From positions 19,994-83,993 of the forward strand of contig JBDQJI010000003.1 in assembly GCA_040263875.1 (NCBI GenBank): a stretch of 64,000 nt of DNA, given 5' to 3'. Every line of letters starts with the position of its first letter. The stretch's first letter is position 1. Of the stretch, positions 1 to 64,000 are shown one piece after another. Origin of the DNA: Alphaproteobacteria bacterium (GTDB lineage: Bacteria; Pseudomonadota; Alphaproteobacteria; Bin95). The position numbers were made by a program, and so were the translations under genes. The notes under the pieces were generated by a model. That model made no database searches and was not told where the DNA came from. It was given only the letters and a program-made list of their open reading frames with translations.

Positions 1-181
1 ACACCCGCATGCCAAGCGCCGCCATCAGCCCGATTTGGCGCGCACGGGCTTGCTGCTCCTTTGGCAGTTTGTCCGCAACGATGGAAATGAACACTAAATT
101 ATCAATGCCAAGAACGACTTCCAACGCGGCGAGCGTCGCAAAGCTCAACCAGACATTGGGGTTGGAAAGTAATTCAAGCAT
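1..181 (-). CDS. TerC family integral membrane protein, N-terminal 60 codons only; the gene continues past the window start
   Basis: The reverse strand from an ATG (forward 'cat' at 179-181) translates as MLELLSNPNVWLSFATLAALEVVLGIDNLVFISIVADKLPKEQQARARQIGLMAALGMRV. The LEVVLGIDNLVFISI...KLP...QQ..AR..GL block is the hallmark N-terminus of TerC/YoaE/Alx-type proteins. The reading frame stays open to the window edge. Confidence 0.55.
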   Translation of the reverse strand, partial: MLELLSNPNVWLSFATLAALEVVLGIDNLVFISIVADKLPKEQQARARQIGLMAALGMRV

Positions 182-248
182 GCTTCAAAAGCCCTTCGGC
201 GGCATAAGGATAGTCTGGAAAAGCCTTTTGGACCTAGAGAGTTCCCTC

Positions 249-548
249 TCAATCGCCCTTTATTGATGCGACCCGGTCTTTGACCTCATCCGCAGTCAGG
301 TGGCCGCGCTCAACCAAGGTCTTGTGGAGGCCAAGCAGCCAGCGCCCATAATAAGGACTATTATCATACAAATTCTGCGGCAGTTCTTCCTGCGTCCGAC
401 GGGAAACATCTGACGACATGGCCGGATCAATCTCGCCCATGAGAATGCGCATGGCGTCCACGCGCTTATCGAAATCCGTCGGCGTATATTCGCTTTGATC
501 AATGGCGCCTGCGGGCTGTCCGCCGTAGTCAGATGGCAGTCGGGGCAT
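249..548 (-). CDS. Small protein (99 aa) resembling the N-terminal domain of nitrile hydratase beta subunits and the homologous accessory (activator) proteins. No alpha or full-length beta subunit is nearby.
   Basis: SDYGG near the N-terminus parallels the HD(L/T)GG start of nitrile hydratase beta subunits. NSPYYGRWLLGL parallels the (E)SPYY(W)HW(L) motif and is followed by a short helical tail. The alignment is from memory, not a search. Confidence 0.4.
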   Translation of the reverse strand: MPRLPSDYGGQPAGAIDQSEYTPTDFDKRVDAMRILMGEIDPAMSSDVSRRTQEELPQNLYDNSPYYGRWLLGLHKTLVERGHLTADEVKDRVASIKGD

Positions 549-567
549 TCGAGAACTCCAATCTTCT

Positions 568-2961
568 GTGTTGGGACATCATACCGCCCCACTCCGCCTT
601 GTGAAACAATTGCTTTCGAACGCTGTTAGAGGCGCATATGGTCAGCCTAAGCCGGAACACACTGCCTGGAGCACCCCCCCCTTGCCCGAAAACATTCGTG
701 ACGCCGCCCTGGCCTATCATCGTCGTGAACCGGCCGGTAAATTGGCCATTCAAGCGACAAAGCCGCTCGGCACCCAGCGTGATCTGGCTCTGGCGTATTC
801 GCCCGGCGTTGCGGCAGCGTGTGAAGCCATCTTCGAGGACCCGGCAGAAGCGGCTGCACTGACAGCGCGCGGTAACTTGGTCGGCGTGATTACCAACGGC
901 ACAGCAGTCCTGGGCCTTGGCGCAATTGGGCCGCTGGCCTCCAAGCCTGTGATGGAAGGTAAGGCTGTTTTATTCAAGAAGTTCGCTGGGATCGACGTGT
1001 TTGATATTGAGGTGGATGCATTGGACCCAGAACGGTTCTGCGATGTGGTGGCCGCCCTAGAACCCACGTTCGGTGGCATCAACCTTGAAGACATAAAAGC
1101 GCCAGAATGCTTTATAATTGAAAAAGAATTACGCAGCCGCATGAACATTCCAGTGCTCCATGACGATCAACATGGCACAGCGATTATCGTGGCGGCAGCA
1201 GTCTTGAACGCCATGCGCCTCGTCAAGAAAGACCCCGCGAATGTGAAGCTCGTCGCCTCTGGCGCTGGGGCCGCATCTATTGCCTGTTTGAACCTGCTCT
1301 GCGCACTTGGTCTGCGCCGTGAGAATATTTGGGTAACAGACATCGCGGGCGTGGTGTTTGAGGGTCGCCAGCAGGAAATGGATGAATGGAAGGCTGCATA
1401 TGCGCAGCCAACCGACAAGCGCTCACTCGCAGAGGTTATCCCAGGCGCGGACATTTTCATGGGGCTCTCCGCAGCGGGCGTTTTAAAGCCGGATATGGTG
1501 CGAGATATGGCACCGGACCCGCTCATTCTCGCGCTCGCCAACCCGAATCCTGAGATCGATCCAGACGAGGCCCGCGCCGTCAGGCCAGACGCGATTATCG
1601 CCACAGGCCGGTCTGACTATCCAAACCAGGTCAATAACGTCCTCTGCTTCCCCTTCATTTTCCGGGGCGCGCTGGATGTCCGTGCGACAGAAATTAATGA
1701 AAGCATGAAGCTTGCTGCCGTTGAGGCTATCGCCGGCCTCGCGATGCAGGAGCAATCCGAAGATGCCCAGCGGGCCTATGGCGGGGAAGCGTTGTCGTTC
1801 GGTCAAAATTACATCATCCCGCGACCGTTCGACCCCAGGCTAATCTTGGAGATCGCGCCAGCAGTCGCAAAGGCCGCCGTTGAGAGCGGCGTCGCCACGC
1901 GGCCAATCACAGACTTCAAGGCCTACCGCCAAAGGCTGGATACCTTCGTATTCCGCTCTGGCTTGATGATGAAGCCAGTGTTTGAGCGCGCACGCGAAGA
2001 CGTTAAGCGCGTTATTTTTGCAGATGGCGAAGATGAACGCGTGCTCCGCGCCGCACAGGCCGCAGTTGATGAAGGCATCGCCCGACCGATCCTGATTGGC
2101 CGCCCGCCTGTGGTTGAAGTACGGATTGAACGGCTGGGTCTCAGGCTGGCTAAGGATGTAGACTATGACATCATCAACCCGGAACAAGATGACCGGTATC
2201 GGCAATATTGGGAAACATATCATAGCCTTATGGGTCGACGCGGTGTCACGCCAGACGCCGCTCGAACCATCATCCGTACCAATACGACAGCGATCGCTGC
2301 TACAGCAGTAAAACGCGGCGACGCGGATGCGATGATCTGCGGACTAGCTGGGGATTATGCGGCTAACCTGCACGAGGTTGAGTTTGTGATTGGCCATGCG
2401 CCTGGTGTGCGCCAACTTGCAGCGCTGAGCGGGCTAATCCTGCCAACCGGCGCCTACTTCATCTGCGATACATATGTTCAATCCGACCCAACGGCAGATG
2501 ATATTGTGCGCATGACTATGCTGGCAGCAGGTGAAATCGGTCGGTTCGGCATGACGCCTAAGGTCGCCCTAGTTTCGCACTCAAACTTCGGCGGTCGTGA
2601 TTCTCTCTCAGCACTCAAAATGCGTGAGGCTTTGGCGAAAATTAAGGACCTAGAGCCTGACTTTGAAGTCGATGGCGAAATGCACGCTGATGCAGCACTT
2701 GATGAAGTAATTCGTCGCCGGGTCTTCCCCAACTCATCGCTCACAGGGTCTGCCAACCTTCTGATTATGCCAACGCTGGATGCAGCAAATATCGCATTCA
2801 ATCTTGTCAAAGCCGCTGGCGAAGGACTGCATGTGGGCCCAATCCTGCTGGGTGCTGCTGAACCGGCACATGTGTTGACGCCAGCTGCGACCGCCCGCAC
2901 GGTGCTCAACATGACAGCAGTCGCCGCCGTTGAAGCGCAAGCCCGCAGCCGCCTCATTTAA
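568..2961 (+). CDS. maeB: NADP-dependent malic enzyme, with a malic enzyme domain plus a C-terminal phosphotransacetylase-like domain
   Basis: The N-terminus [45 protein letters not shown] matches the MaeB family. NAD-binding [19 protein letters not shown] and the long PTA-like C-terminus ([10 protein letters not shown]...[15 protein letters not shown]) all fit. The true start is probably downstream of 568, with GTG/TTG candidates near 601 and 685, because the divergent gene starts at 548. Confidence 0.9.
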
Positions 2962-2988
2962 TATCGTTTCGTTCGGAGAGATCACCCC

Positions 2989-4464
2989 ATGGCCAAAGCC
3001 AACCTTACAGACCTCACTGCCAAAGAAGCGCGTCAGCGCATTGGCAGTAAGGAAATCTCACCCGTTGAATTGCTTGAAGCCTGCGTTGAGCGGATCGAAG
3101 CGGTCGACCCTGCCGTCAACGCCATATGCGAACGGGATTTTGATCGGGCACGTGTTCAAGCCGTTGAAGCAGAACGCACCGTGTTACGCGGCGATGATCT
3201 ACCAACACTCCATGGCCTCCCGGTCGCCGTGAAGGACCTGGACGAGACGGATGGCCTACGCACCACCTACGGCTCGCCACAGTTCAAAGATTTCGTGCCA
3301 GACCATGACTCGGTCATGGTTGGCCGGGTGAAGAACGCGGGCGGCATTGTATTCTGCAAAAGCAACACGCCGGAATTTGGTGCTGGAGCCAATACACGGA
3401 ACCCAGTTTGGGGTGCCACGGGCAATCCGTTCAATCCGGACCTAAATGCTGGCGGTTCTTCCGGCGGCTCCGCTGCAGCATTGGCCTGCGGTATGACGCC
3501 GTTGGCAACAGGGTCTGACATGGGCGGAAGCCTGCGTATTCCTGCTGCTTATTGCGGTGTTTCAGGCTTTAGGCCAACGCCCGGTCTCGTGCCGACCATG
3601 AAACGCAACCTCGGCTGGTCGCCGCTTAGCGTCTCAGGCCCTATGGGCCGAAACATCGAAGATATCTGCATGCTTCTGGCAGAACAAGCCGCCGATGATC
3701 CGCGCGACCCTCTTGCAACAGCCGTTGATCCGATGATGCTGCAGTCTCCGCAACCGCTGGATCTTGGCGGGCTGCGCGTCGCGTGGACCACAGATTTTGG
3801 CTTCGCAAAGATCGATAGCGCCTATGCCGAAACGTTCAAAAAGAAGGTCGCCACCATCAAGGGCTATTTCAACGAATGCAGCGAGGCAGCGCCAGATTTA
3901 GGCGATGCGGACGGCATATTCGGCGTTCTCCGCGCGCTCAGCTTTGTCGCGAGCCACAAAGAAACCTATGAGCGGGACAAGAGCCTGCTCGGGCCAAACG
4001 TGCTCGCCAACTATGAGCAAGGTGCCGCAATGAGCCTGGCCGATGTCGCGAAGGCCGATGTAGAGCACACCAACCTGTATCGCCGGACGGAAAATTTCTT
4101 CCAAGAATTCGACCTGCTGATCGGCCCGACCGTGCCAATCTCACCATTCCCCTGGTCAACTTGGTACTTAGAGGAAATGAACGGTGAGCCACTGGAGACC
4201 TACTATTCCTGGCTGGCACCTACCTACGGCATTACCTTAACGACCTGCCCCGCGGCGACTATTCCTTGCGGGCTGGACGAAAAGGGCATGCCATTTGGGC
4301 TTCAGATCGTCGGCGCGGCGAAAGACGATGCGTTCGTGCTAGGTGCCGCCCATGCACTGGAGCAAGCCTTCGCGCGTACAACTGACCTTCAGCGCCCAGC
4401 GCCAGACATCGCCAAGCTGGCGAGCGGTCCGACACCGTCGCTACGGTCCATAATTGAAGTTTAG
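2989..4464 (+). CDS. Amidase (amidase-signature family, GatA-like)
   Basis: Carries the amidase-signature block GGSSGGSAAALACGMTPLATGSDMGGSLRIPAAYCG and the catalytic K (VAVKD) and S. It is 491 aa. A GGAG-type ribosome-binding site precedes the ATG. Confidence 0.85.
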   Translation: MAKANLTDLTAKEARQRIGSKEISPVELLEACVERIEAVDPAVNAICERDFDRARVQAVEAERTVLRGDDLPTLHGLPVAVKDLDETDGLRTTYGSPQFKDFVPDHDSVMVGRVKNAGGIVFCKSNTPEFGAGANTRNPVWGATGNPFNPDLNAGGSSGGSAAALACGMTPLATGSDMGGSLRIPAAYCGVSGFRPTPGLVPTMKRNLGWSPLSVSGPMGRNIEDICMLLAEQAADDPRDPLATAVDPMMLQSPQPLDLGGLRVAWTTDFGFAKIDSAYAETFKKKVATIKGYFNECSEAAPDLGDADGIFGVLRALSFVASHKETYERDKSLLGPNVLANYEQGAAMSLADVAKADVEHTNLYRRTENFFQEFDLLIGPTVPISPFPWSTWYLEEMNGEPLETYYSWLAPTYGITLTTCPAATIPCGLDEKGMPFGLQIVGAAKDDAFVLGAAHALEQAFARTTDLQRPAPDIAKLASGPTPSLRSIIEV

Positions 4465-4717
4465 CCAATCAAGAGGCGGCTGGTTTCTTCAATGCCGAAC
4501 GCCATATAGCCAGCGATCAGGCCGAAATACACAACTGCGATGGCGGAGAGGCTTGAGATGCTGATGTCGCGACGCATGATCATGATATCCTTGTTTCTTT
4601 GGCCTGGGAAAGATTTCCCGAAGCCGATGACACAGAAATAGATTGCGCCGCCTCACATTAGAATAGACGTTTTTGACTACATTCTTTGCGCAAAACGCAT
4701 AGCTGAAGGAAAACCCA

Positions 4718-5272
4718 ATGGCCCGCATCCCATACCCTGACCTAGACACCTTGGATCCGGAGGTTGGCGCCTTCATGCGGCGGATTGATCCGATGGTAAA
4801 TGTCTTCCACATGATGGCGCATGCCGAGACCGCCGTTCGCCCATTCATGCGGCTTGGAAACGCCCTTTTGTTCAAAGGCGTACTTGACCCTGTTCTGCGA
4901 GAGATCGTGATCCTGCGGGTTGGGCATGTCACCGGATCAACCTACGAAGTGCATCAACACAAGATCGTCGGGCGCGATTGCGGCATGACGGATGCACAGA
5001 TCGAAGCTGTACCCGAAGGTGAAACCTCCGATGCCTTTACAGACCGCGAAAAGCTGGCCATTCGGGTAACGGATGAAGTGCTAGCCAATGTCCGCGTAAA
5101 GGATGAAACCTTTGCAGCGATGGAGGCCGCATTCAGTCATCGCGAGAAGACGGAATTGCTGATGGTGATTGGGTTTTACAACATGATCGCCGGATTCTTA
5201 GAAAACATGCAGATTGATATTGAGCCTGAAGGATTGATTGATAACCCCTTGAAACAGGCAAAGAAAGCATAG
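4718..5272 (+). CDS. Carboxymuconolactone decarboxylase (CMD/AhpD-like) family protein
   Basis: An all-helical 184-aa protein with CMD-family architecture (MARIPYPDLDTLDPEV..., and a repeat of the VGHVTGSTYEVHQH-type helix). An AAGGA ribosome-binding site lies 7 nt upstream. A TTGACT -35-like hexamer and the 10-bp palindrome TTTGCGCAAA sit in the upstream AT-rich region. Confidence 0.7.
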   Translation: MARIPYPDLDTLDPEVGAFMRRIDPMVNVFHMMAHAETAVRPFMRLGNALLFKGVLDPVLREIVILRVGHVTGSTYEVHQHKIVGRDCGMTDAQIEAVPEGETSDAFTDREKLAIRVTDEVLANVRVKDETFAAMEAAFSHREKTELLMVIGFYNMIAGFLENMQIDIEPEGLIDNPLKQAKKA

Positions 5273-5347
5273 AAAGAATTAGCAGGAGCCGAATTGGGCT
5301 TATTCATAGCTTTGCTCAACCCTCGGCTTCGCGTAGCTTGAAAAGCG

Positions 5348-6208
5348 ATGGCAGGGATATGTGAGATGCAGACGCTAAAATTTGCTCCGCCGAGGCTCAT
5401 CCCTTTTTCTGCAACTGCTGAGCATTTTCTCCACAATCGGTTCCATAAGGCCTGCGCTGGACTGATTGCGTCTGAACGACATTTGAACTGGATGCTGGCC
5501 CGAGCAATGCGAACGGCTGAGCCTGAATTTCGCGTGCCTTTGCCCTATGCCGTATCGGCTTTCGGGCCAAAACTTGACTTCACCGTCCAAGCGAATTCGA
5601 TCAACAAAATTCTTCGGGGATGGGTCCAAGGCACCGGCAAAATTGTGCGTGTAGATAATTGGTTCGTCGGTGCCCATGATTGGAGCAAGGTTCTGATCAA
5701 CACGGAAGATGATTCAATCGTCCAAGAAGCGCGAATGCTGATTGACGCAAATTTTCGCTTCGCCGAAATTGAAAGTTACGCAAATTACAGACAAAGACTT
5801 GAGGCTGGAGACGCGACCTGGCGCAATATCGGACGCCTTGATAGTATTGAAAGAATCGAAGATTATTTCAATCGCTTCAAAGCGTTATACCACTCGATTG
5901 AAAAACATGGCTTGCTCAGTCCAGATGAATTTTCCGATCAAGCTTCAGGACATGGTGAGGACCCTCCCCAACGCAGAATTGGAATCGCAATTGGTGCGGA
6001 CGGCACGCAATACCGCCTACCTGGCGGACAGCATCGATTTGCTATCGGACTTATATTGGGGTGTCAGATCCCGGTTCAACTTCGGTTGATCCATGTTAAC
6101 TACCTCAAAGCATTGGCAGACCCCGAGCAAACCTTGCCGGCCACGCTGATCTACAACGAAGTGCGGCAGCTTGCGGCGACGGGACGCGTCGGCGGAGGCG
6201 GCGGATAG
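5348..6208 (+). CDS. Hypothetical protein with a C-terminal ParB-N/sulfiredoxin-like motif, in a locally low-GC region
   Basis: IGIAIGADGTQYRLPGGQHRFAIGLILG fits the ParB/Srx-fold consensus (hydrophobic-x-V....DG.Y.L.dGHHR..A). This interval is visibly AT-richer than its flanks. The start codon is uncertain, with several in-frame Met. Confidence 0.45.
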   Translation: MAGICEMQTLKFAPPRLIPFSATAEHFLHNRFHKACAGLIASERHLNWMLARAMRTAEPEFRVPLPYAVSAFGPKLDFTVQANSINKILRGWVQGTGKIVRVDNWFVGAHDWSKVLINTEDDSIVQEARMLIDANFRFAEIESYANYRQRLEAGDATWRNIGRLDSIERIEDYFNRFKALYHSIEKHGLLSPDEFSDQASGHGEDPPQRRIGIAIGADGTQYRLPGGQHRFAIGLILGCQIPVQLRLIHVNYLKALADPEQTLPATLIYNEVRQLAATGRVGGGGG

Positions 6209-6223
6209 CGCTATCTCAGCAAC

Positions 6224-7294
6224 ATGAACGGTCACCCAATCCCACTCCATCTTTCGCCGCATGCACGTGCCGTCGGTCTCTGGCTGCTTGTTGTGGCTGC
6301 AATGGTTGGTGCCATGACAGTGATTGGCGGTGTGACGCGCTTGACCGAGTCTGGTCTCTCAATGGTCGAATGGCGTCCACTTATCGGCGCGCTACCGCCA
6401 TTCAGTGACGGGGAATGGGCTAGAGTATTTGCACTTTACCAAACATCCCCAGAATACCAGAAGATCAACAGCGGCATGTCGTTGGCAGAGTTCAAGCAGA
6501 TATTTTGGTGGGAATATATTCACCGGTTCTGGGGCCGGTTGATTGGCATCGCTTATGCAGCGCCGTTAGCATTCTTTTGGATCAAAGGCTGGATTCCCAA
6601 CGGTCTGCGAGCCAGAATGATTTTGCTATTGGCCCTTGGTGGCAGCCAAGGCGTTATTGGCTGGTGGATGGTGAAATCAGGCCTCGTCGACAGGCCTGAC
6701 GTCAGCCATTTCCGTTTGGCTATCCATCTTGGCATGGCGTTCATTATTGCAGGCGCTCTCGTATGGACCGCCTTAGATTTCCTTTTCCCCCGCACGGTAG
6801 ATGCAGCCCCAAAGGGTCTGCGCCGCATGAGTTGGGTCGTTCTCGCTGCATTGTTCTTTGTCATCATCCTCGGTGCGTTCGTAGCCGGGACGAATGCCGG
6901 AATGATCTATAATACCTTCCCACTCATGGATGGCCGCCTTTTGCCACCGGATTACGCTGCGCTGACCCCTTGGTGGCGTAATAGTCTTGAGAGCATTGGC
7001 GCTATCCAGTTCAATCACCGCTGGGCCGCTGTTCTAACAACCATTCTGATCATCACGCTGTGGCTTCAGGCTAGGGTTAGTGTGCTTCAAAGCCGACATC
7101 GCCAAGCGCCAAACGTTATGGCGCTTCTCGCTATCGTTCAGGTCGGCCTTGGGATCACGACGCTGCTTTCCGTCGTCTGGATACCCTTGGCCGCCCTGCA
7201 TCAGGCTACGGCGCTACTATTATTCGTCGCCGCCGTATGGACGGTATGGGCCTTTAGAGGCCAGACTGCGCCTGATGGTTACAAAAACAGTTAG
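6224..7294 (+). CDS. ctaA: Haem A synthase (COX15/CtaA)
   Basis: A polytopic membrane protein with the alphaproteobacterial CtaA N-terminus (GGVTRLTESGLSMVEWRPLIGALPP...EYQKIN...EFKQIFWWEYIHRFWGRLIG). Conserved His residues sit in the transmembrane helices. Confidence 0.85.
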   Translation: MNGHPIPLHLSPHARAVGLWLLVVAAMVGAMTVIGGVTRLTESGLSMVEWRPLIGALPPFSDGEWARVFALYQTSPEYQKINSGMSLAEFKQIFWWEYIHRFWGRLIGIAYAAPLAFFWIKGWIPNGLRARMILLLALGGSQGVIGWWMVKSGLVDRPDVSHFRLAIHLGMAFIIAGALVWTALDFLFPRTVDAAPKGLRRMSWVVLAALFFVIILGAFVAGTNAGMIYNTFPLMDGRLLPPDYAALTPWWRNSLESIGAIQFNHRWAAVLTTILIITLWLQARVSVLQSRHRQAPNVMALLAIVQVGLGITTLLSVVWIPLAALHQATALLLFVAAVWTVWAFRGQTAPDGYKNS

Positions 7295-7925
7295 AGCAAT
7301 ATCGCCCGAAGGTGCTGTCCGGCGCTTTCGCAAAGGTGTCCGGGCACTGACTGCAAGCGATCCTGGAATGGCTGCTATCGTGAAAGAAGCCGGACCGCCA
7401 CCCATTGCGTTGCGTGATCCAGGATTTCCAACCCTTTTGCGGGCTGTATGCGCTCAACAAATATCAGCCGCTGCCGCACGGACAGTATGGGCCAGGATTG
7501 AAGCAAAAACAGGCGCACCGGTTACAGCCACTGCATTCCTTGAGCTTGGCTATGATGGCGCTCGCTCTATCGGTTTTTCTGGCCGTAAAACAGGATACGC
7601 CATTGGTTTGGCAGAGGCCGAAGTCTCCGGCGCGCTGAATTTTGACGCGATAGCCCGCATGCCAGATGAGGAAGCTATTGAAACGCTGACAGCACTCCGC
7701 GGCATTGGTCGATGGACGGCAGAGGTCTACTTGATCTTTGCCCTTGGCCGGCCGGATGTATGGCCCGCCGCAGACATAGCACTTGTTGCAGCGGCTGGAC
7801 GGATTCGCGGGCTGGCGGAAAAACCGAGTTTCAAGGAAGCATCCGCCATCGCGGAAGAGTGGCGACCCTGGCGGGGAGCGGCGGCTATCCTGCTCTGGCA
7901 CTACTATCGGACCATGCCGCAGTAG
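7275..7925 (+). CDS. DNA-3-methyladenine glycosylase II family (HhH-GPD, AlkA-like) base-excision repair protein
   Basis: Has the HhH-GPD core LTALRGIGRWTAEVYLIFALGRPDVWPAADIAL with the catalytic Asp. The ATG at 7275 (MVTKTV...) overlaps the ctaA 3' end by 20 nt. The track ORF opens at 7080, but an earlier start would lie deep inside ctaA. Confidence 0.7.
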   Translation: MVTKTVRAISPEGAVRRFRKGVRALTASDPGMAAIVKEAGPPPIALRDPGFPTLLRAVCAQQISAAAARTVWARIEAKTGAPVTATAFLELGYDGARSIGFSGRKTGYAIGLAEAEVSGALNFDAIARMPDEEAIETLTALRGIGRWTAEVYLIFALGRPDVWPAADIALVAAAGRIRGLAEKPSFKEASAIAEEWRPWRGAAAILLWHYYRTMPQ

Positions 7926-8020
7926 AGACCACGCAGCGTACGGCGGACGAATTGACGGCTATCAGTCATCTGTGAGACTTTTATCCCAACATTGCATGCC
8001 CAGCCTGAAAGGATGTCCGA

Positions 8021-8563
8021 ATGTTTGATATGGACCGCTTCATCGATGATTGCGCCGCAGCTGTAAAAGCTGACCCCACGCACAAAACAGTCCGCCCAAT
8101 TGTGGAGCGTGTCGTCTCTGATCCGACCGCGTTGTTAAACACTATCGGCGAACCAGTAGCCGCAGGCGTCAACAAGATCTGCCACCGCCCGGACCTCACA
8201 ATTCTGAATTTAGTTTGGGGCAAGCGCATGACGCTGATGCCGCATAACCATAATATGTGGGCTGTGATCGGCATCTACACGGGCCGTGAAGACAACATTT
8301 TCTGGCGACGCTTGGACGAAGGCCCCTGCGGCCTGGAAGCCGCTGGCGCTAAAACGCTTGGTGTCGGCGATGTCGCTCCGCTGGGCGCAGACATCATTCA
8401 CTCCGTCACAAACCCGCTGGATAAGCTGACGGGTGCCATTCACGTTTATGGCGGTGATTTCTTCGCAGAACATCGGTCTGAATGGGAGCCAGAAAACCTG
8501 ACCGAACAGACCTATGATGTTGCGAAGAATATGGCGCTCTTTGAAGAAGCCAATCGTCGCTAA
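8021..8563 (+). CDS. Cupin (double-stranded beta-helix) metalloenzyme, cysteine-dioxygenase-like
   Basis: LNLVWGKRMTLMPHNHNMWAVIGIYTGREDNIFWRR has the layout of the cysteine-dioxygenase-type cupin family (VW.pgq.tpiHdH...w.v.G.l.G.E). A second cupin His lies further on (IHVYGG). It is 180 aa. Confidence 0.6.
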   Translation: MFDMDRFIDDCAAAVKADPTHKTVRPIVERVVSDPTALLNTIGEPVAAGVNKICHRPDLTILNLVWGKRMTLMPHNHNMWAVIGIYTGREDNIFWRRLDEGPCGLEAAGAKTLGVGDVAPLGADIIHSVTNPLDKLTGAIHVYGGDFFAEHRSEWEPENLTEQTYDVAKNMALFEEANRR

Positions 8564-8581
8564 GAACAAGGACTAGATCCG

Positions 8582-9415
8582 ATGCAGGTAGAGGCTATTG
8601 CGGGCGCACTTGGTGCCGAGATCAAAGGCGTTGATCTAAGCAGTGAACTGTCGAACAGCGATGCCGCCGCTGTCCGGGATGCCTTCCTGGATCACAAGGT
8701 TATCTTTTTCCGGGACCAAAAACTAACGCCGAATGATCAAGTCCGTTTTGCCAGCCTTTTCGGCGAACCTGATATTTATCCCTTCATCGAAGGCCTACCT
8801 GATACGCCTGAGGTCATCGAAATTCTGAAAGCTCAAGGCGACGCCAAGAACTTTGGCGGCAGTTGGCATTCAGATACCTCCTACATGGAGCAACCTGCGC
8901 TCGGCACTGTGCTCTATGCGCTGGAAACGCCAAAGGCTGGTGGCGACACACTTTTCGCCAATGCGGCTGCCGCCTATGAAGCGTTATCTGACGGCATGAA
9001 GTCCATGCTTGGCGACCTGAAAGGCGTGAACTGCTCCGAACATGGCTATGCTGGCGGCCGGGCAGCGGCGATGGCGAAGCTGGATGGCATGAAAGAAACC
9101 GACCAAGCGGCGACAGGGTACGAATCCCGTCATCCAATTGTGCGCACACATCCAGAGACGGGCCGGAAATCACTCTACCTCAACCGCTCCCACACGGCCT
9201 CTTTCGATACGATGACGGAAGCTGAAAGCAAGCCGCTGATCGACTTCCTCTGTGACCATATCACCCGACCAGAATTCACCTGCCGCTTTCGCTGGACGCC
9301 CGGTGCAATTGCAGTTTGGGACAACAGAGCGACCCAGCATTTTGCTGTGAACGACTACCCAGGCAAGCGTCGCCGCATGCATCGTGTGACGATTAAGGGC
9401 GACACGCCCCGGTGA
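8582..9415 (+). CDS. TauD/TfdA-family Fe(II)/2-oxoglutarate-dependent dioxygenase, taurine-dioxygenase-like
   Basis: WHSDTSYMEQPALGTVLYALETPKAGGDTLFANAAAAYEALS carries the HxD...H facial triad and the TauD-family context. It sits 18 nt downstream of the cupin gene. Its TGA stop overlaps the GTG start of the next gene (GTGA). Confidence 0.85.
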   Translation: MQVEAIAGALGAEIKGVDLSSELSNSDAAAVRDAFLDHKVIFFRDQKLTPNDQVRFASLFGEPDIYPFIEGLPDTPEVIEILKAQGDAKNFGGSWHSDTSYMEQPALGTVLYALETPKAGGDTLFANAAAAYEALSDGMKSMLGDLKGVNCSEHGYAGGRAAAMAKLDGMKETDQAATGYESRHPIVRTHPETGRKSLYLNRSHTASFDTMTEAESKPLIDFLCDHITRPEFTCRFRWTPGAIAVWDNRATQHFAVNDYPGKRRRMHRVTIKGDTPR

Positions 9416-10212
9416 CGGCTAAACCAAGCCAGCAAGGCGTTGCCTCAACAGACCTCTCAAACCGCTCGCTGATTAGCATCCTCGCTGGCGCTTTCAGTGT
9501 TAGCATTTTCGCGATCATTATTACGGCGAGCCTATCAGGTATATGGGGCTTGCCCGGCGGACCGCTGCTTCAGGCTGCCGCTGCCATTGGCTCGGTTTGC
9601 CTAGTCGGATCGTTTGTCGCTGTGCTGGCAAAGCGGCGCGGGCGGCCGGGGAAAGCCGGATTTAGGTCTCACATCTGGCTCGCCAGCATCGGCACAGGGC
9701 TTGTCTTAGCCCACGGCGCTAGCGGGCTGCTAAAACCGCCAGCCACGCTGTTTGTGCTTCTGCTGCTGCTCATCGGCCTCGGTGTCTGGTCCAGGCTACA
9801 AGGTGCGCGGATGATGGCGCGGACTTTCGGTGAAAAGCGCGCGGGCTTCGAAAAACCGAATCCAGCGGTACGGGCACGGCTCGCCGCCCTCATTGAGCAG
9901 AAGCAGGCATTGCTGGCCAAGCTTGATCCGAGTGCGCATGAGGCTCTCTTCTCACCGCAATTCCGACATTGGTTAAGCGCCCCGATCCTAACACTCAGCT
10001 ATACGAAGCTTGCCGCAGAAGAAAGCCGCATTATCGGTGCTGCCGCCGGCTTACCGCAGATCCAGGCACGCTGGCGGCTTCTACATCGATTGGCAGCGCT
10101 GGCATTCGTTGGCGGGCTGCTGGCGCACATCATCATCGTTATGCTGTTCGCAGGATACGCTGCAGACGGCGGCGATATCTATTGGCTTCACTTCGCAGCA
10201 TGGGATTTTTGA
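9412..10212 (+). CDS. Integral membrane protein with about 5 transmembrane helices and two His-x13-His pairs, predicted to be a dihaem cytochrome b-type membrane anchor
   Basis: Hydrophobic helices contain HIWLASIGTGLVLAH and HRLAALAFVGGLLAH, with His at i and i+14 in two separate helices, as in bis-haem cytochrome b subunits (FdnI/NarI/HyaC-like). It is translationally coupled to tauD upstream and ends 5 nt before the Mo-enzyme gene. Confidence 0.5.
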   Translation: MTAKPSQQGVASTDLSNRSLISILAGAFSVSIFAIIITASLSGIWGLPGGPLLQAAAAIGSVCLVGSFVAVLAKRRGRPGKAGFRSHIWLASIGTGLVLAHGASGLLKPPATLFVLLLLLIGLGVWSRLQGARMMARTFGEKRAGFEKPNPAVRARLAALIEQKQALLAKLDPSAHEALFSPQFRHWLSAPILTLSYTKLAAEESRIIGAAAGLPQIQARWRLLHRLAALAFVGGLLAHIIIVMLFAGYAADGGDIYWLHFAAWDF

Positions 10213-10217
10213 GCGTC

Positions 10218-13142
10218 ATGTCACGCCTAGCCCTGATGATCGATCTGGAACGCTGCATTGGCTGTAAAAGCTGTGAGGCCGCCTGCAAAGCCGAGCATGG
10301 CCTCGGCCCTGGCGAACGGCGAAACCGCGTCGTCTGGCTTGGCGGCGACAATGGCCCAACCTTGGACTTCCTGAAGCTGGCCTGCCAGCACTGCGAGCGT
10401 CCAGCATGCCTCCGCGCCTGCCCGGTTGAACCTAAAGCCATCCGCAAAGACGCAGAAACCGGCATCGTATCGATCATTGAAGAAAGCTGTGTTGGTTGCG
10501 GTGAATGCGTCGCCGCCTGCCCATACGGCGCGATGGGCTATGACGCTGGCGGGCATCACGCGGTCAAATGTGACCTATGTCATGACCGACGGGCAGAGGG
10601 TGCAGCAACAACCGCATGTGCCAGCGTTTGCCCCGGCAAAGCGATTACGTTTGGCGAGCGCGACCCTATGTTGGCAGGCGCCGAAGCTGATGGCCGCACT
10701 GCCATCGACAACGATCCGTATCTTTTGGCACCAGCGACCATTTACCTAGATCGTATTATCCGCGACGCATCCGCCTTTGACGTTTTTGAGCAATCAACGC
10801 CAGCCGTATCTGATGACGGCGAGCCGGACCCTGAAACAGCAACCGCCTTTCCCTTCGGCCTGCCCCGTGAGGAGCGATTGGCCGATAGGATTGAGCCAGG
10901 CGGGTGCAATATCTGCTTCAATGCCTGCACGACCAACTTTCACTTCAAGGATGATAGGCTGGTCAAGGTAACCGGCAATGAATCTGACCCCATGCTGGAA
11001 GGCCGTGTCTGCCCGAAGTCTCAGTTCTCGCTGCAACTCTATAATTCCAAGGACCGGCTGACCCAGCCGCTAAAGCGCGTCGGTGAGCGCGGCGAGAATA
11101 AGTTCGAGCCAATTTCCTGGGAACAGGCGCTGGATGAGATCGCGGAAAAGCTTGGCGCGATCCGGGATGACTTTGGGCCAGAAGCCTTGGCGATATTCTC
11201 AGGTACGCGTACGGGCACTTTGACCAATAAGGGTTATATCCGCCTGTTCCGCCAACTTTGGGGCACGCCGAATTTTGAAACTACGGAGCCCTATTGCTCC
11301 TTCGGCAAGAACATCGCCTACAACATGGTTCAAGGCGCTGGCGGCAGTGGCAATAGCTATACTGAAGGCGACATGGGCTCGGCCGAGCTCTACGTCTATA
11401 TGGGCGACAATCAGGCGGAAACGCGCCCTGTCCACTTCGGCATGATCAATGACTGGCGGCTGATAAACCGCGCTAGATTGATCGCCATTGATCCACGTAT
11501 GACAGTCACAGCCTCCAAGGCGGATTGGCATTTGCCGATCCGGCCCGGCGGCGACATGGCCCTGTCCCTCGCCATCGCACATCACATATTTTCCGAGAAC
11601 CTCCACGACGCAAAGTTTTGCGAAGAATGGGTGCTTGGCTGGGAAGAATGGCGCGATTTCATTTTTGCGAGCGGGTATTCGCCAGAATGGGCAGCCCCGA
11701 TAACCGATCTTCCCGCTGAGGACATCAAGCGGCTGGCGGAAGAAATCGCCCGCGCCGATGGCTGCGTCATCTTCGGAAGCCGGGGCTTGAACCAGCACGT
11801 GAATTCGGTCCAATCCAACCGTGCGATCATGTTTGTAGCGGCCATTACGGGCAATTGGGGTCGACGGGGTGGTGCCTATTTCAACATGTCGGCATCTGTT
11901 CCTGCTGAAGCCAATGCGCCGGAGGGCAGGATCGCGCCGCTGAATAAGCCCCGCGTCCGCACCAGCCCCACGGGTTGGGTCGACGCCATGCGCACCAGCC
12001 AGCCCTACGCCCTAAAGGCACTCATTGCCTGCAACAATCCCATGTCACTCTGGCCCGACCAGACGGAGACGCGGGATGGATTGAACGCACTTGATCTTCT
12101 GGTCCACATCGACATCTTCCCGAATGAAACCAGCGCTTATGCCGACTACGTTCTGCCTGCCGCCACTGGCATCGAGAAAGGCGAGGTTGGCCGCGCCTGC
12201 GAAGATCGCCGCGTCGTGTGGATAGACCGCATGATCGAGCCGCCAGGTGTCGCCAAACCGGATGGATGGATTTGGATCGAGCTTGGAAAACGTTTTGGCT
12301 TCGATGATGTGCTGAAAGAGGAGTGGAAAGACTCAGCGAAGTTCTGGGATGAAGCCATGATTGATCATGTGCAGATGCGCGGCGTCACCCAAAAACGCCT
12401 GCATTCCAGGCCCTATCGCTGGGTCCGTTTCCCTGTCGCGACAGAGGAAGCCGAAGAAATCAATACGCTCTATCTGGAAGGCACGACTGCGCCCGGCAAA
12501 CCAGAAGGCCATCGTTTCCCTTCCCCCAGTGGCAAGCTTGAATTCTTCACGGAGGAAATGGATGCCAAGTTCAGAAGCTATGGCCTATCCGCCCTGCCGG
12601 AATTCTATAGCGAGGGCGAAAGCCTGTTCGATATGGCGCATCTGGAAATGCTGGACCCCGACTGGACTGAAGGCATTAAAAGCCCGTTCTTGAACGGTGC
12701 CGCCTATGCCTCCCGCGCACGTATTGTTGATGCCAGCGAGGCCCAGCCCGCCGCCAATCTCCGCGCCCAAGGCTATGACATGGAACTTGTCACTGGCCGC
12801 GCACCTGCCCCGCACTTCCATTCCTGGACGCATTATTCATGGCAAGCGCAGGAAATGTGGCCGGACTTATACGCGCAGATGCATCCCGCCACCGCCAAAC
12901 GCCTTGGGATTGATGATGGCGACCGCGTTACGGTCGAAACATCCCACGGTAAGGCAGACGCACGCGCCTGGATCACCAATGGCATCCGCGAACGCGCTAT
13001 CTTCATGCCCATCGGCTGGGGCGAACGGCAACCGTTCAACCCCTGGCGGCCAGTTAATGACCTAACCGACAAACATCAACGCTGCCCTATCTCAGAGCAA
13101 ACGAACTTGAAGTCTCTACTCTGCCGGGTAAGCGCGGCCTAG
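10218..13142 (+). CDS. Fusion protein: an N-terminal four-cluster [4Fe-4S] ferredoxin-type subunit (DmsB/FdnH/NarH-like) joined to a molybdopterin oxidoreductase catalytic subunit (MopB, Mo-bisPGD family). No Tat signal.
   Basis: The N-terminus has four Cys clusters: CIGCKSCEAAC, CQHCERPACLRACP, CVGCGECVAACP and CDLCHD...CASVCP. Then comes the MopB N-terminal cluster CNICFNAC...RVCPK and a candidate Mo-ligand Cys (TTEPYCSFGK), with the MopB body continuing to about 975 aa. The start MSRLALMIDLERC has no twin-arginine motif. Confidence 0.8.
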   Translation: MSRLALMIDLERCIGCKSCEAACKAEHGLGPGERRNRVVWLGGDNGPTLDFLKLACQHCERPACLRACPVEPKAIRKDAETGIVSIIEESCVGCGECVAACPYGAMGYDAGGHHAVKCDLCHDRRAEGAATTACASVCPGKAITFGERDPMLAGAEADGRTAIDNDPYLLAPATIYLDRIIRDASAFDVFEQSTPAVSDDGEPDPETATAFPFGLPREERLADRIEPGGCNICFNACTTNFHFKDDRLVKVTGNESDPMLEGRVCPKSQFSLQLYNSKDRLTQPLKRVGERGENKFEPISWEQALDEIAEKLGAIRDDFGPEALAIFSGTRTGTLTNKGYIRLFRQLWGTPNFETTEPYCSFGKNIAYNMVQGAGGSGNSYTEGDMGSAELYVYMGDNQAETRPVHFGMINDWRLINRARLIAIDPRMTVTASKADWHLPIRPGGDMALSLAIAHHIFSENLHDAKFCEEWVLGWEEWRDFIFASGYSPEWAAPITDLPAEDIKRLAEEIARADGCVIFGSRGLNQHVNSVQSNRAIMFVAAITGNWGRRGGAYFNMSASVPAEANAPEGRIAPLNKPRVRTSPTGWVDAMRTSQPYALKALIACNNPMSLWPDQTETRDGLNALDLLVHIDIFPNETSAYADYVLPAATGIEKGEVGRACEDRRVVWIDRMIEPPGVAKPDGWIWIELGKRFGFDDVLKEEWKDSAKFWDEAMIDHVQMRGVTQKRLHSRPYRWVRFPVATEEAEEINTLYLEGTTAPGKPEGHRFPSPSGKLEFFTEEMDAKFRSYGLSALPEFYSEGESLFDMAHLEMLDPDWTEGIKSPFLNGAAYASRARIVDASEAQPAANLRAQGYDMELVTGRAPAPHFHSWTHYSWQAQEMWPDLYAQMHPATAKRLGIDDGDRVTVETSHGKADARAWITNGIRERAIFMPIGWGERQPFNPWRPVNDLTDKHQRCPISEQTNLKSLLCRVSAA

Positions 13143-13146
13143 GCGA

Positions 13147-13935
13147 TCAATCTGCCTTAGGTGCGATCTTCTGCTTGAGTGATGTCATGCCTTTGATCCA
13201 ACGCTCTGGATCAGATGCTTTTTTGGCCCAATACGTGCCTGCAGGCGGGTGCGTATAGATCATAAAGCGATCGTCGGCGATGCCTTCGAGGATCACCTCT
13301 GCCGCCGTATCCGCCGTCATCACCCCATCCCGGACGGTGCCAGTATCTGGCATCCCATCTGTCATAGGGGTCGCCACACGAAGGGGGCAGACTACGGATA
13401 CGCCAACGCCCTTTGGTCCCCATTCCACAGCCAACCATTCCGCCAACCCAACAGCGCCATGTTTGGTCGCTGTATATACGGCTGAATTCATCTGCATCAG
13501 AATACCGGCGGCAGACGCTACATTTACCAGTTTGCCTCCGCCCCTTGCCGCCATACCCGGTGCGACTGCTCGCGCGGCAAACAAATGCGCCATCACATGA
13601 ACGCGCCACTGCTGATCCCAATGGGCATTGTCATCTCGGATTGGTTTGGGGCTAATGCCAGCATTAGAGATAAAAAGATCAACGGGCCCCAACTCAGCCT
13701 CAGTCTTTACGACCAAGGCCTGAATGGCCGCCTCATCCGTAACATCGGTTGGGACAGCAAGGCCGCCTATTTCTTTGGCTGAAGTCTGAAGTTTGTCTGC
13801 GTTCAGGTCCGCCATGGCGACACCCTTGGCGCCCGCGGCTATCAAAGCCTTTGAAAGTGCAAACCCTATACCGCCACTAGCGCCCGTAACCACTGCGACC
13901 TTACCTGAAACGTCCATCCATGCCTCCCGGATCAA
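13147..13935 (-). CDS. SDR-family short-chain dehydrogenase/reductase
   Basis: GKVAVVTGASGGIGFALSKAL Rossmann motif, NAG (ISNAGI), and the catalytic YxxxK (VYTATKHGAVGL). Confidence 0.85.
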   Translation of the reverse strand: MIREAWMDVSGKVAVVTGASGGIGFALSKALIAAGAKGVAMADLNADKLQTSAKEIGGLAVPTDVTDEAAIQALVVKTEAELGPVDLFISNAGISPKPIRDDNAHWDQQWRVHVMAHLFAARAVAPGMAARGGGKLVNVASAAGILMQMNSAVYTATKHGAVGLAEWLAVEWGPKGVGVSVVCPLRVATPMTDGMPDTGTVRDGVMTADTAAEVILEGIADDRFMIYTHPPAGTYWAKKASDPERWIKGMTSLKQKIAPKAD

Positions 13936-13976
13936 ATTGCTCGGGATGGATTACAGCACAGGCAGAGCAGAGGACG

Positions 13977-14648
13977 CTATGCCGCTAGAACTTCGTTCAA
14001 GAAGTCCGAAAGTTCATCTGCGCGGTGATGAATGTGGCTTTCGTCATCATCGCCCGGCTGTGCGCCAGGCCGATCGTTGCGGAGCCACACTGTGCGCATG
14101 CCAAGATCAGACGCAGGCTTCAAATTCTTCGCAGTATCCTCGAACATAACCGCGCGTTTTGGGTCAACGTCATGCCGCTTCAGGAATGTGTCATATGAGG
14201 ATTGATGCGGTTTCGGCATATAGTCCGCATCCGCAATATCGAACATATCTTCGAAATGGTGCGTGATCCCAAGTCGGCCAAGCACATTCGCTGCGTGAAG
14301 CCGCGTCGCATTGGTGTAGATCACTTTTCGTCCCGGCAAAGCGGCTAAGGCTTGGTCTAGCGGCACGTCATGGTGCATCTCTGATAGATCAAGCTCGTGG
14401 CAATAGGGTAGAAATTTCTCGGGGTCCATCTGATGGTGGTCCATCAGGCCACGCAGGGTTGTTCCATATTCTTCAAAATAGAATTGGCGGCGGCGATCTG
14501 CTTCCGCTAGATCAACACCGAACTCCTCCATGATGAATTCCTGCATGCGCACATGCATTTGCGGCATTAGGTCAGACCGGCGCGGGTTGTAAAGGGTGTT
14601 ATCGAGATCGAACACCCACACGTCTATTTCGGTGGTTTTTATTGGCAT
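13977..14648 (-). CDS. HAD-superfamily hydrolase (subfamily IA, pyrimidine 5'-nucleotidase-like)
   Basis: VWVFDLDNTLY is HAD motif I (DxDxT). The downstream K/D motifs and the 223-aa size are typical. Confidence 0.8.
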   Translation of the reverse strand: MPIKTTEIDVWVFDLDNTLYNPRRSDLMPQMHVRMQEFIMEEFGVDLAEADRRRQFYFEEYGTTLRGLMDHHQMDPEKFLPYCHELDLSEMHHDVPLDQALAALPGRKVIYTNATRLHAANVLGRLGITHHFEDMFDIADADYMPKPHQSSYDTFLKRHDVDPKRAVMFEDTAKNLKPASDLGMRTVWLRNDRPGAQPGDDDESHIHHRADELSDFLNEVLAA

Positions 14649-14738
14649 AACTCAGGATATAGCCGCCCCTGCCCGGCGTTGCCAGCCTAGATATCGGCAC
14701 CTACGATATAGCTTGAACACGAACATAGGATTTGCCCC

Positions 14739-15770
14739 ATGCTGGTCGTGCATGACGACGCCCATCTACAACATCAACCGGCAGAAATTATCAGCCGTGG
14801 ACGCCACGTTCCCCATGTGGAGATCGCACGCCGTGCTGAAGAACTCTTAGCGGCAGCAAAGGCTGGTGGCCACGACCTGCAGGCCCCCACAGCCCACGGC
14901 ATGGCCCCCATTAAAGCCATCCACGACAAAGAATATTTGGCGTTCTTGGAGTCCGCATGGACGCGCTGGCAAGCCTTGCCTGACCCAACGCCATATGTGC
15001 ACCCTTACGCGCAACCGAACCGTAGGATGACCGGCAAGCCGACCAGCATCATGGGGCAGGCTGGTTATTACATGGCCACGAACTCCGCACCCATCGCCGA
15101 AGGTACATGGGGAGCGGCCAAAGTATCTGCGGATATAGCCCTGACTGCTGCTGACGCCGTAATGGCCGGCGCTTCAGAAGCTTATGCGCTTTGCCGCCCA
15201 CCCGGGCATCATGCGTTTCAGGATTTGGCTGGCGGATTCTGCTATCTGAACAATATCGCTATCGCCGCACAGCACATGCGCGGCAAATGGGACAAACTTG
15301 CGATCCTAGATATCGATGTTCACCACGGTAACGGAACCCAAGGCATTTTCTACGACCGGGGCGATGTGCTGTTTGCGTCGCTCCACGGCGACCCATCAGA
15401 CTATTTCCCGTTCTTCGCAGGCTACAAAGATGAAACCGGCGAAGGCGCTGGTGCCGGAAAGACAGCCAATTTCCCTATGGCCCAGAACAGCGGCAACGAT
15501 GTATTTATGGGTTCTTTGGATAAGGCCTTCGACGCTATCCAGGAGCATCAACCAGGCGCCCTTTTAGTCAGCCTAGGGTTTGATGCTTATGAGCATGATC
15601 CGATTGGATATCTGAAAGTGACAACTGGCGGTTTTGGCAAAGTTGCTGAGCGCATCGCCGGGCTCGGCCTGCCGACACTATTGGTGCAGGAGGGTGGCTA
15701 CAATTGCGAAGGGCTTGGCCCAAACCTAACGTCGTTTTTTGCTGGATTCTCTGCTGGCCGGGCCAAATAG
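14739..15770 (+). CDS. Histone deacetylase-family amidohydrolase (acetoin utilisation AcuC / acetylpolyamine amidohydrolase-like)
   Basis: CRPPGHHA...FCYLNNIAIAA...ILDIDVHHGNGTQGIFY...SLGFDAYEHDPIG gives the Zn-binding D/H/D pattern of the arginase/deacetylase fold. Confidence 0.85.
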   Translation: MLVVHDDAHLQHQPAEIISRGRHVPHVEIARRAEELLAAAKAGGHDLQAPTAHGMAPIKAIHDKEYLAFLESAWTRWQALPDPTPYVHPYAQPNRRMTGKPTSIMGQAGYYMATNSAPIAEGTWGAAKVSADIALTAADAVMAGASEAYALCRPPGHHAFQDLAGGFCYLNNIAIAAQHMRGKWDKLAILDIDVHHGNGTQGIFYDRGDVLFASLHGDPSDYFPFFAGYKDETGEGAGAGKTANFPMAQNSGNDVFMGSLDKAFDAIQEHQPGALLVSLGFDAYEHDPIGYLKVTTGGFGKVAERIAGLGLPTLLVQEGGYNCEGLGPNLTSFFAGFSAGRAK

Positions 15771-15780
15771 GAGCAAACGC

Positions 15781-16944
15781 ATGTCTCATACATTTCGCTT
15801 TGATCCTATGCAGTTCCCGCCTGAAGCTGAAGCGCTACGGCAGGAAGTACGCAGCTTCCTGCGTGCAGAGATAGACACTGGAACCTTCACACCTGGTTCT
15901 GGCGATATGGCTTCCAACTTCAATCCAGAATTCAGCCGAAAGGTTGGCGCAAAAGGCTGGATTGGGCTGACCTGGCCAAAGGAATATGGCGGGCATGGCC
16001 GCAGCCAGATCGAGCGTTATGTGCTGACGGAAGAATTTTTGGCCCATGGCGCGCCTGTTCGCGCGCATTGGGTTGCAGACCGGCAATCTGGACCCGTCTT
16101 GTTGAAGTTTGGCGCAGAGTCAGTCAAACGGAGGCTGATCCCCGAGATCGTTCGCGGCGAGACCTATTTCTGCATCGGCCTATCAGAACCAAACTCTGGC
16201 TCAGACCTGTTTGCGGCTTCAACGCGCGCAAAGAAGGTAGACGGCGGCTACAAAGTAACGGGCACCAAGATTTGGACATCAAACGCCCATCGCACCCAAT
16301 ATATGATTGGCCTGATCCGCACCTCACAACCAACAGAAGACAATCGCCGCCACGGCCTGACGCAATTCCTCATCAAGATGGACACGCCCGGCATAACCGT
16401 GCGCCCAATCATCAATCTCGCTGGCCATCATGACTTCAACGAAGTCCATTTCGACGACGCCTTCGTGCCTGATGAACATGTCATTGGACGCCAAGATGAA
16501 GCCTGGAAACAGGCGACAGATGAACTTGCCTATGAACGTTCCGGCCCCGACCGCTGGCTTGAGACCATCTTTGCGCTTAACGCTGGTATCCGCGTTTCAG
16601 GCCCAAACCCGAACGACCGGACAGCCGAAACCATTGGCCGGGATGTTGCACATTTGATGACGCTCCGCCGCATGTCAGCCTCGGTGGCTGGTATGTTGCA
16701 GGCTGGTGAAACGCCAATGACAGAGGCTGCGGTCGTCAAAGACCTTGGCACCAACTGGGAGCAGGCGCTGCCAAACCGCATGCGCCTGATAGCACCCGAC
16801 GGCGTGCGCGCGCCCTCACCGAATGACACGGCCTACGAGGAGGTGATGCGTTACGCAACGCACATCGCCCCTAAGCTCACCATCCAAGGCGGCACCCGCG
16901 AGGTGCTGCGCGGCATCATCGCTCGCGGCCTCGGCCTCAGATAA
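15781..16944 (+). CDS. Acyl-CoA dehydrogenase family protein
   Basis: GWIGLTWPKEYGGHG...YFCIGLSEPNSGSDL...GYKVTGTKIWTSNAH is the ACAD N/middle-domain signature. The ATG at 15781 follows a GGAG ribosome-binding site, 10 nt after the upstream gene. Confidence 0.85.
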   Translation: MSHTFRFDPMQFPPEAEALRQEVRSFLRAEIDTGTFTPGSGDMASNFNPEFSRKVGAKGWIGLTWPKEYGGHGRSQIERYVLTEEFLAHGAPVRAHWVADRQSGPVLLKFGAESVKRRLIPEIVRGETYFCIGLSEPNSGSDLFAASTRAKKVDGGYKVTGTKIWTSNAHRTQYMIGLIRTSQPTEDNRRHGLTQFLIKMDTPGITVRPIINLAGHHDFNEVHFDDAFVPDEHVIGRQDEAWKQATDELAYERSGPDRWLETIFALNAGIRVSGPNPNDRTAETIGRDVAHLMTLRRMSASVAGMLQAGETPMTEAAVVKDLGTNWEQALPNRMRLIAPDGVRAPSPNDTAYEEVMRYATHIAPKLTIQGGTREVLRGIIARGLGLR

Positions 16945-16956
16945 GGACCAGATGAA

Positions 16957-17895
16957 ATGGCAACGCTCGACACTCCAAAGCTGACGACAATCGCGACCGG
17001 CCTCCGTTTTCCCGAAGGGCCAATCGCAATGCCAGATGGCTCAGTCATTCTAGTTGAGATCGAGCGGCAAACGCTGTCCCGCGTCACGCCTGATGGCAAA
17101 GTTGAAGTGGTCGCCGAGGTTCCAGGTGGGCCAAATGGGGCTGCGCTCGGACCGGATGGTGCGATCTATATTTGCAATAATGGCGGCTTTGAGTTCCACA
17201 AGGATGACAGCGGTATACGTCCTGTGCGCCAAGCCTACAGCTACAAAGGTGGATCCATTGACATGGTGGACTTGCAGTCAGGTGCAGTCAAAACCCTCTA
17301 CACCCATTGTGGTGACAACAAGCTTTGTGGCCCGAATGACATCGTATTTGACCGCCAAGGCGGCATGTATTTCAGTGACCTTGGCAAAACGAGAGATCGG
17401 GACTGGGACCGCTCTGGCCTCTATTACGCATCAATTGACGGCAGCCACATCACTGAAGTCGCCTTCCCGCTGATCACAGCCAATGGCGTCGGCCTCTCAC
17501 CAGATGAGAAGACCGTTTATGCAGCGGAAACCCAAACAGGCCGCCTCTGGGCGTTCGATATTGAAAGCCCGGGCAAGATCAATCCACGCGCATGGCCGTC
17601 CCCCCACGGCGGCTGGCTGGTTGGCGGCACGACAGGCTTCCGGAATTTCGACAGCTTGGCAGTGGATGCAGCAGGAAACATCTGTGTCGCAACATTGATG
17701 GACGGTGGCATCACCGTAATCGCGCCAGATGGGTCTAACGTCGATCATGTGCCGATGCCTGATCCCTACACCACCAATATTTGCTTCGGTGGTGCGGGCA
17801 TGAAAACGGCGTTCATCACCCTTTCGCTTGGGGGAACGCTCGTCTCATGCACCTGGCCAAAAGCTGGCCTACCGCTGAATTTCCTCAACACCTGA
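16957..17895 (+). CDS. SMP-30/gluconolactonase/LRE-family beta-propeller hydrolase
   Basis: Repeated GLRFPEGP..., GGPNGAALGPDG, NDIVFDRQGGMYFSD and ANGVGLSPDEKTVY blades. It lies 12 nt downstream of the ACAD gene. Confidence 0.8.
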   Translation: MATLDTPKLTTIATGLRFPEGPIAMPDGSVILVEIERQTLSRVTPDGKVEVVAEVPGGPNGAALGPDGAIYICNNGGFEFHKDDSGIRPVRQAYSYKGGSIDMVDLQSGAVKTLYTHCGDNKLCGPNDIVFDRQGGMYFSDLGKTRDRDWDRSGLYYASIDGSHITEVAFPLITANGVGLSPDEKTVYAAETQTGRLWAFDIESPGKINPRAWPSPHGGWLVGGTTGFRNFDSLAVDAAGNICVATLMDGGITVIAPDGSNVDHVPMPDPYTTNICFGGAGMKTAFITLSLGGTLVSCTWPKAGLPLNFLNT

Positions 17896-17902
17896 GGCAG
17901 TT

Positions 17903-18580
17903 CTAGTCCTCGAAGCTGCAACCCAGCCGCTTTAGGCTCGCGTCAACCCATGCGCGGTCCGCCTTGCCGGCGTCGATATCTGCAAACTGCTGAATTTCAG
18001 CCGCATTCTTCGCTTCTGTGGCTTTCAATACGTCGGCGGCATCCGCTTTTGGAACGCAAAGACAGCCGTCCCAATCGCCAATCATCAGATCGCCGGGCCG
18101 TATGACCATGCCATCAATGGCAATGTCGTAGCCGATTTCACCGGGGCCATCTTTGTAAGGGCCGCGATGGCTGACGCCTGCTGCGAATACCGGCAGGTTT
18201 CGTTTCTGGAATGCATCCAAGTCCCGGATGGCAGCATCCAACACGAATCCGGCGACACCGCGCGACATTGCAAGTGAGAGCATGATCTCGCCCATCAGCG
18301 AATTGGTAAGGTCGCCACCGCCATCACACACGATAACATCACCCGGCTCAGCCATATCAATGGCCTTATGCAACATCAAATTATCGCCAGGGCGTGTCTT
18401 CACTGTAAGCGCCGGGCCAGAAAGTTGGCCAGATGCGTGCATTGGCCGAAGCCGTGAGCCACCTGCGGTCATACGGGACATGCTATCCGACACATTCGCG
18501 ACCGGCATATGTTGATATTTTGCGACTAGGTCAGCCGAAACTTTGTCTGTGTTTTTGCGGACACGAAAACCAATGGGCAT
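17903..18580 (-). CDS. RraA-family protein (RNase E regulator / 4-hydroxy-4-methyl-2-oxoglutarate aldolase-like)
   Basis: VIVCDGGGDLTNSLMGEIMLSLAMSRGVAGFVLDAAIRD is the RraA/HMG-CHA aldolase core. The start is taken at MPIGF (offset 24 codons into the track ORF), preceded by an AGGGGAGGGG ribosome-binding site. Confidence 0.75.
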   Translation of the reverse strand: MPIGFRVRKNTDKVSADLVAKYQHMPVANVSDSMSRMTAGGSRLRPMHASGQLSGPALTVKTRPGDNLMLHKAIDMAEPGDVIVCDGGGDLTNSLMGEIMLSLAMSRGVAGFVLDAAIRDLDAFQKRNLPVFAAGVSHRGPYKDGPGEIGYDIAIDGMVIRPGDLMIGDWDGCLCVPKADAADVLKATEAKNAAEIQQFADIDAGKADRAWVDASLKRLGCSFED

Positions 18581-18702
18581 AGCGGCCCCTCCCCTAATGA
18601 TGTATTCGCCTAAGTCTGCCTCGCAGCTGCCGGAAACGCCAGCTTGCATCACTGGCGGCCTCCGGGCGACACTTCCATCAACTTTGCGCCAATAGTCTAT
18701 TG

Positions 18703-19521
18703 ATGGAGTTCTCGATGATCGCTGAAGCCAAAGATTTCGAAGCCGAGTGCGCTGCGCTCGCCACTCTGCTCGCCCCCTTAAGCGATGCTGATTTTGCCCG
18801 TGAAACAGCGTTCAAAGGCTGGTCCATCAACGACATCATGTCTCATCTCTATATGGGCGACACATCGGCCCGGCAAACGCTGATGGAACCAGAAGCCTAT
18901 GCAGAAGCACGGGCAGTTCGTCGGAAAGCGCAGGATGGCGGCGAAACACTGCTGTCCTACCAACGGAGATGGGTTGATGGAGTACAAGGACGTGCGCTCG
19001 CAGCCGCATGGCGCGAATCATCCGGTAAAACCGCCGCCGCCTATGCTGAGGCAGACCCAAAACTTCGCGTAAAATGGGTTGGCCCAGATATGAGCGCCCG
19101 CTCCAGCATCACAGCGCGATTGATGGAGACCTGGTCCCATTCACAGGCGATCTATGACCTCCTGGGCGTTGTTCGCCAGGATCATGACGGCATCCGCGCC
19201 ATCGCACATCTTGGTGCCATTACCTATGGCTGGACCTTCAAGAATCGCAACGAAGACCCACCGGGACCACCGCCGCATATCCGACTGACAGCACCTTCCG
19301 GTGCCGTTTGGGAATGGAATGCCGACACATCAGCGCCCAGTGAACGCGTAGAAGGCCCTGCTACAGATTTCTGCCAAGTGGTTGCGCAAACCCGGAATAT
19401 CCAGGATGTCGGCTTGACTGTTACTGGTCCGAACGCAAACACGTGGATGGCCAAAGCCCAGTGTTTTGCAGGGCCGCCCAACGATCCGCCAACACCCGGC
19501 GCTCGCCGGACAGGCGCTTGA
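18703..19521 (+). CDS. DinB/YfiT-like (maleylpyruvate-isomerase N-terminal domain, TIGR03083/03084-type) metal-dependent enzyme
   Basis: N-terminal four-helix-bundle pattern (DFARETAFKGWSINDIMSHL...HxxxD/E) plus a C-terminal domain. The start could be the TTG at 18700 or the ATG at 18703. Confidence 0.55.
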   Translation: MEFSMIAEAKDFEAECAALATLLAPLSDADFARETAFKGWSINDIMSHLYMGDTSARQTLMEPEAYAEARAVRRKAQDGGETLLSYQRRWVDGVQGRALAAAWRESSGKTAAAYAEADPKLRVKWVGPDMSARSSITARLMETWSHSQAIYDLLGVVRQDHDGIRAIAHLGAITYGWTFKNRNEDPPGPPPHIRLTAPSGAVWEWNADTSAPSERVEGPATDFCQVVAQTRNIQDVGLTVTGPNANTWMAKAQCFAGPPNDPPTPGARRTGA

Positions 19522-19571
19522 TGTCAATATAACGTCTCGAAGACTACGGATACCGCCAGACAGGAAACACC

Positions 19572-20666
19572 ATGGCTAAAATTGACCATATTGAAACGCG
19601 CCTTTTCCATGTACCGCTGGATGAACCTTTGGCAGATGCGAAGCATGGCACGCACACGCATTTTGAACTGATTACCGCCACTGTTCATTTAGATGATGGC
19701 CGGTCTGGCACGGGCTACAGCTATACTGGTGGACGTGGCGGATTTGCTGTCGCGGCAATGATTGAACACGACTTGGCACCGTTCCTCATGGGCCAAGCGC
19801 CAGATGATGTTGAAGCGCTGTATGAAGCCATGCAGTGGCACGTGCACTATGTCGCCCGTGGTGGGATTGCGTCTTTCGCCATTTCAGCCGTCGATATCGC
19901 ACTTTGGGATCTACGCGGACATGCTCGGGGACAACCCCTTTGGCAAATGGCTGGCGGCGCTTCACGCACGACTAAGGCGTATTGCGGCGGGATTGATCTA
20001 AATTTCACCCAGGAACGCTTGCTGAAAAACATCCAGGGCTATCTGGATAACGGCTTCAACGCGGTCAAAATCAAAGTTGGAAAGCCGGAATTGGATGAGG
20101 ACGCACAGCGCAGCGCCGCCGTCCGTAAGCTCATCGGCCCGGATGTGGCTTTCATGGTGGATGCCAATTATTCACTAACAGTCGAACAAGCCATCCCGGC
20201 GGCGCGCGTGTTCATGGAGCAGGATATTCTTTGGTTCGAGGAGCCGATTATCCCAGATAACTATGCTGGATACGCTGAAATCGCTGCAGCGACGGGCTGC
20301 CCGCTCGCCATGGGCGAAAACCTGCACACGATCCATGAGTTCGAATATGCTTTTGCCCAATCAAACTTATCGTTCATCCAGCCGGACGCCTCAAATTGTG
20401 GTGGCATTACTGGATGGCTTCAGGTGTCTACCCTCGCGAAACAGCACGGCATTCCTGTGTGCAGTCATGGCATGCAGGAGTTGCAAGTCAGCCTCCTAGC
20501 CGCACAGCCACATGCCGGTTGGCTCGAAGTCCACAGCTTCCCGATTGACCGCTACACGACACGACCGCTAGTGGTCGAAAACTGTCTTGCAGTGGCACCG
20601 GATGAACCAGGGACAGGCGTGACATTTGATTGGGATAGCTTGAACGGCTTCGAACAAGCCCGTTAG
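19572..20666 (+). CDS. Mandelate racemase / muconate lactonizing enzyme family (enolase superfamily) protein
   Basis: N-terminal capping domain, KIKVG...D (general-base Lys motif [14 protein letters not shown]), and metal ligands D(MVDANY)...E(FEEP)...D(IQPD). Confidence 0.85.
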
Positions 20667-22066
20667 CCGACCTGCTCCGTTGTCACGGGGAAATGCGCTG
20701 CAAGATCGTCTGCCTCCATCAGATGATAGGCGTTGAAGCGGTAAGCGGGGCCAGCCGCAAGTTCTGGCGGCGTAAACGGAAACGCAATGTTGCCGCTAGT
20801 GGACAGCCTTCCTGGAAAGCCGTGATGCAGCAGATATTGCTTCGTTGATTTCGTAACGGCGAGCGCGCGATCTCTAGTTGGCGCAATCACCTCACCCAGA
20901 ATGAATATCTCACGGAGCGGTGTCACAGGCGGGTCTGGCCAAGGAAATACCGCATCCAAGCCATACGTGCGGAAGGTCAAGTCATAGTCTGGTGGTACGC
21001 CGGCACCACACACTAAATCCTGCACAACGCCTTTCACTTCTTCCAGCAAAGTTTTCACATTCTGGATAAATCGCGGGTCCGCTGATCCTGCAAGCAAAAC
21101 CGCTCGTTCGCCCAGATAGCGCGCACCCTCCAGCTTGATTGTTAGCTGCTCCGCAGGCTCCCAGCGCGCACCTTCGACGCGGGTGCGCCTGGCATCAACA
21201 GCACTGTAGGTCGCTGTATCGACCAGTGCCGCACCTTCAGGCTCTGTAATCCTGTGGGGGTCCGCTTGCTCATAAAGACTATGCGCAGCGACAGACATAG
21301 GCGTTGCGGCCCGTGCGGGGTTCATACTTTCCAGCACAAAGCCTTGCTTATCCAGCACCGCCAGAATCGGATCACGACCACCTGGCAAGCAGCACAGTGA
21401 GGCGCATTCGACGATTTTGGCCATATGGACGGTCAGCCCGGTCGGAAAGCCCAGCCATTCCGGAATGCAGGCATAAATGCCCGTATCGCAGGCGCGACCA
21501 GCAATGATTACGTCTGGCTCAGTCTCCAATGCACGAATAAACGCCTCTGTCCCTGCCTGCCCAACCAAGTTTGAGCTGGCGTGGACTTCTTCTACTGTCA
21601 AATCCGGTAGAACGCCCATGCCGCGCACGCGTCCAGCATCAACGGCAGCGCTCACACTATCGCGATCCATATCGGAACGAATAACGGCCAGTTTGAAACT
21701 CAGGCCATGCTCAGCTGCGATATCCCGGATTATCGCCAACGTCGCGTCCAAGTGCGCTGCAGCGCCTGCAGAACCGGCGCTGCCAATGATCAGCGGGATA
21801 TTGTGGGTCCGCGCGCCAACCAACAACTTCTCCAGGTCACGCCGCGTTTGCTCACCTGCGGTCGCCATCTCGCCGGCGCCTAGGAATGTTGGCCCGATAT
21901 CTGTGGATCCCATGTCAGCGCCGATCATGTCCGGCTTCCGGGCCAGTGCCGTTGTGAACGCTGGCTCTGGCACCCCGTAGCCAAGCTGCCCCGTCGCGCC
22001 GATCAATTTCAGCGGCTGGTCAGGGTTGGCCACGAAACGTGCGCGCAGGCGGGCGACGGCGCTCAT
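20663..22066 (-). CDS. DUF1446 / AtuA-like (acyclic terpene utilisation family) protein
   Basis: 467 aa, starting [31 protein letters not shown]. Size and N-terminal pattern fit AtuA-family proteins. It is paired immediately upstream with a roughly 100-aa DUF4387-like ORF, which is the canonical arrangement. Confidence 0.6.
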
Positions 22067-22365
22067 ACTTCAATCTCCAACAATGGCGCATGTTGCTGCG
22101 CGCCGTATACGTCCCGATCTCCGGGCGCACCGGCGGCTTCATGGCGCGGCAGCGTGATCTTCATGGCGAGCGCCGTCGGGTATGGTGTGATGACAACGGC
22201 GTTGGCCGAAACGCTGTAGATTTTGGCGATAGGTTCTGCCCGTAAGCCAGGTGCTGCCAGGCAACGTTCATAGTCCGCTTCGGTCTCTAACATTATGTCG
22301 AATGTCAGATGCAGAGGCCCTGCATTCTTGCTGCGGACAACACGAGCCATATCCATCAATCGCAT
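22063..22365 (-). CDS. DUF4387-like small protein, the AtuA-associated partner
   Basis: A 100-aa ORF (MRLMDMARVVRSKNAGPLHLTFDIMLE...) whose stop overlaps the AtuA-like start by 4 nt. The ~100-aa partner directly 5' of AtuA is the usual gene pair. Confidence 0.5.
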   Translation of the reverse strand: MRLMDMARVVRSKNAGPLHLTFDIMLETEADYERCLAAPGLRAEPIAKIYSVSANAVVITPYPTALAMKITLPRHEAAGAPGDRDVYGAQQHAPLLEIEV

Positions 22366-22378
22366 GCTGGGCGTCTCC

Positions 22379-23611
22379 CTATCCCGTCTTTACGGTCTCA
22401 CTTGCCGGTGCCCGCCATGTTTCTTGCGCGGCGATCGCAAATACCATTCCCGCCAGCATGATCCCACCAGCCGCGACAAGCAAAGCAATGTCAGTGCCCG
22501 CATAGTCCGCAATCAAGCCAAGCGACAGTGGGCCAACGACATACCCAACATCCCCTACCATACGGAATGTGCTCATAGTGGCGGCGTTCATGCCGGGTGG
22601 TGCGCAATCTGCCGCGTAGGCCGATGGTGCAGCACCGCCAATTGCGCTGGCGACACCCCAGACCACACATGCAGCAAGAAACAATGGATAGCCGCCAGAA
22701 AATGCGAACAAGCACATGGATATGCCGGTGATGAGTGTTGTCGGCACAATCACCGTTTTGCGCCCGTAGCGATCCGCCAAAGCGCCCGCTGGATAGGCTG
22801 CAAGCAGGCCGAGTCCGCTCCCAAGTGCCAACCCAAACCCGACCTCACTCAACGACAAATCAAGCTTTACCGCACCGATCAATGGGATCAGGCTGAATAG
22901 TCCGCCCGTGCGCACCACGGCGTTCATTAGGGAAACAATGCAGATCAATACGTAGCCTCGCTTCGCTGCAAGTATCCGCAATTGCTGCATGAAAGGCACG
23001 CGATCCGGAGCGGGTTTGCCGTCCCGATTGGCAGCGAAATCACGGGTCTCACCCACAGCAAACCAAGCGCAGAGCGCACAGACAACTCCGGCGATGCCAT
23101 AGGCAGCGAATGGAGCATATAGGCCGAAATTGTCGGCGATCAGCCCGCCTGGAAGCGGGCCGACACCCACTGCGAAGATGAATGTGCCTTGGTAGATTGA
23201 TATAACGCGGCCCCGTCGTGCGGGCGTCGTGATGTCCGCCAGGATGATCTGGCCGGTCGTGATTACGAGCCCAGCGCCTGCGCCAGCGACAAAGCGGCCA
23301 AGCATGAACTCAGGGTAGCTATCTGCCACCGCACAGATGACGTTACCCAGCGCTGTCACGAGACCGCCTAAAGCCAAACTTGGGCGACGCCCAAGCCTAT
23401 CGGACAACATCCCGGCACACGGCGCGCCAAACAGCCTTGCAAAACCGTAGATCGCGAGGGCCATGCCGATGAGGAACGTCGAAACGCCAAATGATTTCGC
23501 ATAGAGCGAAATCGTCGGCACGATAGCGCCAAACCCAAGCTGATTGATGGCAATCAGCACACACATCCATATCAGAACGCGCCGCTCGCTTAGATTAGCG
23601 GGCGGGGTCAC
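22379..23611 (-). CDS. MFS transporter
   Basis: 12 predicted transmembrane helices, with an MFS signature between TM2 and TM3 (GMLSDRLGRRPSL) and a repeat in the second half (GALADRYGRK). Confidence 0.85.
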   Translation of the reverse strand: MTPPANLSERRVLIWMCVLIAINQLGFGAIVPTISLYAKSFGVSTFLIGMALAIYGFARLFGAPCAGMLSDRLGRRPSLALGGLVTALGNVICAVADSYPEFMLGRFVAGAGAGLVITTGQIILADITTPARRGRVISIYQGTFIFAVGVGPLPGGLIADNFGLYAPFAAYGIAGVVCALCAWFAVGETRDFAANRDGKPAPDRVPFMQQLRILAAKRGYVLICIVSLMNAVVRTGGLFSLIPLIGAVKLDLSLSEVGFGLALGSGLGLLAAYPAGALADRYGRKTVIVPTTLITGISMCLFAFSGGYPLFLAACVVWGVASAIGGAAPSAYAADCAPPGMNAATMSTFRMVGDVGYVVGPLSLGLIADYAGTDIALLVAAGGIMLAGMVFAIAAQETWRAPASETVKTG

Positions 23612-23633
23612 AGGCCAGCCTTTAGATCAGCGA

Positions 23634-24917
23634 TCAAAGCTCAGCCATGCTTTCATCAAAGGCCCGGATCGTCGTTTCGATATCTGCTTCCGTATGGCAG
23701 ACGCCGATATAGTGCTTGCTTTCACTTTTCAGAATGCCGCGTTTGCGCATGCCGGCATTGTACTTCGCGGCTTTCTCCGGATCACCAAGGGAGGAGCGAT
23801 AATCGACCACTTCCTGGTTGGCAAAAATCACATCGAACATCGGTGCATCGCCAACGACCTTGGCTTCGATATTGCGGCGCTTCAGGATGTCTCTATAACC
23901 TTCCATCAACGCTTCACCACGGGCGAACAATGTCTCGAATGCGCCAGGGCGTTTCAGGATTTCGAGCGTCTTGCGGCCAGCGGCAGCGGCCACTGGGTTA
24001 CCCGAAAGCGTGCCGATCTGCGCCATGAACTTGTCTTCACCGACGGCAGATTTATCGAAATTCGCCATAATCTCGGCCTTGCCCCCGATAGCGGCCAACG
24101 GGAATCCACCGCCAATGGCTTTGCCCATGGTGCAGATATCCGGCATCACGCCGTAATATTGCTGCGCGCCGCCATAAGCGAAGCGGAAGCCTGTGACGAC
24201 TTCATCGAAAATCAGCAGAATGTCGTTCTCTTCCGTGATCCGGCGAAGGCCCTCTAGGAAGCCAGGTTGAGGCGGAATGAGGCGCTGGAACGGCTCAGCC
24301 AAAATCGCCGCGATCTCACCCTTGTGCTCTTTCACCAAGCTCTCGACCATGGCAAGATCGTTATAGGGTGCTACCAGCATTTCCTGCTGCACGCTCTTTG
24401 GGATACCTGGGCTATCTGGAACGCCGACTGGGAAATTGCTTTTCCGTTTTGGCGCTAGGCTGATGAGGCCAAAGTCGCTCATCCCATGATAACCGCCTTC
24501 GAATTTCAGGATTTTGTCCCGGCCCGTATGAGCGCGCGCAACGCGCATCGCGTACATATCAGCTTCAGATCCAGATGAGACGAACCGCACCTGCTCGACG
24601 GATGGCATCGCTTCCACAATCTCAGCCGCCAGATGTATACCGTCTGCATTATTCGCGAAGAACGTCGTGCCTTGGGTGACGCAATGCTGCGTGGCTGCCA
24701 GCACTTCCGGGTGCGCATGGCCAACAATCATTGGGCCAGAGCCTAGCAGGTAGTCGATATACTCGTTCCCGCTCACATCCCAGACATGACTGCCCTCCCC
24801 GCGCGCGACGATCAGAGGATAGGTGACATTGCCGAAGCCGCCCGCAGGCAGCACCCGTTTCGCCAGTTCAACAAGTTCAGCCTCACTCATATCTTGAGCC
24901 AATGCAGCTTCAGCCAT
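23634..24917 (-). CDS. Class III (omega) aminotransferase, PLP-dependent
   Basis: YLLGSGPMIVGHAHPEV..., the PLP-Lys region (DEVVTGFR...), and a 427-aa size typical of GSA-aminomutase/omega-transaminase family members. Confidence 0.85.
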   Translation of the reverse strand: MAEAALAQDMSEAELVELAKRVLPAGGFGNVTYPLIVARGEGSHVWDVSGNEYIDYLLGSGPMIVGHAHPEVLAATQHCVTQGTTFFANNADGIHLAAEIVEAMPSVEQVRFVSSGSEADMYAMRVARAHTGRDKILKFEGGYHGMSDFGLISLAPKRKSNFPVGVPDSPGIPKSVQQEMLVAPYNDLAMVESLVKEHKGEIAAILAEPFQRLIPPQPGFLEGLRRITEENDILLIFDEVVTGFRFAYGGAQQYYGVMPDICTMGKAIGGGFPLAAIGGKAEIMANFDKSAVGEDKFMAQIGTLSGNPVAAAAGRKTLEILKRPGAFETLFARGEALMEGYRDILKRRNIEAKVVGDAPMFDVIFANQEVVDYRSSLGDPEKAAKYNAGMRKRGILKSESKHYIGVCHTEADIETTIRAFDESMAEL

Positions 24918-24938
24918 CGCCCTGCTCCCTTTGATTAA

Positions 24939-25724
24939 TCAGGTGACCGGTGACCGGCCGCCGTCAACATTGATATCCACGCCCGTAACGTAAGCCGCCG
25001 CATCGGACGCCAGAAAACAGGCAACATTGGCGAACTCTTCCGATGTGCCAATGCGGCCAAGCGGAATGCGCGCCTTCTCTGCCATCTCGACCTTGAATTC
25101 ATCATAACTCAGGCCGCGATTATCTGCTGCGTGCTTGCGAACATGCTGATCGCTATCGATCAATCCGGTCATCATCGCATTAACCAGAATATTATGTGGC
25201 GCGCCTTCGTTCGCCAGAATTTTGGAAAGTGCCAGCCCAGCCGCCCGCGTCACTGCCGTTGGCGCACCCTCTGCCGCCGGTGCTTTTGCCCCTGTATTTA
25301 GGATATTGATGATTCGGCCCCAGTTACGCTCTTTCATGTCTGCGAATGCGAGGCGTGAGAAGCGAATTTGGGCGAAAAGCTTTAGCTCCAGATCGTTCTT
25401 CCAGTCTTCATCCGTCATTTCCAGGAACGGGCCACGCAGACTGGAGCCTGCATTGTTCACCAGAATATCAACCTTGCCATAGGTTTTGACCGCTTCAGCA
25501 TAGGCGGCCTCTATCGCACGCGGGTCTGTCACGTCACAGGCAATTGCATGCGCATTACCGCCAGCACCCGTGATTAGTTTGACCGTTTCATCAAGTGGTT
25601 CCTGGCGCCGTGCTACAGGCACGATATTTGCCCCAGCCGCCGCCATCTTCATGCCCATAGCCCGGCCGAGCCCCATGGATCCGCCAGTGATCAGCGCCGT
25701 GCGCCCAGTCAAATCGATCTGCAT
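24939..25724 (-). CDS. SDR-family oxidoreductase (3-oxoacyl-ACP reductase-like)
   Basis: TALITGGSMGLGRAM Rossmann motif, NNAG, and YxxxK. The start is taken at MQIDLTGR (codon 19 of the track ORF). An earlier start at 25778 is possible. Confidence 0.8.
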   Translation of the reverse strand: MQIDLTGRTALITGGSMGLGRAMGMKMAAAGANIVPVARRQEPLDETVKLITGAGGNAHAIACDVTDPRAIEAAYAEAVKTYGKVDILVNNAGSSLRGPFLEMTDEDWKNDLELKLFAQIRFSRLAFADMKERNWGRIINILNTGAKAPAAEGAPTAVTRAAGLALSKILANEGAPHNILVNAMMTGLIDSDQHVRKHAADNRGLSYDEFKVEMAEKARIPLGRIGTSEEFANVACFLASDAAAYVTGVDINVDGGRSPVT

Positions 25725-25867
25725 CTTTGATATTCCTGTGAATGAATTCGTCGTCTCTGTCCGCATGGTGAGGCGCATAGAGGCTGCTTGTCCAGAGTAT
25801 ACCCGCTTGGCTCATCAGCATGGCGGCGTTAGCCTGTTCTTCCGATCCCGAAGTTCAGGTTTGCTTG

Positions 25868-27946
25868 ATGGCGACACGTTATTCTCTTGGCATAGATATT
25901 GGCGGCACATTTACCGACGTGGTTGTGCAAGACCATGAGAAAGGCCACCAGTTCTCGCGTAAACTGCTGACCACACATGATGACCCTGCCCGCGCCGTGC
26001 TAACCGGCGTGGCCGAGGTGATCAATGAGGATGGCGTGCCAGCGACGGAAATTGGCCGCGTTGTGCACGCTACCACGCTATTCACCAATGCGCTGATCGA
26101 ACGCAAAGGCGCTGAGACCGGACTGATCGCCACCGAAGGCTTCCGGGATGTGCTGGAGATTGGGCGCGAGCGGAAATACGAACTTTACGATATTCATATC
26201 CAGAAGCCGCTCCCCTTGGCCCCTCGTGAGCGCCGTCTTGAAGCACAGGAACGGATGAACTTTGACGGCAGTGTGAAAACGCCGCTGGATGCTAGCAGCA
26301 TTCGAGTCGCTGCTGACGCGCTGGTCGCAGAAGGCGTTACTTCCGTCGCCATTTCGTTTTTGCATGCCTATGCCAATCCTGCTCATGAGCAAGAAGCTGC
26401 CGCCATTGTCCAGGCTGCATATCCTGAACTAGCTGTCAGTGTCTCATCTGACGTAGCACCTGAGATTCGGGAATATGAGCGGACGTCTACCGCACTCGCT
26501 AACGCCTATATCAAGCCACTTGCGCGTGATTATCTGGATGGCATTCAGGCAGGGTTACAAAAGGCGGGCGTCGAGGCACCGCTGTTGTTGATGCTCTCAA
26601 ACGGTGGCCTCTCAGATCTGGTTGAGGCTAAGCGCGCGCCGGTGGCATTGCTGGAGTCTGGCCCTGCGGCTGGTGCACTCGCGGCGGCATGGTTTGGACG
26701 TGACGCGGCGGGCGGCGACGTTCTAGCGTTTGATATGGGCGGAACGACGGCAAAGCTCGCTGTCGTAGATAACGGCAAGCCAGAAGTGGCCTATCACTTT
26801 GAAGCTGCCCGGCAGAAACGATTTGCTGAAGGCAGCGGATTGCCCATCCGCACCTCAACGATTGAACTGATTGAGATTGGTGCTGGCGGTGGCTCTATCG
26901 CGCGCTTGGATGAAATCGGCCTTCTAAAAGTCGGCCCGGATAGTGCTGGATCAGACCCCGGCCCTGCCTGCTATGGACTAGGTGGCACGGCACCGACCGT
27001 GACTGATGCGAACTTCGCGCTCGGCCTGCTGGATGCAGAGAGTTTCGCAGGTGGTGTCATGCAGATTGACATGGCCGCAGCGGAAGCCTCGCTGGACGAG
27101 CTTGCTGCGTCTGCCAATCTTGGTCGCGCAGAGATAGCACAGGGCATTCGAGACGTCGTGAACGAAACCATGGCATCTGCCGCTCGCGTGCATATCGCAG
27201 AGCGCGGCAAAGACCCACGCCGATACGCTTTGCTTGCAACAGGCGGCGGTGGGCCACTACATGGTGCAGATGTTGCGCGAAAGCTGGGCCTAAAGCGCAT
27301 TATCTCCCCCGCATCCGCCGGCGTTGCCTCCGCTATAGGCCTGCTGATCGCTCCCGCCCGTGTGGACAGGGTCGCGACGGTGGCCAAGCGCATGGACCAG
27401 CTTGACTGGTCTGCATTTGAGCAAACCTTCGCGCGCATGGAGGCCGACGCCAGGCACGTCATCGCGGCAACTGGGCTCAATGCAGAGAGCGCCAGGGTCG
27501 AGCGGCGCGCGGACGTCCGCTATGTCGGCCAGGCGTTCGAGATTGTAGTGGACCTGCCCCCAGGCCCCTATGACGCCAACTCAGCAACAAGCTTGCAAGG
27601 CGCGTTCGAGAAGGCGTACTTGGCCCAATTCACACGCACCCCGCCCGCCGGACCGGTAGAAATTATCAATGTCCGCATTGCAGCATCAGCCGACGCTAGC
27701 GTCGCCGCAACGAACGCCTCGAATGCAGCTACGGATGCGCCGAAGCTGAAAGGCGAGCGACGTGTATGGTCCCCAGCCGAAAAAGCCTACCGGACGACGC
27801 CTGTTTATGACCGCTATGCGTTGCGCCCCGGTGATGCATTTGATGGTCCGGCCTTGGTGGAGGAACGAGAATCTACACTGGCAGCACCCGAACGCTCCCG
27901 TTTCATCGTTGCGGCAGGCGGCGAAATCGTCGTCGATCTGGATTGA
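25868..27946 (+). CDS. hyuA: Hydantoinase/oxoprolinase A subunit (HyuA/OplA, N-methylhydantoinase A-like)
   Basis: N-terminal RYSLGIDIGGTFTDVVV (ASKHA/actin-fold ATPase) and a second DMGGTTAKLAV motif. The ATG at 25868 (offset 16 codons in the track ORF). Confidence 0.85.
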   Translation: MATRYSLGIDIGGTFTDVVVQDHEKGHQFSRKLLTTHDDPARAVLTGVAEVINEDGVPATEIGRVVHATTLFTNALIERKGAETGLIATEGFRDVLEIGRERKYELYDIHIQKPLPLAPRERRLEAQERMNFDGSVKTPLDASSIRVAADALVAEGVTSVAISFLHAYANPAHEQEAAAIVQAAYPELAVSVSSDVAPEIREYERTSTALANAYIKPLARDYLDGIQAGLQKAGVEAPLLLMLSNGGLSDLVEAKRAPVALLESGPAAGALAAAWFGRDAAGGDVLAFDMGGTTAKLAVVDNGKPEVAYHFEAARQKRFAEGSGLPIRTSTIELIEIGAGGGSIARLDEIGLLKVGPDSAGSDPGPACYGLGGTAPTVTDANFALGLLDAESFAGGVMQIDMAAAEASLDELAASANLGRAEIAQGIRDVVNETMASAARVHIAERGKDPRRYALLATGGGGPLHGADVARKLGLKRIISPASAGVASAIGLLIAPARVDRVATVAKRMDQLDWSAFEQTFARMEADARHVIAATGLNAESARVERRADVRYVGQAFEIVVDLPPGPYDANSATSLQGAFEKAYLAQFTRTPPAGPVEIINVRIAASADASVAATNASNAATDAPKLKGERRVWSPAEKAYRTTPVYDRYALRPGDAFDGPALVEERESTLAAPERSRFIVAAGGEIVVDLD

Positions 27947-27959
27947 TAGGATAAAGCCA

Positions 27960-29513
27960 ATGACCAAAGCCGCATTTGATGCCGTTACCCTAGAAATCCT
28001 TTGGCGCCGCATGATTTCTGCCGCAGATGAAGCTGCAAAAACACTGCAGCGCGTCTCGTTCTCTACGTTAGTGAATGAAAGCAATGATTTTGCCTGTGTG
28101 CTGACAGACGCAACCGGCGCATCGCTCGTCCAGAACACCGAAAGCATCCCCTCATTTAATGGCTGCTTACCGGTAACCGTGAAGCACTTTCTGGATGTCA
28201 TTGGTGTTAACGATATGCGCCCCGGCGATTTTCTCGTTTGCAATGATCCGTGGGTGGGTACAGGGCATCTGAATGACATCACCCTTGCAAAACCTGTTTT
28301 CCGGGATGGCAAGATCGTCGCTTTTTGTGCCTCCACCGCCCATGCGCCTGATATTGGCGGCAAGGTCCGATCCGTCGTTGCCCGGGAAGTGTTTGAGGAA
28401 GGCTTCGCCATCCCGGCCATGCACTTAATCCGGGATGGTGAGCCAGACGCAACGTTCTTCAAGCTCATGCGCGCAGCCGTTCGCACACCAGACCAAACAG
28501 AAGGCGATATTTGGGCGCAAGTCACCGCACTTGATCTGATGGAGCAACGCCTAACTGCGCTGATGGACGAGTACGCGCTGACCTCCCTTGAGGACTTCGC
28601 CGCCGAAATCCACGGCCGTTGCGAAACCGCCATGCGCGCCGCGTTCAAAGAAGCACCCGATGGCCGTTATGAGTTTGGTTTCGAGACGGATGGCATGGAT
28701 GCACCGTTCCACTACCAGGTCGCGGTAACGATTACCGGTGACCGTGTGCATGTGGATTGGACTGGAACCAGTGATCAGGTAGGCCGGGCGATCAACTGCC
28801 CCCTCGTCTACACGTTTGCCATGACATCCTATGCGTTGAAATGTGCATTCCTGCCGAACCTGCCTAACAATGAAGGCGTATTCCGCTGCATTGAAGTGAC
28901 GGCTGAGCCCGGCACGATTGTGAACCCCACACGACCGGTGGCTGTTGGCGGTCGCATGGCAACGGGTCATTACCTGCCTGTCGCCATCTTCGGGGCCTTG
29001 GCGCAAGCACTGCCCGATAAAGTGATGGCTGCCTCTGGCTCTCCGCTTTGGTCAATTATCCAGACCGGTGTTACGGACGACGGCAAACCCTACGCCAACA
29101 CGCTGTTCTTCAATGGTGGATCAGGTGCAACGGCTGAAACGGACGGCCAGAGTTGCTATTCCTGGCCGTCCAATATCTCCAATGTCCCGGTCGAGCTAAC
29201 AGAACGGAACACGCCGTTTTTTGTAGGCCGTAAGCAACTTCGTGATGGATCAGGCGGTGCTGGAGCGCAAACGGGTGGCCTAGGCCAGGAGATTGAACTT
29301 GAGCATGCCGGCACAGGCGATCTCGGCATCATCTTCATGGCAGAACGCCTACGTCACCCGGCCCATGGCCTTATGGGCGGCAAGGAAGGTGCATGCGGCG
29401 CTGTATTGATCGACGGCGAACCGGCCAATGCCCGCGCGGATCATGTTCTTAAGCCCGGCCAGACAATCACTCTGAAGCTGCCAGGTGGCGGCGGATATGG
29501 GGCCATTAAGTAA
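27960..29513 (+). CDS. hyuB: Hydantoinase B / oxoprolinase B subunit (HyuB)
   Basis: Hydantoinase_B family pattern (DPVTLEILWRRMISAADEAAKTLQRVSFS...NDPWVGTGHLNDIT...). The start MTKAAFDAV at 27960 is 14 nt after the hyuA stop. Confidence 0.85.
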   Translation: MTKAAFDAVTLEILWRRMISAADEAAKTLQRVSFSTLVNESNDFACVLTDATGASLVQNTESIPSFNGCLPVTVKHFLDVIGVNDMRPGDFLVCNDPWVGTGHLNDITLAKPVFRDGKIVAFCASTAHAPDIGGKVRSVVAREVFEEGFAIPAMHLIRDGEPDATFFKLMRAAVRTPDQTEGDIWAQVTALDLMEQRLTALMDEYALTSLEDFAAEIHGRCETAMRAAFKEAPDGRYEFGFETDGMDAPFHYQVAVTITGDRVHVDWTGTSDQVGRAINCPLVYTFAMTSYALKCAFLPNLPNNEGVFRCIEVTAEPGTIVNPTRPVAVGGRMATGHYLPVAIFGALAQALPDKVMAASGSPLWSIIQTGVTDDGKPYANTLFFNGGSGATAETDGQSCYSWPSNISNVPVELTERNTPFFVGRKQLRDGSGGAGAQTGGLGQEIELEHAGTGDLGIIFMAERLRHPAHGLMGGKEGACGAVLIDGEPANARADHVLKPGQTITLKLPGGGGYGAIK

Positions 29514-30834
29514 GCCCTAAATTCTCCCGGAGCGTTGGGCCTGCATAGTCTTTATGGTAGAGTTCCCGCCGTTGAAGCTCGGGGACAACGTGGCTGACGA
29601 AATCCTCATAGGCACCCGGCATATGCGTTGCGGCCAGCACGAATCCGTCGCAGCCTTTGCCTGTGAACCATTCTTCCATGCCGTCTGCCACCTGCTTAGC
29701 CGTGCCAACAAACTGCGCCATTTCCTTCAAGGTTCCACGGGCGGAATGTTCAACGAAATCACGGACCGTCGGGTTGGCTTTGCCTGACAGCCGGATCACG
29801 CGATCCCGGATCGCCTGAAGGCCGCTGATCGCCTCTAGCTCATCTGACGAAAACGCATCGTCCATGTCCTTGGCGGCGAAGTCATAGTTGAGCGCTTCAG
29901 ACAACAAGGCCAGCGTATCAATCGGTTGGTGTAGCTCAGCAATCATGCCGGCCTTGTCTTCAGCCTCTGCCTGGCTTTCCCCAACAATGGCATATGCAGC
30001 TGGCGTGAGGCGGAAGCTATTTGGGTCCCTGCCTGTTTTCTCGGCCAGTGCCTGGGTCTCACCATACACCCGCTGCGCATATTCCAGGTTGGGGAAGATT
30101 GCGAAAATCAGTTCTGCCCACTTAACAGCAAACTGCTGACCACGCCCGCTTTGGCCGGCTTGGATGATGACCGGGCGGCCTTGCGGCGTTGGCGGCACAG
30201 TGAAAGGCCCACGGCTCTTGAAATAAGCGCCCTCATGATTGAGCGCTTTTACCTTCGAGGGATCTGCGAAAATACCGTTGGCCTTGTCGAGAACAATTGC
30301 GTCTTCCGCCCATGTATCCCAATGGCCGTGGACGACCTCCAAAAACTCTTCCGCTCGCTCATAGCGCTCTGCATGGCCAAGCAGCGCATCTTGGCCAAAG
30401 TTCGCGGCCTCAGAATCATTCAGTGAGGTGACGACATTCCATGCAGCCCGGCCGTTGGTCATGTGGTCCAGGGTTGAGAACTGTCGGGCTGCGTGAAATG
30501 GCTCGTAATACGTTGTGGACATAGTGGCACCCAGGCCAATGCGGGATGTAACCGCCCCCATGGTTGCCAGGATCGGGATTGGATCCAGTTTCACAACACG
30601 CACGCCGTTACGAATAGACTCGTCCGCACTATCGCCATACCGGTCTGGCATAGCCAAGCGATCATCAAAGAACGCCATATGGAACTTACCGGCCTCAAGC
30701 GTCTTTGCAATCCGCTGATAATACTCAGGCCTCAGAAAGTCTGTCGCAGACTCTGGGTGGCGCCAGGACGCTGGATAGTTCGAGCAATTTTGAGCTTGCA
30801 GAAATCCCACAAGCGCCATCTGGCGTTTGGCCAT
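29506..30834 (-). CDS. LLM-class flavin-dependent monooxygenase (NtaA/SnaA/DszA/SsuD-like)
   Basis: 442 aa with a TIM-barrel luciferase-like pattern (MALVGFLQAQNCSNYPASWRHPES...HMAFFDDRLAMP...). Its 3' end overlaps the hyuB 3' end by 8 nt (convergent). Confidence 0.8.
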   Translation of the reverse strand: MAKRQMALVGFLQAQNCSNYPASWRHPESATDFLRPEYYQRIAKTLEAGKFHMAFFDDRLAMPDRYGDSADESIRNGVRVVKLDPIPILATMGAVTSRIGLGATMSTTYYEPFHAARQFSTLDHMTNGRAAWNVVTSLNDSEAANFGQDALLGHAERYERAEEFLEVVHGHWDTWAEDAIVLDKANGIFADPSKVKALNHEGAYFKSRGPFTVPPTPQGRPVIIQAGQSGRGQQFAVKWAELIFAIFPNLEYAQRVYGETQALAEKTGRDPNSFRLTPAAYAIVGESQAEAEDKAGMIAELHQPIDTLALLSEALNYDFAAKDMDDAFSSDELEAISGLQAIRDRVIRLSGKANPTVRDFVEHSARGTLKEMAQFVGTAKQVADGMEEWFTGKGCDGFVLAATHMPGAYEDFVSHVVPELQRRELYHKDYAGPTLRENLGLT

Positions 30835-30863
30835 GGTGTCTAAGTCCTAATGTACGGAAACGC

Positions 30864-31253
30864 TTAGGCGGCTTCTTTGGCGGCCTCGAAATTCAGCTCG
30901 CAGAGCACGCCGTTCGGGTCGCGCACGAACAGCTGCCAAAGCCGCCCGCCTGGAACAATACGTTCCTCGAACTCATAACCCTGGGCCTTTAGCTGCGTCT
31001 TGAAGGTCTCAAAGCCTTCAGCAGCGAATGCAACATGATCGATACAGCCAGTCTCGGTCAGCGCGGTTTCGTCCATGCCATTAACATCGATCAAGTGCAT
31101 CACTGCCTCATCGCCTGAATAAAGCCAAGCGCCGGGGAATTGAAAGTTGGGGCGGTCGCCATCTTTCAAGCCAATCGCTTCCTCCCAGAACTTCACAGTC
31201 CCGGCGAGGTCGCCAGTGCGGATATTGATATGCTGAAGAATGCCGATGCCCAT
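30864..31253 (-). CDS. VOC-family protein (glyoxalase / bleomycin resistance / extradiol dioxygenase fold)
   Basis: 129 aa with metal-ligand positions (HINIRT...HLID...HVAF...E) spaced as in glyoxalase I-like proteins. Confidence 0.75.
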   Translation of the reverse strand: MGIGILQHINIRTGDLAGTVKFWEEAIGLKDGDRPNFQFPGAWLYSGDEAVMHLIDVNGMDETALTETGCIDHVAFAAEGFETFKTQLKAQGYEFEERIVPGGRLWQLFVRDPNGVLCELNFEAAKEAA

Positions 31254-31300
31254 TGGGAGCGCTCCCGTGAATGTTTGATTCGCCTAGATTCAACGACGAA

Positions 31301-31323
31301 CAGGCCCCTGGAGCAAGGGCCTG
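31301..31323 (-). terminator. GC-rich hairpin (7-bp stem CAGGCCC/GGGCCTG, 9-nt loop) just 3' of pleD. No clear U-tract.
   Basis: A perfect inverted repeat read from the sequence, 27 nt past the pleD stop on the transcribed strand. Confidence 0.3.
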
Positions 31324-31349
31324 CGAACACGGAATTCATTCAAGAAGCG

Positions 31350-32738
31350 TTAGGCAGAAACTTGGTCAGGCTCATCCTCGGACTCAGCCGCAAATACGAC
31401 TTGGTCCCGGCCAGATGTTTTGGCCTGATAGAGCGCCGCGTCAGCCCGTGCGAGCAACGTTTCCATACTATCATTCGCCGTTGCCGTTGCGACACCGAAT
31501 GAGGATGTCATTTTGAGCTGAGTTTCACTGGCAATATCGAACGTCTCATCGGCAATTGAAGCGCGCAAGCGTTCGGCAATCCGGCTGGCGATCCCCTCTT
31601 CAGCATCGGGCGCTACAACGGCAAACTCTTCTCCGCCGAGACGCGCGATCAAGTCAGTCGCGCGGGTGCAGATGCCAAGGCGGACGACGAAATCCTTCAA
31701 GACCGCATCACCGGCAGGGTGGCCGTGGGTATCATTGACGGCCTTAAACCGATCAATATCCGCCAATATCAACGATACAGGTTGATTATGCTCTGCCCCA
31801 TGACGAAGCAACCGGGCAAAATGATCGTTGAAATAGCGACGGTTGAAAGCACCCGTCAGCGGGTCACGCGTTGCCATATCGCGGTTCTGGCGATGTTGGT
31901 CACGAAGGCGTTCATGGAAGCGATGTCGTGTGATCTGTAAGCGAATACGCGCGACCATTTCAGCATGGTCAACCGGGCGGAACGCATAGTCGCTGGCACC
32001 AAGCTCCATGCCTTTATAAAGCGCTTCAGTTTCCCAAGAATCACCGATCAACAGGATGGGAACATGGCGGGTATCCGGGCGCGCCCGCAATTGGGAGCAC
32101 ACACGCAAACCATCAACCGGGCCGGAAACTTCAAGAGCGACCAGTTCCGCATCGCCAGCGGCAATGATTTGCGCGGCTTCATCTTGATCAGCGGCTATGA
32201 TTAAGCGGCTCCGGCATATCCGGGCAGCATCTTCCATAGCTTCAATATCGCTCGCAGGCAGGTCAATCGCTACCCAAGTCGCCTCATCACCTGAAACTTC
32301 GGCGATAGAGTCTTTGATGCCAAGTTCGCCTTCAGTGGCCTCACGCAATTTGAGCTCGTCCAGAATGCGCTTAAGGCGGGTCAGTGCACGCACACGGGTA
32401 AGTAGTGCCACGTCGTTCACAGGCTTGGACAGGAATTCATCAGCGCCTGCTTCCAGGCCGCGCACACGGTCTTCAATGGAATCGAGTGCGGTCACCATAA
32501 CCACAGGCACATGGCCGAAAGCGGGGCTTTCTTTGATCTTCTCGCAGACTTCAAAGCCGGTCATACCCGGCATCATTACATCCAGCAGCACGACATCCGG
32601 CTGCTCGGTTTCCATCATTTCAAGCGCTTCAGCGCCACTGCCTGCGCAGCGCACTTCATAATATTCGGCCGTCAACCGTGCCGCCAAAAGGCGTTGGTTG
32701 ATGGGTATGTCGTCTACAACTAGGACGCGGCCGGTCAT
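31350..32738 (-). CDS. pleD: Response regulator diguanylate cyclase PleD (REC-REC-GGDEF)
   Basis: MTGRVLVVDDIPINQRLL..., two receiver domains, and a C-terminal GGDEF domain with a GGEEF active site and an RxxD I-site (RDPLTG...). It lies directly downstream of divK, as in Caulobacter. The start is taken at codon 31 of the track ORF. Confidence 0.85.
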   Translation of the reverse strand: MTGRVLVVDDIPINQRLLAARLTAEYYEVRCAGSGAEALEMMETEQPDVVLLDVMMPGMTGFEVCEKIKESPAFGHVPVVMVTALDSIEDRVRGLEAGADEFLSKPVNDVALLTRVRALTRLKRILDELKLREATEGELGIKDSIAEVSGDEATWVAIDLPASDIEAMEDAARICRSRLIIAADQDEAAQIIAAGDAELVALEVSGPVDGLRVCSQLRARPDTRHVPILLIGDSWETEALYKGMELGASDYAFRPVDHAEMVARIRLQITRHRFHERLRDQHRQNRDMATRDPLTGAFNRRYFNDHFARLLRHGAEHNQPVSLILADIDRFKAVNDTHGHPAGDAVLKDFVVRLGICTRATDLIARLGGEEFAVVAPDAEEGIASRIAERLRASIADETFDIASETQLKMTSSFGVATATANDSMETLLARADAALYQAKTSGRDQVVFAAESEDEPDQVSA

Positions 32739-32755
32739 TAGCAGGCTCCAGTCGA

Positions 32756-33151
32756 TCAACCGATATGTTGGGTGACCGTCTCCAAAAATGTCGCGACAGA
32801 AATCGGCTTCGAGATATACCCCTCGCACCCGCCTCGGCGGATACGTTCCTCATCGCCTTTCATGGCGAATGCAGTCACGGCGATAATTGGAATATCGCAC
32901 AAGGTTTCGTCATCCTTCATCCATTTCGTCACCTCCAGTCCCGACACTTCCGGAAGCTGGATGTCCATAAGAATCAGATCAGGGCGGTCATCCCGGGCAA
33001 TCGAGATTGCCTGGCGCCCATCGTTTGTTTTCAGTGTTCTGTAACCGCTGCTTTCTAAAACATCATTGAAAAGCTTCATATTCAATGGGTTATCCTCCAC
33101 AATGAGGATCGTCTTAGTTAGCGTCTTGGTCACAATAGCCTGAACCGACAT
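32756..33151 (-). CDS. divK: Single-domain response regulator DivK
   Basis: [105 protein letters not shown] is near-colinear with Caulobacter DivK. Confidence 0.85.
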
Positions 33152-33193
33152 GTTATACCCCTAACCAGTTAAGGAGACGCTAGCGCCGAATAG

Positions 33194-33210
33194 TTAACGG
33201 AACGTAACCA
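33194..33210 (-). promoter_or_regulatory. CtrA-box-like motif upstream of divK. On the divK strand it reads GTTA-N7-TTAAC, against a consensus of TTAA-N7-TTAAC.
   Basis: Forward sequence TTAACGGAACGTAACC. The reverse complement gives GTTA-cgttccg-TTAAC, with one mismatch in the first half-site and correct 7-nt spacing. It lies about 45 nt upstream of the divK start. Confidence 0.25.
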
Positions 33211-33309
33211 TAGTTTTTCCGTATTAATACCGGCGCGCGTTCAAGAGCCAATTTACGGCTCCTCTTGCGCCCATTCCGGGTTTCCGCCATAAGGACGCCT
33301 CGCCTGACC

Positions 33310-33385
33310 GGCCCCATCGTCTAGCGGTCTAGGACGTCGGCCTCTCACGCCGAAAACACGGGTTCGAGTCCCGTTGGGGTCACCA
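33310..33385 (+). tRNA. tRNA-Glu (anticodon CTC)
   Basis: A 76-nt cloverleaf: acceptor GGCCCCA/TGGGGTC (one G-U pair), a TCGTCTAGCGGTCTAGGAC D-arm typical of tRNA-Glu, anticodon stem TCGGC/GCCGA with loop CTCTCAC (anticodon CTC), a GGGTTCGAGTCCC T-arm, discriminator A, and an encoded CCA. Confidence 0.85.
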
Positions 33386-33389
33386 GCGG

Positions 33390-33406
33390 CGTTCGCTCTG
33401 CGAACG
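33390..33406 (+). terminator. Hairpin immediately 3' of the tRNA-Glu: a 7-bp perfect stem CGTTCGC/GCGAACG with a 3-nt loop. No U-tract.
   Basis: An inverted repeat read directly from the sequence. Its position 5 nt after the tRNA 3' end fits a tRNA terminator or processing hairpin. Confidence 0.3.
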
Positions 33407-33479
33407 ACCGAGGCTCCCACGTTCTCTCAGTAAACCGGCAGGCTTTTGCACAGCAAATGCCGAGAGGTCGCGCGGCAAC

Positions 33480-34037
33480 CTATTCTTCAAATGACGGCGT
33501 GCCGCCCTCATCGCCCAACCGAATATCGGCTTCAAGTACCTGCTGACCATCAGCGCCACGACTGGATCGCGCCAACATGAGCGCCTTCGCTGCGTCTTGC
33601 AGGCCATCCAAAAAGCTGTCAGCAATGTCACTGCCCGGTGCATAGATCCTTGTTGTGACGTGACGCATCAAGCCAGATGCAAATACGTTCACGGCGAAGT
33701 GCGGCGCTTGCAGGCTATTTCCACCAGAGGACGACGCGCCTGGAATAATGGTCTGAAACGCGAAATTCCCTTCAATGTCAGTCAGGCAACGCCCAAACCC
33801 TCGAACCTCTGGGTCAGCCGCCGAATCCTGGCCAGCATATCGCCCTTCAGAATCTGCCTGCCAGACTTCGATCAGCCCTTCACGAACGGGACCACCGTTC
33901 TTGTCCATTAAGCGGCCTTTGAGGGTTACATGCTGCCCAGCCGCTTTGGTGGTCGCAATGACGGGATCATCATCCCGCATGAACTCATAGGAATAGAACG
34001 GCCCGAGGGTCTGTGAAGCGGTTGGAATGCGCGTCAT
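33480..34037 (-). CDS. pcaG: Protocatechuate 3,4-dioxygenase alpha subunit
   Basis: The N-terminus TASQTLGPFYSYEFM and the intradiol dioxygenase fold pattern. It sits 3 nt downstream of pcaH. Confidence 0.8.
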   Translation of the reverse strand: MTRIPTASQTLGPFYSYEFMRDDDPVIATTKAAGQHVTLKGRLMDKNGGPVREGLIEVWQADSEGRYAGQDSAADPEVRGFGRCLTDIEGNFAFQTIIPGASSSGGNSLQAPHFAVNVFASGLMRHVTTRIYAPGSDIADSFLDGLQDAAKALMLARSSRGADGQQVLEADIRLGDEGGTPSFEE

Positions 34038-34040
34038 GAC

Positions 34041-34736
34041 CTAGTTCTCCAAGGGCGTCGCCGCCCTTCCACGCAGGACCAAGTCAAAGCGATACCCGAG
34101 CGCTTCCTCGTGCAGGCCAACACTTTCATCAGGGACAAGCATCAACCGTTCGCGCGCCTTTGGATCTGGTACCCCTTGCAGAATAGCGTCCAGGTCATTC
34201 AACGGATCACCTGGGAAATAGACCTGCGTCACCAATCGCGATACGAAGCTTGAGCCATAGGCGGAGACATGGATGTGCGGAGGGCGCCACCAGCCATCTG
34301 TGTTCGGAACAGGGTATGCGCCAGGGCGGATGGTCAGGAACACCACTTCGCCTTTATCATCAGCGAGGCCCCTGCCCCAGGAGCGGAAGTTGCCATCGAT
34401 TGGCGCTTTTCGCTGATCAACTGGATGCTGGTACTTACCTGCAGCGTTTGCTTGCCATAGCTCAATCAACGCACCCGGCTGCGGGCGATCATCCTCATCA
34501 ACAACTCGAACGACAATGCGGATAAGCTGCCCAATAGCGAAGCCATCAACACCAGAAACGAGATTCTGATCCACGGGAGGCGGCGTCTCAAAGCGCGGGC
34601 CGGATAGTTCCGTCAACGTACGCAGCGGCGGCATCTGCCCACCTGGTGCTAATGTCCCGGTACGGAAATAGCCCGCTGTTTTGTATTTGGGCTGCGAGCC
34701 CTCAGGCAGCGGATCATAAACCTTGTCTGTCGTCAT
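34041..34736 (-). CDS. pcaH: Protocatechuate 3,4-dioxygenase beta subunit (catalytic, non-haem Fe(III))
   Basis: Intradiol dioxygenase core with Tyr/His Fe ligands (PAHIHVSAYGSSF..., RIVVRVVDEDDRPQPGALIELWQANAAGKY). Typical PcaH length of 231 aa. Confidence 0.8.
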   Translation of the reverse strand: MTTDKVYDPLPEGSQPKYKTAGYFRTGTLAPGGQMPPLRTLTELSGPRFETPPPVDQNLVSGVDGFAIGQLIRIVVRVVDEDDRPQPGALIELWQANAAGKYQHPVDQRKAPIDGNFRSWGRGLADDKGEVVFLTIRPGAYPVPNTDGWWRPPHIHVSAYGSSFVSRLVTQVYFPGDPLNDLDAILQGVPDPKARERLMLVPDESVGLHEEALGYRFDLVLRGRAATPLEN

Positions 34737-34757
34737 GAGACCATTCCTTTTTGCAGC

Positions 34758-35942
34758 CTATGCAGCAGCGCTCCAACGGTTGACCAGACGCTCGAAGAAT
34801 TGGCCACCTTTAGCCAATTGCTCCAGCGCCAGGAATTCATCGGGCTTATGAGCCTGGGCGATATCGCCAGGACCGCAGACGACCGTTGGGATGTCGCCCA
34901 TTTCCTGGAACAGGCCAGCCTCTGTGCCGTAGGCGACCTTGCCATGATCATTTCGTTCAGCGCAGCTTTTAGCCAAGCGGACGACCTCATGCCCTGGATC
35001 AATCTCTAGGCCCGGAATAACGGAGCGTTCGATAAGCTCAAACCCGCAATCAGCGGATACGGCTTTCATCTGTGGCTCAAGCTCATTGCGGATATAATCC
35101 GTAAGCTGCGCCATGATATCCGCTGGATTATCAGCGGGCACATAGCGGAATTCAAAATCAAACTCGCACTTATTTGGAACGATATTTACGGCGGAACCAC
35201 CTTTCATCACACCCGTATGGACTGTTGTATGAGGCATATCGAACATTTCATCCCGGGCGCCAGACGTGATCTTCTCGCGCATCAGCTTACGCAAAAATAC
35301 AACGGCTTCGGATGCATATTCAACTGCGTTCACGCCCTGTGGCGCCAGGCTGGAATGGCATTCAAGGCCGGTAACGATGCCCTTGTAGCTCCATTTGCCT
35401 TTATGCGCAGTCACTGGCTGCATACTTGTCGGCTCGCCCACGATACACATCGCTGGGTTCATGGTTTTGCGGTTCAGCTCCTCAATCAGCCCACGAACGC
35501 CCAGGCAACCAACTTCTTCGTCATAAGAGATTGCATAATGGATTGGCGAGGCCAAGCTCGCAGCCTGGAATGCTGGTGCAGACGCCAGTGCGAGTGCGAC
35601 AAAGCCTTTCATATCGCAGGAGCCGCGCCCAAACAGCTTGTCGTCCCGTTCCACCAAATTGAACGGATCATCTGTCCACGCCTGCCCTTCGACCGGTACC
35701 ACATCGACATGGCCAGATAGAATCAAGCCACCGTCTACCTGCGGCCCGATGGTGGCGAACAAGTTCGCCTTGTTGCCGTCCTCATTATAAACGCGCTCGG
35801 TCGCAATACCGAGATCGGCAAAATACCGCTCGATATACTGAATCAGCTCCAAGTTGGAGAGATGGCTAACCGTGTTGAAGCCGACCAAGTCCGTCAGAAG
35901 GGTTCGCGCGCGGGCGTTGATCGTTGCGGCTGTCTCTACCAT
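34758..35942 (-). CDS. M20-family metallopeptidase / ArgE-DapE-type deacylase (acetylornithine deacetylase-like)
   Basis: LSGHVDVVPV...GRGSCDMKGF...H/E metal ligands of the M20 family. It is 394 aa. Confidence 0.8.
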   Translation of the reverse strand: MVETAATINARARTLLTDLVGFNTVSHLSNLELIQYIERYFADLGIATERVYNEDGNKANLFATIGPQVDGGLILSGHVDVVPVEGQAWTDDPFNLVERDDKLFGRGSCDMKGFVALALASAPAFQAASLASPIHYAISYDEEVGCLGVRGLIEELNRKTMNPAMCIVGEPTSMQPVTAHKGKWSYKGIVTGLECHSSLAPQGVNAVEYASEAVVFLRKLMREKITSGARDEMFDMPHTTVHTGVMKGGSAVNIVPNKCEFDFEFRYVPADNPADIMAQLTDYIRNELEPQMKAVSADCGFELIERSVIPGLEIDPGHEVVRLAKSCAERNDHGKVAYGTEAGLFQEMGDIPTVVCGPGDIAQAHKPDEFLALEQLAKGGQFFERLVNRWSAAA

Positions 35943-36937
35943 TAGGCGTCCAATCCAAATACGCGTCGAGCGTTGCCGCCCAGGATGCCGGCCTTGTCGG
36001 CGGCTGAGAGATTTGCACCCTCAACAACCTTGGTCGGCTGAAAATCGCCAATCGGGAACGGCCAATCTGAGCCGAGCATAATTTTATCCGCTCCGACCTT
36101 GCTAACCAGGAAATCCAATGTCGACGGCTCAAACACAATAGTATCGAAATACATGCGTCTAAATTCAGCAGAAGGGTCAGCGCAGGTGTCTTTGTGCAGA
36201 TCATAGTGCCGCATCAAACGGCCAAGCGCATACGGCAATGCCGCCCCGCCTGTCGCGGCGACGACTTTGGCACCGGGGTTCTTCGACAGCACGCCGCCGA
36301 ATAAAAGGCGCGCAATACCTGTCGAAAGGTCATTAATACGGGCTACTGCATTCACCATGTCGTAGCCGGTAACGCGCTTGTCGATGGTGTCATATTCCGG
36401 ATGAATGAAGACTGCCGCTTCAAGGTCTGACGCTGCGGCCCAGAACGGCGCCAGTTGTGCATCATCCAGCCCTGCCTCTAACCCCATCCCAACGCCTGAT
36501 GGCTGGGTGCCGATCATAACGCCCTTGAAGCCGTCCTTCATGGCTGCTTCAAGCACGCGGGCTGCGCGATCACCGTCCTGCAAAGGAACTGTGCAGAGTG
36601 GAAACAACGCATCGTCCTTGCTGGCGGATTCCATCAGCACGTCATTTGTGAACTTAGCCCAGGCCTCGCCTTCGTTAGCTGGAAGCTCGTAGCCAAATGC
36701 ATCCAACCAACCGCCGACAACTTGGGCGTCCAGTTTCTCGCGTTCCATCCACTGATGGCGCTCATCGGTCTCGCGCAAGCGCGGCATCACGGGGCGGGTT
36801 GGCGCGCGTTGCATGAATGACAGGCGATACTTGCCGTCACTCGCAAGCAACTCGATCGACGGGAACTTGTCGATCACTTTACCGAGGCGCTCAAACATGA
36901 GCTCCGGCGCGTAGTGGGCGTGGCAATCAATGATCAT
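35942..36937 (-). CDS. Amidohydrolase_2 family protein (ACMSD/LigW-like, possibly a metal-dependent decarboxylase)
   Basis: N-terminal IIDCHAHY and C-terminal MLGSDWPFPIGD metal-binding motifs of the amidohydrolase-2 / ACMSD family. Its stop overlaps the M20 gene start. Confidence 0.75.
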   Translation of the reverse strand: MIIDCHAHYAPELMFERLGKVIDKFPSIELLASDGKYRLSFMQRAPTRPVMPRLRETDERHQWMEREKLDAQVVGGWLDAFGYELPANEGEAWAKFTNDVLMESASKDDALFPLCTVPLQDGDRAARVLEAAMKDGFKGVMIGTQPSGVGMGLEAGLDDAQLAPFWAAASDLEAAVFIHPEYDTIDKRVTGYDMVNAVARINDLSTGIARLLFGGVLSKNPGAKVVAATGGAALPYALGRLMRHYDLHKDTCADPSAEFRRMYFDTIVFEPSTLDFLVSKVGADKIMLGSDWPFPIGDFQPTKVVEGANLSAADKAGILGGNARRVFGLDA

Positions 36938-37090
36938 TGCGTTCAGGCCCCCGCCAGCAGCGTATCGTAGAATTTAATTGGCTGGCCTAAAGAATCGTCC
37001 TGCAATGCGCCGTCGCGCACGCCAACATCGCCTTCAGCAACGCCGCCGGGCGTCACCAGAGAGCCGGATTGGATAACCAAATCGAATTGT

Positions 37091-37555
37091 TCAGCCAACA
37101 GCTTGTTCCTGTTCTTGGGAAATGGATTGAATTGCGTCTTCAACGGCTTCGAAAGCCAGCAGCACAGACCCGTGCCGCGATTTGTATTCATGGGCCGGGG
37201 CGAGCATCTGCAACTCCGGCCATAGGTCGTCGTTGGGCGCTACGCCATCCTTCAGCATGTGCCGGACGGCTTCAGCAATGGCTAGCAGTACGCTCGTATC
37301 TTCGCCGATCACACGCCGCGCCATGATGGACGCCGCTGCCTGCCCCAAAGTGCAAGCGCGAACGACATGGCCATAGTCAGCAACTTTACCACCTTCGACT
37401 CTCAAATCGACGGTAATGCGGCTACCGCAAAGTGGGCTTCGACGCTGAACCGTCGCGTCTGGTTCTTCGAGGCGGTGTTGCAGCGGGATATCGTTGGCGA
37501 ACGCCATAAGCTTGTCATTATAAAGTGCACGCATAGCGCTATCGGTGCTGCTCAT
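37091..37555 (-). CDS. NifU/IscU-like Fe-S scaffold homolog lacking the third conserved Cys
   Basis: SPLCGSRITV (Cys 1) and RACTLGQAAAS (Cys 2) align to the IscU motifs. The third motif reads SRHGSVLLAFEAV, with Gly where IscU has the HC Cys. Translationally coupled to sufE upstream. Confidence 0.6.
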   Translation of the reverse strand: MSSTDSAMRALYNDKLMAFANDIPLQHRLEEPDATVQRRSPLCGSRITVDLRVEGGKVADYGHVVRACTLGQAAASIMARRVIGEDTSVLLAIAEAVRHMLKDGVAPNDDLWPELQMLAPAHEYKSRHGSVLLAFEAVEDAIQSISQEQEQAVG

Positions 37556-38013
37556 GCCGCCCTCCCCGCTATCTCCTGAATTCGGCCAAGCATAGCATGC
37601 AAGCCGTTGGAGCGTGTCGGGCTGAGATGCTCCGCCAAACCGATCTTCTCAATGAACCATGGGCTGGTTCCAAGAATTTCAGCGGGGGAGCGCGCGTTAT
37701 AAACCCGCAACACAAGCGCAATCAGGCCAGCGACAATGGCCGCGTCTGTCGCAGCCTTGAACGTCAGAGCACCGTCCTCTTCGCCGGACGTCAGCCAAAC
37801 CCGGGACTGGCAGCCGCGGATCAGCGCCCCGTCGGGCCGGGCGTCTTCCGGCAATTGCTCAAGTTCTCGGCCAAGGTCAATGATGTAGCGGTAACGATCT
37901 GTCCAATCGTCGAACAGATCGAATTCATCGACAATCTCTTGCTGCGCGCCATTTATCGCGCTCAGATCAACGTCTGAATTAGCAGCTTCCGGTATGGATA
38001 CAGGCGCAGTCAT
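37552..38013 (-). CDS. sufE: SufE-family sulfur-acceptor protein
   Basis: Carries the SufE active-site motif ALIRGCQSRVWL, at about 150 aa. Confidence 0.8.
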   Translation of the reverse strand: MTAPVSIPEAANSDVDLSAINGAQQEIVDEFDLFDDWTDRYRYIIDLGRELEQLPEDARPDGALIRGCQSRVWLTSGEEDGALTFKAATDAAIVAGLIALVLRVYNARSPAEILGTSPWFIEKIGLAEHLSPTRSNGLHAMLGRIQEIAGRAA

Positions 38014-38110
38014 TTATCAGCCTCAATATTCGGTGCGACATAGCTTGGAAATACGCCCTTCGGACAGTATGTATAGCCCCAACTGATCCGACAACATATC
38101 GCATAAGGTT

Positions 38111-38590
38111 TTGACGAGTATGTCAGATGAAATATTTGCACCTCGCCGCACCATCGAACAGGTGGAAGAAGGCAATGAGCTAGCGCCAAAATTTGATGAT
38201 AGCGGCCTGATACCAGTTGTCACGACGGATTTCACATCCGGCGAAGTTCTGATGCATGGCTATATGAATGCGGAAGCGTTCAAGCGCACATTGGAAATCG
38301 GCGAGGCGCATTATTATAGCCGCAGCCGCCAGCAGCTCTGGCACAAGGGTGCAACCAGCGGCTTGGTGCAAACTGTGCGGGAATTCCGGATCGACGATGA
38401 TCAGGACTGCGTTTGGCTGCGTGTGGACGTGAATGGCGGTGCGAGCTGCCATGTCGGGTATCGCTCATGCTTCTACCGTTCCGCGCCTGTCGGCGCAGCT
38501 GGCCCAGTGGCGCTCAAGTTTGAAGAAACTGAGAAAGTGTTTGATCCGGTTGAAGTTTACGGTGATGCGCCGAATCCAACTAAGCTCTAG
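38111..38590 (+). CDS. hisI: Phosphoribosyl-AMP cyclohydrolase
   Basis: [52 protein letters not shown]...DCD..LRV pattern of HisI. Confidence 0.85.
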
Positions 38591-39030
38591 TAACGCAGCG
38601 GGATATCGGCCTTAGATGAAAGTTCGAGGCGGGCAAGACAATTCATTGCCTGACCGTCAGCGCTGGAACACGACACAACGTCGTTCACCAGGATTGAGCC
38701 AATTACGGAGCAATCCGTCTCTGGCATATCAAACAGGCGGACGGCGGTTTTTCGGGGGATCAGCGGTCCGAGTTCGACATAAAGCCGATTGCGGATGATG
38801 TCGTTCTTATCAAAGAACACCAAATCCAGCTTGAAGGCCTTGATGGCCGATTCCGCGGGATTATTTGCCACCAGATAAACCCGGCAGATTGGGCCATCTT
38901 GTTCTAACCGATTGAGCTCAACCGGGAACTTTGCTGCGTCCTGCGCTACAGCAGGAATGGGTGACAGGCCGCCTAGGATCAGCGCGCCAACTAGCGCCAT
39001 CAAGCGGGGCATCCAAGGACGATATGTCAT
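38587..39030 (-). CDS. Hypothetical secreted protein (signal peptide, 4 Cys)
   Basis: N-terminal [24 protein letters not shown] signal peptide. No recognisable family. Confidence 0.5.
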
Positions 39031-39261
39031 GCATGTTTCTCCTGTTAACCATATTTGCGTGGAAGATACGCCAGCCCAGGCCTGTCGCCAACCAATCTCT
39101 AAGTCAGCTAGGTATTAATACCAAACTCCGTCCCGCAGTTCCCTGCCCAAGAGGATCAGCTTACCGAGGATGCGGCAGTAATTTGGCAGAATGAAGGCGT
39201 GATCCTGACAAAGCACCGGTCTAGGCTGCGATATCGAATCATCGCCTAAGGCCAGAGCCCA

Positions 39262-40092
39262 ATGTCAGACGCGCCATCCCAACCCAATGCGCCAGAAGCC
39301 GCTGCAGCGCTTGGCCGCTTGATGGAAGTCATGCGCCGCCTCCGTGACCCAGTTGACGGTTGCCCTTGGGACTTAGTCCAGAACCACGGAACCATCGCAC
39401 CCTACACAATTGAGGAAGCCTACGAGGTGGCTGACGCAATTGATCGGGAAGATGACGCTGAGCTTTGTGACGAGCTGGGCGACTTACTTCTTCAGGTTAT
39501 CTTTCAGGCGCAAATCGCTGATGAAGCCGGAACTTTTAAATTTTCTGATATCGCCAATACGATCACTGAGAAGATGCTGCGCCGACATCCACACATTTTC
39601 GGAGACCCATCATCGGATGCCGCAAAGGCCGGCCCAGCAGGATGGGAAGCTATCAAAGCGGCGGAACGCGCGGCTAAGACAGATCCGGATGATGCACCCT
39701 CTAGCGCCCTTGATGGCGTCGCGGCCACCCTCCCCGCGATTGCTAGAGCATTCAAACTACAGCGCCGCGCAGGGCGGATCGGCTTCGACTTTCCGGACTG
39801 GCGAGATGCCCTTGCCAAAACCCATGAAGAACTCGTCGAGGTCGTCAAAGCACAAGATGATCAGGCTGCGATGGAAGAAGAGATTGGCGACCTGCTATTC
39901 GCTACCGTGAACCTTGCCAGGAAGCTCGATATTGATCCGGATCAGGCGCTCAAGTCTGCCAACGCCAAATTTGAGACCCGCTTTCGAACTATGGAAACGG
40001 CCATCCGCAGTGCCGGCGATGACCCTGCGGCCCTCTCGCTTGAAGCGCAAGAAGCCGAATGGATCAAAGCCAAATTGGCACTGAAGCGCTGA
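39262..40092 (+). CDS. mazG: Nucleoside triphosphate pyrophosphohydrolase MazG
   Basis: Tandem MazG EEAYE/EExGD motifs (EEAYEVADAI...ELGDLLLQV; and the second repeat EELVEV...EEIGDLLFA). Confidence 0.85.
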   Translation: MSDAPSQPNAPEAAAALGRLMEVMRRLRDPVDGCPWDLVQNHGTIAPYTIEEAYEVADAIDREDDAELCDELGDLLLQVIFQAQIADEAGTFKFSDIANTITEKMLRRHPHIFGDPSSDAAKAGPAGWEAIKAAERAAKTDPDDAPSSALDGVAATLPAIARAFKLQRRAGRIGFDFPDWRDALAKTHEELVEVVKAQDDQAAMEEEIGDLLFATVNLARKLDIDPDQALKSANAKFETRFRTMETAIRSAGDDPAALSLEAQEAEWIKAKLALKR

Positions 40093-40094
40093 TT

Positions 40095-40961
40095 TTACTT
40101 CTGCAGCAGATGGATGAGCGCAGATGTATCCCAGCGCCCGCCGCCCTCTTGCTGCACGTTCTTATAAAGCTGGTCAACCATCACCGTCGCAGGCAAGCGC
40201 GCGCCGTTCCGTTCAGCTTCAGCGATACAAATGCGCAGGTCTTTCCGCATCCAATCAACAGCAAAACCGAAATCGAACTTGCCATCGACCATAGTCGAGC
40301 CACGATTTTCCATTTGCCAAGATTGCGCCGCACCCTTTGAAATCACTTCCAGCACAGTCTCCATATCGAGTCCGGCTTTGGAGCCAAAGTTAAGCGCCTC
40401 AGACAGCGCCTGTAGCAGACCAGCGATGCATATCTGGTTGACCATCTTGCAGAGCTGACCACTGCCCGCTTCGCCAATCAGTGTGACGGCACGGCCATAG
40501 CTATCCATCAGCGGCCTTGCTTTCTCGAATGGCTCAGCATCGCCGCCGCACATCACCGTCAGCGCACCATTTTCAGCACCCGCTTGACCGCCAGAAACCG
40601 GGCCATCAAGGAAGGCAATGCCAGCTTTCTCAGCCGTTTCATATAGCTCACGGGCCAATTCGGCTGAGGCCGTCGTGTGATCGACATAGATAGCGCCGAC
40701 CTTCATTGCGCCAAATGCGCCATGATCACCGGTTGCGACGGCCCGAACATCGGGATCATCGCCGACACATACGAATACGAAGTCCGCACCTTTTACAGCG
40801 TCCGCCGGTGTCCGTGCGCTCTTGCCTTTATGCTCCTGCGTCCAGGCTTCTGCCTTTTCATAGGTCCGGTTGTAGACCGTCACTTCATGTCCAGCGGCAG
40901 CTAGGTGGCCCGCCATTGGATAGCCCATTACGCCAAGGCCCAAAAATGCAGCTTTCGCCAT
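40095..40961 (-). CDS. NAD(P)-dependent 3-hydroxyisobutyrate dehydrogenase family oxidoreductase (MmsB / 2-hydroxy-3-oxopropionate reductase-like)
   Basis: N-terminal AFLGLGVMGYPMAGHL Rossmann fold and the catalytic Lys region of the HIBADH family. It is 288 aa. Confidence 0.8.
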   Translation of the reverse strand: MAKAAFLGLGVMGYPMAGHLAAAGHEVTVYNRTYEKAEAWTQEHKGKSARTPADAVKGADFVFVCVGDDPDVRAVATGDHGAFGAMKVGAIYVDHTTASAELARELYETAEKAGIAFLDGPVSGGQAGAENGALTVMCGGDAEPFEKARPLMDSYGRAVTLIGEAGSGQLCKMVNQICIAGLLQALSEALNFGSKAGLDMETVLEVISKGAAQSWQMENRGSTMVDGKFDFGFAVDWMRKDLRICIAEAERNGARLPATVMVDQLYKNVQQEGGGRWDTSALIHLLQK

Positions 40962-40994
40962 GTTTTCTTCTCCTGTGAGACCGTGCTTTGGAGC

Positions 40995-41816
40995 CTATAC
41001 GGCTTCCGGCGTTGTGATTATGTCGTGAATCTTGTTCCAAATATCTTCGTCCGGCGCAAGCAAGCCAGGAACATCTGCGTTTGACGGCTTATAGGGCTCA
41101 CCCGTAATCAGCTTGCCCACGCCGCCCGCTTCACTGTGCATCAGAAATCCTGCCGCATGATCCCAAGGGAAGAGCTTGGAATAGCCGCCAAAGTGCGAAA
41201 GCCCCGCCAGGCGCGACATGTGCTCATGGCCGACGCAGCGGGCATTAAATACGCCGCCCATCTTGCCGCGGCCCCTAGCCCATGTGGCTTGAAAGCCTGT
41301 GGATCGGCGGAACATACGCCCGTAGATTGATCCGTTCATCAAACGGCTTTCGGACGGTGTGTGGACGCTAAGCCGTCGGCCCCCGAACCATGCCCCCCCG
41401 CCAAGCGAGCCAACAAAGGTGCGATCGCTATACGGATCATGAATCCAGCCCGCTAGCACTTCGTCCTTACGCACCAGCGCCAAGATGACAGCAGAAAGCG
41501 GATATCCAGCGGCAAAATTCCCTGTGCCGTCAATCGGATCAATCACCCAGGACAGATGACCATCTGCCAATCCAGCGATGGACACCCTGCCCTCGCTGAC
41601 CGCTTCCTCACCCACAATCTGTGCATCAGGCGTCAAGTCCTGCAAAGCCGCGCCTAACCTGCGTTCAACTGCCAGGTCGGCAGAGGTCACGAAATCCCCC
41701 GCAGACTTTTCAGTCACTTCAGCCCGTGAAAGTACGCCGAGTTTTGCCTTCACTTCCTCAGCGGCGATTTCAACAATGATCGCCGTAATCGCGTCAAAAT
41801 CGATATCAGGCGTCAT
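40995..41816 (-). CDS. Inositol monophosphatase family protein
   Basis: VGEEA...WVIDPIDGTGNF metal-binding motifs of the IMPase/FBPase fold. Confidence 0.8.
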   Translation of the reverse strand: MTPDIDFDAITAIIVEIAAEEVKAKLGVLSRAEVTEKSAGDFVTSADLAVERRLGAALQDLTPDAQIVGEEAVSEGRVSIAGLADGHLSWVIDPIDGTGNFAAGYPLSAVILALVRKDEVLAGWIHDPYSDRTFVGSLGGGAWFGGRRLSVHTPSESRLMNGSIYGRMFRRSTGFQATWARGRGKMGGVFNARCVGHEHMSRLAGLSHFGGYSKLFPWDHAAGFLMHSEAGGVGKLITGEPYKPSNADVPGLLAPDEDIWNKIHDIITTPEAV

Positions 41817-43123
41817 GATGCAGCGCTCGCTTCTTGCACGATGGCGACGCCAGACCAGCGCTTCATAAATCGGTCAATCTCACTTTGCGGCAACGAAGCT
41901 TCCACGATCATATTTTCGTCCCGAACTTCGGTGTCGATCTGAAAGCTGACGCGATGTAGCCATGCAAGCGCTTCGCCTTCAGCACAGGGCAAGCGCAGGA
42001 CGATCCGAACGGATCCAGCAGAAAGCGCTTCATCGACTGCGATCAAAAGCGTCGGCAGACCTTCGCCAGTTTCTGCTGAGACCATCAGCGCACCTGGCTG
42101 CTGCATTAAGCGTGTGCGTTCATCAGCAGTCGCAGCATCAGCCTTATTGTACACATCCAGAATAACGCGGCTTTCGGCGTCGACCCCTAAGTCCGCCAGC
42201 ACAGTTCTGACATCACTGGCTTGCTCAAATCGTTCCTCATTTGCCAGATCATGCACATGCAGAATGACATCTGCGGCGGACACTTCTTCCAATGTCGCCC
42301 GGAAAGCTTCGACGAGCTCTGTTGGGAGTTCAGCGATAAAACCAACGGTATCGGAGAAAATGGAGGTTCTGCCAGACGGCATTTCAACGCCGCGCATAGT
42401 TGGATCCAACGTAGCAAAAAGCTGATCGGCGGAGAGTACGCCCGCGCCCGTCAACTTATTGAACAGCGTTGACTTGCCGACGTTCGTATAGCCAACCAAC
42501 GCCACAGTTGGCGTGTCATTGCGCTTCCGGCCGCTACGATGCTGCGCGCGCGTTCGGCGAACATCATCCAATTGCCGCTTGATCCGGCCGATCTGGTCGT
42601 CGATTGAACGACGATCAAGCTCAAGCTGACGTTCGCCAGGACCGCCCATAAATCCAGCACCACCGCGCTGCCGCTCCAAATGCGTCCATGATCGAACAAG
42701 TCGTGTGCGTTGATAGCTGAGTGCAGCAAGGCTGACCTGGAGCACGCCTTCCCGCGTTCGCGCACGCGCTCCAAACACTTCAAGAATCAAACCGGTCCTG
42801 TCGAGGATCTTGACGCCAACATCGCGTTCCAGATTACGCTGCTGAACCGGTGAAAGCTGGCCATCAATGATAAGCAGACTTGCGTGGAGGTTCTTAGCCT
42901 CCTCCGTCGCTTCCTCGATGACGCCAGCGCCAAACAGCGTCGCCGCCTTCGGCTTCGTTACCCGCACTTCGCGGGAATAAACTACTTCCAGGCCAATACC
43001 GCTCGCGAGACTAATAGCTTCTTCCAGAGAGGCGGCAGTTTCCGGCCTTGGCCCCAATCGAGGCAGTTCCGGTCTTAGAATGATGGCGCGTGTTGGGCCA
43101 TCATCATGTTCACCATCGCCCAA
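41813..43123 (-). CDS. hflX: GTPase HflX
   Basis: HflX N-terminal domain followed by the G-domain (GYTNVGKSTLFN, DTVGF, NKAD). Directly downstream of hfq. Confidence 0.85.
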   Translation of the reverse strand: MGDGEHDDGPTRAIILRPELPRLGPRPETAASLEEAISLASGIGLEVVYSREVRVTKPKAATLFGAGVIEEATEEAKNLHASLLIIDGQLSPVQQRNLERDVGVKILDRTGLILEVFGARARTREGVLQVSLAALSYQRTRLVRSWTHLERQRGGAGFMGGPGERQLELDRRSIDDQIGRIKRQLDDVRRTRAQHRSGRKRNDTPTVALVGYTNVGKSTLFNKLTGAGVLSADQLFATLDPTMRGVEMPSGRTSIFSDTVGFIAELPTELVEAFRATLEEVSAADVILHVHDLANEERFEQASDVRTVLADLGVDAESRVILDVYNKADAATADERTRLMQQPGALMVSAETGEGLPTLLIAVDEALSAGSVRIVLRLPCAEGEALAWLHRVSFQIDTEVRDENMIVEASLPQSEIDRFMKRWSGVAIVQEASAAS

Positions 43124-43125
43124 CG

Positions 43126-43383
43126 CTATTCGGCCTCATCTTCTGGTTCGCCGGTCGCGTCCTGCAGATTAACTGGGCTCGAGGGCATAACCGTCGAAAT
43201 CGCATGTTTATAAACCAGCTGCGAATGTCCATCACGGCGAAGTAGCATGCAGAAGTTATCAAAGGACGTAATAACCCCCTGAAGCTTCACGCCATTGATC
43301 AAAAACACCGTCACAGGAAGCTTCTGCTTCCGGACGTAGTTCAGAAAAACATCTTGGAGGATTTGAGACTTTGCGCCGCTCAT
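43126..43383 (-). CDS. hfq: RNA chaperone Hfq
   Basis: [58 protein letters not shown] is the Sm1/Sm2 motif pair. The start is taken at MSGAKSQ. Confidence 0.9.
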
Positions 43384-43511
43384 GCTGGCAATCCACATGC
43401 AATGGGTTTTTTGACGAAGCTAACCACATGTCGCTCGCCGCAACCGCTTATTGTTGAAGCTCTAATGTGCACCCGGCACCTGCATTCTACAAGTACCTCT
43501 GCGATGTGCGC

Positions 43512-44369
43512 TTAATCTGCAGCGCTCAAAGTGTGGTCATTATAAAGGTCAAACATGCGTTGGGTTATGGGTCCAACAGCACCATTTCCAATCGTTGTGC
43601 CATCAACTGAGGTAATTGGTTTCACGAACGAAGTCGCACTGGTGACGAACATCTCCTTGGCACGCAGCATGAATTCACGATCGAACCGTTCCTCTTTAAC
43701 CTGAATTTGCGCGCCTGCCGCCAAGCTCTTAACCGCCGCCCGCGTGACGCCCCCCAGAATTTCTGGCCCGAGCGGATGCGTATGCAGCGCGCCAGCCTCA
43801 TCGACAATCCATACGTTCGATGAGCCGCCCTCCCGCACTATTCCATCGTCAGCAATGAAAATGGCCTCAGCCGCCCCCGCTTCTTTGGCCTTTTGTTTAG
43901 CAAGAATATTGGCGAGGAGTCCGACGGACTTAATATCGCAACGCGCCCAGCGCTCATCCCGCAAAGTAATCGCGCTTTGGCCTGCCGGCTTGTGACCTGC
44001 TGCAGGCCAGCTACGTGCCCGTGCTGAGCAAACCAGCGCCGCTTTCACTGGACCGGGGAAAAAGTGATCCCGTGGCGCAACGCCCCTGGTCGCCTGCGCA
44101 TAGACAAAACCTTCGCGAATGCGGTTTCGCCGGATAAGCTCATTCAACACGATACGAAGCGATGCTTCAGCCATTGGCGGCTGGATATCCAACTCACCAA
44201 GTGAGCGTCCTAGCCTAGCCAAATGCGGATCTGCATCGACCATTTTGCCACTGCGCACCAGCACCACTTCATAGACACCATCAGAAAACTGATAGCCCCT
44301 ATCCTCAAAATGGACCAAAGCTTCTGCGTGGGGCCTATAAGCCCCGTTTACATATACGACACGGCCCAT
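43512..44369 (-). CDS. Class IV aminotransferase (D-amino-acid / branched-chain amino acid aminotransferase-like)
   Basis: YVNGAYRPHAEALVHFEDRGYQFSDGVYEV is the fold-type IV PLP enzyme N-terminus, with a catalytic Lys downstream. Confidence 0.8.
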   Translation of the reverse strand: MGRVVYVNGAYRPHAEALVHFEDRGYQFSDGVYEVVLVRSGKMVDADPHLARLGRSLGELDIQPPMAEASLRIVLNELIRRNRIREGFVYAQATRGVAPRDHFFPGPVKAALVCSARARSWPAAGHKPAGQSAITLRDERWARCDIKSVGLLANILAKQKAKEAGAAEAIFIADDGIVREGGSSNVWIVDEAGALHTHPLGPEILGGVTRAAVKSLAAGAQIQVKEERFDREFMLRAKEMFVTSATSFVKPITSVDGTTIGNGAVGPITQRMFDLYNDHTLSAAD

Positions 44370-44388
44370 TATGGCCCCCTATTTGCGC

Positions 44389-45759
44389 CTAGAAGAACTC
44401 AAAGCGGACTTCAAACAATCGCTCAACCCGCCGCACGACCGATTCCTCGGTGAAGATAACAACCCGGTCGCCCTCGTGGATACGAGTATCCGGCTTCGGC
44501 ATAACGACTTCATCGTTGTGCATAATGGCACCGACAATCGCGCCTTCTGGCAATGGCAGCTCGCCGACTTTTTTGTTCACGATGGCACTTGTGGCCAAGG
44601 CATCGACCTCAAGAACTTCGCCAAACCCGTCACCGATAGAATGTACTTCACGCACACGCCCCCGCCTGACGTGGCGAAGGATCGTGCTGACCGTGATTTC
44701 GCGCGGGTTCACAACGACGTCGATGTCTAACGGATTGACCAGTGCTGAGAATGACGCCCGGTTAATCAATGAAATCGTGCGCCCAGCGCCGGCACGCTTA
44801 GCCATAAGGGAGGCAAGAATATTGGTCTGGTCATTGTTGGTAACGGCAATGACCGCATCCGCATCATGAACGCCCGCTTCTTGAAGGATTTCCGGCTCCA
44901 AGGCATCGCCATTTATGACGATGGAGCCCTGCATATACTGCGCAGCAGACTCGGCCTGGACTTTGTCCATTTCGATAATACGAACGCTGACATTGCCGCT
45001 ATCCAGCGCATCCGCCATCATCATGCCGATATTACCGCCGCCGATCACCACGACCCTCCGCGCCTGCTGTTCTTGATGGCCGAACGCGGCCATAGCGCGA
45101 TCCGTATGTTCTGCAGCAACGATGAAATACACCCGGTCCATCGGAAAAATCTGATCGTCCGGGTCTGGGATGAAGTGCCGATCTTCGCGGTGCACGCCAA
45201 TAACTGTTATCTGCAAATCAGGGAACAGCGCCGTCAGTTGCCGCAATGGTGTGTTGATTACCGGGCAGTTGTCCGTAATGCGAACACCGATTAGGCGGGC
45301 TTTAGAATCCATCAACGGAATAAGTTCAAACGCACCCGGTGCCGTCACCCGACGAACAACAGCACGCGCAACTTCGGCTTCAGGTGAAATAATCACATCG
45401 ATCGGCATGTGATCACGCGAGAACATGGCGCGCCAATTCTCGGACATGTAGCCCTTTGTCCGGATGCGCGCGATCTTCTTTGGTACGTTAAAAAGCGAAT
45501 GCGCCACCTGACAGGCGACCATATTCACTTCATCGGACGCCGTAGCGGCGATCAGCATATCCGCTTCATCTGCGCCTGCTTGCTCTAGGATGTCCGGGTC
45601 AGACGCGTGGCCGGTAATAGCCTGCACGTCCAGAGAATCTCCGAGTTGTTGAGCCAGCGTTGCTGATTGATCGACGACCACAACGTCGATGTTTTCAAGC
45701 GCTAACTGCCTGGCGATACTGACGCCCACCTGACCTGCGCCACAAACGACTACTCTCAT
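44389..45759 (-). CDS. trkA: Trk potassium uptake system NAD-binding component TrkA
   Basis: Two RCK/KTN Rossmann domains (MRVVVCGAGQVGVSIARQL; and a second VVVIGGGNIGMMMADAL). 456 aa, downstream of ntrX. Confidence 0.85.
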   Translation of the reverse strand: MRVVVCGAGQVGVSIARQLALENIDVVVVDQSATLAQQLGDSLDVQAITGHASDPDILEQAGADEADMLIAATASDEVNMVACQVAHSLFNVPKKIARIRTKGYMSENWRAMFSRDHMPIDVIISPEAEVARAVVRRVTAPGAFELIPLMDSKARLIGVRITDNCPVINTPLRQLTALFPDLQITVIGVHREDRHFIPDPDDQIFPMDRVYFIVAAEHTDRAMAAFGHQEQQARRVVVIGGGNIGMMMADALDSGNVSVRIIEMDKVQAESAAQYMQGSIVINGDALEPEILQEAGVHDADAVIAVTNNDQTNILASLMAKRAGAGRTISLINRASFSALVNPLDIDVVVNPREITVSTILRHVRRGRVREVHSIGDGFGEVLEVDALATSAIVNKKVGELPLPEGAIVGAIMHNDEVVMPKPDTRIHEGDRVVIFTEESVVRRVERLFEVRFEFF

Positions 45760-47162
45760 GCGTCGTCCTCATCGGAGTCCGCCGCAACATTTTCGCCACC
45801 GGGCCCGATATTGAGAGCACGCATTTTACGATGCAGTGCTGACCGCTCCATCCCAACGCTTTTCGCGGTTTTGGAAACATTGCCACCAAACCGGGCAACT
45901 TGGGCGGATAAGTAATTCCGCTCAAACACTTCCCGCGCTTCTTTCAACGGCAATTCCATGACCTCGGTCCGGCGTTCGGACAGGAGAGAGGCCGGATCTT
46001 CTTTTAGGATATCTGGCGGCAAGGCTTGCATCCCGATCTCCTCATCAACGGCACCTGGGGCCATAATAAGCAACCATTCCACAACATTCCGTAATTGCCG
46101 AACATTGCCAGGCCAAGCATGAGCCTGTAGCGCCGCCATTGCGTTACTTGAAAGAATACGGCGTGGCTGGCCAGAAGCTGCAGCGCGCTCGATAAAGTAA
46201 TCAATAAGGATTGGGATATCATCGACCCGGTCTGCTAGCGCTGGCGCCTCGACAGGCACAACGTTCAGCCGGAAGTACAGGTCTTCCCGGAAACTCCCCT
46301 CCCGCACGGCTGCCTGCAGATCGCGGGATGTAGACACAAGCACTCTAACATCGACGGATATCTGATTGGCAGAACTGACAGGCGTGAACGTCTGCTCCTG
46401 GATTACCCGAAGCATTTTCGCTTGGGTTTCCAACGGCATATCTGCAACTTCATCCAACAGCACCGAACCGCCATCTGCATTCTGCAGCAAGCCGGGGGTT
46501 ATGACTCCACCGATCGTTTCTTCGCCAAAGAGCGCTGCTTCCATCGTCTCCGGCCGGATGCTGGCGCAATTCACTGCGATAAACGGCGCATCAGCCCTAT
46601 CAGATTGTGAATGGATGTTACGCGCAATGACCTCTTTGCCAGCACCACTGGGCCCCGTGATCAAAACCCGACTGTTGACCTTAGCAAGCCGCGCAATCTG
46701 CCCACGCAGCGCCGCCACTTGTTGGGATTGCCCGATCAGCGACCAGTCGCGATGCGTTTGTGCCTTCAACGCCGCGTTTTCCTGACGAAGGCGGCCAGCT
46801 TCGATTGCACGACTGACAGAAATGATCATCCGGTCCGCGTTGAATGGCTTCTCGATAAAATCATAGGCGCCGTCTTGGATGGCATTTACGGCGGTTTCAA
46901 TGTCTGAATGTCCGCTCATCATTAGCACGACTGTATCCGGGCGCTCCTTCTGGATCGCCGTCAGAACTTCAAGGCCGTCCAGAAGGCTGCCCTCAAGCCA
47001 AACATCCAGCACAACGACGGGTGGGCTTTGGTCAATAACCTGCTTCAGCGCTTCATTAGAGCCACCGGCGGTTGCAATTACCCAGCCTTCATCTTCCAGC
47101 AGACCAGACAAAGTCAGCCGAATATCTGCCTCATCATCGACGACCAGTACATCGACCGCCAT
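45756..47162 (-). CDS. ntrX: Sigma-54-interacting response regulator NtrX
   Basis: REC domain (DVLVVDDEADIR...D), AAA+ sigma-54 interaction domain (GPSGAGKE, GAFTGA-like), and a C-terminal HTH. The position after ntrY matches the ntrBCYX order. Confidence 0.8.
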   Translation of the reverse strand: MAVDVLVVDDEADIRLTLSGLLEDEGWVIATAGGSNEALKQVIDQSPPVVVLDVWLEGSLLDGLEVLTAIQKERPDTVVLMMSGHSDIETAVNAIQDGAYDFIEKPFNADRMIISVSRAIEAGRLRQENAALKAQTHRDWSLIGQSQQVAALRGQIARLAKVNSRVLITGPSGAGKEVIARNIHSQSDRADAPFIAVNCASIRPETMEAALFGEETIGGVITPGLLQNADGGSVLLDEVADMPLETQAKMLRVIQEQTFTPVSSANQISVDVRVLVSTSRDLQAAVREGSFREDLYFRLNVVPVEAPALADRVDDIPILIDYFIERAAASGQPRRILSSNAMAALQAHAWPGNVRQLRNVVEWLLIMAPGAVDEEIGMQALPPDILKEDPASLLSERRTEVMELPLKEAREVFERNYLSAQVARFGGNVSKTAKSVGMERSALHRKMRALNIGPGGENVAADSDEDDA

Positions 47163-47220
47163 GGGTTTACTCTCCTAAGGCGCGCAGCACGCCGCACCAG
47201 CGTTCGTTTAGCAGAAATGA

Positions 47221-49407
47221 TTATGCGCCAGCAGCCACAATATCACCATGGCTCAACAGGCGTATCTCAACCAACGCACCGCCGCTCGGCTTATTGGCAA
47301 GCCGCAACTCACCGCCGTGCTCTTCTACGATTCGCTGAACGATCGCAAGACCAAGGCCAGACCCATTTGGCTTGGTTGTTACATATGGTTCAGCGACGCT
47401 GTGGATCAAGTCATCGGGGAAGCCATAGCCCGTGTCTTCAACACGGAGCACGACCTGATGGCCCTCCGTCAGTACTGTCAACGCTACCTCACCCTCTTCA
47501 CTTGCGTCCTCTGCCTGCTTTTCTTTAACGGCGTGAACGGCGTTGATCAGAATATTATTCAGCGCACGCGTAATTTGGCCAGGATCACAATCGATCTCGC
47601 TCGGATTGCTCTCGACGGAAAGTTTGAACGAGACATCCTTGTGTTCCATCTCGAGCAGGAAGATCACCTCGCCGCTCAGGTCGCCAAGACTCGCCAATTG
47701 CATCTTAGGGGTTGGCAGGCGCGCAAACTCTGAGAATTCATCCACCATGCCCCGAAGCGCGCCTACTTGTCGGACGATGGTGTCGCAACAAAGCGCGAAG
47801 ATATCCGGGTCTAATTCGATCGTTTTGCCGTATTTCCGTTTGAGCCGCTCGGCGGCTAGTTGGATTGGCGTCAACGGATTCTTGATTTCATGGGCGACAC
47901 GGCGCGCAACACCAGACCATGCCGCCTGACGCTTCGCCGCCACAAGATCGGTGATATCTGTAAAGGTAATTACCTGACCTTCAAGTTCAGCATCAGATTC
48001 ATCAGAAGCACGCGCTAGCAGCACCCGCTGGCGACCTTCACGAATGATGCGCACTTCGGTTTCTGCCACACCACTAACGCCGCCAACCTCACTCAGCGCC
48101 GCCTCTAGTTCTGGCGCTACAGTATGAAGCTCTTCACCGACAATATTTTCACCCGCCGCCAAGGTCGCCTCGGCATAAGTATTTGCCGCACGGATTACCC
48201 CGGCTGGATCAACCCCAACAACGCCGGACGTAACGCCACTCAGCACGGCACCGATGAATTGCCGACGCTCGTCCATTTCCTCATTCGCATCCACGAGCCG
48301 GTCCCGTTGCGCCTCCAACTGCTCTGTCATGCGATTAAAGCCAGCCAGAAGGCTCCCAATTTCATCTCTGCGCCCGCGAACGATGACCCTGGCGGATAGA
48401 TCGCCAGCCCGGACTCTGTCGGCCGTTTGAATCAATGTTGATATTGGTTCCGCAAGCGCGCCTGCGAACATCAGGCCCGCCCACATCGACGCTAGAACAA
48501 AAACAAGCCCGAATAGAACGTAGAAGACAGACAGCCTGGCCTCGATACTTGTTCGCTTATCAACTGCCTGCTGGAAATCCCCAACGGCAAGGTTCACACC
48601 TTCTGCATGTCTGACAATTCCTGGGTCAATTGCACGCCCAACCAATAGAAATAGCTTCCGTTCGCCGAGCCAAAGCAGTGAACGAACACGCTCCGCACTG
48701 CCGCCGATAACAACGACAGCATCTCCTAACCTTGCAGAACGCACCGCCCAGTCAGGCACTGTGGCCCCCTTCAGCTCATCCACATCACCCGCTTTCCCGC
48801 GGACTGATCCAGATTCATCAAAGAGCACAACCTCAGCCAAGCCAAGTCGCGTGGTGAGGCCATTTAGCGCCTTATCCCAATCATCTTTAGCGCCGGTATC
48901 AATCACGTCCTGGCGAGCCAGCGAATCACCCATAGCGTAGGTATCTCGCACGAGGCCAAGGCGATGCTCTCTTAAGTATGCGCGTCCAATGAACAGGGAA
49001 CGGTTGACCGCAGCGTCGACTTTTTGGCCAAACCATTGGTCCAAGCCCACGTGAAGAAACGCTACGGAGAATATAACCAGCATGATACTCGGCGCCGTCG
49101 CGACCAAGCCAAACAGCAGTGCGACCCGGGCATGTAGCTTGCCACCGCCGCCGCCCTTAACGCGTCCACGGAAAACCGCAAAAATCCTGTAGCCGACGAG
49201 CAGTGCCAGGATTAATAGAATCGCCAGATTGGCGTTCAGCGACATCACCACGTTTTCGGGCGATGAGGTCACGAACGGCGCTACGTTCAGCAAAAGTGCG
49301 AACGTAAACGCCACCATCGCAAACGCAATGAAGGTCATGCCGCCGACTAGAAAGAATAGTCGCCACCCCGAAAAAAGCCGCTTCAGCATCGTAGCCTCGC
49401 TGCGCAT
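47221..49407 (-). CDS. ntrY: Sensor histidine kinase NtrY (transmembrane, HAMP-PAS-HisKA-HATPase)
   Basis: N-terminal transmembrane helices, a HAMP domain, an H-box (AHEIKNPLTPI), and N/G boxes. It is 728 aa and lies between ntrC and ntrX. Confidence 0.8.
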   Translation of the reverse strand: MRSEATMLKRLFSGWRLFFLVGGMTFIAFAMVAFTFALLLNVAPFVTSSPENVVMSLNANLAILLILALLVGYRIFAVFRGRVKGGGGGKLHARVALLFGLVATAPSIMLVIFSVAFLHVGLDQWFGQKVDAAVNRSLFIGRAYLREHRLGLVRDTYAMGDSLARQDVIDTGAKDDWDKALNGLTTRLGLAEVVLFDESGSVRGKAGDVDELKGATVPDWAVRSARLGDAVVVIGGSAERVRSLLWLGERKLFLLVGRAIDPGIVRHAEGVNLAVGDFQQAVDKRTSIEARLSVFYVLFGLVFVLASMWAGLMFAGALAEPISTLIQTADRVRAGDLSARVIVRGRRDEIGSLLAGFNRMTEQLEAQRDRLVDANEEMDERRQFIGAVLSGVTSGVVGVDPAGVIRAANTYAEATLAAGENIVGEELHTVAPELEAALSEVGGVSGVAETEVRIIREGRQRVLLARASDESDAELEGQVITFTDITDLVAAKRQAAWSGVARRVAHEIKNPLTPIQLAAERLKRKYGKTIELDPDIFALCCDTIVRQVGALRGMVDEFSEFARLPTPKMQLASLGDLSGEVIFLLEMEHKDVSFKLSVESNPSEIDCDPGQITRALNNILINAVHAVKEKQAEDASEEGEVALTVLTEGHQVVLRVEDTGYGFPDDLIHSVAEPYVTTKPNGSGLGLAIVQRIVEEHGGELRLANKPSGGALVEIRLLSHGDIVAAGA

Positions 49408-49434
49408 ACGGCCCGTCTCAAGCGCGAAAAGAGA

Positions 49435-50907
49435 CTAAATACGGACCCTGACGCCCTTCTTAAGCACAGGAACGCCAAGCATACGTATTTTTTTTCGAAG
49501 CGTATTGCGATTTATCCCAAGCAAATCTGCTGCTCGAATTTGATTCCCGCCAACAGCTGACAATGCATGCGCGATCAACGGTGCCTCGACTTGATCCAGA
49601 ATGCGGCTGTGCAAGCCCGGCTCAGGCAGATCACCACCCAAGTCTGCGAAATAGCGCGTGAGGAATGCGTCTGCCAATTCCTCAAGCGTTTCCCCGCCTG
49701 TCAATTCGCCGGAAATGCCTGTACCGCCGGACGCTGACGAAGTTTGCTCCAGCAAGATTTCTCGCACGGTTTCTACAGGCACTGTCTCCTCCGGTGCCAT
49801 AACAACGACCCGGCGGATAAGATTCTCCAACTCACGGACATTGCCTGGCCAGGAATGCTCTTTCAGCGCCGCCATGGCACCCTCAGAAAGCGTTCGCCCC
49901 GGAAGGCCAAGGCGCGTGCAGCCCGCAATAAAATGCGTAACAAGTTCCGGGATGTCTTCCTTACGTTCGCGGAGCGGCGGCAAACGCACTGGAACAACAT
50001 TCAAGCGATAGAACAAATCCTCCCGGAAAGTTCCCTGCTTAACCAATTGGCGAAGGTCGCGGTGGGTTGCAGAGACGATACGCACATTGGTTCGTATAGG
50101 TGTGGCTGCGCCAATGGGTACGTATTCACCTTGCTGTAAAACACGGAGCAATCTGGTCTGTGCTTCGTGCGGCATGTCACCGATTTCGTCCAAAAATAAC
50201 GTCCCGCCTTCAGCTTGCTCAAACTTACCAGACGCCCTGGTTGCAGCGCCTGTGAACGCACCACGCTCATGGCCAAAAAGTTCGCTCTCAATCAGATCCT
50301 TGGGGATTGCAGCCATATTAATGGCGATAAAAGGCGCGTGCTTGCGTGGGCCAAACTCATGGAGAGCGCGGGCGGCAAGCTCCTTACCCGTCCCTGATTC
50401 ACCCGTAATAAGCACAGACAGGTCGGCCCCCATCAGCCGTGCCAGAACGCGATAAACGTCTTGCATTGCTGGGGACCGGCCCTTCAGCGGCAACCGTTCT
50501 TCTTCGTCAGACGCGGGCGCCGACGCGATGGCAGAAACAGTAGGCTCTGAGAATGCACGATCAACGGCACCAAGCAGTTCCCGCATATCGAATGGCTTGG
50601 TGAAGTATTCGAACGCACCCCGCTCCGTCGCCTGAATTGCTGTTAGCAGAGTATTTTGGCCGCTAACAACGATGACCCGCAGATTAGGTTGGGCTTTCTG
50701 AATCTTCACCAGCAGATCCAAGCCGTTTTCGTCTGGCATCTTGACGTCCGTCACGACCAGATCACCCAGCCCGTCCGCCACCCATTTCCACAGCATGGCT
50801 GCAACGCCTGTGGATTTGACCTCGTAACCCGCCCGCATGAACGCATGGGTCAGAACAGTGCGGATGGAGCGATCATCATCAGCCAGCAAAATGACACCCT
50901 TGCTCAT
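49435..50907 (-). CDS. ntrC: Nitrogen regulation response regulator NtrC
   Basis: [11 protein letters not shown]...D54-like REC domain, an AAA+ domain ([22 protein letters not shown]), and a C-terminal Fis-type HTH. Confidence 0.85.
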
Positions 50908-52001
50908 GGCTTGGCCTCCGTCTCAATGAATAGCGGTAGGTGAACGGTGAAAATCGTCTGGCGTGGTTCGCTTTCGAACTCAACGGCACCACCGTGGTCG
51001 CCTATGATCTTCGCCACCATGGCAAGGCCAAGGCCTTGTCCAGCTTCCTTCGTCGTAACAAAGGGGTCAAAAACGCTGCGCTGCAGATCATCTGGAATGC
51101 CGGGACCGTTGTCCTGGATGGCAACCTCAATCGGGAGCGCACCAGACTCACGCTTGTTGTCACCGGATAGGCGAAGTCCATGGCGATAGCTCGTGCGCAG
51201 CAAGACCTCACCGCCGCCTTCCCGTGCTGCGTCAATGGCATTTTTGATCAAGTTCATGAACACCTGCACCAAGCCTTCAAAATCACCGCGCACGGGTGGA
51301 AGCGAAGGATCGAATTGCTCAACAATCCTTAAGCCTTCGAAGGCACCGCCGGTCGTAAGGACGCGACGTGCGCGGTCCAGCGGCTCATGAATATTTACGG
51401 GCTGATGGGCAACTGGGCCGACATCAGCAAACACATCCATGCGTTCAATCAAGTTCGTAATGCGGTCGACCTCATCTGCGATCAGCTGCGTCAATTCCTT
51501 GTCCTCGCCAGCCAGCGATGGTTCTAGGATCTGTGCCGCCCCCTTAATACCAGCTAGTGGGTTCCGCACTTCGTGTGCGAGTACAGCTACCATGCCGGAT
51601 GCTGACCGCGCGGCACCTTGCCGGCGCATTTGCTGATCGATGCGTTGCGCAATCGAAGTGGCTGCGAACTGGACGATGATTTCTGGCGGACTGTTCGCAT
51701 CATCGGACAGCAACGGCGCAGTTGATATGGCCACCCGGTCTGTTCGCGTTCGGGCCGTCGTCAGCTGAACATCGAATTCCGCCATAGGCGCCAGTTCTTC
51801 AATGGTCTGGCGCACCAGTGACGCGATAGCGCTATCACGGCCAAATACCATATCCAGACCTTGGCCTTGGAGATGCGCAGCACTTTGTTGCAGGAGCGAT
51901 TCGGCCGCTGCATTGACCAAACGGATAACCCCGTCAGCTTGCACAACGAGCACCGCTGCTGGAAGTGCGTTAATCACATCACTTGCGTTGGCTGGAGCCA
52001 T
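50904..52001 (-). CDS. ntrB: Nitrogen regulation sensor histidine kinase NtrB
   Basis: N-terminal PAS domain, an H-box ([11 protein letters not shown]), and the HATPase N/G1/G2 boxes. Its stop overlaps the ntrC start. Confidence 0.85.
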
Positions 52002-52022
52002 ATGTTCTGAGCCTTCTGTAAA

Positions 52023-52047
52023 ATGCCCAATAAGTCGGCATTTTATT
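52023..52047. promoter_or_regulatory. Perfect 8-bp inverted repeat AAAATGCC-N9-GGCATTTT in the AT-rich divergent ntrB/ispDF intergenic region. A further GGCATTT copy lies about 20 nt downstream.
   Basis: Read directly from the sequence. It sits within a 143-nt AT-rich spacer between two divergent start codons, so it is a candidate operator or transcription-factor site. Confidence 0.3.
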
Positions 52048-52144
52048 ATTAGGTTATTTTATAGGCATTTAATCATTCTGGCTACCCCTACCCAGCGAAA
52101 TCTACTATCAAACCTGTAACCCCACGAGATAAAAGGACGCACAG

Positions 52145-53296
52145 ATGTCGAGGTCAAAGGTGGCCGCATTGGTTATGGCCGCTGGGGCTGGTGAACGGCT
52201 TGGTAGTCGCAAACCGAAGCAATACCTCCCACTGGCAGGCGGTCCCAGCGCCATAAGGCGCGCGATTCAGGCCCTTACTGCGCACCCGCGCATTAATCAG
52301 GTGCAAGCCGTTGTTAGTCCTGAGGCCCATGACCTCTATCTGGAAGCAATCAACGGCCTGCAATTAGGCCCGCCCGTTCCCGGCGGCGCCACCCGGCAAG
52401 ATAGCGTTCGGGCTGGCTTGGAAGCACTTGCGGGCACAGAGCAGCCAGACTTCGTCTTGATCCATGATGCCGCCCGCCCGGTCATCCCACCCATAGTGAT
52501 CGACCGCGTACTGGATGCGCTTCAGATATCAGAGGCGGCAACACCGGCCATACCTGTCGCCGATACGCTGGCACATACATCAGATGGCCTAATTACTGCG
52601 CCAATTCCTAGGGATAGCTTGGCCCAAGTACAAACGCCCCAGGGCTTCCGCTTTAATGAAATCCTGGCAGCCCATCGCGCCCACACGGATGCTGGTGCGA
52701 CAGATGATATTTCGATGATCCGCTTGGCTGGCGGCACGGCCAGGATCGTTGAAGGCTCGCCCTTTCTGCACAAACTCACGACGGAGGCCGACAAAGCAAT
52801 GCTAGAGCGCCTGCTATCCGCCGCCCCACGCATCGGTAATGGCTATGACGTCCATGCATTTGGCCCGGGCGCCCATGTCACCCTGTGCGGCGTTGATATC
52901 GCCCACGGCCAAGGCCTTGCAGGGCATTCAGACGCCGATGTGGCCATGCACGCCGTAACCGACGCAATCCTGGGCGCAATCGCTGCTGGCGATATTGGGG
53001 CGCATTTTCCTCCAAGCGACCCACAATGGAAGGGTGCCGCCTCTGAGATATTCTTGGCTGAGGCACTACGGCTTGTCGAAGCCCGTGGCGGTCAATTGGC
53101 ACATATAGACGTCACGATCGTATGCGAAGAACCAAAGATCGGCCCGCACCGGGAAGCAATGCAGGCGCGCATGGCAGGCATTCTCAAGCTCCATTCCGAC
53201 AGAGTAAGCGTTAAAGCCACCACTAGCGAGCGACTGGGTTTCACTGGCCGTAAGGAAGGCATTGCTGCATTGGCGACTGCAACGGTGCTGTTATGA
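52145..53296 (+). CDS. ispDF: Bifunctional 2-C-methyl-D-erythritol 4-phosphate cytidylyltransferase / 2-C-methyl-D-erythritol 2,4-cyclodiphosphate synthase
   Basis: N-terminal IspD ([15 protein letters not shown]) fused to C-terminal IspF (GNGYDVHAF...GHSDADV). The fusion is typical of alphaproteobacteria. Confidence 0.9.
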
Positions 53297-53778
53297 ACGA
53301 ATTCCCCGTCAAACACCGGTTATGGCGGCCTGGCGGCATCTTGGCGCTTTGGTTTGGCGCGGGCTTAGCGCCGAAAGCACCAGGCACGTTTGGCTCCCTT
53401 GCAGCATTACCTTTTGGACTGGCAGCAGCCTATTGGAGCGGACCCTATGCCGTGTTGGCGCTAGCCGCCGTCATATTCCTGATCGGCATCCGCGAAACAG
53501 GCCGATATATCAGCGATGGCGGGAGCCATGACCCAGGCGAAGTCGTCATTGACGAAGTTGCGGGCCAACTCATGCCGCTTGCATTCATTCCAATTGGATT
53601 CCTGCCGTATCTGGCAGCCTTTATCCTTTTCCGCGCAGCCGATATCCTGAAGCCCTGGCCTTGCAGCCTAATCGACCGAACGTCGACGAGCGCGTTTGGC
53701 GTGATGGCGGATGATATCGTCGCGGGCTTGTATGCGATTTTGGGCGTGCTGGCCCTAGATTATGTGGGAGCGTGGTAG
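53293..53778 (+). CDS. pgpA: Phosphatidylglycerophosphatase A
   Basis: [22 protein letters not shown] PgpA signature. It overlaps the ispDF stop. Confidence 0.8.
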
Positions 53779-54285
53779 ATGCCTGATAAACGTTGGCCGG
53801 ACTTAGATATATTGGCGACCAAAACGCTGGACGCCTGCCGTACCGCAAAACTACGGGTTACGACAGCCGAATCCTGCACAGGCGGCCTCATTATTGGCGC
53901 GCTGACAGAAATTGGTGGTTCGTCCGACGTGGTTGGGCGTGGCTTCATCACATATTCCAACGAAGCCAAAATGACGATGCTTGGCGTATCGTCTGCAACG
54001 CTCGAAAGCGATGGCGCTGTTAGTCAAGCAACGGTTCAGCAGATGACATCCGGCGCGCTGAATGCTGCCGGTGACGATGCCGATATCGCCGTCGCGGTAA
54101 GCGGTGTCGCTGGGCCAGGCGGTGGATCTGAGGATAAGCCCGTCGGTACGGTTTGGATCGCTGTGGAACGTCGGGGCGAACCTGCACAAACAGAGCGCCA
54201 ACTATTTCCTGGTGACCGACGCGCTGTCCGCCAGAAGACAGTTATCCGTGCGCTTGAGCTAATTATGGAAGCCGCAAAACGCTAA
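53779..54285 (+). CDS. CinA-family protein (C-terminal domain; nicotinamide-nucleotide amidohydrolase PncC-like)
   Basis: LRVTTAESCTGGLIIGALTEIGGSSDVVGRGFITYSNEAK is the CinA C-terminal domain signature. It starts on the pgpA stop. Confidence 0.8.
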   Translation: MPDKRWPDLDILATKTLDACRTAKLRVTTAESCTGGLIIGALTEIGGSSDVVGRGFITYSNEAKMTMLGVSSATLESDGAVSQATVQQMTSGALNAAGDDADIAVAVSGVAGPGGGSEDKPVGTVWIAVERRGEPAQTERQLFPGDRRAVRQKTVIRALELIMEAAKR

Positions 54286-54719
54286 CTAGCGCGCTCACAG
54301 ATTTCTGACGCGCGAGCTTCAAATGCAGCGACCATTCTGCGCACTGCTTCGCCGAACAGCGGGCCGATCAGTTTGCGGAGCAGTACGGATTTGAACTCGA
54401 AGTCCAGCTTAAAATCGACTATGCACCCGCCTTCCGCTTCCTCAATAAGCCAGCGGTTATTCAGGTGGCGCATAGGGCCTTTGGTGTAGGTTACATCAAC
54501 CAAATCTGGCGGATTCAAATCCACTCTGGATGTGAACGTTTCCCGCACCATCTTAAAGCCAATGACGAGGTCAGCCTCGAACGACTGCTCGGCCAATGGG
54601 CGCACCCGTGCGGCAATACACCAGGGCAGAAACTCTGGGTACTTCGCAACGTCTGCGACGAGCGCAAACATATCGTCCCTGCGGTAAGGCAGGAATTTTC
54701 GTTCGGCATGAGAAGGCAT
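54282..54719 (-). CDS. SRPBCC-family protein (RatA / Coq10-like polyketide-cyclase fold)
   Basis: A 145-aa START/Bet-v1-like pattern, in the conserved position immediately downstream of lipA. Confidence 0.7.
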   Translation of the reverse strand: MPSHAERKFLPYRRDDMFALVADVAKYPEFLPWCIAARVRPLAEQSFEADLVIGFKMVRETFTSRVDLNPPDLVDVTYTKGPMRHLNNRWLIEEAEGGCIVDFKLDFEFKSVLLRKLIGPLFGEAVRRMVAAFEARASEICERAS

Positions 54720-55690
54720 TATTTGCGCGCCGCCAACTTCGCTTCACGGGCATTCCTAAGCGCCGCAAAATCAGCATCCGCATGGTAGGATGACCGGGTC
54801 AATGGCGTTGATGAGGCAAGCAAAAACCCTTTGCCCTCAGCGCTTTGCGCAAACGCCTTGAATTCATCCGGCGTCACGAACCGATCCAACGGGTGATGCT
54901 TCGGCGTTGGTTGGAGATATTGGCCAATGGTCAGAAAATCCACCTCTGCAGCGCGCATATCATCCATCACCTGCAACACTTCATCCCGCTCTTCACCAAG
55001 CCCAACCATCAGGCCGGACTTTGTGAAGATCGACGGATCAAGCTGCTTTACCTGATCTAACAAACGCAGGCTGTGATAGTAGCGGGCCCCTGGCCTCACG
55101 CTGGGATATAAGCGCGGAACCGTCTCCAGATTATGATTGAACACATCTGGCCTGGCGCGGACGACGACTTCAAGCGCACGATCTTTCTTTAAGAAATCCG
55201 GTGTCAGAATCTCAATCGTCGTCTCCGGCGATTTATCGCGGATGTGATTGATGGTGCGAGCAAAATGCTGCGCGCCGCCATCTGGCAAATCATCCCTATC
55301 CACAGACGTGATCACCACATGCTTAAGACCAAGCTGTGCCACCGCATTTGCAACGTTAGCCGGTTCCATCACATCCAGCGCACCGGGGCGGCCAGTCGCG
55401 ACATTGCAGAAGGCGCAGGCGCGGGTGCAGATAGCCCCCATAATCATCATGGTCGCGTGACGCTGCGCCCAGCATTCGCCGATATTCGGGCAAGATGCTT
55501 CTTCACAAACCGTGACGAGATTGTTCTCGCGCACGATGTCCCGCGTTTTCTGATATTCCTTGGATACAGGCGCTTTCACCCGAATCCAGTCTGGTTTCCG
55601 CATAGGCGCGGACTCTGGCCGGTTGCGCTTCTCCGGATGGCGAAGGGCGGCGGCTGATGGCGCTGCGGCTTGTGATGATTCTATGGTCAT
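54719..55690 (-). CDS. lipA: Lipoyl synthase
   Basis: Radical-SAM CxxxCxxC (CTRACAFC) plus the N-terminal auxiliary cluster Cys ([12 protein letters not shown]). The start is taken at MTIESSQ (55690) to avoid a 32-nt overlap with lpdA. The track ORF starts at 55726. Confidence 0.85.
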
Positions 55691-55694
55691 GAAC

Positions 55695-57083
55695 CTAGAA
55701 GTGGATCGCGCGACCGTAGGCGTCAAGCACAGACTCGTGCATCATTTCCGATAACGTGGGATGCGGGAAGACGGTGTGCATCAATTCCGCCTCTGTCGTC
55801 TCGAGCGTTTGAGCGACGACATAGCCCTGAATGAGTTCTGTAACCTCTGCACCGATCATGTGAGCGCCAAGCAATTCGCCCGTTTTAGCGTCGAATACCG
55901 TCTTGACCATGCCTTCCGGATCACCCAGTGCGATGGCTTTGCCGTTCCCCATGAACGGGAACTTGCCGACCCTAATTTCATGGCCTGCATCTTTAGCAGC
56001 AGCCTCGGTCATCCCAACACTAGCGACCTGCGGACGGGCGTAGGTGCAGCCAGGAATCTTTGATTTGTCCATCGGGTGCAGGCCTTCAATCCCTGCGATC
56101 TTCTCGACACAGATCACGCCCTCATGGCTAGCTTTATGGGCGAGCCAGGGCGGGCCGGTCACATCACCAATGGCATAGACGCCGGGCTCTGCAGTTTCAT
56201 TCCATTCGTTGGTTTTGATATGACCACGATCGACCTCAACCTTGGTCGTATCAAGGCCAACATCTTCTGTATTGCCGATGATGCCTACTGCCATGATCAC
56301 GTACTCGGCTTCGATGGTCTCAACACCGTCTTTGGTCTCTACGGTCGCCTTAACACCAGATTGACTAAGCTCCAGCTCGGCAACTTTGGCCTCGGTCAGA
56401 ATACGCATGCCCTGTTTCTCAAAGGACTTCCGCGCCATTGCTGAGATTTCAGCATCTTCGACTGGAAGCACACGGTCCATGATCTCAACGACTGTGACGT
56501 CGGCACCAAGATCATTGTAGAAGCTGGCAAATTCCACGCCGATCGCACCAGAGCCAACGACCAGCAGGGACTTTGGCATCACCTTCGGCACCATTGCTTC
56601 ACGGTAGGTCCAGACCCGGTCACCATCAGCTTCCAGCCCAGGTAGTGAGCGCGCGCGTGCACCGGTCGCTACGATGACGTTCTTTGCAGTGATCGATTTG
56701 TCGCCATCAACCACGACTTTACCAGCACCATCCAACTTACCAGCGCCATTAAAGACCGTGACTTTATTCTTCTTCAACAGATGGCCAATACCGCCAGAAA
56801 GCTGTTTCGCAACACCGCGAGAGCGGCTGACGACAGCACCAATATCAAACTTGATATTGTCTGCGGACATGCCGAAATCACTGAGGTTCTGCATGAGGTG
56901 CCAAACTTCTGATGACCGCAGCAACGCTTTCGTCGGGATACAGCCCCAGTTCAAGCAAATGCCGCCAAGGTGCTCACGCTCAACCAGCGCCGTTTTCATA
57001 CCCAGCTGGGCAGCACGGATTGCGGCGACATAGCCACCAGGGCCGCCGCCGATCACAATAAGATCAAATTCGGCATCTGCCAT
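55695..57083 (-). CDS. lpdA: Dihydrolipoyl dehydrogenase (E3)
   Basis: FAD motif [22 protein letters not shown], the redox-active disulfide [13 protein letters not shown], the NAD motif, and the interface-domain HPTLSE. Confidence 0.9.
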
Positions 57084-57129
57084 GGCTCTATTCCTTCCAA
57101 TCGTGGCTGATAAGGCCAGAAATCAGCGT

Positions 57130-58518
57130 CTACAGCAGCATCGCCGCTGGGAACTCAATCACATTTTTGAACGCCTGCAGCAGTTCAGCGCCAAGCGCGC
57201 CATCCACGACGCGATGGTCGCAAGAGATTGTGCAGGACATAACGGTAGCAATCGCCAACCGGCCGTCTTTGACAACAGGGCGTTGCTCACCCGCACCCAC
57301 CGCAAGTATCGCGCCCTGCGGTGGGTTGATGACGGCGTCAAACTGTTTAATGCCGAACATGCCCAGGTTGGATACGCTGATCGTGCCGCCGGAATATTCA
57401 TCCGGTTTCAGCTTGCCATCCCGCGCCCGTTTGGCGAGGTCCTGCATATCGGCTGAAATCGCAGCCAGGCCCTTCGTGTCAGCATCGCGTACAACCGGCG
57501 TAATCAAACCGCCAGGGATCGCAACGGCGACAGATACATCAACCATGTTGAAGCGGCGTATGCCTTCTTCCGTCCAACTGGAATTAGCGTCCGGCACCCG
57601 GCGAAGAGCGGCAGCAATGGCCTTAATGACGAAATCATTGACTGAAACTTTGACGCCTTCGGGGGCGCGCGCATTGATTTCCTTGCGGACGCGCAGCAGC
57701 TCATCGATTTCACAATCTACGGTCAGATAGAAGTGCGGCACTTGCTGCTTGGATTCAGTCAGGCGGCGCGCGATCGTCTTCCGCATGGACGTGTGTGGGA
57801 TGAGTTCGTAGTCATCGGTGGAGCCTGAAGGCGGCGCAGTCTTGGGCGCATCAGCCTTTTCTTCAGCTTTGGCCTCTGCTGGCAGACCTTCCTTCAGAAC
57901 GCGTTCGATATCAGCCTTAATGATCCGGCCGTTAGGACCAGTGCCGGGTACTTTTTCAATCGGCAGGTCATTCTCCGCAGCCAAACGGCGCGCGAGTGGA
58001 CTGGCGAATACGCGGTCGCCCTTATCAACGGCAACAGCTGACATTTCTGTGTTGCCAGAAGCGCCCAATACATCCGCTTTCATGATTTTCCCGCCAGGGC
58101 CAGACCCTGAAACACCGCTTAGCGACACGCCAGATTGATCCGCGATCCGCTTGGCGAGCGGTGTCGCCTTAACGTCACCATGGTCTTGTTTTGCAGCCGG
58201 AGCGGGTGCAGCGTCTTCTGTAGAATCCGACGACGATTTTGCCGCTTCCGGCGTTTCAACATCGCCAACATCTTCGCCATCGTCAGCTAGAACGGCGATC
58301 ACGGCATTAACTGCGACGCCTTCAGCGCCTTCGTCAACCAGAAGCTGCGCCACTTGGCCCTCATCGACCGCTTCGACTTCCATCGTCGCCTTATCGGTCT
58401 CGATCTCAGCAATTACGTCGCCGGACCGCACGCTATCACCAACCTTAACGAGCCAGCGAGCGAGCTTGCCGTCGGTCATTGTCGGCGACAGGGCAGGCAT
58501 AAGGATGTTCGTCGCCAT
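57130..58518 (-). CDS. pdhC: Pyruvate dehydrogenase complex dihydrolipoyllysine-residue acetyltransferase (E2)
   Basis: N-terminal lipoyl domain ([22 protein letters not shown]...IETDKATME), an Ala/Pro-rich linker, a peripheral subunit-binding domain, and the catalytic domain with DHRVVDG. Confidence 0.9.
58326..58506. repeat. Lipoyl-domain coding repeat, copy 1 (in pdhC). About 180 bp, roughly 85% identical to 59763-59944 in pdhB.
   Basis: Near-identical nucleotide blocks are visible in both genes (e.g. ...GACGAGCCAGCGAGCGAGCTTGCCGTCGGTCATTGTCGGCGACAGGGCAGGCATAAGGAT vs ...GACGAGCCAGCGAGCAAGCTTGCCTTCAGTCATCGTCGGCGACAGGGCCGGCATAAGGAT). The out-of-frame track ORFs mirror this. Confidence 0.7.
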
Positions 58519-58558
58519 GGTCAGTCTCCTGGCGGTCAGTCAGATGAAGCCGAGCGGG

Positions 58559-59953
58559 CTAGCGGTAGCATGCTGCTTTAGCAGCGGCGACAATATCTTC
58601 AGCACTCGCAAGCGCTAATTCTTCCAAATTCGCGGCATACGGCATTGGTACGTCTTCACCGGCCACGCGGACAACCGGTGCATCCAGCCAATCAAACGCC
58701 TTTTCCATCATGGTCGCAGCAAGTTCAGCGCCGATCCCGGCATAGGGCCAACCTTCCTCCACAGAAACCAAGCGATTGGTCTTCTGCACAGAGCGGACAA
58801 TTGTATCCGTATCGAGTGGACGGATGGTGCGAAGATCAATCACCTCTGCCTCAATCCCCTCACCTGCCAAAATATCGGCAGCCTCAAGTGCTTTTTGGCA
58901 CATGAGTGAGAAGGCTGTGATCGTAACATCCTTGCCCTCACGCAATACTTTGGCGCGGCCAATTGGCGTCACGAAATCTTCGTCTGTCGGCACATCGAAC
59001 GTTTGGCCGTAGAGAAGCTCATTCTCTAGGAAGATCACCGGATTTGGATTGCGGATCGCGGCTTTTAGCAGCCCTTTTGCGTCGCCAGCCGAATAGGGGG
59101 AGATCACAATTAGACCTGGGACGTGGGCGAACCAGCTTGCATAGCATTGGGAATGCTGAGCCGCGACCCGCGCCGCGGCACCATTCGGCCCACGGAACAC
59201 AATGGGACAGCCCATCTGACCGCCAGACATATAGAGCGTCTTGGCAGCAGAGTTGATGATCTGATCCATTGCTTGCATGGAGAAGTTGAATGTCATGAAT
59301 TCAACGATTGGCTTCAAGCCGTCGAACGCAGCACCGACACCAATGCCTGCAAAACCATGCTCTGTAATCGGTGTATCGATCACGCGCTTGGCGCCAAACT
59401 CATCCAGCAAGCCCTGGCTGATTTTATAGGCGCCCTGATACTCAGCAACCTCTTCACCCATGAGGAAGACATCGCCATCCCGGCGCATTTCTTCCGCCAT
59501 TGCGTCACGCAGCGCGTCACGGACCGTTTGTTCTTTGGTATCCTCGTAGGCTTTGGCTTCCGCCGCATCCATCTCAGACGTTGGTGCGACAGCCACTGCA
59601 GCTAAGTCACTCTTGCGCGGCCCGACATCCGCCTTTGCCTCTGCAGGTGCTGGAGCAGCTTCGGCCTTCGGCGCTGGCGCTGATTTGCCCGCGTCAGCAG
59701 GCGCTTCTTCACCCTCACCAACGAGCACGGCGATGATGGCGTTCACCTCAACGCCTTCCGCCCCTTCGTCAACCAGCAGCTTGCCGACTTTGCCTTCATC
59801 GACCGCTTCGACTTCCATCGTCGCTTTGTCGGTTTCGATCTCTGCGATCAGGTCGCCGGCGCTCACATCATCGCCCACCTTGACGAGCCAGCGAGCAAGC
59901 TTGCCTTCAGTCATCGTCGGCGACAGGGCCGGCATAAGGATATCGATAGCCAT
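58559..59953 (-). CDS. pdhB: Pyruvate dehydrogenase E1 component beta subunit with an N-terminal lipoyl domain
   Basis: A lipoyl domain (IETDKATME) followed by the transketolase-like pyrimidine-binding and C-terminal domains of E1-beta. The N-terminal lipoyl fusion is an alphaproteobacterial trait. Confidence 0.9.
59763..59944. repeat. Lipoyl-domain coding repeat, copy 2 (in pdhB)
   Basis: Partner of 58326-58506. See copy 1. Confidence 0.7.
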
Positions 59954-59975
59954 GGTATTCCCCCTGTTCGCGCGC

Positions 59976-61037
59976 TTACGCTTCGATCAGAATATCGGTG
60001 TAAAGCTCAGATGGATCAGGCTCTGGACTCGATTGCGCGAACTCAGCTGAGTCCGCCACGACTGCACGCACGTCAGCATCGATCTTCTTAAGCGCGTCCG
60101 CATCCACGATTTTGCTTTTGATCAGGTGCTCACGGAGCGTCTCAATCGGATCGCGCTCTTCCCGCATTTTGTTTACTTCGTCGCGGGAGCGGTACTTAGC
60201 CGGATCAGACATTGAATGGCCGCGATACCGGTAAGTTTCCGCTTCCAGCAGCACAGGGCCGTTAGTCCGGGCGTATTCGACCGCCTCTTTGCATTCTTCC
60301 GCCATGGTCATGACGTTCATGCCGTCAATCTTCTTGTTCTTGATGCCATAAGCATCACCGCGCAGGTGCAACGCAGGACCGGCAGAGGATCGGTTCACAG
60401 AAGTGCCCATGCCGTACTTATTGTTCTCAATCACCATGATCAGAGGCAGCTTCCAGAGCGACGCCATATTCATGGTTTCAGCGATCTGGCCTTGGTTGGA
60501 TGCACCATCACCGAAATACGCGACCGATACGCCGCCAGTTTCCCGATATTTCGCAGCGAACGCTAGCCCACCGCCAAGCGGCACTTGTGCGCCAACAATG
60601 CCATGACCGCCGAAGAAACGTTTCTCCCGGCTGAACATGTGCATGGAACCGCCTTTGCCATGGGAATATCCGTCCTTACGACCGGTGAGTTCCGCCATAA
60701 CGCCACGGGCTTCCATGCCGCAAGCCAGCATATGCCCATGATCGCGATAACCAGTGATGACAGAATCACGCTCATCAAGCGCATGCTGCATGCCGATAAC
60801 GACCGCCTCCTGGCCGATATAGAGATGGCAGAAACCGCCAATCAGGCCCATGCCGTAAAGCTGCCCCGCGCGCTCTTCAAAGCGTCGGATCAGCAGCATG
60901 TCTTTATAGAACTGCATTAGGGTATCGTTATCGAAAGATGGCTTGGCCTTGGCTTTTGACCTACTCGACGTTCGTTTAACCGCCGGTTTCGCTGCAGCCT
61001 TATTGGCTGTTCCGCTCTTAGAAGCCGCTCGCGCCAT
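59976..61037 (-). CDS. pdhA: Pyruvate dehydrogenase E1 component alpha subunit
   Basis: TPP-binding GDG...N motif ([11 protein letters not shown]) and E1-alpha family pattern. The start is taken at MARAASKS (codon 23 of the track ORF). Confidence 0.85.
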
Positions 61038-61174
61038 CGCCCCCTCCGATTTGTATTTCTGAAACGCTTGCAAGCGCCTATGGCAAAACCATAAACCGCT
61101 CATATCACCATGGCAATGAACAAGCCGTGATCAGCGATTTCACCAAGCGGGAAATACGAACAGCTGATCAGGCC

Positions 61175-61486
61175 CTATTTCTGGAAAACGACCACTTCAC
61201 GCTCCGCGCCCATATTCAGGCGGCGACGCGCGTGTTCACCTAACGAATCGGGATGCATCGTCTCTGGCCGAAGCAAGGCTGTGTCCCGTTCGAGGCCGAC
61301 ACGGATTGCCGTCAGACCGGCCAATTCATTTTCAGCATCCGCAATCCGTAGATCGAACGCCTGCATCGCTAGGACGCCGTGGTCGTTCCGAACCAGATGG
61401 ACGCCAAAATAAACAGCAAGACATGCAAAAACCAGAGGCCAGATCAGGCCTTTCAGGCGTTTCTTGATGTCAAGTGCGGTGTCCAT
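61175..61486 (-). CDS. ftsB: Septum formation initiator family protein (FtsB-like)
   Basis: A single N-terminal transmembrane helix plus a coiled coil, 103 aa, in the conserved slot between eno and pdhA. Confidence 0.65.
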   Translation of the reverse strand: MDTALDIKKRLKGLIWPLVFACLAVYFGVHLVRNDHGVLAMQAFDLRIADAENELAGLTAIRVGLERDTALLRPETMHPDSLGEHARRRLNMGAEREVVVFQK

Positions 61487-61563
61487 CCTGCAGATGAATC
61501 ATGTCGCGAATCCTACGTCAACATAATTCTGCAGAAACCCGCCCAAAAACTTAGGCGCACACG

Positions 61564-62853
<1,290 letters not shown>

Positions 62854-62868
62854 TCAGAGGGGGAATGC

Positions 62869-63705
62869 TTAAATAGAAACGGGGTTCGCTTTGGCGATGC
62901 CGTCCAATTGGACAAGCAAAGCAAGCATGGCTTCAAGTTGGTCTAGCGGCACCATATTTGGACCATCGCTCGGCGCACTGTCGGGATCGCGGTGTGTTTC
63001 AACGAACAGTCCTGCGACGCCAATTGATATAGCCGCCCTGGCAAGTACAGGCACAAACTCACGTTGCCCACCAGATGTACCGCCCTGCCCGCCTGGCTGC
63101 TGCACAGAATGGGTCGCATCAAATACGACAGGCGCGCCGCCCTCTGCCATAATCGGCAGGGATCGCATGTCGGAAACAAGCGTGTTGTAGCCAAAGCTCG
63201 TTCCGCGCTCAGTCAGGATAACGCCGCTAGCCCCAGCCGCTTCAAGCTTGGCGGCCACGTGCTGCATGTCCCAGGGCGCTAGAAACTGCCCCTTCTTCAC
63301 ATTCACCGCGCAGCCAGTCTCAGCTGCTGCCACCAATAAATCAGTCTGGCGGCAGAGGAATGCTGGTATCTGGAGGAGCGACACGGCTTCAGCCGCCGCC
63401 ACGCATTGCGCTTCGGTGTGAACATCCGTCGTTACAGGAAGGCCGAGTGTCTGGCGCACATCGCCCAAAATATCGAGGCCTTCGGCCATCCCGATGCCGC
63501 GCGCACTTGAAAGGCTAGTGCGATTGGCCTTGTCAAATGAGGACTTATAGACCAGCGATACGCCAACACGGTCCGCTATCGCTTTGATCGCTTCCGCCGT
63601 TTCCAAAGCATGCGCCCGGCTCTCGATCGCGCATGGGCCAGCGATGAGCGAAAATCGTTTGGCGCTGCTAAAAACTGCGCCGCCTACGTCGACAGATTTC
63701 GTCAT
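62869..63705 (-). CDS. kdsA: 3-deoxy-8-phosphooctulonate (KDO8P) synthase
   Basis: [12 protein letters not shown]...[11 protein letters not shown]...FDATHSVQ pattern of KdsA. It is 278 aa. Confidence 0.9.
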
Positions 63706-63726
63706 GCAGACTCTCCGTCGGAAATA

Positions 63727-64000
63727 CTAAACGAGCCGCGCCTGATCCAGCGCTGCAGCAATGAATGACCGGAACAAGGGATGCGGTTCCATCGGTCGGG
63801 ATTTAAGCTCCGGGTGGAACTGCACGCCGATGAACCAAGGATGATCCGGCAATTCCACAATCTCAGGCAAGCGCCCGTCCGGTGAAAGGCCTGAGAAAAT
63901 CATTCCCGCCGCTTCGATTTCGTCGCGATAAGCGATGTTTATTTCATAGCGGTGACGGTGCCGCTCATGCACCAGCGTTTCGCCATAAGCTTCCGCAACG
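63727..64000 (-). CDS. pyrG: CTP synthase, C-terminal glutamine amidotransferase domain only (the gene continues past the window end)
   Basis: [56 protein letters not shown] carries the catalytic His/Glu of the GATase domain of PyrG. Confidence 0.85.

Follow-up and report, generated by a model that had tools for sequence, protein, structure and literature searches.

A CmlAB-related AtuA/DUF4387 pair within a clade-restricted transaminase, reductase and transporter operon of uncultured marine Alphaproteobacteria

A heteromer of an AtuA-family protein and a DUF4387 protein, named citramalate lyase CmlA/CmlB, has been solved with AMPPNP and citramalate (PDB entries 9ERQ and 9EVF, released in 2025), and in a 2026 preprint the Raoultella planticola enzyme, CmlAB, was used to cleave citramalate directly into pyruvate and acetate. 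Our literature search found no primary paper on CmlAB, the function of which rests on the names and titles of the PDB entries and on this preprint. An earlier note on the DNA described here had treated the biochemistry of the AtuA/DUF4387 pair as not yet established; given these sources that statement is out of date. The orthologues of the enzyme in E. coli O157:H7 are ECs_0760 and ECs_0759, and in that organism mal-cmlA-cmlB adjoins glmSEL and fumD.

Two other systems invite comparison. AtuA of the atuABCDEFGH clusters of Pseudomonas and Thauera shares the PF07287 domain, and the reaction tentatively assigned to it also frees acetate from a 3-hydroxy-3-substituted acid. It is, however, a single chain of about 600 residues with a CoA-ester substrate and geranyl-CoA carboxylase neighbours, none of which applies to the present locus. 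The caprolactam genes of Pseudomonas jessenii encode the caprolactamase CapAB, a 6-aminohexanoate aminotransferase and a dehydrogenase.

The window, by which we mean the whole 64-kb stretch of DNA that was analysed, had been proposed to carry a five-gene operon divergent from hyuA and hyuB. All five open reading frames (ORFs) were found on the minus strand at the coordinates given by the earlier note, and Pfam annotation agrees with the identities assigned there: SDR, class III aminotransferase, MFS transporter, DUF4387 and AtuA-like, all co-directional. The internal gaps are 13, 22 and 21 nt, the DUF4387 and AtuA genes overlap by ATGA, and an RBS sits directly after the MFS stop codon. No terminator-like or promoter-like site was found in the internal gaps, and operon-like packing of the five genes is thus supported. 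The unit encodes no regulator. The divergence is likewise real, with HyuA and HyuB encoded on the opposite strand, followed by an NtaA/DmoA-type LLM gene and a VOC gene.

The DUF4387 small subunit (22063..22365, minus strand) is a CmlB-like protein of 100 residues (PF14330, 108.8 bits). It is encoded beside the large subunit (20663..22066, minus strand), a CmlA-like AtuA/DUF1446 protein of 467 residues, the start of which overlaps the DUF4387 stop. The PF07287 match of the large subunit is partial, with 47.8 bits over profile positions 58–175 of 437; its homology to CmlA in sequence and fold is full length (9erq_A, E = 2.6e-102, 41% identity). The small subunit matches 9erq_B, entitled 'citramalate lyase subunit B', with E = 4.9e-21 and 47% identity. 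In both systems adjacent genes encode an AtuA/DUF1446 protein of about 460 residues and a DUF4387 protein of about 100 residues, with full-length identities of 38–41% for the large and 44–47% for the small subunit. The window AtuA-like protein keeps all 74 family-invariant residues, which it shares with CmlAB and which include glycine-rich N-terminal motifs. They were defined by conservation in 97% or more of 87 sequences, the Cml clade included, and are candidate catalytic or nucleotide-binding positions. The small subunits share a GDxDVYGAQQHAPLL motif. Judged from these sequence features, the window pair belongs to the family of the CoA-independent citramalate lyase CmlAB.

There are also clear differences. 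In the window the DUF4387 gene leads, while the Cml clade has AtuA in front, and the methylaspartate-pathway genes (mal, glmSEL and fumD) were not found in the window. In the tree the window large subunit falls outside the Cml clade, in a separate one. Fifteen positions differ consistently between the two subfamilies, including two extra arginines of the window protein, Arg231 and Arg294. In view of these positions, the inverted gene order and the level of identity to CmlA, citramalate is not established as the substrate of the window pair.

The aminotransferase (23634..24917, minus strand; 427 residues; Aminotran_3, 215 bits) is about 45–50% identical to cyanobacterial GSAM (330 bits) and keeps the fold and the PLP-lysine motif. 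It scores, however, below three NCBIfam cut-offs: 392 for the GSAM subfamily (cut-off 398), 371.4 for the hemL equivalog TIGR00713 (527.3) and 349 for GntE (525). A three-residue deletion removes the GSAM 'FEAG' segment and a glycine replaces the arginine of 'SPVRAF'; we take these sites to be Glu406 and Arg32, substrate determinants of Synechococcus GSAM. Alphaproteobacteria normally produce 5-aminolevulinate via ALA synthase. The enzyme had been described as an omega-transaminase, a group for which it is atypical; by NCBIfam it is a GSA-aminomutase-like paralogue. Its relatives at 68–74% identity form a very large family, and the two sampled (69–71%) stand alone in unrelated contexts.

The SDR (24939..25724, minus strand; 261 residues; adh_short and adh_short_C2) is the first gene of the operon and is also atypical. 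Thr156 and Arg160 stand where the YxxxK dyad of the classical Ser-Tyr-Lys arrangement would be; in a canonical relative, 5JC8, the aligned positions are Tyr and Lys. The substitution is kept in all of the operon orthologues, and the nearest solved relatives (6JH7, 5VA8 and 5VPS) share the replacement of YxxxK. Since the canonical Tyr/Lys dyad is missing, the chemistry of this SDR is uncertain.

The MFS transporter (22379..23611, minus strand; 410 residues from a GTG start; MFS_1, 193.8 bits) is 63–66% identical in the other operon lineages. Its best NCBIfam matches are to efflux families of the DHA1/Bcr-CflA type, all under their cut-offs. The locus had been read as an uptake and catabolism route for an amino- or amide-containing compound. 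Catabolism is a plausible part of that reading, but uptake was not borne out by these matches and is an assumption.

The longest SDR ORF extends to 25778; the likeliest start is at 25724 (Met19 of the long ORF). This start, ATGCAGATCGAT, is conserved across six orthologous loci in an alignment of the intergenic regions, and independent gene calls on identical metagenome contigs give the same 261 residues. The HyuA start at 25868 is conserved in the six-locus alignment and was likewise chosen by the independent calls. With both starts placed in this way the divergent spacer (25725..25867) is about 143 nt, not 41 nt. It contains a conserved CTGGACA(A/G)G element, of which TGGACA is invariant in the six aligned orthologous spacers while the surrounding sequence varies. 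A scan of the spacer for sigma-70 consensus promoters gave no match, and Rfam yielded neither a riboswitch nor any other family. We rejected a sigma-54 reading of the TGGACA element, the spacing of which does not fit on inspection of the alignment.

HyuA (25868..27946, plus strand; 692 residues) matches Hydant_A_N, Hydantoinase_A and Hydant_A_C, the first two with 186.5 and 272.9 bits, and the adjacent subunit HyuB (27960..29513, plus strand; 517 residues; 80–86% identical in the other operon lineages) matches Hydantoinase_B with 497.3 bits, which places the two in the HyuAB superfamily. Against solved chains HyuA scores 389 bits with N-methylhydantoinase, 363 with caprolactamase alpha (6YRA), 281 with acetophenone carboxylase and 170 with acetone carboxylase; the values for HyuB are 194 with N-methylhydantoinase, 141 with caprolactamase beta and at most 64 with the carboxylases. 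We had considered HyuAB as a carboxylase of the acetone/acetophenone type, working on a ketone that the lyase releases, and dropped this as a lead because both subunits score much higher to N-methylhydantoinase and caprolactamase. CapA and CapB are the top-scoring NCBIfam models for HyuA and HyuB, at 501.6 and 182.2 against cut-offs of 1000. The caprolactam route resembles the window further in that an ATP-dependent HyuAB-type lactamase lies beside a class III aminotransferase and an oxidoreductase. It differs in that the window has a GSAM-like aminotransferase in place of one from the usual omega-transaminase subgroup and an atypical SDR in place of an aldehyde dehydrogenase, and also carries a Cml-type lyase for which the caprolactam route has no use.

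Two further genes lie outside the conserved core. One encodes an FMN monooxygenase (LLM) of the NtaA/DmoA family (29506–30834, minus strand; TIGR03860, 501.8 bits against a cut-off of 279.7) and the other a VOC/glyoxalase protein (30864–31253, minus strand; Pfam matches on identical contigs). Their proximity to the operon had been pointed out, and the genes are indeed there, but they are kept in only some of the operon-bearing lineages: they accompany the unit at loci L008, L010 and L012/L095 and are missing beside it at L088 and L096.

We then consider the distribution of the pair. Our ORF caller, which used a codon-position GC score, recovered 72 of 80 AtuA genes, and co-occurrence was therefore judged by tblastn of the window proteins and not from gene clusters alone. 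At nearly all of the 80 loci the DUF4387 gene directly precedes that of the AtuA homologue, while the other neighbours vary and across the 80 genomes are mostly genes for hydroxy-, di- or tricarboxylic acids. The pair behaves as a portable two-gene module. Relatives with 48–64% identity adjoin genes for CoA-transferase III, HMGL-like, VOC, Iso_dh, Ldh_2 and 2-Hacid_dh proteins, as well as PrpD, PrpF, ICL/PEP-mutase, aconitase and TctC. A homologue with 55% identity is present on Paracoccus pantotrophus pPAN3, the record of which carries no annotation over that stretch.

The MFS, aminotransferase, SDR and HyuAB arrangement, whole or partial, occurs at only seven loci (AtuA at least 69% identical) among the 80 genomes with a relative. 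The SDR-AT-MFS-pair/HyuAB layout is limited to a single monophyletic clade of metagenome-assembled genomes from marine Alphaproteobacteria, and the AtuA proteins of the operon-bearing loci are themselves monophyletic. Within it the order HyuB<HyuA<>SDR>AT>MFS>DUF4387>AtuA is kept in the window clade, in L012/L088/L095 and in L013/L096, three lineages in which AtuA is 69–96% identical. As the unit is kept in three lineages with different flanking genes, the seven-gene arrangement exceeds chance. The earlier note had counted occurrence of the pair without the other genes in relatives against its proposal. Such occurrence is found, since the pairs of the sister clade (70–74% identical) are stand-alone two-gene units. 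MFS genes beside one sister pair (L094) are unrelated to the window MFS and were rejected as its kin. Only two residues are specific to the operon-clade AtuA. HyuAB at 62–65% identity is found without the operon. A HyuA- or HyuB-like gene lies within 10 kb at three of about 73 non-core loci (the second copy at L012, L049 and L085), too few for a general association of HyuAB with the pair, which we rejected.

Our leading interpretation, in which we place about as much belief as doubt, is that the genes form a catabolic operon restricted to one clade of uncultured marine Alphaproteobacteria, with a hydroxy-acid lyase of the Cml type making the last C–C cut and releasing acetate. A cyclic amide, lactam- or hydantoin-like, would be opened by the divergently transcribed, ATP-dependent HyuAB, if that enzyme takes part. 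The resulting amino acid would give up its amino group to the GSAM-like transaminase, and the atypical SDR would adjust the carbonyl or hydroxyl state to give a hydroxy acid, which the DUF4387 and AtuA/DUF1446 lyase would cut into central metabolites. By analogy with CmlAB the lyase might convert a free beta-hydroxy-carboxylate, R1R2C(OH)-CH2-COO-, to a carbonyl compound and acetate; with a carboxylate as R2, the carbonyl product would be a 2-oxo acid. Membrane transport of the substrate or of an intermediate would fall to the MFS protein, in a direction that we presume, as we infer the order of the steps. We could name no natural compound that would plausibly require just this series of reactions. 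GABOB, 4-hydroxy-2-pyrrolidone, beta-glutamate, 3-methylaspartate, D-Asp/D-Glu and mevaldate-like compounds were weighed and the data favour none of them. The stand-alone sister pairs and the two operon-clade residues suggest that the lyase probably acts on a common metabolite, in which case chemical coupling to the aminotransferase and SDR is not required. A more specific proposal, which we think unlikely, is that the DUF4387-first subfamily has a substrate other than citramalate and, in this marine clade, closes an undescribed CoA-independent route of ATP-driven amide opening, transamination, reduction by a Tyr-less SDR and splitting. An ATP-opened cyclic amide would then pass through a beta- or gamma-amino acid to a beta-hydroxy acid and on to acetate and a carbonyl compound.

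The same sister pairs and residues fit an operon of mixed origin, which we consider unlikely. An ordinary lyase of citramalate or a common hydroxy acid would have landed downstream of unrelated SDR, aminotransferase and MFS genes and be co-transcribed with them while serving a separate pathway, with HyuAB a neighbour by descent only. The aminotransferase and HyuAB families each occur without the pair at 62–71% identity, and the persistent partners of HyuAB elsewhere are not the pair; distant HyuAB genes without the operon still accompany LLM, VOC or ApbA genes. Against this, three lineages keep the seven-gene order at 69–76% protein identity with the flanks replaced, and the tight spacing, with the RBS right behind the MFS stop, is typical of selected co-expression.

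The efflux-type matches of the transporter raise the further thought of biosynthesis and export, in which the lyase would make a carbonyl compound, the GSAM-like transaminase would aminate it, in the way GntE acts in guanitoxin biosynthesis, and the product would be exported by the DHA1-like MFS. The aminotransferase score against the GntE model and a basic 'VARR' after beta-strand 2 of the SDR, which suggests NADPH use and a reductive role, point the same way. We nevertheless hold this to be quite improbable: the MFS and GntE matches are all below family cut-offs, the unit has no other biosynthetic genes (NRPS, PKS or methyltransferase), the pair's relatives are found in clusters for the catabolic use of acids and HyuAB-type enzymes are catabolic ring-openers. 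Acyclic terpene utilization, with 3-hydroxy-3-isohexenylglutaryl-CoA of citronellol/geraniol catabolism as the supposed substrate of the AtuA-like protein, is effectively refuted by gene content and we give it hardly any credence. The Pfam AtuA match and an acyl-CoA dehydrogenase (ACAD) gene about 4 kb away (15739–16944) speak for it, but the match is the partial one noted above, conservation of the ACAD gene does not extend to the other operon lineages and Thauera AtuA is a single chain of 615 residues where the window has two subunits. Of the companions expected (AtuC/AtuF, AtuD, AtuE and AtuR), no geranyl-CoA carboxylase, hydratase or AtuR was found in the 64-kb window, where all ORFs of at least 425 residues and most of the shorter large ones were annotated.

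AtuA/DUF4387 proteins form a large family that until recently lacked a known function; one member is now known as a thioester-free citramalate lyase. A second, larger subfamily with inverted gene order recurs as a mobile two-gene unit in many clusters for acid catabolism, its contexts including PrpD/PrpF, Iso_dh, Ldh_2, CoA-transferase/HMGL, amidase and, in the window, transaminase and hydantoinase. The link of the pair to transaminase, reductase, transporter and hydantoinase genes is restricted to one small uncultured marine clade; the window operon is a narrow lineage-specific case that alone settles no open question. Taken together, the gene neighbourhoods name definite candidates, both substrates and partner enzymes, from which the substrate range of the family could be worked out.

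Five minus-strand open reading frames lie within 20663–25778 of the window. By Pfam they encode an SDR (longest ORF 24939–25778, with the start corrected to 25724), a class-III aminotransferase (AT; 23634–24917), an MFS_1 transporter (22379–23611), a DUF4387 protein (22063–22365) and an AtuA-like (DUF1446) protein (20663–22066). The gaps inside the operon are 21, 22 and 13 nt, and the DUF4387 and AtuA genes overlap in an ATGA; an AGGGAG ribosome-binding site directly follows the MFS stop. The coordinates, domains, short gaps and shared ATGA confirm the co-directional five-gene operon, divergent from hyuA/hyuB, that an earlier note had proposed. The luciferase-like (LLM) monooxygenase and VOC protein that it placed close by are also present, beyond HyuAB and on the opposite strand, the former being of the NtaA/DmoA FMN type. 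A mandelate-racemase-superfamily gene is convergent with the AtuA stop. No terminator-like or promoter-like sites were found in the internal gaps of the operon; the few matches to such sites all lie within coding regions, and shuffled sequence yields more of them.

The alignment of six orthologous intergenic regions, together with independent gene calls made on identical metagenome contigs, corrected the starts of SDR and HyuA to 25724 and 25868, respectively, so that the divergent spacer is about 143 nt long; HyuB starts at 27960. Within this spacer (25725–25867) the element TGGACA, embedded in CTGGACA(A/G)G, is invariant in six loci despite variable surroundings and may serve as a −35 element or operator. 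The seven-gene unit formed by the operon and HyuAB encodes no regulator gene.

The two proteins at the end of the operon resemble an enzyme of known structure. The AtuA-like protein matches PDB entry 9erq chain A over nearly its full length (E = 2.6e-102, 41% identity) and DUF4387 matches chain B (E = 4.9e-21, 47% identity). These chains are named by the depositors as citramalate lyase subunits A and B, cmlA and cmlB, in an entry released in October 2025 under the title 'citramalate lyase - AMPPNP - citramalate complex'. A 2026 preprint makes use of the two-subunit cmlAB ('Cml') of Raoultella planticola, a gift of I. Berg's laboratory, and describes Cml as directly splitting citramalate into pyruvate and acetate. 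Earlier, in 2015, that laboratory had pointed to a DUF1446 gene of unexplained role, located downstream of mal in the methylaspartate cluster of enterobacteria, a cluster that lacked a citramalate-cleaving step. ECs_0760 and ECs_0759 of E. coli O157:H7 Sakai (36934–38618 of locus L087) are that pair and share 38 and 44% identity with the window proteins. The hope that the operon could deorphanize AtuA has been overtaken by the structure and activity of CmlAB. We infer that members of the AtuA family share a chemistry in which acetate is split off a 3-hydroxy-3-substituted acid. RefSeq calls the CmlA homologue at L087 a '3-methylaspartate ammonia-lyase' and its DUF4387 (CmlB) partner an 'acyl-CoA synthetase', apparently in error in both cases; the true mal gene lies alongside.

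The window pair is nevertheless distinct from the clade of close Cml relatives. In the latter AtuA precedes DUF4387 (E. coli, a Klebsiella plasmid, locus L084 and the first pair of L082), whereas the window and all its relatives of at least 48% identity have DUF4387 in front, in nearly every case with a 4-nt overlap. The two groups are separate in a neighbour-joining tree. The window AtuA-like protein retains every one of the 74 positions invariant across the two groups, while 15 positions, including R231 and R294, are invariant in its subfamily but different in every Cml-clade sequence. Q27, M52, S223 and Q410 are further subfamily-specific residues. R231 is part of a conserved loop of low confidence (PGGRD) and adjoins the invariant D232, a pattern typical of an active-site loop, for which this segment is a candidate. 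Two AtuA/DUF4387 pairs stand in tandem in L082, from an Acetobacterales MAG (5059–9304): the first, with AtuA leading, is 38% identical to the window AtuA and the second, in the window-like order, is 64% identical.

The distribution of the pair was surveyed with one genome per species: the scan yielded 91 relatives, 80 loci were kept and every window protein was searched against them by tblastn. DUF4387 adjoins AtuA almost everywhere among the 80 loci, but only L007–L013, with AtuA identities of 69% or more, have MFS, AT, SDR and HyuAB beside the pair; short contigs among these cover just part of the arrangement. Three metagenome contigs (L088, L095 and L096) carry further copies of the seven-gene unit. 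Looking for the pair together with the transaminase and HyuAB, as the earlier note had advised, therefore yields these loci only. The operon-bearing loci have AtuA proteins that group in a single clade, whose sister (L015, L016, L017, L085, L093 and L094; 70–74% identical) consists of two-gene units in unrelated surroundings. No more than two AtuA residues set the operon clade apart, which makes a change of lyase specificity on joining the operon unlikely.

Elsewhere, most neighbours of the pair are enzymes that handle hydroxy-, di- or tricarboxylic acids in free form, as would suit a Cml-like lyase with substrates of this class. They include HMGL-like, VOC, CoA-transferase III and Iso_dh proteins in Betaproteobacteria; an ABC transporter, Ldh_2, Iso_dh, 2-Hacid_dh, PrpD, PrpF, an ICL/PEP-mutase protein and a GntR regulator in Rhizobiales; an amidase and an amidohydrolase in Acetobacteraceae; aconitase-family and ABC genes in Comamonadaceae; and aldehyde and alcohol dehydrogenases with a class-I fumarase on a Klebsiella plasmid. 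This last locus (L092 8004–16063, a K. pneumoniae IncFIB/IncHI1B plasmid) reads LysR in the reverse direction, AtuA, DUF4387, aldehyde dehydrogenase, SDR, alcohol dehydrogenase, aldehyde dehydrogenase and class-I fumarase, and its AtuA homologue occurs on 12 Klebsiella plasmids.

Both HyuAB subunits resemble N-methylhydantoinase and caprolactamase more closely than they do the carboxylases of acetophenone or acetone; they score far under the caprolactamase equivalog cut-offs. With HyuA at 71% identity the seven-gene unit is intact; HyuAB at 62–65% identity occurs without the operon, beside LLM, VOC or ApbA genes. Hence the operon always adjoins HyuAB, but the converse is false. HyuAB (62–71%) is found repeatedly with ApbA (ketopantoate-reductase-like), LLM and VOC genes (L097 5192–11811, L098 8001–12807 and L096 8001–14249), suggesting a separate conserved module. 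In a single operon-bearing lineage, represented by L012 (11495–16470), L088 (13264–18303) and L095 (12229–17290), AtuA is followed by an opposite-strand CMD-family gene, a second HyuA/HyuB and an FAA-hydrolase-family gene; the second HyuA and HyuB are 43 and 33–34% identical to the first.

The AT resembles glutamate-1-semialdehyde aminomutase (GSAM, HemL): it reaches 392 bits where the subfamily model requires 398, and 371 bits with the hemL equivalog, whose cut-off is 527. At the GSAM 'FEAG' segment three residues are deleted, and the Arg of 'SPVRAF' is replaced by Gly; both elements are substrate determinants of GSAM. The sub-cut-off score and both changes indicate that the AT is not HemL. 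Its subgroup also includes beta-amino-acid and D-phenylglycine transaminases and GntE. Relatives number in the thousands, many of them 431-residue proteins at 68–74% identity, and two that were sampled (69–71%) are monocistronic, in unrelated contexts of other, mostly alphaproteobacterial, genomes. The proteins of about 431 residues form a very large and highly conserved family and are usually auto-annotated as HemL. The SDR (24939–25724, 261 residues) is without the catalytic YxxxK, having T156 and R160 at the Tyr and Lys of a canonical relative, and within residues 137–168 'NTGAKAP' takes the place of the usual Ser motif. These substitutions are kept in 13 of 13 orthologues and are common to the nearest solved, uncharacterized SDRs (6JH7, 5VA8 and 5VPS). 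The SDR may use NADP(H), to judge from the 'VARR' that follows its second beta-strand.

The remainder of the window is ordinary chromosome, with genes for enolase, pyruvate dehydrogenase, trkA, an HflX-like GTPase, ispDF, a malic enzyme–PTA fusion and ctaA. It also has two pairs, side by side, of a histidine kinase with a sigma-54-dependent response regulator, in an ntrBC/ntrYX arrangement in which one of the kinases is NtrY-like. The E1 beta subunit of pyruvate dehydrogenase (58559–59953, minus strand) has a lipoyl domain at its N terminus (Biotin_lipoyl, Transket_pyr and Transketolase_C). A single tRNA-Glu (CTC; 33310–33385, plus strand) is the sole RNA gene detected in the 64 kb, and no other Rfam family was found there. 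Beside the operon, a six-gene block (14739–20666), kept only in relatives at 88–96% identity, encodes HDAC-like deacetylase, acyl-CoA dehydrogenase, SGL lactonase-like, RraA-like, TIGR03084 metal-binding and talarate/galactarate-dehydratase-like enolase-superfamily proteins; the RraA-like protein belongs to the family of 4-hydroxy-4-methyl-2-oxoglutarate aldolases.

Most likely, the genes constitute a lineage-specific catabolic operon with a Cml-type lyase at its end. HyuAB would open a ring, the AT would then transaminate the product, the SDR would adjust its redox state before the lyase step and the lyase would make the final C–C cleavage, giving a carbonyl compound or 2-oxo acid and acetate. 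Coupling of the seven genes is supported by an order retained in three lineages with differing flanks; it is weakened by the independent occurrence elsewhere of the pair, the AT and HyuAB. The main rival, that the operon is a mosaic and the pair just a common hydroxy-acid lyase, draws on the latter observation. A biosynthetic or export route is possible but weak; the best matches of the MFS protein are efflux families, every one under its cut-off. Acyclic terpene utilization is excluded by gene content. The earlier interpretation, an uptake and catabolic route for an amino or amide compound, is partly supported: the catabolic reading stands as the most likely, but the pair is no longer an orphan and its partners also occur independently.

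An identical AtuA-like protein is present on seawater metagenome contigs, and those at 95–96% identity come from MAGs labelled 'uncultured Alphaproteobacteria'. What is new here is a second, widespread AtuA/DUF4387 subfamily in which the order of the two genes is reversed, together with one narrow operon context of that subfamily in uncultured marine bacteria.
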